This document shows, in pieces, positions 1 through 36,366 of a stretch of DNA of 36,366 bases. Position 1 is the first letter of the stretch, and every line of letters starts with the position of its first letter. A program made the position numbers and the translations under genes. Under the pieces are notes generated by a model that worked only from the letters and a program-made list of their open reading frames with translations, did no database searches and was not told where the DNA came from. The stretch spans positions 1 to 36,366 of the forward strand of contig JAQTVA010000002.1 of the NCBI GenBank assembly GCA_028707055.1, given 5' to 3'. The stretch is from Candidatus Bipolaricaulis sp. (lineage in GTDB: Bacteria; Bipolaricaulota; Bipolaricaulia; UBA7950; UBA9294).

Positions 1-161
1 ATCTCCGCCACGAGCGCCGAACGCTTCAACTCGACGGCCGCGGCTGCCGTCGCGACGTCGTCGAAGATGCGCTCAAGCTCCTGCCCAGTCCCTGCTGGGA
101 CCAGATCCTCCAAGGACCAAGGTCCTGTCGTGTATCCCTCTCTCGCTGTGCGTTGCGTCAT
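1..161 (-). CDS. 5' end (53 codons) of a CDS that runs off the left edge. It may be an M3/PepF-type oligoendopeptidase, but the function cannot be supported from this fragment.
   Basis: ATG at 161-159 with GGAG (revcomp of 167-170) 5 nt upstream. Hand translation MTQRTAREGYTTGPWSLEDLVPAGTGQELERIFDDVATAAAAVELKRSALVAE is open to position 1. It is missing from the ORF track because it has no stop inside the window. GC is backbone-like. Confidence 0.4.
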   Translation of the reverse strand, partial: MTQRTAREGYTTGPWSLEDLVPAGTGQELERIFDDVATAAAAVELKRSALVAE

Positions 162-621
162 AGAATCTCCTCTTCTGAGTTCGGTGCGATCCGCATGTCG
201 ATGCCTTGACCAGCGAAGGGGTCAAGATCGAGATGCGGTGCACGTGTCTTGCGGGAGGAGCGACCCACGCAGCGGATGAGTCGAGGGGTTCTAGAAGAGG
301 TTCTCTTCTCGGGCTGCGAGGGTAGCTTCCGACTCCGTAGTTGCAGTTCTGATCGTCGACATCACTACCCTCCTTTCTCTCGCGAGGCTGAGCAGCAATG
401 AGCGCGCCATTCGAGAGTGCGTTTGACAGCAATCAGTATAGAGGCACCCAAGAAGCGGCACAAGAGGCGGCGACAGATCGAGGCGATCCTGCCCCGACAG
501 TTGGCGAGTCGCACGCCGCGGGTTGCACGGCAATGTACGAGAGTGCAGGCGCCGGGAGATATCGCGGAGATCTCAGCGTCGATCGAGTGCTGCGCGTCCA
601 GAGTACGGATAGACTGAGTCC

Positions 622-2187
622 GTGACGCTCGCACTCACAGGGGCCGACCGCGTCCCCGGTGGGCCATCTGGACGTCGCCGAGTGCTTCGGAGCATTACTG
701 AATCTAAACAGGCCTTTCGTCCTCTCAGCGACCTGGTCGTCTGCTGGCGACGGCTTGCCCCTAGGTTGGTCGCTGCCGGAGAGGGGAGGGTAGACTGGGT
801 TCGCACGTACGCCAAGTACCGTGCACTTGGTCGGGGGAAGAGAGTGCCAGCAAACCTGAGAGGGAGTCTCTACTATCTCGGTGCGATGCTAAGGGGGGCG
901 GCGTGGCGCCGCCACCTCCGGGAGACTAGGGCTGCTGAGCATGAAGAGGTATCCTTGCAGTACCTGAAGGAGACGATCCGTCACGCGGTCACGCATGTTC
1001 CGTACTACGCATCGCTCGGGCTACCGCCGACAGCCGACATATCAACCTTCCCCATACTGACGCGGCGGCTCCTGCGTGAGCACTATGCGGATCTCCAGAG
1101 TCGCGACCGAGGAAGGCGAGGCTGGTCGAAGGCGTGCTCAGGCGGCTCAACGGGCGAGCCTGTCTGGGTTGTTCGTGATCGCGGCTTTCGGCACTGGGAT
1201 CACGCCGCTGACATGTACTACCTCAGCATTCTTCTCGGAATGCCGATTTCCTACTACCTTAGCCACCATCGCTTGTCCCTCTGGCACCGTCGCGGACGAA
1301 GCCGCTCTTCGCTGTCGCCTGTTGACTGGGCCGCGGGGCTTCTCAAGCAGTGCACGTACCTCGAACCCTACACGGTGACCTCCGATGAGACACTGCTGCG
1401 TGACATCGGCACACTCAATCGTACTCGCCCTGTCGTGATCTGGGGGTATGCGAGTTCACTTCACCAGCTTGCCCGATTTGCCGGGCAGCGGAGTATCCCC
1501 CTCCACCGCCCGCGGTTCATCATCTCGTCCGTCGAAATGCTCTATCCCGCGATGCGTGAAGCGATTGCGCAGGCATTCGGGTGTCCCGTGTACGACAACT
1601 ACGGCGCCACCGAGGTGGGACGAGTCGCCGCGGAGTGCACGCGCGGTCGCCTTCACGTTTTCACCTTCAACAACCATATCGAGGTCCTGGATCCTGCGGG
1701 GCGTCCAGCCGCCCCGGGGGAAGAGGGTCGCTTGGTCATCACACCTGTGCACAACCGAGCGATGCCCCTCCTTCGCTACGACATCGGAGACCTGGCCCGC
1801 GTGAGCAAGGACGACTGCCCGTGCGGCAGCCCCCTGCCCGTGCTCGGCAAGATCACAGGCAGGGTGATCGAGCGCTTCGTGACGGCGGACGGTAGGACCG
1901 TCTACGGCGGCTACTTCATCGCCATGTTCTACGAGCACGAGTGGATCTCGGAGGTTCAGGTGCTGCAGCAGGATGTGGACCTCATCACGATCTACTACCG
2001 GAAGATGCCCGGGTGCGTCATTCCCTCGCAGGCGATGGCGCAGATCGACGACGCGGTGCGCGAGGTCATGGGCGCGAGTTGCCGGATCGAGTGGCTGGAG
2101 GTCGACGCCGTCCCGCGGACGCCGATTGGCAAACACTTGCACGCACGCAGCCTGGTGTGGGAAGAACGCCAGCGTCGGGACATGTGA
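622..2187 (+). CDS. Adenylate-forming ligase of the phenylacetate-CoA ligase / CapK / coenzyme F390 synthetase family.
   Basis: Phosphate-binding motif SGGSTGEP, a later NYGATEVG motif, and overall PaaK/CapK-like layout. The start is uncertain: GTG 622 gives 521 aa and ATG 886 gives 433 aa, closer to typical family size. GC and GC3 are lower than in the backbone genes. Confidence 0.75.
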   Translation: MTLALTGADRVPGGPSGRRRVLRSITESKQAFRPLSDLVVCWRRLAPRLVAAGEGRVDWVRTYAKYRALGRGKRVPANLRGSLYYLGAMLRGAAWRRHLRETRAAEHEEVSLQYLKETIRHAVTHVPYYASLGLPPTADISTFPILTRRLLREHYADLQSRDRGRRGWSKACSGGSTGEPVWVVRDRGFRHWDHAADMYYLSILLGMPISYYLSHHRLSLWHRRGRSRSSLSPVDWAAGLLKQCTYLEPYTVTSDETLLRDIGTLNRTRPVVIWGYASSLHQLARFAGQRSIPLHRPRFIISSVEMLYPAMREAIAQAFGCPVYDNYGATEVGRVAAECTRGRLHVFTFNNHIEVLDPAGRPAAPGEEGRLVITPVHNRAMPLLRYDIGDLARVSKDDCPCGSPLPVLGKITGRVIERFVTADGRTVYGGYFIAMFYEHEWISEVQVLQQDVDLITIYYRKMPGCVIPSQAMAQIDDAVREVMGASCRIEWLEVDAVPRTPIGKHLHARSLVWEERQRRDM

Positions 2188-2658
2188 CCGGTCTGCTTCT
2201 TGAGGGGCCGGCCGAGGGGTCTGTTCTTGGGGCGGAGGAGCCGAGGGCGTAATGGGATAGCCCGGGGACCGTGAGTCGACAGCACTCCCCACGAGCCCGT
2301 CCATGCGCAGCTCCGCCACTGACTGCACTTCGACGGCGGGACTGCTGTTCGGGACGCTGTCTATGGAATGGTGGAGCCTGGGGGACTCAATGTAGAACGC
2401 GTGTGACCATCGCATCATACTGAGCAATGCTCGCACGCGCTGTGTCGCCAAAGCCGCAAGCTGGTCCGGATACAGAGCTGCCAGCAGGTTCGGGTGATTT
2501 CGGGGTTGGTCGCTCAATGCGGGCGCATACCGGTTCTTGCCCATGGCCCAGTGTCAAGGGGCCGCATCGAGAAGGTGCTAGACTCTCTCCAGGTGTGGGC
2601 CGGAAGGCGGAGACGGGTCGAGCGCCCGCTGGGCCGGAGGGACAGGGAGGTGTCTCCC

Positions 2659-3393
2659 ATGCGTGTTTGGCTCCACGAGATGGCAGGCAATGAGACCGGG
2701 TGGATGGCCTGGTGTCTTGATCTTCACGGGTTCGCGACATGGGCGAGCAGCGAGGCTGAGGTTCTGGGCAGAGTGCCGGCCAGGCTCGCGGAGTATCAGA
2801 GCTGGCTAGCCGAGCACGTGCTGGCGTGTCCCGAGATGGGAGGCGATGTTCAAGTCGTTGAACGCGTTCGGGGCAACGAGATCCTATTCTCGTGGGACTA
2901 CGCACCATGTGGGGCGGACGAGATCGATCTCACCCTGCGCCTACTGTCTGCGTCTCGCAGCGATCTTGTGAAGACGATTGAGGTTCTTCCAGAAGCAGCC
3001 CTGGACTGGGATCCGCCCTATCAAGCCTTCGCAGAGTGGGCCACGTGGAGAACCATCCGGGCGATTCTGGCACACATAGCGAATTGCGAGACGCACTACT
3101 ACCTCAGCGCGGTCGGCCACGAGTCTCAGCTTCCACCTGCTTCGCCCGATGGAGATTGGGCCACATTCCTTGTCGCTCACAGGGAGGAAGCAGTCGCCTT
3201 CCTGCGCCAGCTAGCGGCCTCGCCGGACCGAGCGCGTGTCTGTTTCGGCGATGACGGTGGTTGGTCAGTTCGCAAAGTGCTGCGCCGCCTGGTGTGGCAT
3301 GAGCGACTCCACTGGAAGAGCATTCGTCGCATCGGACGGGACTTCGAGTGCTGCACCCGCCCCGGGGGAACTGGCGCGTCGCCGACTTCGTGA
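2659..3393 (+). CDS. Fusion protein with a HicB/UPF0150-like N-terminal domain and a DinB-family four-helix-bundle domain.
   Basis: ATG 2659 is preceded by GGGAGG (2645-2650). The N-terminus WLHEMAGNETGWMAWCLDLHGFATWASSEAEVLGRVPARLAEYQSWL has the HicB-like pattern. The C-terminal part has His-containing DinB-like motifs (AHIANCETHYY, WHERLHW). The track ORF starts at 2494, but that extension lacks an RBS. Confidence 0.6.
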   Translation: MRVWLHEMAGNETGWMAWCLDLHGFATWASSEAEVLGRVPARLAEYQSWLAEHVLACPEMGGDVQVVERVRGNEILFSWDYAPCGADEIDLTLRLLSASRSDLVKTIEVLPEAALDWDPPYQAFAEWATWRTIRAILAHIANCETHYYLSAVGHESQLPPASPDGDWATFLVAHREEAVAFLRQLAASPDRARVCFGDDGGWSVRKVLRRLVWHERLHWKSIRRIGRDFECCTRPGGTGASPTS

Positions 3394-3398
3394 GACAG

Positions 3399-3422
3399 CT
3401 GCACAACATCTGCCTTGTGCAG
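3399..3422 (+). terminator. Hairpin directly after the DinB-fusion stop; possible terminator without a T-tract.
   Basis: CTGCACAA-catctgcc-TTGTGCAG, an 8-bp perfect stem starting 6 nt after the stop at 3391-3393. No U-run follows. Confidence 0.3.
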
Positions 3423-3602
3423 TCGGAGTCAAGCTGAGCTAGACCTGCCCCTCGCTGCCGAGTGTGATGCGCATCACGAAGCCCCAAAGGACGCGAACAG
3501 CGAGCGGCATACAGGATCGTCCTCTTCCGGAATCGCCAGGATTCGTGCCTGACGGTGGACAGCACAGAGCAGTTGGCTCGGTCTGCGACAGCCAGATTCC
3601 TA

Positions 3603-3675
<73 letters not shown>

Positions 3676-3687
3676 GGTGTCAGTCTC

Positions 3688-3716
3688 ATTCTACCAGGGG
3701 CGCTCGAAGCGCTCAA
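3688..3716 (-). promoter_or_regulatory. Sigma70-type promoter of tRNA-Ala (TTGAGC - 17 nt - TGg-TAGAAT).
   Basis: On the minus strand: TTGAGC (3716-3711), a 17-nt spacer ending in TGG, then TAGAAT (3693-3688). The -10 box ends 12 nt before the mature tRNA 5' end. Confidence 0.5.
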
Positions 3717-3729
3717 CGAAGTGGGCGGA

Positions 3730-4012
3730 GCGCTGTTCGTTGGGCTCGTAGGGTTCGTTGAGTTGTGAGGAACTGGGTTCGCGGTGCGGGAAGGTCAAAG
3801 GCGTTCGCAGTGCGCGGTGCGCAGTGCGCGGTTCTCTCGGTTCGTTGAGCTCGTAGGGTTCGTTGGGTTCCGCGGGGGCAGCTGCGTCCGTAATCCGTGG
3901 TTCGGAGTGCGCGGTTCGCGGTTCGTAGTGCGAGAAGGTCAAAGGCGTTCGCAGTGCGCGGTGCGTGGTCCGGGAAGACGAGAGGCGTTCACGGTTCGCG
4001 GTTCGCAGTGCG
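3730..4012. repeat. Intergenic mosaic repeat array A, built from GTTCG-containing words.
   Basis: An exact 32-nt internal duplication GAAGGTCAAAGGCGTTCGCAGTGCGCGGTGCG occurs at 3790-3821 and 3934-3965. Modules GGTTCGTTG(A/G)G..CGTAGGGTTCGTTG recur. The 19-nt ACGGTTCGCGGTTCGCAGT (3991-4009) is identical to 9526-9544. Confidence 0.75.
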
Positions 4013-4030
4013 GGGCCCGAGACCGCGTAG

Positions 4031-4050
4031 CGTCGGGGCTTGCCCCGACG
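4031..4050 (-). terminator. GC-rich hairpin downstream of the gmhB-like gene; possible terminator of the minus-strand operon.
   Basis: CGTCGGGG-CTTG-CCCCGACG, an 8-bp stem about 24 nt after the stop at 4074-4076. There is no U-tract. Confidence 0.3.
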
Positions 4051-4073
4051 GCGGCTGTGCAGGCAGGAGAGGC

Positions 4074-4694
4074 TCAAACGCGCGGCTTGGTGAGGATCAG
4101 ATCTACGGCTTCGGCCAGGTCTGCCACGGTGTAGTCGGGTTCGGCGACGGCCTTGCCGTCTTTGCCGGCGAAGCCGGTGCAAACGAGGATGGTGCGACAG
4201 CCCGCTCGGATGCCGGCGAGGATGTCGGTCGTAGCATCCCCTACCAGGACGGACTTGCGCAGGTTGATACCGAGGTCGTCGCGCGCCTTCTCGAGCATGC
4301 CGGTGCCGGGTTTCCTGTCAGCGCAGTCCTGCGCGTACCTTGTGACCGTCCCGCCGGCGTAGTGGGGACAGTAATAGACGGCATCGACATGCGCGCCTTC
4401 GGCCGCGAGGAGCTTGACCATGCGCTCGTGGATCCGAGCGAGGTCATCCTCAGTCAGGTAGCCGAGGGCGATGCCGCCTTGGTTGGTGACGACGACGACG
4501 GGGATGCCGGTACGGTTGAGGCGGGCGACGGCGGCCGCGGCGCCGGGGAGGAGGTTGAAATCCTCGGGTTCGTTGACGAACCCGGTCTGGTCATTCAGGA
4601 CTCCATCGCGATCTAGGAACACCGCGGCCACTTTCTCGGTGCGCCAGGGGTGGCCGCCTTTCGATCGCGATGGGTTCCCGGTGTCTTGGTTCAC
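4074..4694 (-). CDS. gmhB: HAD-IIIA phosphatase, D-glycero-D-manno-heptose 1,7-bisphosphate phosphatase-like.
   Basis: Motifs FLDRDGVLN (DxDG), CPH...DCADRKPGTGM and LVGDATTDILAG. The start is uncertain. GTG 4694 has GGAG 5 nt upstream; TTG 4748 (track) and GTG 4631 are alternatives. Confidence 0.75.
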   Translation of the reverse strand: MNQDTGNPSRSKGGHPWRTEKVAAVFLDRDGVLNDQTGFVNEPEDFNLLPGAAAAVARLNRTGIPVVVVTNQGGIALGYLTEDDLARIHERMVKLLAAEGAHVDAVYYCPHYAGGTVTRYAQDCADRKPGTGMLEKARDDLGINLRKSVLVGDATTDILAGIRAGCRTILVCTGFAGKDGKAVAEPDYTVADLAEAVDLILTKPRV

Positions 4695-4737
4695 AGTAAC
4701 TCCGTATGAACCCGAGACGATCCGATCCCGGTCATGG

Positions 4738-7650
4738 CTACTTGACAACGAGGGTGACGATCTTGTTGGGGACGCCGATGGCCTTCAGGACCTTCTGCTC
4801 GCCGATCCGGGCGCGAACGTCGTTGTCCGCAAGCGCCGCTTTGGCCAGCCGGTCGGCGTCGGCGGCGACGTCCGCGGGGACGAGGACGCGGGCACGGACC
4901 TTTCCGTTGATCTGTACGGGGATCTCGATCGACTCTTCAGCGAGCGCGGATTCCATGTACTCGGGCCAGCGAACCTCGAGCGGCGAGCCGTCGTGGCCGA
5001 TCCGCCGCCACAGCTCTTCGCCGAGGAACGGGGCGAGCGGCGACAGGAGCAGCACGAGGCCGTCGATCGTCTGGCGCAGGAGTGCGGGGTCGGGTTTCGC
5101 GCTCTCGGCGTAGGGGGCCAGCTCGTTGACGAGTTCCATGATCGCGGCGACGGCGGTGTTGAAGCTGAACCGCTCCTCAAGGTCCTCGGTGACCTTCTTC
5201 ACGGTCTGGTGGTAGCGGCGCCAGAGGGCTCGGCCGGCTTCGTCGAGCGCATCGGGCCTGGGGTCCGCGCCGACGGGAGCGAGGTCGTCCTTGTGGCCGA
5301 CGATGAGTGTCCACACGCGGTTCAGGAACCGGTACGAGCCGCGGATCCCTTCCTCGGACCAGTCGATGTCGCGGTCCGGCGGTCCCATGAACAGGGTGTA
5401 CACGCGCTCGGCGTCGGCGCCGTAGCGGGCGATGATGTCGGCGGGGTCGACGGTGTTCCGCTTCGACTTCGACATCTTGAGGCTCGATACGACGAGCGCC
5501 TCGCCGCACTTGGGGCACGTGTCGCCGGCGGCGACTTCGGTCGGGTGAACCCACCCGTGCTTGGCACAGCGGTACGCCGGGTGGCAGATCATCCCCTGCG
5601 TGAAAAGGCGAGCGAACGGCTCCTTGAACCCGACGTGGCCCATATCGTAGAGGGCCTTGGTGATGAAGCGCGAGTAGAGCAGGTGGAGGATTGCGTGTTC
5701 GACGCCGCCGACGTACTGGTTGACGGGGAGCCAGCGGTCGACGTGCTCGCGGACGAACGCGTGCTCCGCGTCCTTGGGATCGATGTAGCGCAGGTAGTAC
5801 CACGACGAGTCGACGAACGTGTCCATCGTGTCGCCATCGCGCTTCGCCTTCCCGCCGCACTTCGGGCATGGGGTGTCGGCGAACCCGGGGATGTCGGCGA
5901 GTCCCATCTTGCCGATCGTCTTCGCCTCGGGGAGGAGCACGGGGAGGTCCTTCTCCGGCACGGGGACCTCGCCGCACTTCGGGCAGTGGACGATGGGGAT
6001 CGGCGCGCCCCAGTACCGCTGGCGCGAGATCAGCCAGTCGTGGAGGCGGTAATTGACGGCCTCCTTGCCGGTTCCGTTCTTTTCGAGGAAGCGGGTGACC
6101 TCGGCCTTGGCACGCTCGCCCGGCGTGCCCGTGAACTCCGCCGAGGCCATCATCGCCCCGTACTCGGCGTGGAACAGCACGTCGCGGTAGAACTTGCAGC
6201 CCCAGAGCATCTCGAGCACGGAGCGGTGCTTTCCGCAGCCGTGGTAGAGGGCCTTGCAGCGACGGAGGATCTCGGCGTCGGCGGCCACGGAGTCGAGGGC
6301 GATCTGCGTGTCCTCGAACGTGAACACGAACCGGTGGCCGACGATCTCGTTCGAGTGGCCGTGGGCGATGCACTCGCGCATCGCGCGGGCAAAGGCGTCG
6401 ATCTGCTTCTCTCCGCGTAGGGTGACGAACAGGCCGTCACCACCCGCCACCTTCTCGGTCGTGTACTCGATCGACAGGGCCTCCAGGCGCCGCGGGAAGT
6501 CGGCGCACACCGACCCGGGCCAGACGAGGCTCTTCGCCACCTCGTCGACGCGGGCGAGGACGGGAATGATCGGGAGTCCGTACTGGACGGCGAATGCGAA
6601 GTCGCGCTCGTCGTGCGCCGGGACGGCCATGATCGCGCCGGTGCCGTACGTCATCAGCACGTAGTCGGCGATCCAGATGGGGATCTTCTCGCCGTTCACG
6701 GGGTTCACCGCGTACCCGCCGGTGAACACGCCCGTCTTCTCCCGTTCGGTCGACAGACGGTCGATCTCCGTGGCGCGGATCGCGCGGTCGCGGTACGCAG
6801 CGACGGCGTCCCTCTGCTCCCTCGTCGTCAGGCGGTCGACGAGCGGGTGCTCGGGGGCGAGGACCATGAACGTCGCCCCCCACAGGGTATCGGGGCGCGT
6901 CGTGAAGACGACGAGGTCGTCGCCGGTCTCGGCCTTGAACGTCACCTCCGCGCCGACGCTCTTCCCGATCCAGTTCTCCTGCATCTTGACGACGTTTTCC
7001 GGCCAGCGCTCGAGCTGGTCGAGGTCTTGAAGGAGCCGGTCGGCGTAGTCGGTGATCTTGAAGAACCACTGGGTCAGCTCGCGCGGCTCGGGCGTCGTGC
7101 CACACCGCTCGCACGCTCCGCCGACCACCTGCTCGTTCGCGAGCACGGTCTTGCAGTTCGGGCAGTAGTTGACGACCGCCTTCTTGCGGTAGGCGAGCCC
7201 GCGGCTGAAGAGCTGAAGGAAGAGCCACTGGGTCCACTTGTAGTACTCGGGGAGGCAGGTGGTGACCTCGCGCTCCCAGTCGAATTGGACGCCCCACGCG
7301 CGGAACTGGTCGCGGGACTTGGCGATGTTGGCCAGAGTCCACGCGCGGGGATGGGTGTTGTTGTCGATCGCCGCGTTCTCGGCGGGGAGGCCGAACGCGT
7401 CCCATCCCATTGGGTTCAGAACGCGATAGCCGCGCATGATTTTCGTCCGGGTGAAGACGTCGCCGATGATGTAGTTGCGGCCGTGGCCGACGTGCAAGTA
7501 CCCCGAGGGATACGGGAACATGTTCAGGTAGTAGAACCTGTTCTCTTTCGCCTGGGTGTCGACGCGGAAGAAGCCCCGCTCCGACCAGGTACTGTGCCAT
7601 CGCTCTTCGATGGCGTGGAAATCGTACGCCTCAACGTTCTTGCCGGCCAT
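4738..7650 (-). CDS. leuS: Leucyl-tRNA synthetase, 970 aa, with an extra insertion.
   Basis: [21 protein letters not shown] (HIGH), KMSKSKRN (KMSKS), CP1 editing-domain motifs ([30 protein letters not shown]) and [17 protein letters not shown]. Confidence 0.97.
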
Positions 7651-7655
7651 GGTGT

Positions 7656-9146
7656 CTAGACTCCTCGTGCGAAGGTTTCCGCTTCGTCCAGCATTCTCGC
7701 GACCTCTTTCGAGGTCCTCATCTCACAGTACATGCGGAGGATCGGCTCCGTCCCCGACGCACGGAAGAGGAGCCAGCCGTCGGCGAACCGGAGCTTCAAG
7801 CCGTCGAGCGTCTCGACGGCGCGTACCGCCTCGCCGCCGAACCGGTCGGGCGGGTTCGCCTTGAGTTTCTCGACGACCGCGATCCGCCGCTCGATCTCGA
7901 TGTCCCGCCGGCGGTACGCCTGTGGACCGAACGTCTTGTGGAGCGACGCGACGAGGTCGCTCGCCTTCTTCCGCGACGTCGCGAGGATCTCGCACAGGAT
8001 CATCGACCACAAGACGCCGTCCCGCTCGGGGAGGTGCCCGCGCATGCCAAGGCTCCCGCTCTCCTCGCCGGCGATGAGCGCGTCGTGCGTCAGGAGGTGC
8101 TCGGCGGCGAACTTGAACCCGACCGGGGTTTCAATGATCTCAAGGCCGTACGCGTCGGCCATCCGGCGAACGAGGTCGGAGAGGTTGAACGAGACGACGA
8201 CCGGCCCGCGCAGGCCGCGCTCTTCCACCAAGTACCGCAGGATCAGCGCGTAGGTGCGGTGGGCGTCGATGAACGCGCCGGTTTCGTCCATGGCGGAGAT
8301 GCGGTCTCCGTCGCCGTCGGTAACGACGCCGATCAGCCGGTGGCCGACGCGCGGTCGACCAGCGCCGGTGGCGCGGTGGGGGCCTAGGGATCGGATGACG
8401 GCGCGGAGCGGGATCAGGTTCTCTTCGAGCGGCTCGGGTTTGCGCCCACCGAAAAGGACGTCACGCGATCCGCGAACCTGAGTGTAGGCCACGCCGGCTT
8501 CGCGCAGGAGCTCGCCGACGTACCCGAACGCGGAGCCGTACATCGAGTCGACGACGGGGTGGATCTTCGACGCCGTGAGCCGGCTTCGGTCGATGAGTTG
8601 GCGAATGCGGTCGAGGTAAGGGGTCCGCAGGTCGACGCGCTCGATCGCCGTGTCGCGCGGCGCACGGGGTACGGCGTCAGGCAGTCGATCCTCGACGCCG
8701 CGCGTGACCTCGTCGATCGCCGATCCGCCGTATTCGGACTTGATCTTGAGTCCGTTGTACTCCGGCGGGTTGTGGCTGCTCGTGAGCATGATCCCCGCGG
8801 CGGCACGGCGGGCGACGACGGCGTAGGAGACGGCCGGCGTCGCCACGAACGTGTCGCTGACGACGACGGGGACGCCTCGGTCCCGCAACACGCCGGCGAA
8901 GTGAAGGGCAAACTCCTCCGAGAGGAATCGCGTGTCGTACCCCACGACCACTCCACGTTCGGCGGCGCGGAACTCGCACCCCCAGTCCCGGTAGATGCTG
9001 GCCGAACGGCGGTCCGGAGAGCGGAGGTAGTCGGCCACAGCGACGGCGACGCGGCCCACGTTGTCGAACGTGAAGTCGCGGGCGATGACCCCGCGCCACC
9101 CGTCAGTTCCGAACTTCACGTCGTTTGCGTCCCCGCGGCGTGCCAC
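7656..9146 (-). CDS. Phosphomannomutase/phosphoglucomutase (alpha-D-phosphohexomutase family).
   Basis: FGTDGWRG, active-site loop [13 protein letters not shown], metal loop DGDGDR and sugar loop GEESGS. GTG start at 9146. It lies 5 nt upstream of leuS on the same strand. Confidence 0.9.
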
Positions 9147-9399
9147 TGGGCTCTCCTTGCGATGCGCGCGACTTCAGGTGGATTCGCTCGACGTTCGGCG
9201 GGAGCGTCAGGTCCTCCCGCCGCAGAATCGACTCGAGGATGTCGAAGGGGATGGAAGTCTCGACCCAAATGGAGTCGATGTCGACGACGCCGTTCTTGAC
9301 CGGGATGCGGGGCAGTGCGCGTTCGACCGCAACCTTGTAGGACGCGAGCAGGGCGTCGTCGGTTACGTTCCTCTCTTCGTTCTGTTCGTTCATCGGCAA
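9103..9399 (-). CDS. Small hypothetical protein (98 aa), first gene of the minus-strand operon.
   Basis: ATG 9399 has GAGG about 6 nt upstream (CCTCGAGGTTGCCGATG). No family recognised. The 3' end overlaps the phosphohexomutase start. Confidence 0.5.
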   Translation of the reverse strand: MPMNEQNEERNVTDDALLASYKVAVERALPRIPVKNGVVDIDSIWVETSIPFDILESILRREDLTLPPNVERIHLKSRASQGEPSGTPRGRKRREVRN

Positions 9400-9493
9400 C
9401 CTCGAGGAAGCGGATTCGTCCTCTCCGACGGGGTCTCGGACAAGCGTTCGAGAGGGGTCGAAGACGCAGATCCCGTACGGGCTTGCGCTCGGG

Positions 9494-9502
9494 ATGATAC
9501 CA
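9494..9502 (-). promoter_or_regulatory. Extended -10 box TGGTATCAT for the hyp-pmm-leuS-gmhB operon.
   Basis: The minus strand reads GTG-TGG-TATCAT about 90 nt upstream of ATG 9399. It has the same TGGTAnnAT form as three other promoters in the window. Confidence 0.4.
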
Positions 9503-9525
9503 CACGACGGGGAAAGATGAAAGAG

Positions 9526-9765
9526 ACGGTTCGCGGTTCGCAGTTCGGGAAAGGCGAAAGGCGTGCGCAGTTCGCAGTTCGTTGAGTTCGTTGGGTTCGT
9601 TGAGACAAAGGGCGTGGTGCGCAGGATGTTGAGTTCGTTGGGTTCGTCGGGCCGAGCGCGCGGTGCGAAGCGCCGAGAGGCGTCCGGGATCCGTGGTCCG
9701 GGTCAGAACCTGTTCGGTGAGTTCACTGAGTTCATTGGGTTCGTTGGGGCGCTGGGTTCGTGGGC
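9526..9765. repeat. Intergenic mosaic repeat array B, same family as array A.
   Basis: It shares with array A the 19-nt exact ACGGTTCGCGGTTCGCAGT. It also shares GAAAGGCGAAAGGCGTGCGCAGTTCGCAG (A has GAAGGTCAAAGGCGTTCGCAGTGCGCGG). Other shared modules are GTTGAGTTCGTTGGGTTCGTTGAG and TCCGGGATCCGTGGTCCGG (A has TCCGTAATCCGTGGTTCGG). Confidence 0.75.
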
Positions 9766-9818
9766 GGGGAAAAGCCAAGGAGCGGAGCGAGGCCGGTGTA
9801 GGGTGGCCGCGTGGGGTG

Positions 9819-9827
9819 TGGTACAAT
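9819..9827 (+). promoter_or_regulatory. Extended -10 box TGGTACAAT for the protease operon.
   Basis: TG-G-TACAAT ends 20 nt before ATG 9848. GAGGGGG RBS at 9841-9847. Confidence 0.45.
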
Positions 9828-9847
9828 GCGGTTTCATCTTGAGGGGG

Positions 9848-11974
9848 ATGACGTTGACAACACCGCTTCGGTGGCTGGTCACTCTGGCCATCGTTCTTCT
9901 GGGGACTGGCTTTGCGTCATCGGCCGCCGACGGCGTTTCGAGGATCGCGCCGTCGCTTCGGGCCTTCTTGGCCGCGGGAAGCGACGCGACGGCGAGGGGG
10001 CTCGGGGACCTCTGCGAGGTTGAAGTCTCGCCGACCGGGGAAACGCGGCTTCGTGTGCTTGTGCGCACGACGGAGCCGCTCGCATCGTCCTCTCTTGGCG
10101 CCCGAGTGGGGTTCTCCGGGGATGAGATCGCAACCGTGGCGGTGTCGGCCGCCGGTCTCGAGCGGCTGGCGGAGGACGAGCGCGTCATCTACATCGAACC
10201 CTCACGGAAGATGCGCCCAACGGTCGACGCGAGCGTGCCCGCGGTGGGCGCCGATGTCGTCCATACAGCGATTCCTTCGGTGCTCGGCGAGGGCGTCGTG
10301 ATCGGCCTCGTCGACACGGGGATCGACTACGAGCACCTGGACTTCCGTTTCGATGAGGATGGGGACGGTACCGAGGAGTCGTCCCGAATCCTGGCGATCT
10401 GGGACCAAACGTACGGCCTCTTCGGGGCTGAGTACGACCGGGACGACGTCGAGTCGGATCTTGCTTTCGGGCATGGGCCGAGCGAAGGGATCGTCCGCGA
10501 GAAGGATGCAAACGGGCACGGAACCCACGTCGCGAGCATCGCGGCCGGGGATGGCTCGTCGTCAGGGTACGGGTTCGTCGGCGTCGCACCGGCGGCGTCG
10601 ATCGTCGCCGTCAAGACGACCTTCTACACGGCCGACATCCTTGAGGGGGTGGAGTACATCCTCGACAAGGCGGACGCGCTCGACGCGCCGGTGGTCGTGA
10701 ACCTCAGCCTGGGCGGGCACGAGGGGCCGCATGATGGGACATCCCTGTTCGAGCGAGGGCTGGCGGGACTCGCGGACGGCACGGGCCGCGTAATCGTCGT
10801 CTCCGCGGGGAACGAGGGGGATGAGGAGATCCACGTCTCGGGGACGCTGCAGAGCGGCTCCAAGGCTTTCCGAGTCAAACCGGACACCTGGCAGTTTGAG
10901 CTTTCGCTCTGGTATCCCGGCGATGCCCGGTTTGCCGTGACGGTGACGTCGCCTTCGGGGGCGACGGCGGTTGCCCTGCCCGGGGCATCCAGCGGGTACG
11001 TCGCGACGCCCGACGGTGTCGCGTACGTGGACAACGCGGCGGACGGAGTGAACCCGAACAACGGAGATCGCGAGGTCTACCTCCGCCTGAGCGGGGTCGC
11101 CGCAGGCGCAATCTGGACCGTGGCGGTCCGCCGGCTGTCCGGAAGCGGGCGTTTCGACGCTTGGGTCACGTCGACGGGCTCGATCGTCAATGGAGACTCG
11201 GTGTCGACGATCGACGAGCCGGGGAATGCGGAGGGCGTGATCACCGTCGGCGCGTGGACGACGAAGTCGACGTGGCCGTCGAAGGCCGGCGCGCAGGACT
11301 ACACGTCTTCGCACGAGGTCGACGGCCTCTCGGGCTTCTCGAGTCAGGGTCCGACGCGCGACGGGAGACTGAAGCCGGATCTGGTCGCACCGGGCGCGTG
11401 GATCTGCGCGGCGCTGTCGACGAGCGCCGCGGCGTTCGACTACCTCACCCATCCTGACGGCGTGCATGGGATGCAGCTTGGAACGAGCATGGCGGCCCCG
11501 CACGTCTCGGGAGCCGCGGCCCTCCTCTTGTCGGTCGACAGGACACTGACCGTGGGGAAGATCCTTACTGCGCTCACGTCGACGGCGACGCGCGACGCGT
11601 ACACGGGCACGACGCCGAACATGCGGTGGGGGTACGGGAAGCTCGCCGTCGTGGCGGCTCTCGAGAACCTGGAAGCGGAGGAACCGCCGCTTCCGCCTGT
11701 CGACGTTCCCGAGATCGGGTTGGAGGAAAACCCAGTGTCGGGCGAGGCGCGGTTCACATACGTCCTGCCGAACGGGACGGGGATGGCTGTCCTTCGCGTG
11801 TACACGGTCTCAGGGATCCTGGTGTTCGAGGCGGATCTCGATGTGGACGACGATGCCTACACATGGGCCCTCGTGTCGCGCCATGGTGAGCCGCTGGCCG
11901 CGGGGCTGTACCTGTACGTCGTCGTGACGGACCGCGGCGCGTCGGAGGTGGGAAAGTTGGTGATCCATCCGTGA
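9848..11974 (+). CDS. Secreted subtilisin-like serine protease (S8) with a C-terminal T9SS-sorting / FlgD-Ig-like beta-sandwich domain.
   Basis: Signal peptide MTLTTPLRWLVTLAIVLLGTGFASSAADG. Catalytic motifs LVDTGIDYEH (Asp), HGTHVASIAAG (His), SAGNEG (Asn) and GTSMAAPHVSGAAALL (Ser). The last ~85 aa are NPVSGEARFTYVLP..AVLRVYTVSGILV..GEPLAAGLYLYVVV..GKLVIHP. The track ORF start at 9563 lies inside repeat array B and is rejected. Confidence 0.9.
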   Translation: MTLTTPLRWLVTLAIVLLGTGFASSAADGVSRIAPSLRAFLAAGSDATARGLGDLCEVEVSPTGETRLRVLVRTTEPLASSSLGARVGFSGDEIATVAVSAAGLERLAEDERVIYIEPSRKMRPTVDASVPAVGADVVHTAIPSVLGEGVVIGLVDTGIDYEHLDFRFDEDGDGTEESSRILAIWDQTYGLFGAEYDRDDVESDLAFGHGPSEGIVREKDANGHGTHVASIAAGDGSSSGYGFVGVAPAASIVAVKTTFYTADILEGVEYILDKADALDAPVVVNLSLGGHEGPHDGTSLFERGLAGLADGTGRVIVVSAGNEGDEEIHVSGTLQSGSKAFRVKPDTWQFELSLWYPGDARFAVTVTSPSGATAVALPGASSGYVATPDGVAYVDNAADGVNPNNGDREVYLRLSGVAAGAIWTVAVRRLSGSGRFDAWVTSTGSIVNGDSVSTIDEPGNAEGVITVGAWTTKSTWPSKAGAQDYTSSHEVDGLSGFSSQGPTRDGRLKPDLVAPGAWICAALSTSAAAFDYLTHPDGVHGMQLGTSMAAPHVSGAAALLLSVDRTLTVGKILTALTSTATRDAYTGTTPNMRWGYGKLAVVAALENLEAEEPPLPPVDVPEIGLEENPVSGEARFTYVLPNGTGMAVLRVYTVSGILVFEADLDVDDDAYTWALVSRHGEPLAAGLYLYVVVTDRGASEVGKLVIHP

Positions 11975-12831
11975 CGCGACGGCGCCGCTCCCTGTCGTTT
12001 CTGTGTGTGCTGGCCGTCGTCGGCGCCGCTCTGGTCGGGGTTCGAGCGGCGGCCACGGAAGCCCTCGGGGATCTTTTCCGCGTCGGCGTATCGGCGCGCG
12101 CACTGGGGATGGGGGGCGCGTTCACGGCGCTCGCCGAGGACGAAGCCGGGGTGCTGTACAACCCGGCGAAGCTCGCCGGCCACCGCGGGCTTGGCCTCTC
12201 GTCGCTCTACGCATCCCAGTTCGGAGGGGTGACGCAGGGGTCGGTGATCGTGGCCGGTCCGTACGTCGGCGGCGGGATCGTGTTCCTCGACTCGGGACTG
12301 ATCGACGACGGAGAAGACGGCTTCCGGTACGCCAGCCGGGCGGCGCTGTTCGGGGTGGGAGTCCCGGTGGGGCCGGCTGCCATGGGCGTCGGTTGGCGAT
12401 TCCTGAGCGTCGCGACCCCATTCACCGGAAGCGGTTGGGCGCTCGATGCCGCGGTCGCCCTGGACATTGAGTTCCTCCATGTGGGGCTGGTGTACGAGGC
12501 GGTGGTCTCGGCGCCGATGGCCTACGAAGGCGGTGCGCGGGAAGAGTGGGACTCCGGGCTGCGCTTCGGTGTGGCGACGTCCCTGTCGCCGGCGGAGGGC
12601 GTGGTGTGGACAGCGTCGTTCGACGGGACGGGACTTCTCGGTCCGGCGCCCGGGATCGCGGCCGGAGTCGAGGCCTGGGTCGGCGGCGTCGGGGCTCGCG
12701 TGGGGTACGATGGAGCAGGGATGACGTTTGGGCTTTCGGCGCGGTTCGTGGGGCTCGAAGTGGACTGGGCCTACGCGGCGAGAGATGATCTCGGAGACAG
12801 TCACCGGATTACGCTTGCGTTGCGCTTCTAA
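11971..12831 (+). CDS. PorV/PorQ-like (FadL-type) outer-membrane beta-barrel protein.
   Basis: GTG 11971 overlaps the protease stop (GTGA). It has a signal peptide, the signature FRVGVSARALGMGGAFTALAEDEAGVLYNPAKLAG, alternating beta-strand pattern, and a C-terminus ..ITLALRF with terminal Phe as beta-signal. Confidence 0.7.
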   Translation: MTRRRRSLSFLCVLAVVGAALVGVRAAATEALGDLFRVGVSARALGMGGAFTALAEDEAGVLYNPAKLAGHRGLGLSSLYASQFGGVTQGSVIVAGPYVGGGIVFLDSGLIDDGEDGFRYASRAALFGVGVPVGPAAMGVGWRFLSVATPFTGSGWALDAAVALDIEFLHVGLVYEAVVSAPMAYEGGAREEWDSGLRFGVATSLSPAEGVVWTASFDGTGLLGPAPGIAAGVEAWVGGVGARVGYDGAGMTFGLSARFVGLEVDWAYAARDDLGDSHRITLALRF

Positions 12832-12844
12832 CTGCGTGGTGCTT

Positions 12845-15800
12845 ATGGGAAAGAGATGGATCGTCATTCTCGTCGTCGCCGGGATGGCTCTCGTCGGAGC
12901 CGCGGTGTACGGAGAAGAGGAAGGGTTCGCCGTCTCGAGCGGCGAGGGAGCGACCCGCTTCACGGGCAGCTACAGCGGCCGGAAGACGTGGACGATCGGC
13001 TTCGGATTCGGCGACGCCCTCGCGCTGGCCTACGCAGGCCTCTCGTCGGGCTCGATCTCGCTTGAGCAGACTCTTGCGGTGGACATCGAGGCGACCGCCC
13101 TCGGGGTTCTGCGCGTCGAGGCGCACTTCGACGACCAAGAGGACGAGAGTCTGCAGTCACTGTCCATCTACCTCGACACGGAGCGTCTCGACGGTGTGGC
13201 CGGCGACTTCATCGTCCCAGACATGGGCAGTTTCTCCACCTACTCCCGCAAGCTCAAGGGAGCGCGCCTCGACTACCACTGGGGCATCGCGACGATCACG
13301 GGTATCGCGTCGAAGCTCGAGGGCGTCACGGAGTCGAAGACGTTCACCGGGGAGACAGCCGAGCTCTACGTCGTATTCCGAAGAGCGGACCCGGACAGCG
13401 GTGAAGCGGCCTCGTACCTGGAGAACCTCGAAGGGCTGGCGTCGTTCCCGCTCGTCTCCCTGTACGTCGAGGAGTTCGCCGACGTGCGGATGATCCTCGA
13501 CCTGTCGAGCGGGTTGCGGAGCCTCCTTGCGGAGTACGGTGTGAGCGAACTGGCGGACGCGCTCGAGGGGTATGAGGGGAAGGATCTCCTGACGTCGGAG
13601 TTCTCGGTGATCGGAGACGATCCTGAGTACCTCGTGCTGCGAGCGGCTCCGGTGACGATCCTGCGGCGAACGATCAAGGAAGCGATCGAGGCGTACAACG
13701 ACGAGGTCGACGGGGAGATGGTGTACCCGTTCTCGTCCGGAAGCGACGCGGAGACGCAGTTCCTCGCCGAAGTGCTCGCGTACGCGTCGATCGCGGTCCA
13801 CGGGGACCGCTACGGCGTGCGCGACGCGGAGAGATCCCTCCACTTCGACCTTGGGGAGACCGATGCCATCGCGGAGTCGCTCGAGATCGAGATCGATCCG
13901 GACGGCTCGGGGTACCGTTGGATCAGCGAGGCGACGTGGCCTGACTACGGCGTTCTGGTCTACGAAGAGGAAGGGATCCTCGAGATCCGTCTCCCCGAGG
14001 AGACGGTGACCCATCCCGACGCGGCGCTGCGGGTCACGGTCTCGTACGAAGTCACCGGCGGCGCGTACAGCTTGGGTTTCTCGGTGGTCCCGGGGACGGA
14101 GCGGATCACGCGGAACAGCGTGCTCCTCGTCCGGGACATCGACTACTCGATCGATTACGAGATCGGGTACGTCGTGCTGTTCACGGAGATCGGCGCGACC
14201 GACGAGTTGACGATCGAGTACGAGCGGTACGGAAGCGGGTCGGTGGATTACGCACGCTACTTTTCGGGAGTCACAGTCGATATTCCCCTGCCGGGGTTTG
14301 CCCTCGACCTGTATCTGCTGCAGGCGAGTGACGACTCCGGATCGATCGACGACAGAGAGAGCGTCAGCACGATGCCGAACCGGCAGGTCGTCGCCGGGGC
14401 GTCGGGGGTGCTCGAGCTTCCCGACACCACCGCGAAGTTCGACGTCGGGTACGTGAACGACCGGTATCCCTACGACGACAACCAGCGGACTCCCCTGCGA
14501 AACCGAGTCAACGCACTCGCTTCTGGCTTCGGCTTCGTCCTCGTCGGCCATGACGCGGGGTTCAGCGTGCTCTCCGACGGGGAGTGGCAGGCGTACGACA
14601 GCGGCGACGGTCTGGCGGGGCGTTCCGTTCGGGCGATCGCCCTGTCCGACGCCTACGCGTTCCTCGGCACGAACGGCGGGCTTTCCGTCGTGGCGCTGGA
14701 CGGGATCTCGCCGTTCGACCACGCGTCGGGTTGGACGGAGTTCTACGACAGCGACGGGCTTCCGGACTCGTCGGTGCGTGCCCTTCTCCTCGACGGGGGC
14801 ACGCTGTACGCAGGCACCGACGCCGGAGTCGCCTCCGTCGCCGTGACGCAGATCGAGGATGCCAAGGCCTGGGCCAGGCTCATCGGAGACGAGTACGGCG
14901 CGGTGACGGCCCTTGCCCTCTCCGGAACACTGCTTTACGTGGGGACGGAGAGCGGGCTCATCACCTATGACCGCGTAACGCACGCGACGGCCGTCGTCGC
15001 TGGGACATCCGGCGTCGCCACGCACGCACTGCACGTCGAGGAGGACGCGGTGTACGCGGCGTCGGCCAGCGGCCTGTGCAGCTACGTCGACGGCGTCGAG
15101 GTAGGATGGATTGTGCGAGGGGTGGCCGTGTACGCCGTCGCGTCGCGGGACGGCGACCTGTACTACGGCACCGCGAACGGCATGGTCCGGGTGTCGGATG
15201 GAACAGCCTGGCATGCGGGCTGGGTCGTTTCGGCCATGGCGAGCGCGGAAGACGGGGTGTGGGCGGGCAGCGAGGCGAACGGCGGATATGAGCTCTGGGT
15301 GTGGAGGCTGGCCGACGGCGAGGTCGCCTACGACGCGGACACGATGGAGGTCAGCGGCGCCAACCCTTACAAGTACGAGGACACCCCGAGCGACGAGCAT
15401 ATGGCGACCGGCTGGGTCGTGAGCGGCTCGTTCGATCACTCGTCCGACGGGTTCTCCCTCTCGGGCACGGTGGACCGGGTTCAAGAGGGGTATCGCTCGA
15501 TTGGCGAGCGGTCACGAAGCGACGGCGGCGGGTGGACCCTCGACGGATCGATCGCCCTCGGCCCGAGCGCGAAACTCGAACTCGCCCACAGCTACGAGAT
15601 GAGCGACCTGACGACGAGCCAGCGGGTCGCGACGTTGGAGAACGACCTCTCGTTCACAGGGCGGTTCGGCCCGACGATCGTCGTGCGCCTCCACCAGGAG
15701 AGCGAGGACGCAAGCCGGAGCGTGCACGGCGCGGAGACGGATCAGGTCTCGTACAGCCTCTCCGTGGACGACAAGCTGTTCGCCGACACCGTTCGGGCGA

Positions 15801-16816
15801 CGATCGACTGGAAGGAATCGTTCCTGTGGGAAGAGGGCTCCGCCCCTAGCCGGAGCGCCGTCTTGGCCTCCGGCGCCTCGTGGAGCTTCGTGCCGGGATG
15901 GACGTCCACGTTCTCGTGGCGTCGCCCGGTCTACGTGTCGGGAGACCAGTGGTCGGGCAGCGAGAGGTTCACGTGGGGCGTCGACGGTGCGGCGACGTTC
16001 GCCGGAGTCCAGGTCCTGTCGGAGTACGACGGCAGACGGACGCGTTCGTTGCCGAACGGCACGGCGACGTTCGATCACACCGGGCGCGTGCGCTTGGCCG
16101 TCAGTCCGTTCACGTGGCAAGGCGGCAAGATGACTCCGAACCTCGACCTGTCGGGAGAGTGGGACGACGGCGAGGTGTCGCTGACGGGAAAGCTGAACCT
16201 TCGCTCCGTCTGGGCGTCCCTCTCGGGGCGCACAGCGCTCACCGTAGGCGTCACGGGGCTCGGCGAGAGCGTCGAGCGGTGGTCGGAGAAGGTAACATCG
16301 ACCTGGAGTTACACCGGGATCGCTTCGTTGCGACCCACCCTGACGTACTCGGCCAGCCGGGCGACGGCGACGTACGGCGACGGCACCGATGAAACGACGA
16401 GCCACTCGCTCTCCGGGCGGGCGACGTGGAGTTCCCCGCGAGGCGACTCGGACACCGTCGCGGCCACGGTCCGCTGGCAGTCCGGCGACGAGACGGACGT
16501 GTCCGTCTCGCTGGAGAACTCGTACCAGCGGGACATCACCCCATGGATCTCGAGTCTGGCCTCGCCGCAGTCTGCGAGCCAGGTCGCGGTCCCAAGCCCG
16601 TACCCGATGGTCACGGTGGGATCCGACGTCGCGGCGGATTGGGACTACGAGGACGAGGCTTCGGACGCGCGTTGGACGGTCTCCGGAGATACGACCGTCG
16701 TTCTGTCGACGATGTGGAGCGCGTCCCTTTCGGTGGTGTACTCCGGCGGGTGGACCGAGTCCGGCACATGGTACCACGGCGCCTGGTTTGCCCTGACCGT
16801 GGCGATCGACTTCTAG
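12845..16816 (+). CDS. Giant outer-membrane protein (1323 aa). The N-terminal region is SprA/Sov-like, a seven-blade propeller-like block sits centrally, and the C-terminal part is barrel-like.
   Basis: ATG 12845 gives the signal peptide MGKRWIVILVVAGMALVGAAVYG. The N-terminal pattern is LRVEAHFDDQEDESLQSLSIYLD..GDF..RKLKGARLDYHWG..ITGIASKLEG. Seven V.A...(L)Y.GT..G repeats span 14507-15304. Beta-rich S/T/W/Y alternation follows, ending ..LTVAIDF. Confidence refers to the CDS; the SprA-like assignment is much less certain (about 0.4). Confidence 0.8.
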   Translation: MGKRWIVILVVAGMALVGAAVYGEEEGFAVSSGEGATRFTGSYSGRKTWTIGFGFGDALALAYAGLSSGSISLEQTLAVDIEATALGVLRVEAHFDDQEDESLQSLSIYLDTERLDGVAGDFIVPDMGSFSTYSRKLKGARLDYHWGIATITGIASKLEGVTESKTFTGETAELYVVFRRADPDSGEAASYLENLEGLASFPLVSLYVEEFADVRMILDLSSGLRSLLAEYGVSELADALEGYEGKDLLTSEFSVIGDDPEYLVLRAAPVTILRRTIKEAIEAYNDEVDGEMVYPFSSGSDAETQFLAEVLAYASIAVHGDRYGVRDAERSLHFDLGETDAIAESLEIEIDPDGSGYRWISEATWPDYGVLVYEEEGILEIRLPEETVTHPDAALRVTVSYEVTGGAYSLGFSVVPGTERITRNSVLLVRDIDYSIDYEIGYVVLFTEIGATDELTIEYERYGSGSVDYARYFSGVTVDIPLPGFALDLYLLQASDDSGSIDDRESVSTMPNRQVVAGASGVLELPDTTAKFDVGYVNDRYPYDDNQRTPLRNRVNALASGFGFVLVGHDAGFSVLSDGEWQAYDSGDGLAGRSVRAIALSDAYAFLGTNGGLSVVALDGISPFDHASGWTEFYDSDGLPDSSVRALLLDGGTLYAGTDAGVASVAVTQIEDAKAWARLIGDEYGAVTALALSGTLLYVGTESGLITYDRVTHATAVVAGTSGVATHALHVEEDAVYAASASGLCSYVDGVEVGWIVRGVAVYAVASRDGDLYYGTANGMVRVSDGTAWHAGWVVSAMASAEDGVWAGSEANGGYELWVWRLADGEVAYDADTMEVSGANPYKYEDTPSDEHMATGWVVSGSFDHSSDGFSLSGTVDRVQEGYRSIGERSRSDGGGWTLDGSIALGPSAKLELAHSYEMSDLTTSQRVATLENDLSFTGRFGPTIVVRLHQESEDASRSVHGAETDQVSYSLSVDDKLFADTVRATIDWKESFLWEEGSAPSRSAVLASGASWSFVPGWTSTFSWRRPVYVSGDQWSGSERFTWGVDGAATFAGVQVLSEYDGRRTRSLPNGTATFDHTGRVRLAVSPFTWQGGKMTPNLDLSGEWDDGEVSLTGKLNLRSVWASLSGRTALTVGVTGLGESVERWSEKVTSTWSYTGIASLRPTLTYSASRATATYGDGTDETTSHSLSGRATWSSPRGDSDTVAATVRWQSGDETDVSVSLENSYQRDITPWISSLASPQSASQVAVPSPYPMVTVGSDVAADWDYEDEASDARWTVSGDTTVVLSTMWSASLSVVYSGGWTESGTWYHGAWFALTVAIDF

Positions 16817-16821
16817 GTGGG

Positions 16822-17139
16822 CTAGCCGCCGCCGATCGGCGGAAGAAAGGCGACGGCGTCGCCGTCGGCGAGTTCTGTGGCGTTGCCGGTGAGAAACCGC
16901 ACGTTCCGCCCGTTCACGAGCACGTTCAAGTACCCCTCAGACACGCCTCGGCGCAACGCATCGGCGAGCGTGGGGTCTTTCTGATCGAGGATCGAGAGCA
17001 ACCCGTCCACGGTCGTGCCGGGGAGGATGGGTACGCGCAAATTCGAGCGATCCTCGCGGTCGCGCAGACCGCCGAAGACCTTGACCGTCACACTGGGGCC
17101 GGCTTCTTGGGATGTCGTCTTCTCTTTCTCTCCATCCAT
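16822..17139 (-). CDS. MoaD/ThiS-family ubiquitin-like sulfur-carrier protein (105 aa).
   Basis: VTVKVFGGLRD...LNVLVNGRNV...LADGDAVAFLPPIGGG with C-terminal Gly-Gly. ATG at 17139 (MDGEKEK..). The upstream part of the 189-aa track ORF is Arg-rich and non-homologous. Confidence 0.75.
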   Translation of the reverse strand: MDGEKEKTTSQEAGPSVTVKVFGGLRDREDRSNLRVPILPGTTVDGLLSILDQKDPTLADALRRGVSEGYLNVLVNGRNVRFLTGNATELADGDAVAFLPPIGGG

Positions 17140-17223
17140 CGCTCTTCGGGTATACCCGGCGCCCGCGGGCGATGCAACCCGCGCCCGGCGTCCACAAAGC
17201 AAGACATCGGCCGGACTCAGCTG

Positions 17224-17250
17224 TTGTCGGCCCCGGAGTGCCGCTATAAT
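17224..17250 (+). promoter_or_regulatory. Possible metG promoter (TTGTCG - 15 nt - TATAAT).
   Basis: A perfect TATAAT at 17245-17250 ends 35 nt upstream of GTG 17286. The -35 match is weak and the spacer is short. Confidence 0.35.
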
Positions 17251-17285
17251 CCGCACTATCCTTTCGAAGCGGGAAGCAGGCGTCG

Positions 17286-19247
17286 GTGGACAAGTCAAGG
17301 GTTCTGATCTGCAGCGCGTGGCCGTATGCCTCCGGGATTCCTCACCTCGGGAACCTCGTGAGCTCGCTCCTTTCCGGCGACGTGTTCGCACGCTACTACC
17401 GCCTGCGCGGCAAGGACGTCGTCTACGTCTCCGGGACCGACGCTCACGGGACGAAGATCGAGTTCGAGGCTCGGAAGCTGGGGATCACGCCGCTCGCGCT
17501 TGCGACGCGAACCCACGAGAGCATCTGTGCGATCCTCGAGGCGTTCAACATCCGGTTCGACAACTACACGACGACGGAGTCCGAGACCCACAAGCGGTTC
17601 GTGCGCGACATCTACCTGGACATGGAGAAGAACGGGTACATCCGAACCCAGCTCGAGTCGCGGGCGTACTGCAGGCGCTGCAAACGATTCCTTGCCGACC
17701 GGTTCATCAGCGGAACGTGCCCGCGCTGCGGCTCCGCGGACGCCTTGGGCGACCAGTGTGACTCCTGCGGCTCGATCCTCGAGCCGGAGGAGTTGGTCTC
17801 GCCCACCTGCAGTTTCTGCAACGAGAGCGACATCGAGTTCCGCGAGACCAAGCACTGGTACCTCGATCTTCCGAAACTGGCGCGCCCGTTGACGTCCTAC
17901 GTTCGATCGCGCGGGTTCCAGGGCAACGTCCACCTGTTCACCCAGCAGATGATCGACGACGGCCTGAAGCCGCGGGCGATGACCCGCGACATCGATTGGG
18001 GAATTCCGGCGCCGTTTGAGGGCGCCGAGGGAAAGGTCATCTACGTCTGGGGCGAAGCCGCCCTCGGCTACGTCTCCGCGACGATCGAGCACCTCGGGTG
18101 CGACGGACGGTGGAAAGAGTTTTGGTTCGGAGACGACGTTCACCAGATCTACACGATCGGCAAGGACAACATCCCGTTCCACTCGCTCATCTTTCCCGGA
18201 CAGCTGATCGCGTCGGGACGCGGATACCACCTTCCGGATCAGATCGCGGCGACGGAGTACCTGAACTGGATCGGCGGCGAGGGCTTTTCCAAGACCCGCG
18301 GCGTCGGGCTCTATTGCGATGAGGCGCTCCGCATGATGGGCGCCGAGCTCTGGCGCTTCTACCTGCTCTACAACCGCCCCGAGGCGCGAGACGTCAACTT
18401 CTCGTGGGAGGAGTTGGAGAAGGCCGTGAACGGCATTCTGATCTCGAACGTCGCCAACCTGATCAACCGAGTGCTGTCGTTCATCCAGACGCATCAGGAG
18501 GGGACGATCGCCGACGTGCCCACGGACGCCGAGGTTGTCGAGCAGCTGGAGAAGGCCGTCGCGGCATACGAGAAGGCCGTCGACGAGGGATTCCTCGGAG
18601 CTGCGCTGCGCGGGGCCTGTGACCTGGCCGTGTTCGGCAACGAGTACTTCCAGCGGAAGCGCCCGTGGGCGACGAACGATGCCGCGGCCGTGGCGAGCGC
18701 GGCGGATCTCGTCAAGGGGATCGCGATCCTCCTTCTGCCCTACGTCCCCACGTTCGCATCGGCCGTGCTGCGCGTCCTGCGCATCGACTCGCCGGCGTGG
18801 AGCGATCTCGACCGGCGACTCGGGGGAACGAGAGTGGCCGACGATCGCGTCCTCCTCGAGCGGATCGACGTCGAGGTCCTGCGCGAACAGGTCGTGGCGA
18901 AGCCGGCCGCGACGGCGGCGGAGCCCACGACGGTGTCGTTCGCGGACTTCTCCAAGCTGGATCTTCGCGTCGGCGTGATCCGCGAGGCGGAGCCGGTGGC
19001 CGGGGCCAGTCGGCTGTATCGCCTCACGGTCGACCTCGGGACGGAGGCGCGGACGTGTGTCGCCGGAATCCGAGGGAGCTACGAGGCCGGCGAGCTTGTC
19101 GGAAAGTCCGTGGTCGTCGTCACAAACCTGGAGAGAAGGACGATCCGCGGGATCGAGTCGGAAGCGATGCTGCTTGCGGCTCAGGGGACGCCGCTCGCCC
19201 TCATCGGCCCGGAGCGACTCGTCGATCCCGGGACGCCCGTAGGGTAG
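17286..19247 (+). CDS. metG: Methionyl-tRNA synthetase with C-terminal EMAP/Trbp111-like tRNA-binding domain.
   Basis: SAWPYASGIPHLGNLV (HIGH-type), zinc knuckles CRRCKRF..CPRCG..CDSCG..CSFC, GFSKTRGVG (KMSKS-type), and C-terminal DLRVGVIREAEPVAGASRLYRLTVDLG...VVVVTNLERRTIRGIESEAMLLAA. Confidence 0.95.
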   Translation: MDKSRVLICSAWPYASGIPHLGNLVSSLLSGDVFARYYRLRGKDVVYVSGTDAHGTKIEFEARKLGITPLALATRTHESICAILEAFNIRFDNYTTTESETHKRFVRDIYLDMEKNGYIRTQLESRAYCRRCKRFLADRFISGTCPRCGSADALGDQCDSCGSILEPEELVSPTCSFCNESDIEFRETKHWYLDLPKLARPLTSYVRSRGFQGNVHLFTQQMIDDGLKPRAMTRDIDWGIPAPFEGAEGKVIYVWGEAALGYVSATIEHLGCDGRWKEFWFGDDVHQIYTIGKDNIPFHSLIFPGQLIASGRGYHLPDQIAATEYLNWIGGEGFSKTRGVGLYCDEALRMMGAELWRFYLLYNRPEARDVNFSWEELEKAVNGILISNVANLINRVLSFIQTHQEGTIADVPTDAEVVEQLEKAVAAYEKAVDEGFLGAALRGACDLAVFGNEYFQRKRPWATNDAAAVASAADLVKGIAILLLPYVPTFASAVLRVLRIDSPAWSDLDRRLGGTRVADDRVLLERIDVEVLREQVVAKPAATAAEPTTVSFADFSKLDLRVGVIREAEPVAGASRLYRLTVDLGTEARTCVAGIRGSYEAGELVGKSVVVVTNLERRTIRGIESEAMLLAAQGTPLALIGPERLVDPGTPVG

Positions 19248-19251
19248 CCTG

Positions 19252-19280
19252 TTGCAAACGTAGACCGCGACAGCTAGAAT
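19252..19280 (+). promoter_or_regulatory. Sigma70-type promoter of the rplU operon (TTGCAA - 17 nt - TAGAAT).
   Basis: TTGCAA at 19252-19257, a 17-nt spacer, and TAGAAT at 19275-19280, ending 26 nt upstream of ATG 19307. Confidence 0.55.
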
Positions 19281-19306
19281 CGGACCCAGATTGGGGTGAA
19301 CCACCG

Positions 19307-19621
19307 ATGTATGCAGTGATTGAGACCGGAGGAAAGCAGTACCGAGTGGAGCAGGGGATGCTGCTTGCCCACGAGCTCTTGCCCGGCGTCGAGGTCGGGG
19401 AGACGGTGGAGTTCGACAAGGTGCTTCTTCTAGCGAAAGATGATGACGTGCGCATCGGCACGCCGTACGTCGACGGCGCCAAGGTCGTCGGACAGGTCAA
19501 GGAGACCGGGCGCGACGACAAGATCATCGTCTACAAGTACAAGGCCAAGAAGGGGTACCGGAAGAAGCAGGGGCATCGCCAGGACTACATGGCGACCTCG
19601 ATCACGTCGATCGAAGGCTAG
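19307..19621 (+). CDS. rplU: 50S ribosomal protein L21.
   Basis: MYAVIETGGKQYRVEQG...IIVYKYKAKKGYRKKQGHRQDY. ATG at 19307 lies inside the longer track ORF 18665-19621. Confidence 0.95.
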   Translation: MYAVIETGGKQYRVEQGMLLAHELLPGVEVGETVEFDKVLLLAKDDDVRIGTPYVDGAKVVGQVKETGRDDKIIVYKYKAKKGYRKKQGHRQDYMATSITSIEG

Positions 19622-19629
19622 GGGGACGG

Positions 19630-19956
19630 TTGGGAGAGGTTCTGGTCCAGCGGGATGAGGCGAACCGGATCGTAGGGTTCGTGGCTCGGGGGCTCTCGCC
19701 GGAGATGCTGCCCGGAATCGGCGTGTTCCAGCTTCTGCGAGCGGGATCTGCGGCGCTGACGGAGTATCTGCACGTCCCGACCGACAGCTCCCTCTCGGAG
19801 GAGATGTACATTGCCGTCGACCGGAGCGATCCGCACCTCGCGCGCGAGGTGGATGCGGTTCTCGAGATGCTGGCCATCGGGTTTCGCCTACTGGAGAGGG
19901 ATTGCCCCGACGACCTCATGGTCCGCGACGCGGCGGTCGGCGTAGAGGTTGTGTAA
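19630..19956 (+). CDS. Prp-like (DUF464 / ribosomal-processing cysteine protease family) protein, apparently lacking the catalytic His/Cys.
   Basis: It holds the conserved position between rplU and rpmA, has typical size (108 aa) and a TTG start after GGGGGA. The region that should carry GHA...D(I/V)VCA reads [25 protein letters not shown]. Confidence 0.55.
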
Positions 19957-19966
19957 GGAGATAGAG

Positions 19967-20227
19967 ATGGCGCACAAAACGAGTACCGGGTCCACGCAGA
20001 ACGTCCATGACAGTCCGGGTCAGCGGCTCGGCATCAAACGTTTCGGTGGCGAGTGGGTGGAGGCGGGAGCCATCATCGTCCGCCAGCGGGGAACGAAGTT
20101 CGCGGTCGGAACGAACGTCGGTATTGGACGGGACTTCACGATTTTCGCCACCGCTCCAGGGTACGTTCACTTCGAGGGACGGGGCAAGAAGCACATCAGT
20201 GTACTGCCCACCGCACAAGCCTCCTGA
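19967..20227 (+). CDS. rpmA: 50S ribosomal protein L27.
   Basis: [29 protein letters not shown]...[14 protein letters not shown] at 19955-19960 lies 6 nt before ATG 19967. No N-terminal propeptide. Confidence 0.95.
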
Positions 20228-20262
20228 CCTGTCGACCCGCGAGTCCTTCCCTGTGACGATCG

Positions 20263-21540
20263 ATGTTTCTTGACGAGGCGACCATCCGCGTGCGTGGGGG
20301 GCGCGGCGGCAGCGGAGTGGTTCACTTCCTCTCGAGCCGTCACAACCCGCGGGGAGGTCCCGACGGCGGGAACGGCGGCCCCGGCGGCGACGTCGTCCTG
20401 CGGGCGACCCCGAGCATGTCCACGCTGTACTCGTTCCGGAACCGCCCGCTGTTTGCGGGGCGCGACGGGGGGAGTGGGGCTCGAAACCGCCAAAACGGCG
20501 CGGCGGGAGAGGAACTGGTCGTCCACGTCCCCGTCGGAACCGTCGTCCGAGGCCCGGACGGCGAAATCCTCGCCGACCTGGCGCTTGCGAACGACGAGGT
20601 GATCGTCGCGCGGGGAGGAGAGGGCGGTCGCGGCAACTGCAGCTTTGCCTGTTCCACGCGAACGACACCGCGACTCCGTGAGCGTGGGCTTCCCGGCGAC
20701 GCGAGGCTGTTGCGCCTCGAGCTCCGGCTGATCGCCGACGTCGGCATCATCGGGTATCCGAACGTCGGCAAGTCGAGCCTGATCTCGGCGATCTCCGGGA
20801 AGCGCGCCAAGGTGGCCGACTACCCGTTCACGACGCTTGTGCCGAACCTCGGCGTGGTGGATGTGGACGGCCGCAACCAGTTCGTCGCCGTCGACGTTCC
20901 GGGACTCGTCGAAGGGGCGCACGAGGGGCGAGGGTTGGGCGACCGCTTCCTACGGCACATCGAGCGGACCCGGGTCCTTCTCCACATGGTGGATCTGGCC
21001 CGACTCGACGGGCGCGATCCGCTCGAGGACTACCATCGGATCAACCACGAGCTCGTCTCCTTCGCCCCGGCGCTCGGAGCGAGGCCGCAGCTCGTCGCGG
21101 GGAACAAGATCGATCTCATCTCCGGGGAAGAGGCGGAGGCGCTGCGGGAGCGCTTCGCAGCCTTGGGTGTGGAGCTCGTTCCGATCTCGGTGGCGACAAT
21201 GAGCGGTGTGCGGGACGTCGTCCAGCGCGTCTATCGCATGCTAGTGGAGGAGCGGGAGAAGGAGCTGTTCGCGCCCGCGCCGCTCCGGCGGCGCGTGTAC
21301 CAATTCCACGGAGAGACCGGATTTCGTGTGGAACGGGACGAGAGTGGGTTCCGCATCACCGGGCAGGAGGTGGAGACCCTGGCGCGAAAGCTGGTCCTCA
21401 CGTCCCGCGATGCGGAGGAGTACTTGCGGGACCGGCTAGAGAAGATGGGCGTGACGAAGGAGCTTCGGCGCCTGGGGTATCGCGCCGGCGACGCGGTGCG
21501 GATCGGCGAGGTGGGGCTTGCATTCGAGCTTGAGGAATAG
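20263..21540 (+). CDS. obg: GTPase Obg/CgtA with C-terminal OCT domain.
   Basis: MFLDEATIRVRGGRGGSG..GGPDGGNGGPGGDVVL (Obg fold), G1 GYPNVGKSS, G3 DVPGLVEGA, G4 NKID. Confidence 0.95.
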   Translation: MFLDEATIRVRGGRGGSGVVHFLSSRHNPRGGPDGGNGGPGGDVVLRATPSMSTLYSFRNRPLFAGRDGGSGARNRQNGAAGEELVVHVPVGTVVRGPDGEILADLALANDEVIVARGGEGGRGNCSFACSTRTTPRLRERGLPGDARLLRLELRLIADVGIIGYPNVGKSSLISAISGKRAKVADYPFTTLVPNLGVVDVDGRNQFVAVDVPGLVEGAHEGRGLGDRFLRHIERTRVLLHMVDLARLDGRDPLEDYHRINHELVSFAPALGARPQLVAGNKIDLISGEEAEALRERFAALGVELVPISVATMSGVRDVVQRVYRMLVEEREKELFAPAPLRRRVYQFHGETGFRVERDESGFRITGQEVETLARKLVLTSRDAEEYLRDRLEKMGVTKELRRLGYRAGDAVRIGEVGLAFELEE

Positions 21541-22162
21541 GGTCGGGGTCCTCGGTGGAGCGTTCGACCCGCCGCACAATGCGCATCTGGCCGTCGCAAG
21601 AGCGGCGTTGCGGCAGTTCGAGTTGGCTCGGGTGATCTTCGTTCCGAACGGCATCCCACCGCAGAAGGCCCCGACCGACGGCGTCACGAGCGAGGACCGG
21701 TACCGGATGGTTCGCCGGGCCATAGCGGGCCGCGCCCACCTCTCCGTGTCGCGGATCGAGATCGATCGGGACGGGCCCTCGTACACCATTGACACGATCC
21801 GCGCAATGAAGGAAGATTGCCCCGAAGGGGTCTGCTTCATCCTCGGAGCCGACCAGTTGTTCGCGATTGAGACATGGAGGGAGTCGCAAGCCCTGTTGAA
21901 GAGCGTGCCGTTCGTTGTTGCGCCTCGCGCCGGGGTTTCGCTCTCCTTTCTGGAGAGGCCGCCGTTTGACGTCGCGTCGATCCACGTGCTGGAGATGGAC
22001 GAGGTGGACCTGTCGTCGACGGAGATTCGCGACCGGGCCGCGCGGGGTGAGTCAATCGAGGCGTGGGTTCCTCGGAGTGTGGCGCGGTACGTCGAGGAAC
22101 ACGGGTTGTATCGAGTAGGAGCTGCGGTGAGATCCCACGGAGCAGGAGGTCAGGATCGATAG
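21518..22162 (+). CDS. nadD: Nicotinate-nucleotide adenylyltransferase.
   Basis: VGVLGGAFDPPHNAHL, ...SSTEIRDR. TTG 21518 has GAGGTG upstream and overlaps the obg end by 23 nt. An alternative TTG lies at 21530. Confidence 0.9.
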   Translation: MHSSLRNRVGVLGGAFDPPHNAHLAVARAALRQFELARVIFVPNGIPPQKAPTDGVTSEDRYRMVRRAIAGRAHLSVSRIEIDRDGPSYTIDTIRAMKEDCPEGVCFILGADQLFAIETWRESQALLKSVPFVVAPRAGVSLSFLERPPFDVASIHVLEMDEVDLSSTEIRDRAARGESIEAWVPRSVARYVEEHGLYRVGAAVRSHGAGGQDR

Positions 22163-22664
22163 CAAGACGTTGCGTGTGAACGAGCGGATTCGCGTTCCCG
22201 AGGTTCGCGTCGTCGATGACACCGGAGAGAACCTCGGCGTGCTGCCGACGGCCCAAGCGATCGCGCTAGCGAAGGAGAAGGGTCTTGATCTGGTCGAGGT
22301 GGCGCCGCAGGCGTCACCGCCCGTCTGCCGGCTCGTGGACTTCGGCAAGTTCCACTACCAGCAGGAGAAGAAGGAGCGGAAGCAGAAGCACCGCTCCAAA
22401 CTCAAAGAGGTCAAGTTCACGATCAAGATCGGCGAGCACGACTTCCAGACGAAGTTGAACAGGGTTCGGGAGTTCCTGTCTCACGGAGACATGGTCCGCA
22501 TCAGCATCTTCTTCCGCGGGCGAGAGATCGTCCACGCCTCTCGGGGGCATGACCTGCTCAAGCGGGTGGAGGAAGAGGTCAAGGACATCGCCCGGGTCGA
22601 AGGGCAGCCGATGGCCAAGGGCAAGATCCTGCAGATGATGGTCGTTCCCGCGCAGCATTCCTGA
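22155..22664 (+). CDS. infC: Translation initiation factor IF-3, probable non-canonical ATC start.
   Basis: ..LRVNERIRVPEVRVVDDTGENLGVLPTAQAIALAKEKGLDLVEVAPQASPPVCRLVDFGKF. AGGAGG at 22144-22149 is 5 nt from in-frame ATC 22155 but 20 nt from the track start TTG 22170. Confidence 0.9.
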   Translation: MDSKTLRVNERIRVPEVRVVDDTGENLGVLPTAQAIALAKEKGLDLVEVAPQASPPVCRLVDFGKFHYQQEKKERKQKHRSKLKEVKFTIKIGEHDFQTKLNRVREFLSHGDMVRISIFFRGREIVHASRGHDLLKRVEEEVKDIARVEGQPMAKGKILQMMVVPAQHS

Positions 22665-22690
22665 CCGCCCCCTGGGGAGGAGGACATACG

Positions 22691-22885
22691 GTGCCGAAGC
22701 AGAAGACACACTCCGCATCGAAGAAGCGCTTCACACGGACGAAGAGCGGCAAGATCATGCACGCCATGTCGAACTACTGGCACAAGAACGTGAAGAAGCG
22801 CCCGAAGGCGAAGCGGCACGCTCGCATGCCGAAAGAAGTGACCGGCGGGCTGAAGAAGATGCTGGACAAGATGATCTCGAAGTAG
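22691..22885 (+). CDS. rpmI: 50S ribosomal protein L35.
   Basis: MPKQKTHSASKKRFTRTKSGKIMH. GTG start preceded by GGGGAGGAGG. Confidence 0.93.
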   Translation: MPKQKTHSASKKRFTRTKSGKIMHAMSNYWHKNVKKRPKAKRHARMPKEVTGGLKKMLDKMISK

Positions 22886-22913
22886 CCCTCCGGGCCAAGC
22901 GAAGGAGAAGACC

Positions 22914-23276
22914 ATGCCACGAGCGCGTGGAGGCAGCAAGAGACTCAACAGCCGCAAGAAGATCCTGAGTCTCGCCAAAGGGTTCAAGGGGAAGCGGGGC
23001 ACGTCGCACAAGATCGCCAAGCAGGCGGTCATGCACGCTCTGCGCAACAGCTACATCGACCGCCGGCTCCGAAAGCGTAACTTCCGGCGATTGTGGATCA
23101 CCCGTGTCGGAGCGGCGGCGAAGCGGAACGGACTCTCGTACTCCGCGTTCCTAGGCGGAATTCAGCGTCGAGGCGTCCTCCTGAACCGGAAGATGCTCGC
23201 AGACATCGCGGTTCGCGACGAGCGGGCGTTCGCCGCACTCGCCGACATCGCGAAGGAAGAGGCGGTCAAGGGGTAG
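22914..23276 (+). CDS. rplT: 50S ribosomal protein L20.
   Basis: MPRARGGSKRLNSRKKILSLAKGFKGKRG...RRLWITRVGAAAK...LADIAV. Confidence 0.95.
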   Translation: MPRARGGSKRLNSRKKILSLAKGFKGKRGTSHKIAKQAVMHALRNSYIDRRLRKRNFRRLWITRVGAAAKRNGLSYSAFLGGIQRRGVLLNRKMLADIAVRDERAFAALADIAKEEAVKG

Positions 23277-23278
23277 CG

Positions 23279-23767
23279 GTGAGCGCTGCCGTACGGCAAG
23301 AACCGAGACCCGATCGGGCGGCGCCGTGCGAGGCGTCGTTCGCAGTCCATGGCGACACCCCGGGCGAGCGGGATTCCAGCCCTCGAAGGGGCGCCGGCGC
23401 CGAAGACGTCGTGCTCGCCGTCGGGGGAATCGAGGTTCGGGGACTGCACGGCGTTCACCCGCAGGAAAGGGAGACTGGGAATCGTTTCTCGGTCGATGTC
23501 GAGATGCGCGGCTCGTTCGAACGGGCCGCAGAGACGGACGAGCTCGCAGATACCGTCGACTACGATGCGGTCGCGCAGAGCGTCCGCGAAGTCAACCGGA
23601 GGCAAACGTATCGCCTCATCGAGTCCTTCGCCGGCGCCATCGCGAACGAACTGCTCGATCGCTTCGAGCGCATCCATGGGGTGCGCATCCGCGTCCGCAA
23701 GCTCTCCGTCGAGAACCTGGGGCCGAGTGCATGGACGATGGTCGAACTGAGCCGGCGGCGGGCGTAG
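23279..23767 (+). CDS. folB: Dihydroneopterin aldolase.
   Basis: The conserved core is IEVRGLHGVHPQERETGNRFSVDVEM...TDELADTVDYDAV...RLIESFAGAIANELL..VRIRVRK. The start is uncertain. GTG 23279 has AAGGGG upstream but adds ~44 non-conserved aa. GTG 23411 gives a typical 118-aa protein. Confidence 0.8.
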   Translation: MSAAVRQEPRPDRAAPCEASFAVHGDTPGERDSSPRRGAGAEDVVLAVGGIEVRGLHGVHPQERETGNRFSVDVEMRGSFERAAETDELADTVDYDAVAQSVREVNRRQTYRLIESFAGAIANELLDRFERIHGVRIRVRKLSVENLGPSAWTMVELSRRRA

Positions 23768-24264
23768 TCCCTGCCGAGGTGTACATCCTCTTCGGATCGA
23801 ACCTCGGGGACCGGCGCCGGAGGATCGAGCGAGGGCTGCGTCACATGGAGCGAAGCGGCGTTCACTGGACGGCCCGCTCGTCGATCTACGAGACCGAACC
23901 GGTGGGTGTCACGGACCAACCGTGGTTCCTGAATCTCGTGGCCAGAGGCGTGACCCCCCTCGCTCCGCGGGCGCTCCTCGGAGCCTGCAAGGCCGCGGAG
24001 GCTGCGGAGAACCGGGTTCCCTCCATCCGCTTCGGTCCACGAACGCTCGACGTCGACGTCCTCCTCTACGGCACGGCCCGCATTGAGGAGCCGGACTTCA
24101 CCGTGCCGCATCCGCGGATGAACGAACGAAGGTTCGCACTCACGCCGCTGGTGGAGATTGCTCCAGACCTGACGGACCCACGAGATGGGCAACGCTTCGC
24201 CGACATTCTGGCGAGACTCGATGAGGGAAGGAAGGTGCTGAAATCGACGACAAGAGAATCCTGA
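23731..24264 (+). CDS. folK: 2-amino-4-hydroxy-6-hydroxymethyldihydropteridine pyrophosphokinase (HPPK).
   Basis: VYILFGSNLGDR, IYETEPVG..DQPWFLN, FGPRTLDVDVLLYG, VPHPRMNERRFALTPL. ATG 23731 overlaps the folB end. Confidence 0.88.
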   Translation: MDDGRTEPAAGVVPAEVYILFGSNLGDRRRRIERGLRHMERSGVHWTARSSIYETEPVGVTDQPWFLNLVARGVTPLAPRALLGACKAAEAAENRVPSIRFGPRTLDVDVLLYGTARIEEPDFTVPHPRMNERRFALTPLVEIAPDLTDPRDGQRFADILARLDEGRKVLKSTTRES

Positions 24265-24269
24265 TCTCC

Positions 24270-25487
24270 GTGGACGTGACGGAGGAAGGCGACAAGAGAA
24301 CACGTGTCGCGCTCCTCGAAGAGGGTCGCCTCATGGAGATCTACTACGGGCATCCCTCGCACGAGAAGCTGGTGGGGAACATCTACCGGGGGCGCGTGGA
24401 GGACGTGCTTCCCGGCTTGGGGTCGGCGTTCGTGGACGTCGGAGAGCGGAAGAGCCTCTTCCTCTCCCAGAGCGAGATCAACGACTCATACCTTCTCGAG
24501 AAGGGGTTCAAGCCCTGGCAGGCGGGCGTGCCGATTACGAAGCTCCTGCGGCCGGGGCAGTACGTCACGCTGCAGGTTCGACGAGACGGGATCGGCAGCA
24601 AGAACCCCCAAGGGACGATGAAGATCAGCCTTCCGGGGCGATTCTGGGTCTACCTTCCGACGGAGGATCGGCTCGGCGTGTCCCGCCGCGTCGAGTCCGT
24701 GCGGGACCAACGTCGAATTCGCCGGGTTGCGCGGGCGCTCAAGCAGAACGGCGAGGGCATGATCGCGCGAACCGCCGCGCAGTGGGCGACCGACGAGGAC
24801 CTGGAGCGCGACTACCGACTGCTCGTCGAGACCTGGGGACGCGTCGAGGAGGCCTCCAAGGCGACGAACGGGGCCCGGCTCCTGTACAAGGCGATGGGGC
24901 TTGTGCAGACCGTGCTGCGCGATCGGCTGGGACCGGAGATGAACGAGGTCGTGGTCGACTCGCCGTTCTTCTACGAGAAGATCGCCTCGTTCCTCGACTA
25001 CATGCAGCTCGCGGAGTTCAAGGATCGGGTTCAACTGCACAAGGGGTCCGAGTCGCTCTTCGCGAAGTACAACGTGGAGCAGCAAATCCAGGACAGCCTC
25101 TCGCGGCGCGTGCCGCTGGCCGGGGGAGGGTCGTTGGTGATCGACGAGACCGAGGCGCTGATCGCCATCGACGTCAACACCGGGGGCGACGTCCGCCACC
25201 GCAACCAGGAGGCGGCTATCCTGAACACGAACTTGGAGGCGGCGACGGAGATCGCGCGGCAGCTTCGCCTTCGCCAGATGAGCGGAATCATTGTCGTCGA
25301 CTTCGTGGACATGGAGGAGCCGGCCCACATCCAACAGGTCGTCGACCGGGTGAAGGAGGAGCTGAAGAAGGATCGCGTGTCGGCCGACTTCGTCGACATG
25401 ACCGCCCTGGGCCTGGTCGAGATCACCCGGAAACGTCGCGGCGAGAGTCTTGCCGACATGCTGGAGAACGCGAAGTTCGATGCGTGA
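24270..25487 (+). CDS. rng: Ribonuclease E/G family endoribonuclease (RNase G-like, 405 aa).
   Basis: S1 domain GNIYRGRVEDVLPGLGSAFVDVG, catalytic region LVIDETEALIAIDVNTGG, and SGIIVVDFVDM. GTG start at 24270. The frame is open from 24225, so the start could be slightly upstream. Confidence 0.88.
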   Translation: MDVTEEGDKRTRVALLEEGRLMEIYYGHPSHEKLVGNIYRGRVEDVLPGLGSAFVDVGERKSLFLSQSEINDSYLLEKGFKPWQAGVPITKLLRPGQYVTLQVRRDGIGSKNPQGTMKISLPGRFWVYLPTEDRLGVSRRVESVRDQRRIRRVARALKQNGEGMIARTAAQWATDEDLERDYRLLVETWGRVEEASKATNGARLLYKAMGLVQTVLRDRLGPEMNEVVVDSPFFYEKIASFLDYMQLAEFKDRVQLHKGSESLFAKYNVEQQIQDSLSRRVPLAGGGSLVIDETEALIAIDVNTGGDVRHRNQEAAILNTNLEAATEIARQLRLRQMSGIIVVDFVDMEEPAHIQQVVDRVKEELKKDRVSADFVDMTALGLVEITRKRRGESLADMLENAKFDA

Positions 25488-25508
25488 GGACGGCTCAAAA
25501 CCTCGCGC

Positions 25509-25534
25509 GGAGGGGCTCTCGGGTCCCTCCCTTT
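25509..25534 (+). terminator. Weak terminator-like hairpin after rng.
   Basis: GGAGGG-gctctcgggt-CCCTCC followed by CTTTCG, 22 nt after the rng stop. The T-tract is poor. Confidence 0.3.
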
Positions 25535-25547
25535 CGACCGCGACTCG

Positions 25548-25556
25548 TGGTACAAT
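25548..25556 (+). promoter_or_regulatory. Extended -10 box TGGTACAAT(GAGAC), probable tRNA-Val promoter.
   Basis: TGGTACAATGAGAC (25548-25561) differs at one position from the tRNA-Ala promoter TGGTAGAATGAGAC. It lies about 375 nt upstream of tRNA-Val. Confidence 0.4.
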
Positions 25557-25601
25557 GAGACCCGCAGAGCCCCGAGAACTCCGGTGCGCTCTGACGGAAA
25601 C

Positions 25602-25930
25602 GGGCGAATAGCTTCGTCGCCGGGGAGTGTGGCGACTCCGCTGTTCGCTTTGACGGTAGAAGGGCGAATAGCTCCGCCGCCCGAGGGGAAGATGGCGGCT
25701 CCGCTGTTCGCTTCAAGGGTAGAGGGGCGAATGGCTTCGCCGATCGCCTTGTAGGTAGAAGAGGGCGAATGACTCGCCGCGTGGGGTTCTGAGGCGCGGC
25801 TCGTCGATCGCCTTAGTAGGTAGAAGAGGGCGAATGACTCGCCGCGTGAGGCTTTGAGGCGCGGCTCGTCGATCGCCTTAGTAGGTAGAAGAGGGCGAAT
25901 GGCTTCGCCGATCGCCTTGTAGGTAGAAGA
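25602..25930 (+). repeat. Six tandem units, each beginning with a copy of the tRNA-Val 5' end and able to form an acceptor-stem-like hairpin.
   Basis: Units start at 25602, 25662, 25725, 25763, 25828 and 25893, with lengths 60, 63, 38, 65, 65 and 38 nt. All begin GGGCGAAT(A/G)(G/A)CT. Units 3 and 6 are identical (38/38). Units 4 and 5 differ at 3 of 65 positions. Confidence 0.85.
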
Positions 25931-26003
25931 GGGCGAATAGCTCAGCTGGGAGAGCATTCGGGTCACATCCGAAAGGCCGCAGGTTCGAGCCCTGCTTCGC
26001 CCA
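25931..26003 (+). tRNA. tRNA-Val (anticodon CAC).
   Basis: GGGCGAATAGCTCAGCTGGGAGAGCATTCGGGTCACATCCGAAAGGCCGCAGGTTCGAGCCCTGCTTCGCCCA. It forms a complete cloverleaf with anticodon loop GT-CAC-AT. CCA is not encoded. Confidence 0.95.
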
Positions 26004-26007
26004 CAGC

Positions 26008-26040
26008 GGCGGGCCTCCATGGCTCGCCGTCTTCTTTTCT
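26008..26040 (+). terminator. Intrinsic terminator after tRNA-Val.
   Basis: GGCGGGCC-tccat-GGCTCGCC (8-bp stem with one G:U) followed by GTCTTCTTTTCT. Confidence 0.55.
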
Positions 26041-26049
26041 GGGAGGGGT

Positions 26050-27054
26050 ATGCGGTCGCTTGTGACGGGGGGTACGGGGTTCATCGGCGCCAACGTGGTC
26101 CGGGCACTCCTGAGGCGCGGAGACGAGGTTCGTGTTCTGGCGCGGCCGGAGTCAGATGGCGCGAATCTGCGAGGGCTTGCCGTAGACGTCGTCCACGGCG
26201 ATCTGGGCGATCGGACCTCACTTCGCGCCGCCGTGGCCTCGTGCGATCGCGTGTTCCACGTCGGCGCGCTCTATTCCTTCTGGGTCCGTGACCCTGACCT
26301 CATCTACGAGGTGAACGTTGAGGGAACGCGCAACGTGCTCGCTGCCGCCGAAGAGGGCGGGGTGAAACGTATTGTGGTCACGAGTTCCGTGGCGGCGCTG
26401 GCCGTACCTCGCAAGGGCGAGGTCGTGACCGAGGATGTACCGGCGGATCCGTCACGGATCCTCGGCGCGTACAAGCGGAGCAAGTACCTCGCCGAGCAGG
26501 TGGCGCTCGAGGCGGCTGGCCGCGGCGTTCCCGTGGTGATCGTGAATCCTTCGTTCCCCGTGGGACCGTGGGACGCCAAGCCCACCCCCACCGGGCGCGT
26601 CGTCGTCGACTTCCTGAACCGACGGATGCCGGCGTACATCGAGACGGGGATGAATGTGGTGGCCGTCGAAGACGTGGCGGAAGGACACCTCTTGGCCGCG
26701 GAACGAGGGCGGATCGGTCAGCGGTACATCCTCGGTGGCGAGAACATGACGATGCGGCGGCTGCTCGAGATCCTGGCTGGTGTCAGCGGCCTTCCCGCCC
26801 CGCGGATTCGCGTTCCATACGGGCCGATCCTCGCTTTGTCGTACGCCAACGTCGCGGCGTGCCGCGTTACGGGTCGGACGCCGCGGATGACGCCGGACAC
26901 GATCCGAATGTCGCGGCACGCGATGTACTACGACTCCGGGAAGGCGCAGCGCGAACTGGGACTGCCTTCGACGCCGATCGCCGAGGCCCTGCGACGCGCT
27001 GTGGCGTGGTTCACGGAGAACGGATATGTGCGCCCTGGGATCCGGACCCGCTAG
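26050..27054 (+). CDS. NAD-dependent epimerase/dehydratase, hopanoid-associated sugar epimerase (HpnA)-like / dihydroflavonol reductase-like SDR.
   Basis: VTGGTGFIGANVV (Rossmann), YKRSK (YxxxK), PVVIVNPSFPVGPWDAKPTPTGRVV, and NVVAVEDVAEGHLLAAERGRIGQRYILGGEN. GGAGGGG precedes ATG 26050. Confidence 0.85.
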   Translation: MRSLVTGGTGFIGANVVRALLRRGDEVRVLARPESDGANLRGLAVDVVHGDLGDRTSLRAAVASCDRVFHVGALYSFWVRDPDLIYEVNVEGTRNVLAAAEEGGVKRIVVTSSVAALAVPRKGEVVTEDVPADPSRILGAYKRSKYLAEQVALEAAGRGVPVVIVNPSFPVGPWDAKPTPTGRVVVDFLNRRMPAYIETGMNVVAVEDVAEGHLLAAERGRIGQRYILGGENMTMRRLLEILAGVSGLPAPRIRVPYGPILALSYANVAACRVTGRTPRMTPDTIRMSRHAMYYDSGKAQRELGLPSTPIAEALRRAVAWFTENGYVRPGIRTR

Positions 27055-28136
27055 CGGCCCGGGATCCGTCCCGAGATCAGCAGGTCCCCGCCAATCCACT
27101 CCGCGGTCGGATCGATGAGGCGCGGCGCATCCGCGACGCGGTCGACGCCGAGTCCTCCGATCGCGGGCACGGCGTCGTGGCCTCCAATCAGGAGCGGCGC
27201 GACGAAAAACGAAACCCGGTCGACGAGGCCGGCGGCGAGAAAGGAAGCCGCCGTCTCTCCCCCTCCCTCGATGAGGATCGAGTCGAGGCCGTCCTCGCCG
27301 ACACGGCGGAGGAGAGCCGAGAGGTCGATGCCTCCGCCGACGCTCGGCAACTCCCACACGCGGCACCCGGCGCGTTCGAGCGCGCTGCGGCGCTCGGGTG
27401 GCGCGGCGGCGGCGGCGACGATGGGAGACCGGCCGGCGCCGAGGAGGCGTGCCGTCGCCGGGAGGCGAGCGGAGGCATCGAGGACGATGGGGGTTGGGCT
27501 CCTTCCGAACACGTGACGGACGTCGAGCCGCGGGTCGTCAGACAGCGCCGTTCCGATTCCGACCAAGATCGCCGCGTGGCGGCGACGAAGGCGGTGCGCG
27601 CGGACGCGCGACGCTTCGCCGGTGATCCAACGCGCATCGCCGCTCCGCGTCGCGATCCTTCCGTCCAGGCTCGTGGCGAGCTTCAGGTGGACGAAAGGAA
27701 GGCCGGTCGTGATGTACTTCCGGAAGATCTCGGTCTGCCGGAGCGCCGCTTCGCTCTCCACACCCTCCGTGACCTCGACTCCCGCGGCGCGCAGCGTGGC
27801 CAAACCCTGCCCGGAAATGGCGGGGTTGGGGTCGACGGTCGCGACGACCACGCGGCGAACGCCGGCCGCGAGGATGCGATCGGTGCACGGCGGCGTCTTT
27901 CCGAAGTGACAGCAGGGTTCGAGGGTGACATACAGGGTCGCCCCGCGGGCCTCATCCCCGGCCTCGTCAAGCGCGTGGATCTCCGCGTGGGGGCCGCCGA
28001 ATCGGCGATGGTAGCCTCGCCCGACGATGCGGCCGTCGTGCACGACGACCGCTCCGACGAGGGGGTTCGGGTTGACGTCTCCTTCGCCGAGCTCCGCCAG
28101 GTCGATGGCGAGCTTCATCCACTCCTGGTCTGTCAC
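27051..28136 (-). CDS. ribD: Bifunctional riboflavin biosynthesis protein RibD (pyrimidine deaminase / uracil reductase).
   Basis: NPNPLVGAVVV, HAEIHAL, TLEPCCHFGKTPPC, plus a C-terminal reductase domain. Confidence 0.93.
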   Translation of the reverse strand: MTDQEWMKLAIDLAELGEGDVNPNPLVGAVVVHDGRIVGRGYHRRFGGPHAEIHALDEAGDEARGATLYVTLEPCCHFGKTPPCTDRILAAGVRRVVVATVDPNPAISGQGLATLRAAGVEVTEGVESEAALRQTEIFRKYITTGLPFVHLKLATSLDGRIATRSGDARWITGEASRVRAHRLRRRHAAILVGIGTALSDDPRLDVRHVFGRSPTPIVLDASARLPATARLLGAGRSPIVAAAAAPPERRSALERAGCRVWELPSVGGGIDLSALLRRVGEDGLDSILIEGGGETAASFLAAGLVDRVSFFVAPLLIGGHDAVPAIGGLGVDRVADAPRLIDPTAEWIGGDLLISGRIPGR

Positions 28137-28774
28137 CGCGCCGCCTCGAGCAAGGCCCTCATCGCCTGGATCCGGTCCTTGGCGCCGAACACGGCGGAGC
28201 CGGCGATGATCACCTCGGCGCCGGCGCGAACCACATCGCGGACGTTCCCTGCATGGATCCCGCCGTCGACGGCGACGGCGATGGGACGCGTTCCGATCCG
28301 CTCTGCGAGAACCCGGATGCGAGGAAGGGCGTCCGAAGAGAAGGATTGGCCTCCGAACCCTGGCTCCACGCTCATGACGAGCACCATCGCGACGCGGTCG
28401 AGGTAAGGGTCGAGGCGGGCGATCGGAGTGGCCGGACGGAGGGAGATCCCGGCGCGCGCCGGGGTCTCCGCGATCGCGTCGAGGGCCTCATCGGCGCCGT
28501 CGGCGGTCTCGACGTGAAAGACGATCGTGTCGCTCGGCCGAACGTCGAACTGGGGCGCATACTCGGCGGGGTGGTCGATCATCAGGTGGATGACGAACGG
28601 GAGGTCGATCCGCTTTCGTAGGGCGTTGACCACCGGCGGGCCGAACGTGAGGTTCGGCACGAAGTGGCCGTCCATCACGTCCCAGTGAAGGCTTGAGGCG
28701 AGTGACGCGACGGACGTCGCCTCGCGGTACAGGTCCGCGAAGTCAGCGGCGAGAAGAGACGGTGAGAGCTTCAT
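28133..28774 (-). CDS. rpe: Ribulose-phosphate 3-epimerase.
   Basis: SPSLLAADFADL, LHWDVMDGHFVPNLTFG, MSVEPGFGGQSF, VDGGI. There are 4-nt overlaps with both neighbouring genes. Confidence 0.93.
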   Translation of the reverse strand: MKLSPSLLAADFADLYREATSVASLASSLHWDVMDGHFVPNLTFGPPVVNALRKRIDLPFVIHLMIDHPAEYAPQFDVRPSDTIVFHVETADGADEALDAIAETPARAGISLRPATPIARLDPYLDRVAMVLVMSVEPGFGGQSFSSDALPRIRVLAERIGTRPIAVAVDGGIHAGNVRDVVRAGAEVIIAGSAVFGAKDRIQAMRALLEAAR

Positions 28775-29448
28775 CGGCGGCGGCTGTTCGCCAACAAGAG
28801 GAGCCGGACGAGCTGGAGGGCCGCCATGGCCGCTGCGGCGACGTAGGTCAGCGCGGCGGCGGAGAGCACTTGCTTGACCGCGCCGAGCTCCTCGGTGGTC
28901 ACGACCCCGGACAGCTCGAGCGCACGGACGGCGCGGCGACTGGCGTTGAACTCGACGGGCAGGGTGACGAGCGTGAACAGGACAGCAGCCGAGAACAGGA
29001 CGATGCCGACGGTCATGAGGATCGGAAGCTGCGTGAAGAGCCCGACGAGGAAGAGGGGCATGGCAAGCTGCGACCCGAAGTTCGCAACCGGGACAAGGAC
29101 CGAACGAAGCGCCAACGGTGCGTACTTCTTCGCGTGCTGGATCGCGTGGCCGGCCTCGTGGGCGGCCACGCCGATCGCCGCGACCGAACTCGACTGCGGA
29201 GCCGAGAGCCGCAAGACCTTCTTCCGCGGATCGTAGTGGTCGCCGAGCTTCCGATCGACCGACTCAAAGCTGACATCCTGGACGTACTCGGCGTTGAGGA
29301 TGCGCCGCGCGACCTCTTCGGCCGTCGTTCGGCGGGCCACATCCACGGCCGCGTACCGGCTGTATGTCGATTGGACCTTCCACTGGGCGTACGCCGCGAG
29401 GGCGAGCGCCGGCAGGAGGATCAGAAGACTCGTGTAGTCGAACATCAT
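28771..29448 (-). CDS. Membrane zinc metallopeptidase (Zn_peptidase_2 / YugP-like family).
   Basis: N-terminal TM segment, DHYDPRKKVLRLS, HEAGHAIQH (HExxH), and C-terminal TM helices. GAGGAGGGG lies upstream of ATG 29448. Confidence 0.85.
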   Translation of the reverse strand: MMFDYTSLLILLPALALAAYAQWKVQSTYSRYAAVDVARRTTAEEVARRILNAEYVQDVSFESVDRKLGDHYDPRKKVLRLSAPQSSSVAAIGVAAHEAGHAIQHAKKYAPLALRSVLVPVANFGSQLAMPLFLVGLFTQLPILMTVGIVLFSAAVLFTLVTLPVEFNASRRAVRALELSGVVTTEELGAVKQVLSAAALTYVAAAAMAALQLVRLLLLANSRRR

Positions 29449-29489
29449 GGCGATCCCCTCCTCATGGGCTCAAGGTCCGTCCGAGAGCG

Positions 29490-29519
29490 GAGTATACGGT
29501 GGGTCCAAACGTTCGGCAA
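29490..29519 (-). promoter_or_regulatory. Possible promoter of the peptidase-rpe-ribD operon (TTGCCG - 18 nt - TATACT).
   Basis: On the minus strand: TTGCCG (29519-29514), an 18-nt spacer, then TATACT (29495-29490), about 40 nt upstream of ATG 29448. Confidence 0.35.
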
Positions 29520-29573
29520 CCACGAAGGCGTCGGCGTCTCGGCCATCGCTGCGGGGCGGCGAGCCTTGAAGGG

Positions 29574-29912
29574 GAGGAGAGGGTCGATAAGCCGGATTCT
29601 GTCGTGGGGAGACATTCATCTCGGCGGCCTACCCGAAGGCTTGAGCGGGCCGCTCTCAAGCGCCTTCTTACTTGGCCTTGCTCCGACCAGGGTTTACCGA
29701 GCCGGCCCGGTCGCCCGGGCCGCTGGTGGTCTCTTACACCACCGTTTCACCCTTGCCTGTTCCCGCGTGAGGCGGGTCATCGGCGGTCTGCTCTCTGTTG
29801 CACTGTCCCAAGGTCGCCCCTGCTGAGATCTCCTCAGTGGTCTGCCCTATGGAGTCCGGACTTTCCTCCAGTCGCCGGAAGCGGCGGCCGGCGTCTCCCT
29901 GACCCTCTCCTC
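29574..29912 (-). ncRNA. rnpB: RNase P RNA, bacterial type A.
   Basis: The reverse complement contains GGAGGAAAGTCCGGACTCCATAGGGCAG and CAGTGCAACAGAGAGCAGACCGCC. It also contains GGCAAGGGTGAAACGGTGGTGTAAGAGACCACCAGCG and GGTAAACCCTGGTCGGAGCAAGGCCAAGTAAG. The last block is GAGATGAATGTCTCCCCACGACAGAATCCGGCTTATCGACC. P4 strands AAGTCCGG and CCGGCTT are present, and P1 can form GAGGAGAGGGTC/GACCCTCTCCTC. Ends are accurate to about 5 nt. Confidence 0.9.
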
Positions 29913-30622
29913 TATCGCTGACGGCGGAAGCCGCATCGACGGCAGGAGTATACCGTGCCGCGTCCCCCGGGAAAGCCTGTCGACCGCCCGGCCCGGAGGA
30001 TGGACCCACAGCGCGGACAGATGCGACGGTGGATGAGAAGCACGAGGGCAGCGGTCGCAGCCACGACCAGGACGACAGAGACGGCGGGCGGGAGGGCACG
30101 CGGCCGTGGTGTGGCCCCTACCCTTGCCGGCGTCTCCTTGACGGGGCGCTTGATCTCATCCAGTCCGTCGAACAGGGCCAGCATCGCTTCCTCGACGCGC
30201 TTGTGCAGGACGAGGTCCGCGATGCGCCGCTCCAGCGAATCGGCGATCGCCCCGTACTGCGAGCGCGTCGATGCGCTCGCAACCACGCTTGCCGACCAGT
30301 CGCCGCGGGTCCGAAGGAAGACGGCGAGCAGCGATCGGCTCGATCCGAGGCCCCAGGCCGAGAACACCGCGTTGGCGAAGCTCTCGACATCGGGCAGAGG
30401 GCTCTCCCAGCTCGCGAGGATATACACCTTGATCCCGAGCGTTCTCTCCGTCTGCTCGGTCCGGGCGTTGATCGCTTCGCGTCCGCTGTGGTCGAGCACC
30501 GCGCCGTAGTCCGAGAGGAGACCGATCGGGCGGGGAATGCCGTCGGCGGCGGAACAGGAGGTCGAGAGAACGGCCAGGATCAGTCCGAAGAGAGGTAGAG
30601 GATGCGAGAGCAGTGTTCGCAC
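29912..30622 (-). CDS. TPM-domain (TLP18.3/Psb32/MOLO-1-type) protein with a TM helix and a C-terminal C4 zinc-ribbon tail.
   Basis: Signal/lipoprotein-like N-terminus. TPM pattern LSDYGAVLD...LGIKVYILASWES..VESFANAVFSAWGLG..SLLAVFL. TM segment AVSVVLVVAATAALVLLI. Tail CPRCG...CRRCG. GTG start at 30622. Confidence 0.75.
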   Translation of the reverse strand: MRTLLSHPLPLFGLILAVLSTSCSAADGIPRPIGLLSDYGAVLDHSGREAINARTEQTERTLGIKVYILASWESPLPDVESFANAVFSAWGLGSSRSLLAVFLRTRGDWSASVVASASTRSQYGAIADSLERRIADLVLHKRVEEAMLALFDGLDEIKRPVKETPARVGATPRPRALPPAVSVVLVVAATAALVLLIHRRICPRCGSILRAGRSTGFPGGRGTVYSCRRCGFRRQR

Positions 30623-31287
30623 GTGACGATCCCCATGCCTCCGCGGACCCGTTCCGCGGTGTTGCCGCTCACGCGGAGCTTGCAGCCGCTGCAGGTTCCA
30701 TGATCGAGGGTGGCAATGGGGTTCGGGAACTTCGACCGCAGGGCGCTGTACTGCGCGAGCAGGTACGCGGGAGCCGCGACCAGGTGCCCCTCCCGCTCGG
30801 CGGCGACGGCGGCGACGTGGGCGAGAGCGGCCTCGATTTGCCGGTCGACCTCGGCGATCTGGGCGCGCAGGGCGTCCTCTCTCCCGCCAAGCTCGTCGCG
30901 GGCACTCGAGAGGTCGGCTCGCGCTCCCTCGAGTGACTCCATGCCGTCGAGGGCTTCATCCTCCAACTGGCTGATGCGGGCCTTCTCGAGATCGATCTTC
31001 GTCCGGAGGTCCTCCATCTCCTTGAACGAGATGATCCCCTCGTCCAGGCGCTTCTGGTAGCCGCGGATGTTCATGTCGAGGTTGTCGACCTCGAGGTTCT
31101 TGGAGTGGCTTTCGATCTCCATCTGCCGCAAGCGATCCGCGAGCGCGGAAACGCTGGCCCGCTCTCGATCGATCCGCTCCTCGAGCTGTTGCCGGTGCGC
31201 CCGCAAGCGATCGACGTGCGAGGATGCGTCGTGGAGCGTCTGGTCGACGCGTTGGACGTTGAGCAGCTGTTCGATTTCGCCGAGCAC
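30580..31287 (-). CDS. Coiled-coil protein with C-terminal C4 zinc ribbon (COG1579 family).
   Basis: A long heptad-rich region is followed by HGTCSGCKLRVS....VTCEHCSRILY. GTG 31287 has GAGGGGG upstream. The alternative TTG 31350 is the track start. Confidence 0.8.
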   Translation of the reverse strand: MLGEIEQLLNVQRVDQTLHDASSHVDRLRAHRQQLEERIDRERASVSALADRLRQMEIESHSKNLEVDNLDMNIRGYQKRLDEGIISFKEMEDLRTKIDLEKARISQLEDEALDGMESLEGARADLSSARDELGGREDALRAQIAEVDRQIEAALAHVAAVAAEREGHLVAAPAYLLAQYSALRSKFPNPIATLDHGTCSGCKLRVSGNTAERVRGGMGIVTCEHCSRILYLSSD

Positions 31288-31364
31288 GGTCCCCCTCGCG
31301 GTCTGAATGGCCTGTCGCCCACTATAGGCGACGGCAGGGGGGGAGCGCAAGAGACGGTTGTCCC

Positions 31365-31694
31365 CTAGAGACCGAGCATTCCCGGCATTCCGCCCATGCC
31401 TTGAGCCAGGGGGCCGAGCTTCTCCTGGCTGACCTCCTCGGCCTTACGTTGGGCCTCTTGGACGGCGGCCACGATGAGGTCGGCCAGCATTTCGATGTCC
31501 TCGGGATCGACGATCTCTTTTTCGAGCTTCAGCTGCTGCAGCTCGCCGCGGCCGCTCACCGTGGCCGTGACCATGCCCCCTCCGGCGGTCGCTTCGACCT
31601 TCAGCTGTGCGATCTCAGCCTGGGCGCGCTCAAGGTCTTCCTGGAGCTTCTTGGCCTGTTTCATCAGGCTTCCAAGGTTGGCCAGGTTGCCCAT
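31365..31694 (-). CDS. ybaB: Nucleoid-associated protein YbaB/EbfC.
   Basis: MGNLANLGSLMKQAKKLQEDLERAQAEIAQLKVEATAGGGMVTATVSGRGELQQLKLEKEIVDPEDIEMLADLIVAAVQEA. ATG 31694 lies 5 nt after the dnaX stop. Confidence 0.9.
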   Translation of the reverse strand: MGNLANLGSLMKQAKKLQEDLERAQAEIAQLKVEATAGGGMVTATVSGRGELQQLKLEKEIVDPEDIEMLADLIVAAVQEAQRKAEEVSQEKLGPLAQGMGGMPGMLGL

Positions 31695-31699
31695 TCCTT

Positions 31700-33295
31700 T
31701 CACAGTGCCTCCTTCACGATCTTCCCGTCGAACACCTCGCACACGAGTCGTGCTTTCTCGAGCAGAGCGTCGCGCGGTAGGGGCTTGCGGATGACGTTCT
31801 CGTCGAACTGAACCTCCACGTAGAACGCGTCGCCGAAGTGCCGGCGCGCGGTCCCGGCGAGATACTGGAGGTTCTCGTGCTTCTCGAGGCTCTCCTTGTG
31901 GAAGGTGTGTTCAGGATGGAACGACAGCACCAGCCGCGCACCGTCCACGGAAGGGGTCGCCTCGGTCAGGTACGCGGCGACCGCAATACGGTCCTTTTCG
32001 ACCTCGTGGAGCATCGCCGTCCAGCGCGCCTCGAGCTCCGGCGGCAGCGTGGGCGTGGCGGCCGGAGGCGTCGACTCGCTCTCGACGGACAGAGCCCTCT
32101 TCGAGGTCGCAGCCGGGCGCGGCTTCTCGTGCGGCTGCGCAGGAACGGGAGCGGTTGCGGAGGCCGAGGTCGTCCCGGAGCGCGGGACGGCGGCCTTCTT
32201 TGGGGTCACCGCCGAGCGCGCCGGACGGTCCGTCGGCTCGTGCGGGGTCGTCGCGGGAAGAGAGGTGGCGAGCGATTCGATCAGCGCCAGGACGCCGACT
32301 TCGAGCCGGATCTGGCGATCGAGGGCGCGGAACAGGTCGGCCTTGACGTCGAGCAGTCCTTGCGCCATCCGTACAGCGGCGGGGGCGCTCGCGCCGCCCT
32401 GGAGGATCCGCTCGCGCAGGAGCCCGACGACGTCGGCGAGGAACAAGTCCAGGTCCTTCCCGCGCTCGACGAGGGTTTCGGTCGTCGCGAGGACGGCGGC
32501 CCGGTCCGCGGCCTCGAGCGCCGTCACGAAGGCCTCGTGGGTGTCGCGACCGGCGAGGCCGAGCATGTCGAGCACGGCGGCTTCTGTGATCGGGCCGGCC
32601 TCGTGACTGGCCGCCTGCTCGAGCATGACCAGCGCGTCGCGCATCCCGCCGTTGGCTCGGCGCGCGATCAGGTCGCACGCGCCGTCCTCCAGCGTGATCC
32701 CCTCCGCCTCCGACACCCGCCGGAGGTGGCCGCAGATCTTGTCGATCGGGAGGCGACGGAACTCGAACGCCTGGCAGCGCGAAACGATGGTTCGCGGCAG
32801 CTTGTGGGGCTCCGTCGTGGCGAAGACGAACATCGCGTGGGCCGGCGGCTCCTCGAGGGTCTTGAGAAGCGCGTTGAACGCTTCGTTCGTCAGCATGTGG
32901 ACTTCGTCGATGATGTAGACCTTCATACGGAGGTCGGCAGGGACGAAGTTCACTTCCTCGCGCAGCTTGCGGATGTGGTCGATCCCCCGATTCGATGCGC
33001 CGTCGATCTCCACGATGTCCAGGGATCGCCCCGAGAGGATGGTGCGGCAGTTGGCGCACTCATTGCACGGCTCGCCGGACCGGGGTTGGAGGCAGTTGAC
33101 CGCTCGGGAGAGGATGCGGGCTACCGACGTCTTGCCGACGCCCCGCTCGCCGGCGAAAAGGTAGGCGTGAGCCGCCTCCTGCGCGACCACAGCGTTGCGC
33201 AGGGTGCGGACGACGTCCTCCTGTCCGACGACCTCGGCAAACGTCTGGGAGCGCCAGCGGCGGTACAGCGAGAGGTGGGGCGACGACTCCGTCAC
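31700..33295 (-). CDS. dnaX: DNA polymerase III subunit gamma/tau.
   Basis: YRRWRSQTFAEVVGQE, Walker A GERGVGKTS, zinc module CLQPRSGEPCNECANC, IIDEVHMLT and SRCQAFEF. GTG 33295 has AAGGGGG upstream. The 30-codon extension in the track ORF overlaps tRNA-Pro and is rejected. Confidence 0.93.
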   Translation of the reverse strand: MTESSPHLSLYRRWRSQTFAEVVGQEDVVRTLRNAVVAQEAAHAYLFAGERGVGKTSVARILSRAVNCLQPRSGEPCNECANCRTILSGRSLDIVEIDGASNRGIDHIRKLREEVNFVPADLRMKVYIIDEVHMLTNEAFNALLKTLEEPPAHAMFVFATTEPHKLPRTIVSRCQAFEFRRLPIDKICGHLRRVSEAEGITLEDGACDLIARRANGGMRDALVMLEQAASHEAGPITEAAVLDMLGLAGRDTHEAFVTALEAADRAAVLATTETLVERGKDLDLFLADVVGLLRERILQGGASAPAAVRMAQGLLDVKADLFRALDRQIRLEVGVLALIESLATSLPATTPHEPTDRPARSAVTPKKAAVPRSGTTSASATAPVPAQPHEKPRPAATSKRALSVESESTPPAATPTLPPELEARWTAMLHEVEKDRIAVAAYLTEATPSVDGARLVLSFHPEHTFHKESLEKHENLQYLAGTARRHFGDAFYVEVQFDENVIRKPLPRDALLEKARLVCEVFDGKIVKEAL

Positions 33296-33317
33296 GACAG
33301 AACCCCCTTCGAGCGAC

Positions 33318-33391
33318 TCGGGGAGACTGGATTTGAACCAGCGGCTTCCTGCTCCCAAAGCAGGCGCGCTACCAGGCTGCGCCACTCCCCG
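33318..33391 (-). tRNA. tRNA-Pro (anticodon TGG).
   Basis: The reverse complement is CGGGGAGTGGCGCAGCCTGGTAGCGCGCCTGCTTTGGGAGCAGGAAGCCGCTGGTTCAAATCCAGTCTCCCCGA. It folds as a full cloverleaf with loop TT-TGG-GA and G37. CCA is not encoded. Confidence 0.95.
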
Positions 33392-33402
33392 GACCTGGTG
33401 TG

Positions 33403-33431
33403 ATTATAGGGACGCCGTTTCGGGCATTCAA
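33403..33431 (-). promoter_or_regulatory. Near-consensus sigma70 promoter of tRNA-Pro, and probably of dnaX-ybaB (TTGAAT - 17 nt - TATAAT).
   Basis: On the minus strand: TTGAAT (33431-33426), a 17-nt spacer, then TATAAT (33408-33403), 11 nt before the tRNA 5' end. The -35 box overlaps the stop codon of the upstream vWA gene. Confidence 0.6.
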
Positions 33432-35941
33432 TCGGCGGATCGCGCCGGGGCGGACCGCCGCAGCTCGCGCGACGCCGCGCGCCGGCGGAGCCCGAGATCG
33501 AGGAGGAACAGGGCGAGCGCGAGGCCCAGCAAGGCGGGGAAGAGCGGTCTCTCCAGGCGGGCGTGGGTGGACCGAATCGGCTCGAGCTTGCGTCCTTCTT
33601 CAAGAAACGCGCCGCCGGTCGCCTCGGCAAGCCGGGCGAGTGTGGCGCGGTCGATGCCGAACGACTCGTACTCCGCGGGATACGGAACCGAGAACGGGAC
33701 GGCGAACGACCGGCTGCCGCCCTCCTCGTCGACGCGAAGCGCGTAGGCGCCCTCCGCGGGAGTCGAGAAACGGGCTCGGTAGAGGCCGGGGGCGACTTGC
33801 GGCGCGTCGATGTCCCGTCCCGTCGGAACGAGCGAGCCGGAGAGAGTGAGGAAGTTCGCGAATCCCCCGTCAGCGGTCCGAACGTCGAACAGCGCCGTCG
33901 TCGCTGACGAGCCGACGGCGATCTGCGAGTCGACGCCGGGAGTCGCTGTGACGAGGGGTGCGGTGGTGCCGAGGATCCGCTCGAACAGGCGCGGCATCCC
34001 GCTCCATGCGAGCCACTCACGGGACCACACCCCGGCGAGGTCGACGTTGAGGACGGTCACAGCGCCAAGCCCCGTGCGCCACGTGGAGAGAAGCGGGTCT
34101 TCTCCAGCCCAGAGGAGCGTGGACGCGGCGCTCCGCGGGTACGTGAGGACGTACCCCTGAACCGGCGGGATCGCCCCGAGGCTCTCGAACGGGCCCGCCG
34201 CCGCGGCGACCGCGGTGTCTGTATCGATGAACCGGCTGCGGGTTAGTCGCTGGGTCACCTGGATGGTCACCTGAGGCAGGGTGACGAAGTCCGCGGCAAA
34301 GTACAGGACCCCGCGGCCGTAATCGACGAGCTTGCGCAAGAAGGGGACGTTCGGGTTGCGGTTGACGGCGATGGCGGACAGGGTGATGTCCGTGTGCTCG
34401 CTGAGCTTCCGCAGGAGCTGCGGGTAGTCGCGGCCGACCTCGGTCGTCTGGCCGTCGGAGACGAGGAGGATGTGCTTGACGCGTGCGTCGGCAGCGATGA
34501 GTTGGTCGACGGCGTCGTCAAGCGGATAGTAGAGGTCGGTCCCGCCGTAGGCGTCGAGCGTGGCGACCGCGCGGTACGCACCCGTGCCGTCGCCGAGGCG
34601 CTGCAGGGGGAAGATCCAGTCGTGGCTGTCGTAGAAAGCGACGATGCCGACGAGGGTCTCGCTGGGCAGAAGGAGCAGGCTGGCGATGGTAGCCTCGCGG
34701 AGCACGCGGATCTTCGCTCGGTCGCCCGCGAGTTCTTTCATGCTGGAGGAGCGATCGAGCAGGTACACGATGGCCATGCTCGGCGATCGACCCTTCTCTG
34801 GAACCGAGAAGGACACCGGAAGCAGCGACTCGATCGGCCCGGCTTCGAACCCCCGGACCTCGCGGTCGCCCTGGACGATCAGCAGCCCACCGCCGAGGCT
34901 CCGCACGTACTGCGTCAGGTCGGCGACCTGGGGGCCTGCGAGATCCTGGAGGGGCTGTCCTGCGTAGACGACCTGGCGGTAGTCGGCCAGCGCGGCCAGC
35001 GAAGGAACGGCGTCGGCCCGGACGAAGTCGACGCCGATCGACTGCAGCAACGCGGGGAGCGCTGAGTCGCCGCGCCCGTCGACCAACAGCACCGACGGAT
35101 GGTCCGAGGTACGGACGACGAGGGAACGGGCGTCGTTCTCAGGGACGGCGTCTCCTTCGCCTTTGGCGACGACGCGGTACTCGTAGAACCCGGGCTCGCT
35201 CGTGGCGTCGGAGAAGGTGAACGAGTCGAGGGGGCCCGTGAGGTCGACAGGTCGAGCCTCGACGAGGTGAGCGTTGCGGTAGAGGGCCAGGGTCGCCCGA
35301 CCGGGCGTGTCGCTGGCGACGTCCGCGACAAACGACGCGGTACGACCCACGGAAACCTCGCGTGGGCCGTCGAAGCGAGAGAGGCGGAGGTCGTTCGACC
35401 GAGGACCGCCGACGGGGATCACGTGGATCGGGACGGAGGCAAGCTGGGCGGCGGCGATGGCCGGGGTTGGGTCCGACGAGAAGCGGCCGTCGCTCAGAAC
35501 GACGAGTTGACCGGCCTCGCCCGCGGGGAAGAGAGAGACCGCGAGGCGGACGGCGCTAATGAGGTCCGATTCCGTCGGGTCCGGGGAGACGGAAGAGACC
35601 GTGGGGGTTGCGCCGAGCGGCGCGTCGACGTCGGATGTCCGGCCGAAGCTGACGACGCCGTAGCTCCAATTCGGATGGGTGGCAACGACGGCGTCGATCG
35701 CCTCGCGCACGTCATGATCGGCCGCTGTGCGTGTCACGCTTGCAGAACGGTCGACAAGAAAGACCACGTGGTTTCTGGGATCGCGCACGGACAGCCGTGG
35801 ATCGGCGAGGGCGAGGAGGACGAGGAGGAGCTCGGCGTAGCGGAGAAGATCGCGGCGCGAGGCGCCGCGGCGGAGGAGAACGAGGCCGAGGGCAAGCGCC
35901 GGAAGAGCGATGAGGGCAAGGGGTGCGGCGATGCGGATCAA
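33428..35941 (-). CDS. Large membrane protein with a BatA-type N-terminal TM region, two vWA domains and a C-terminal TM anchor.
   Basis: N-terminal LIRIAAPLALIALPALALGLVLL...LLLVLLALADP. Two MIDAS motifs, VFLVDRSASV and VYLLDRSSSM. C-terminal RPLFPALLGLALALFLLDLGL. TTG 35941 forms a TTGA start/stop overlap with the upstream ORF. The track start 36031 would add an Arg-rich 30 aa. Confidence 0.8.
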   Translation of the reverse strand: MIRIAAPLALIALPALALGLVLLRRGASRRDLLRYAELLLVLLALADPRLSVRDPRNHVVFLVDRSASVTRTAADHDVREAIDAVVATHPNWSYGVVSFGRTSDVDAPLGATPTVSSVSPDPTESDLISAVRLAVSLFPAGEAGQLVVLSDGRFSSDPTPAIAAAQLASVPIHVIPVGGPRSNDLRLSRFDGPREVSVGRTASFVADVASDTPGRATLALYRNAHLVEARPVDLTGPLDSFTFSDATSEPGFYEYRVVAKGEGDAVPENDARSLVVRTSDHPSVLLVDGRGDSALPALLQSIGVDFVRADAVPSLAALADYRQVVYAGQPLQDLAGPQVADLTQYVRSLGGGLLIVQGDREVRGFEAGPIESLLPVSFSVPEKGRSPSMAIVYLLDRSSSMKELAGDRAKIRVLREATIASLLLLPSETLVGIVAFYDSHDWIFPLQRLGDGTGAYRAVATLDAYGGTDLYYPLDDAVDQLIAADARVKHILLVSDGQTTEVGRDYPQLLRKLSEHTDITLSAIAVNRNPNVPFLRKLVDYGRGVLYFAADFVTLPQVTIQVTQRLTRSRFIDTDTAVAAAAGPFESLGAIPPVQGYVLTYPRSAASTLLWAGEDPLLSTWRTGLGAVTVLNVDLAGVWSREWLAWSGMPRLFERILGTTAPLVTATPGVDSQIAVGSSATTALFDVRTADGGFANFLTLSGSLVPTGRDIDAPQVAPGLYRARFSTPAEGAYALRVDEEGGSRSFAVPFSVPYPAEYESFGIDRATLARLAEATGGAFLEEGRKLEPIRSTHARLERPLFPALLGLALALFLLDLGLRRRAASRELRRSAPARSAD

Positions 35942-36366
35942 CCCTGCCTCCTCGACGCCTCGGCGCGCCGGCGCGCCAGGAGAAGTTCGAGCGTGAGCAG
36001 CGCGGCGACGCTTCCGGCGAGAACGGGCCACAGCGCTTCCGCGGAGCGTGCTTCGATGGGCGCGGCGGGGGTGGGGGGCCGCGTTGGGGGCGCCGGCCGG
36101 TCGGGCGCGGGGAGCGACTCGCTCGCACGGACGTTGACCGACACGGGGAAGCGATCCTCACCGACGACGAGCGTGTACGTCCCCGGGCGGTCCGGGAAGA
36201 AGGCGCGCTGGTCGTCGGCGGTCGGGAGCGGCGCCCCGTCGGGGTCGAGGACGATCGCGATCCTTCCGGAGCGGTCCAGGAGGACGGGATCGCCGACGTG
36301 GACCCACTCGGGAACCATACGAGCATCCGAGCGAACCAGGGACGAGACGAACGTGCGGATGAGCAG
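35938..36366 (-). CDS. 3' part of a CDS entering from the right edge. Hypothetical protein with a C-terminal TM helix, in Bat/aerotolerance-like operon context.
   Basis: The frame stays open from 36366 to the stop at 35938-35940 (LLIRTFVSSLVRSDARMVPEWVHVGDPVLLD...). The C-terminus is ALWPVLAGSVAALLTLELLLARRR. There is no RBS before the internal ATG 36318. Confidence 0.55.
   Translation of the reverse strand: MLIRTFVSSLVRSDARMVPEWVHVGDPVLLDRSGRIAIVLDPDGAPLPTADDQRAFFPDRPGTYTLVVGEDRFPVSVNVRASESLPAPDRPAPPTRPPTPAAPIEARSAEALWPVLAGSVAALLTLELLLARRRAEASRRQG

What the first reader, a model, noticed from the sequence alone, without database searches (positions are those of the whole stretch)
9819..16816. 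Cargo, PorV-like barrel and half-size SprA-like giant OMP in one operon: candidate compact type-IX-like secretion or anchoring cassette
Three same-strand genes follow one extended -10 box (TGGTACAAT). (i) 9848-11974 is a secreted S8 protease. Its last ~85 aa (NPVSGEARFTYVLP..AVLRVYTVSGILV..W..GEPLAAGLYLYVVV..GKLVIHP) have the spacing of T9SS C-terminal sorting / FlgD-Ig beta-sandwich domains. (ii) 11971-12831 has a GTG start overlapping the protease stop (GTGA). It carries a signal peptide, the PorV/PorQ/FadL-type signature VGVSARALGMGGAFTALAEDEAGVLYNPAKLAG, and a terminal ..LALRF. (iii) 12845-16816 is a 1323-aa signal-peptide protein ending ..LTVAIDF. Its N-terminal third (LRVEAHFDDQEDESLQSLSIYLD..GDF..RKLKGARLDYHWG..ITGIASKLEG..SKTFTG) resembles the conserved N-terminal region of the T9SS translocon SprA/Sov. 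That resemblance is from my recollection of the family only. The protein is roughly half the SprA length. In Bacteroidota, SprA, PorV and cargo are normally unlinked. To my knowledge, a cargo-shuttle-pore cassette with a truncated pore is not a described arrangement.
Basis: partly seen in the sequence, partly recalled or inferred. Interest (0 to 1): 0.7.

Follow-up and report, generated by a model that had tools for sequence, protein, structure and literature searches.

The report
Compact type-IX-like secretion operon, Bipolaricaulota

Summary

- **Organism.** The window comes from Candidatus Bipolaricaulis (Bipolaricaulota/Acetothermia), which a published closed genome describes as an atypical diderm without LPS genes.
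- **P3 (1323 aa).** The AlphaFold model (pLDDT 84.8) has about 36-38 long strands. Its only strong PDB matches are SprA (Foldseek E 7.5e-15, TMq 0.56). Sequence profiles also reach SprA. So the barrel looks full-size, not truncated. The shortening is outside the barrel, and P3 carries its own inserts, including a Reg_prop/PorZ-like propeller.
- **P2 (286 aa).** It models as a 14-strand barrel whose best match is PorV (E 3.3e-10, TMq 0.75).
- **P1.** The protease tail is a weak match to the T9SS type-A sorting domain. Tails in divergent relatives pass the curated cut-offs.
- **Conservation.** The trio keeps its order in nearly all of about 100 Bipolaricaulota-type loci with enough upstream DNA. 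P3 identity falls to about 32% in these. Three MAGs labelled Bacillota (27-28%) carry a different S8 cargo; in one of them the gene order is P2-cargo-P3.

**Most likely function.** A dedicated outer-membrane export or surface-anchoring module for the cell's main extracellular protease.

**Not tested.** Whether PorK/L/M/N-type motor genes are absent, whether the pore has a lateral opening, and any actual transport. No paper describing this was found.

The parts
9819..9827 (+). TGGTACAAT, a possible extended -10 box upstream of the operon
   Evidence: Sequence read. No sigma-70-type -35/-10 pair was found by the scan, so function is unverified.
9848..11974 (+). P1: secreted subtilase (708 aa). 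It has a signal peptide, a propeptide-like N-terminus, an S8 catalytic domain and a C-terminal sorting-type domain. It is the presumed cargo.
   Evidence: Pfam Peptidase_S8 E 2.6e-45. By motif position, the triad is D156/H224/S547. Orthologs of 707-725 aa sit directly upstream of P2/P3 homologs.
11693..11971 (+). C-terminal domain (CTD) of P1, aa 616-708, resembling the T9SS type-A / FlgD-Ig sorting domain
   Evidence: TIGR04183 scores 15.4 bits against a cut-off of 23. FlgD_ig scores 15.6 and CHU_C 14.6 bits. Related CTDs pass the cut-offs: L061 46.6 bits, L060 27.6, L118 36.7. The basic residue K703 is K or R in 111 of 114 aligned CTDs. A conserved Lys in type-A CTDs contacts PorV (PMC10994853).
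11971..12831 (+). P2: small PorV/PorQ-family outer-membrane barrel (286 aa). Its start overlaps the P1 stop. It is the presumed carrier for the CTD.
   Evidence: AF2 model pLDDT 87, pTM 0.80, 14 strands plus an N-terminal hatch segment. Best Foldseek hit is PorV 8gl6_F, E 3.3e-10, TMq 0.75. Family profile against PDB hits PorV at E 1.4e-7. NF033709 scores 40 bits against a cut-off of 90 in the window, but 94 and 103 bits in the L060/L061 homologs.
12845..16816 (+). P3: SprA/Sov-like giant outer-membrane barrel (1323 aa) with a signal peptide (aa 1-23) and a terminal ...VAIDF
   Evidence: AF2 model of the propeller-deleted protein: pLDDT 84.8, about 36-38 long strands. The top four Foldseek hits are all SprA. 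Also TIGR04189 hits, PDB profile hits and the phmmer link to P0215.
12959..13381 (+). P3 aa 39-179: N-terminal block of about 9 barrel strands. It contains the motifs GRKTWT and VEAHFDDQ.
   Evidence: DSSP of the model. Invariant columns. Weak collinear alignment to SprA 166-267.
13436..14248 (+). P3 aa 198-468: alpha/beta domain inserted between barrel strands, with no family match
   Evidence: DSSP of the model, residues 175-445. No Pfam hit.
14069..14350 (+). P3 aa 409-502: the segment with the strongest sequence similarity to SprA (GS.RVT.NG..L.RD.DY.IDYE.G motif)
   Evidence: TIGR04189 positions 598-638. Profile against SprA 6h3i_A residues 699-784: 20.1 bits for this segment, whole-protein E 4.1e-5.
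14501..15334 (+). P3 aa 553-830: Reg_prop-type beta-propeller inserted in the barrel, also resembling the PorZ propeller
   Evidence: Family profile against PDB 4a2l/3ott, E 3e-19 to 2e-18, and 5m11 (deposited as 'Immunoreactive 84kD antigen PG93'), E 0.021. That 5m11 is PorZ is my recollection. PF07494 is precomputed on homologs. NF052228 PorZ hits in 5 of 31 members and in L060/L058.
15401..16813 (+). P3 aa 853-1323: C-terminal block of about 25 long antiparallel barrel strands ending in a Phe
   Evidence: DSSP of the model, residues 552-1021, pLDDT mostly above 85. The terminal residue is F in 25 of 31 homologs.

Best explanation
The operon encodes a self-contained outer-membrane export and surface-display module. 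[quoted passage not shown]

Proposed sequence of events:
1. P1, the subtilase, crosses the inner membrane through Sec (inferred from its signal peptide).
2. P3 sits in the outer membrane as a SprA-like barrel of about 36 strands (shown as a prediction: structural and profile homology).
3. P2 is a PorV-like 14-strand barrel (shown as a prediction). It docks on P3 and binds the C-terminal domain of P1 inside the pore. This step is inferred from the solved SprA-PorV-CTD structures.
4. The P1-P2 complex leaves the pore sideways. The protease then either stays held on the cell surface by P2 or is released (inferred).

The overlap of the P1 stop and P2 start codons suggests cargo and carrier are made in about equal amounts. 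That fits a dedicated, stoichiometric carrier, as described for type B cargos, better than a shared catalytic shuttle.

The role of the propeller inserted in P3 is unknown. The energy source for release is also unknown.
For: Fold evidence:
- P3: the four best PDB matches are all SprA (E 7.5e-15 to 3e-9, TMq up to 0.56). The next match is 8e-7 and LptD is 1e-5 with TMq below 0.2. The model has pLDDT 84.8.
- P2: PorV is the best match (E 3.3e-10, TMq 0.75).

Sequence evidence:
- 29 of 31 P3-family members hit TIGR04189.
- The propeller-less profile hits only SprA in the PDB, in three collinear segments.
- Single-sequence phmmer from P3 reaches P0215 at E 6e-9 in 1.84 billion proteins. P0215 itself passes the SprA model at 314.8 bits against a cut-off of 200.
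- The P2 profile hits PorV at E 1.4e-7.
- P2 homologs and CTDs in divergent relatives pass the NCBIfam and Pfam cut-offs.

Conservation:
- The same three genes occur in the same order in nearly all of the roughly 50 genome loci and 48 metagenome contigs that hold enough upstream DNA. This includes loci where the downstream synteny differs.
- In the L060/L061/L064 lineage the cargo is a different, larger S8 protease, yet it still carries the CTD and still sits next to P2 and P3 homologs.

Context:
- In the roughly 1.3 Mb of related loci scanned, CTD-HMM hits next to the P2/P3 cassette were all in P1 orthologs.
- The closed Ca. Bipolaricaulis anaerobius genome is reported to encode a single secreted peptidase, of the S8/S53 type (PMC6092417).
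Against: - The window's own P1 tail, P2 and P3 all score below the curated family cut-offs. Pfam finds nothing for P2 or P3.
- No transport, localisation or interaction data exist.
- In the canonical system, release of the carrier-substrate complex needs energy from the PorLM/GldLM motor (PMC10994853). I could not test whether such genes exist in these genomes.
- In two deep-branching lineages (L052, L058) the P3 homolog has no P1 or P2 neighbour. The linkage is therefore not universal.
- The P3 model was made from a construct with aa 553-830 deleted.
Confidence: 0.65

Rival explanations
1. The cassette is only the visible part of an ordinary, complete T9SS. The motor and hub (PorK/L/M/N), PorU/PorZ, PorW/SprE and other genes lie elsewhere in the genome, so the system is neither compact nor autonomous.
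For: In Bacteroidota the T9SS genes are scattered, and release from SprA needs the motor (PMC10994853). Only about 36 kb of this genome was visible. In L052 and L058 the P3 homolog is unlinked from P1 and P2.
Against: TXSScan found T9SS only in Bacteroidetes (PMC4793230). The figure legend of the Ran1 metabolic model lists only Sec among secretion systems. The words 'gliding' and 'secretion' do not occur in the Ran1 supplementary files. No T9SS gene other than the trio lies in the window or in the flanks of the related loci whose genes were listed. All of this is indirect.
Confidence: 0.15
2. P1 is not simply cargo. It is the system's processing enzyme, playing a PorU-like role. The cassette would then be a fused translocon plus attachment complex: a protease with a retained CTD, a PorV/PorQ barrel and a PorZ-like propeller. 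It would serve other CTD proteins encoded elsewhere.
For: The P. gingivalis attachment complex is made of PorQ, PorU, PorV and PorZ (PMC12365241, abstract listed). From my own knowledge, PorU is a protease that keeps its CTD. P3 carries a propeller that hits PorZ models. The linked CTD protein is an S8 protease in both the Bipolaricaulota and the L060-type lineages, even though the two proteases differ.
Against: CTD-HMM hits next to the cassette were all in P1 orthologs, in about 1.3 Mb of related loci. PorU is a cysteine protease of an unrelated fold (my own knowledge). These bacteria are reported to lack LPS, the acceptor used by PorU. The Reg_prop propeller matches sensor kinases far better than PorZ.
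Confidence: 0.12
3. P3 is a structural or transport barrel unrelated to protein export, such as an envelope organiser, a lipid or polymer conduit, or a large porin. The operon linkage would then only reflect shared envelope biogenesis.
For: Weaker Foldseek hits include LptD, the Mtr complex, FimD and Deinococcus SlpA (E 1e-5 to 1e-4). The Bipolaricaulota envelope is unusual. P3 falls below the SprA family cut-off.
Against: The SprA matches are 8-10 orders of magnitude better and cover the whole model. The sequence-level links lead specifically to SprA. The gene is tightly coupled to a PorV-like gene and a CTD-bearing protein, the two known partners of SprA.
Confidence: 0.06

Closest known systems
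T9SS translocon core of Flavobacterium johnsoniae: SprA + PorV + type-A CTD substrate (PDB 6H3I, 8GL6)
   Same: The predicted giant barrel has about 36 strands and finds SprA as its best structural match. The 14-strand carrier is most similar to PorV. The cargo carries a C-terminal domain of about 90 aa of the type-A/FlgD-Ig kind, with the conserved basic residue near its end. All three proteins have Sec signal peptides.
   Different: P3 is 1323 aa against 2403 aa. It lacks most of the SprA sequence outside the barrel and carries its own inserts, an alpha/beta domain and a Reg_prop propeller. P2 is about 100 aa shorter than PorV. The three genes form one operon. The host is Bipolaricaulota, outside the FCB group, and is reported to lack LPS. 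No PPI, Plug, SprE, SkpA or motor genes are seen nearby. All three proteins score below the curated family cut-offs.
Type B T9SS cargo with a dedicated PorP/SprF-family carrier (e.g. SprB-SprF)
   Same: A dedicated carrier serves one cargo, and the cargo stays bound to it on the surface (PMC12635249; PMC9143113). That the carrier gene lies next to its cargo gene is my own knowledge. The stop/start overlap here suggests the same 1:1 logic.
   Different: The carrier here belongs to the PorV/PorQ family, not PorP/SprF. The CTD is type-A-like. The translocon gene is in the same operon. P2 has no periplasmic Cys-containing C-tail: it ends with the last barrel strand, and its only Cys is in the signal peptide.
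P. gingivalis attachment complex PorU-PorV-PorQ-PorZ
   Same: Both combine a protease carrying a CTD, a PorV/PorQ-family barrel and a Reg_prop-like propeller.
   Different: The protease here is an S8 serine protease, not the PorU type. The propeller is an insert in the pore protein, not a separate CTD protein. No LPS acceptor is expected in these bacteria.
Pairs of a T9SS type-A sorting-domain protein and a PorV/PorQ-family gene in other uncultured bacteria (loci L118, L123, L139)
   Same: A CTD protein is followed immediately by a PorV/PorQ-family gene. The CTDs and barrels are homologous to P1-CTD and P2.
   Different: The cargos there are 1400-1700 aa non-protease proteins. No SprA-like gene lies within the 4-5 kb available downstream. 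Those barrels pass the NF033709 cut-off, whereas the window's P2 does not.
Two-partner secretion (T5bSS) and similar operons pairing a cargo with its own outer-membrane pore
   Same: Functional analogy only: one secreted protein is encoded beside a dedicated outer-membrane exporter.
   Different: There is no homology. TpsB is a 16-strand Omp85 barrel with POTRA domains, and its signal is an N-terminal TPS domain.

Membership tests
SprA/Sov translocon (NCBIfam TIGR04189) | Whole-protein score above the curated cut-off (200 bits) | tested here: not met
   20.8 bits, E 4.7e-5, over aa 409-448 only. The best E among 31 family members is 2.3e-8. Pfam gives no hit.
SprA/Sov translocon (NCBIfam TIGR04189) | Detectable sequence homology to bona fide SprA | tested here: met
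   29 of 31 members hit TIGR04189. The propeller-less profile hits only SprA in the PDB, E 4.1e-5, in collinear segments. phmmer from P3 reaches P0215 at E 6e-9, and P0215 scores 314.8 bits on TIGR04189.
SprA/Sov translocon (NCBIfam TIGR04189) | Giant transmembrane beta-barrel of about 36 strands | tested here: met
   This is a prediction only. The AF2 model has pLDDT 84.8 and about 36-38 long strands. The top four Foldseek hits are SprA chains, E 7.5e-15 and TMq 0.56. The model was built with aa 553-830 removed.
SprA/Sov translocon (NCBIfam TIGR04189) | Length of about 2300-2500 aa with large extracellular cap domains | tested here: not met
   1323 aa against 2403 aa for 6h3i_A. Relatives form a size series of 1300-1460, 1545-1729 and 1735-2157 aa.
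SprA/Sov translocon (NCBIfam TIGR04189) | Lateral opening capped by PorV, with the substrate CTD bound inside the pore | not testable with these tools
   No model coordinates and no multimer prediction were available.
PorV/PorQ family (NCBIfam NF033709, Pfam PF19572) | Score above the curated cut-off (90 bits) | tested here: not met
   The window's P2 scores 40 bits, on the N-terminal motif only. Homologs pass: L060 94.1, L061 103.3, L118 123.8, L139 141.4 bits.
PorV/PorQ family (NCBIfam NF033709, Pfam PF19572) | 14-strand FadL-type barrel with an N-terminal hatch, closer to PorV than to FadL | tested here: met
   AF2 model pLDDT 87, 14 strands. PorV 8gl6_F scores E 3.3e-10 and TMq 0.75, against FadL/CymD at about 2e-6 and TMq 0.6 or less. 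The profile hits PorV at E 1.4e-7 across both the N- and C-terminal parts.
T9SS type-A C-terminal sorting domain (TIGR04183 / PF18962) | Score above the curated cut-off (23 / 27 bits) | tested here: not met
   The window's CTD scores 15.4 bits on TIGR04183 and 15.6 bits on FlgD_ig. The L061 CTD passes at 46.6 and 38 bits, L060 at 27.6, L118 at 36.7. Fragments related to the window's CTD carry PF18962 or PF13860.
T9SS type-A C-terminal sorting domain (TIGR04183 / PF18962) | About 80 aa at the extreme C-terminus of a Sec-exported protein, with a conserved basic residue near the end | tested here: met
   The domain spans aa 616-708, the last 93 residues. K703 is K or R in 111 of 114 aligned CTDs. 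The Lys contact with PorV is described in PMC10994853. The fold of the CTD was not modelled.
T9SS type-A C-terminal sorting domain (TIGR04183 / PF18962) | Removal by PorU and attachment to anionic LPS | not testable with these tools
LPS genes are reported absent from Ca. Bipolaricaulis anaerobius (PMC6092417).
Complete type IX secretion system | PorK/L/M/N (GldK/L/M/N) motor and hub, PorU/PorZ, PorW/SprE, PorT and PorG present in the genome | not testable with these tools
   Only the 36-kb window and up to 10 kb of flank on each side around homologs could be read, and none of these genes is seen there. The literature reports no T9SS outside Bacteroidetes. The legend of the Ran1 metabolic model lists only Sec among secretion systems, and 'gliding' and 'secretion' do not occur in the Ran1 supplements.

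The most novel reading that the evidence does not exclude
The trio is an autonomous, motor-independent minimal type IX secretion system. A SprA-like pore and a single-use PorV-like carrier would suffice to export and display one protease across an LPS-free outer membrane. This compact form also occurs in Limnochordia-like Bacillota. It would either represent the ancestral state from which the roughly 20-component Bacteroidota T9SS was built, or an ancient transfer of its core.
Probability: 0.35. Interest if true: 0.9.

Novelty: new variant of a known kind. Interest (0 to 1): 0.75.

Why it matters
The papers read for this report describe the T9SS as confined to Bacteroidota or the FCB group, with about 20 components and a proton-driven motor (PMC4793230, PMC10994853, PMC12398890).

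- **Evolution.** A conserved three-gene cassette holding only the cargo, the carrier and a half-length pore, in a phylum outside that group and without LPS, would move the origin of the translocon well outside Bacteroidota.
- **Mechanism.** It offers a natural minimal version for asking which parts of SprA are needed for transport. It also makes directly testable an open question: does release of the carrier-cargo complex really need the motor?
- **Biology of the host.** It would explain how amino-acid-fermenting Bipolaricaulota, common in anaerobic digesters and the subsurface, get their one extracellular protease across an outer membrane for which no secretion system had been annotated.
- **Practical use.** A three-gene module could serve as a small surface-display system.

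Tried and rejected
- **Full-length P3 structure.** I deleted the propeller (aa 553-830) instead, so the model says nothing about where the propeller sits.
- **Profile search of the 1.84-billion-protein library.** Only a single-sequence phmmer search could be run.
- **CTD profile search of the 5.8-billion library.** It returned only 13 short fragments and gave no view of the cargo repertoire.
- **Pfam.** It found nothing for P2, for P3, or for any P3 sub-region, including the SprA_N models.
- **Single-sequence P3 against PDB sequences.** It gave only noise.
- **Promoter scan.** It found no sigma-70-type site in 9300-17400.
- **Genome scan for P3 relatives.** It relied on two family-specific peptide patterns, so it cannot show that the family is absent from other phyla.
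- **Fused P2-P3 structure job.** I considered it to test docking and dropped it. The construct would exceed the length limit, and without coordinates or PAE the interface could not be judged.
- **'Generic FadL transporter' reading of P2.** Rejected, because PorV is the better match by both fold and profile.
- **BAM-associated barrels.** Chains of the Bacteroidota BAM complexes (9n2d_B, 9hiv_F) match P2 much less well than PorV.
- **Literature.** Five searches found no paper linking Bipolaricaulota, Acetothermia or Limnochordia to T9SS components. The library covers only open-access papers and bioRxiv.

Full report
**1. What is in the sequence**

| Protein | Coordinates | Length |
|---|---|---|
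| P1 | 9848-11974 | 708 aa |
| P2 | 11971-12831 | 286 aa |
| P3 | 12845-16816 | 1323 aa |

- The P2 GTG start overlaps the P1 TGA stop as GTGA at 11971-11974.
- P3 starts 13 nt after the P2 stop.
- A convergent ThiS-like gene ends 5 nt after the P3 stop.
- TGGTACAAT is at 9819-9827. The promoter scan found no -35/-10 pair anywhere in 9300-17400, so promoter function is not shown.
- All three proteins begin with signal-peptide-like segments. P2 ends in ...LALRF and P3 in ...VAIDF. The terminal residue is Phe in 17 of 22 P2 homologs and 25 of 31 P3 homologs. A terminal Phe is typical of proteins inserted by the BAM machinery. That link is established knowledge, and its application here is an inference.

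**2. Organism and envelope**

P2 is 100% identical to a protein of a 'Candidatus Bipolaricaulis sp.' MAG. The named P3 homologs are from Bipolaricaulota. NCBI taxonomy lists this phylum among the candidate phyla, not in the FCB group.

The closed genome of Ca. Bipolaricaulis anaerobius was reported as follows (PMC6092417):
- It has no LPS genes.
- It encodes only one secreted peptidase, of the S8/S53 type.

That this peptidase is the P1 ortholog is my inference.

**3. P3 is a SprA-like giant barrel**

*Curated models.* Against curated family models the window protein is only a faint match. TIGR04189 gives 20.8 bits against a cut-off of 200. Pfam gives nothing.

*Family-level sequence evidence.*
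- 29 of 31 homologs hit TIGR04189, with a best E of 2.3e-8.
- A family profile hits SprA (6h3i_A) at E 7.8e-4 alongside strong Reg_prop propeller matches.
- With the propeller removed, the profile hits only SprA in the whole PDB (E 4.1e-5). The alignment falls in three collinear segments: 59-155 with SprA 166-267, 412-499 with 699-784, and 849-1024 with 2180-2362.
- A single-sequence phmmer search of 1.84 billion proteins found 160 hits at E of 0.001 or better. One is P0215 (1975 aa, E 6e-9), which passes the SprA model at 314.8 bits. Three more, P0211, P0227 and P0228 (1735-2157 aa), score 143-159 bits.
- A size series therefore connects P3 to canonical SprA.

- The model has mean pLDDT 84.8 and about 36-38 long strands: 9 at the N-terminus, 4 before the deletion point and 25 after it. 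An alpha/beta insert sits at model residues 175-445.
- The four best Foldseek matches in the PDB are all SprA chains: E 7.5e-15, 7.8e-15, 1.0e-13 and 3.1e-9, with TMq 0.42-0.56. The next match is ApoB100 at 8e-7, and LptD follows at 1e-5 with TMq below 0.2.
- SprA is a 36-strand barrel (PMC10994853). The 'half-size' protein therefore appears to keep a full-size barrel and to be shorter outside it.

*The deleted segment.* It is a Reg_prop beta-propeller. The family profile matches sensor kinases at E 3e-19 and PDB 5m11 (deposited as 'Immunoreactive 84kD antigen PG93') at E 0.021. That 5m11 is PorZ is my recollection. NCBIfam PorZ hits appear in several members. Which side of the membrane the propeller faces could not be determined.

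**4. P2 is a PorV-like barrel**

- The window protein scores 40 bits on NF033709 (cut-off 90), on its N-terminal motif only.
- The family profile hits PorV (6h3i_F) at E 1.4e-7, across both the N- and C-terminal parts.
- More distant homologs carry PF03687, PF19572 (PorV) or PF11751.
- The AF2 model has pLDDT 87, pTM 0.80, and 14 strands after a hatch-like N-terminal segment that holds the conserved ARALGMGGAF...YNPA motif.
- Its best Foldseek match is PorV 8gl6_F (E 3.3e-10, TMq 0.75). FadL and CymD follow at about 2e-6 with TMq 0.6 or less. Chains of the Bacteroidota BAM complexes follow at about 2-4e-5.

**5. The P1 tail is a type-A/FlgD-Ig-like sorting domain**

P1 is an S8 subtilase. By motif position, the triad is D156/H224/S547.

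Its last 93 residues are conserved among orthologs. They score weakly on TIGR04183 (15.4 bits against 23), FlgD_ig (15.6) and CHU_C (14.6).

Related tails pass the cut-offs:

| Locus | TIGR04183 (cut-off 23) | PF18962 (cut-off 27) |
|---|---|---|
| L061 | 46.6 | 38 |
| L060 | 27.6 | not listed |
| L118 | 36.7 | not scanned |

The basic residue K703 in GKLVI is K or R in 111 of 114 aligned tails. A conserved Lys near the end of type-A CTDs bonds to PorV loops in the solved complexes (PMC10994853).

**6. Conservation of the cassette**

- Look-ups of three homologs (41%, 35% and 32% identical P3) showed the same S8 / ~285 aa / ~1300 aa order with overlapping or near-abutting genes. In L003 the downstream synteny differs.
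- A scan of GTDB species genomes gave 62 loci. By local tblastn, P1 (catalytic part plus tail), P2 and P3 lie in that order in nearly all of those with enough upstream DNA.
- A metagenome scan with the tail gave about 48 more trios.
- An HMM of the tail run over every ORF of all the loci (about 1.3 Mb) found it, next to the cassette, only in P1 orthologs. L011 has two protease-tail genes.

Exceptions that inform the picture:
- L052 and L058 have P3 homologs of 26-29% identity with no P1 or P2 nearby. Their upstream neighbours are PriA and HtrA.
- L060, L061 and L064, labelled 'Bacillota bacterium', have P3 homologs of 27-28% identity. In L060 and L061, the two examined in detail, the cargo is a larger fervidolysin-like S8 protease with PKD domains. 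In L061 the order is P2-cargo-P3.
- Second-tier relatives of 1545-1729 aa come from Firmicutes and Limnochordaceae MAGs.
- In other uncultured bacteria, a CTD protein is followed by a PorV/PorQ-family gene with no SprA-like gene in the DNA available (L118, L123, L139).

**7. How it most likely works**

*Shown, as predictions:* the homology and fold of P3, P2 and the P1 tail; translational coupling of P1 and P2; and strong co-conservation.

*Inferred from the solved SprA-PorV-CTD structures:*
1. P1 crosses the inner membrane by Sec.
2. Its tail enters the P3 lumen and binds loops of P2 docked at a lateral opening.
3. The P1-P2 complex exits sideways.

The gene coupling suggests a 1:1 dedicated carrier. 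Type B cargos in Bacteroidota have such carriers and stay bound to them on the surface (PMC12635249). With LPS reported absent, attachment to LPS by a PorU-type sortase is unlikely. Retention on P2, or release, are the remaining options.

The energy source is the main gap. In Flavobacterium, release from SprA is the motor-dependent step. Whether these genomes have a motor could not be tested here. Indirect evidence against it:
- TXSScan found T9SS only in Bacteroidetes.
- The Ran1 supplements never use the words 'gliding' or 'secretion'.
- No T9SS gene other than the trio lies in the window or in the flanks whose genes were listed.

**8. Rivals**

- An ordinary full T9SS with its other genes elsewhere (0.15).
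- P1 as a PorU-like processing enzyme, with the cassette acting as a fused translocon and attachment complex (0.12).
- P3 as a barrel that does not export proteins (0.06).

Evidence for and against each is given in the rival entries.

**9. Novelty**

The three parts belong to known superfamilies, but each fails the curated family cut-off in the window. The following are not described in any paper I could find, within an open-access-only library:
- the operon arrangement;
- the half-length pore with a propeller insert;
- the host phylum;
- the LPS-free envelope.

I rate it a new variant of a known kind. Interest is high because it bears on the origin and the minimal requirements of type IX secretion. 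It is tempered by the untested absence of the motor and the lack of any functional data.

Noticed in passing
window 9529-9764: The intergenic region upstream of P1 holds three clusters of 9-nt-periodic direct repeats (GTTSRGTTC, e.g. GTTGAGTTCGTTGGGTTCGTTGAG). The 13-nt pattern GTTSRGTTCRTTG occurs 3 times here and nowhere else in the window, against 0 expected. It may be a regulator-binding array. I did not check whether orthologous loci have it.
   Followed up: partly
window 9103-9399 (- strand): A small ORF (98 aa, no Pfam hit) lies between the phosphoglucomutase-like gene and P1, divergent from the operon. A gene of 80-107 aa with no Pfam hit occupies the same place in L001, L003 and L004. 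Its function is unknown.
   Followed up: partly
window 9841-9856: The GAGGGGG box directly abuts the ATG at 9848, an unusually short spacing. A TTG two codons downstream (9854) would give normal spacing, so the P1 start may be 2 codons later.
   Followed up: no
L011:1-6000: This Bipolaricaulota locus has two protease genes with the sorting tail ahead of the P3 homolog (ORFs 2-1834 and 2692-4905). A P2 homolog lies between them (1942-2688).
   Followed up: partly
L052:5863-9825 and L058:5884-9978: Deep-branching P3 homologs (26-29% identity; TIGR04189 at 31 and 39 bits) stand alone, with no P1 or P2 nearby. Their upstream neighbours are PriA and an HtrA/DegP protease.
   Followed up: yes
L118:66-6239, L123:123-6163, L139:1158-6468: In other uncultured bacteria, a 1400-1700 aa CTD protein is followed at once by a PorV/PorQ-family gene that passes NF033709. 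The L118 and L123 CTD proteins also pass the type-A sorting-domain cut-off. The L139 protein had no NCBIfam hit, and its CTD was seen only by tblastn. No SprA-like gene lies in the 4-5 kb available downstream. Cargo-carrier gene pairs therefore seem widespread.
   Followed up: partly
P3 aa ~395-470 and homologous segments of P0210, P0214, P0219, P0228 and the L060 P3-like protein: The DY.IDYE.G segment shared with SprA also gives weak hits to phage tail-tube and distal-tail protein models (NF052337, TIGR02217). It occurs 4-5 times in some distant relatives. It may be a small repeated beta domain of wider distribution.
   Followed up: no
P0183, P0193: P3 relatives of 1545-1729 aa come from MAGs labelled Firmicutes and Limnochordaceae. 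From my own knowledge, Limnochordia are regarded as diderm Bacillota, so SprA-like pores may mark several diderm lineages outside the FCB group. Their gene neighbourhoods could not be fetched.
   Followed up: partly
L007-L064 record titles: Submitter taxonomy for contigs carrying this cassette is inconsistent: Bipolaricaulota, 'Thermotogota', 'uncultured Thermotogae', 'Atribacteria', 'Neomarinimicrobiota', 'Bacillota'. Most labels are probably mislabelling or mis-binning, not true hosts.
   Followed up: no
window 33431-36157 (- strand): A 909-aa protein with a von Willebrand factor A domain (E 1.8e-18) and no other recognised domain. It does not carry the sorting tail.
   Followed up: no
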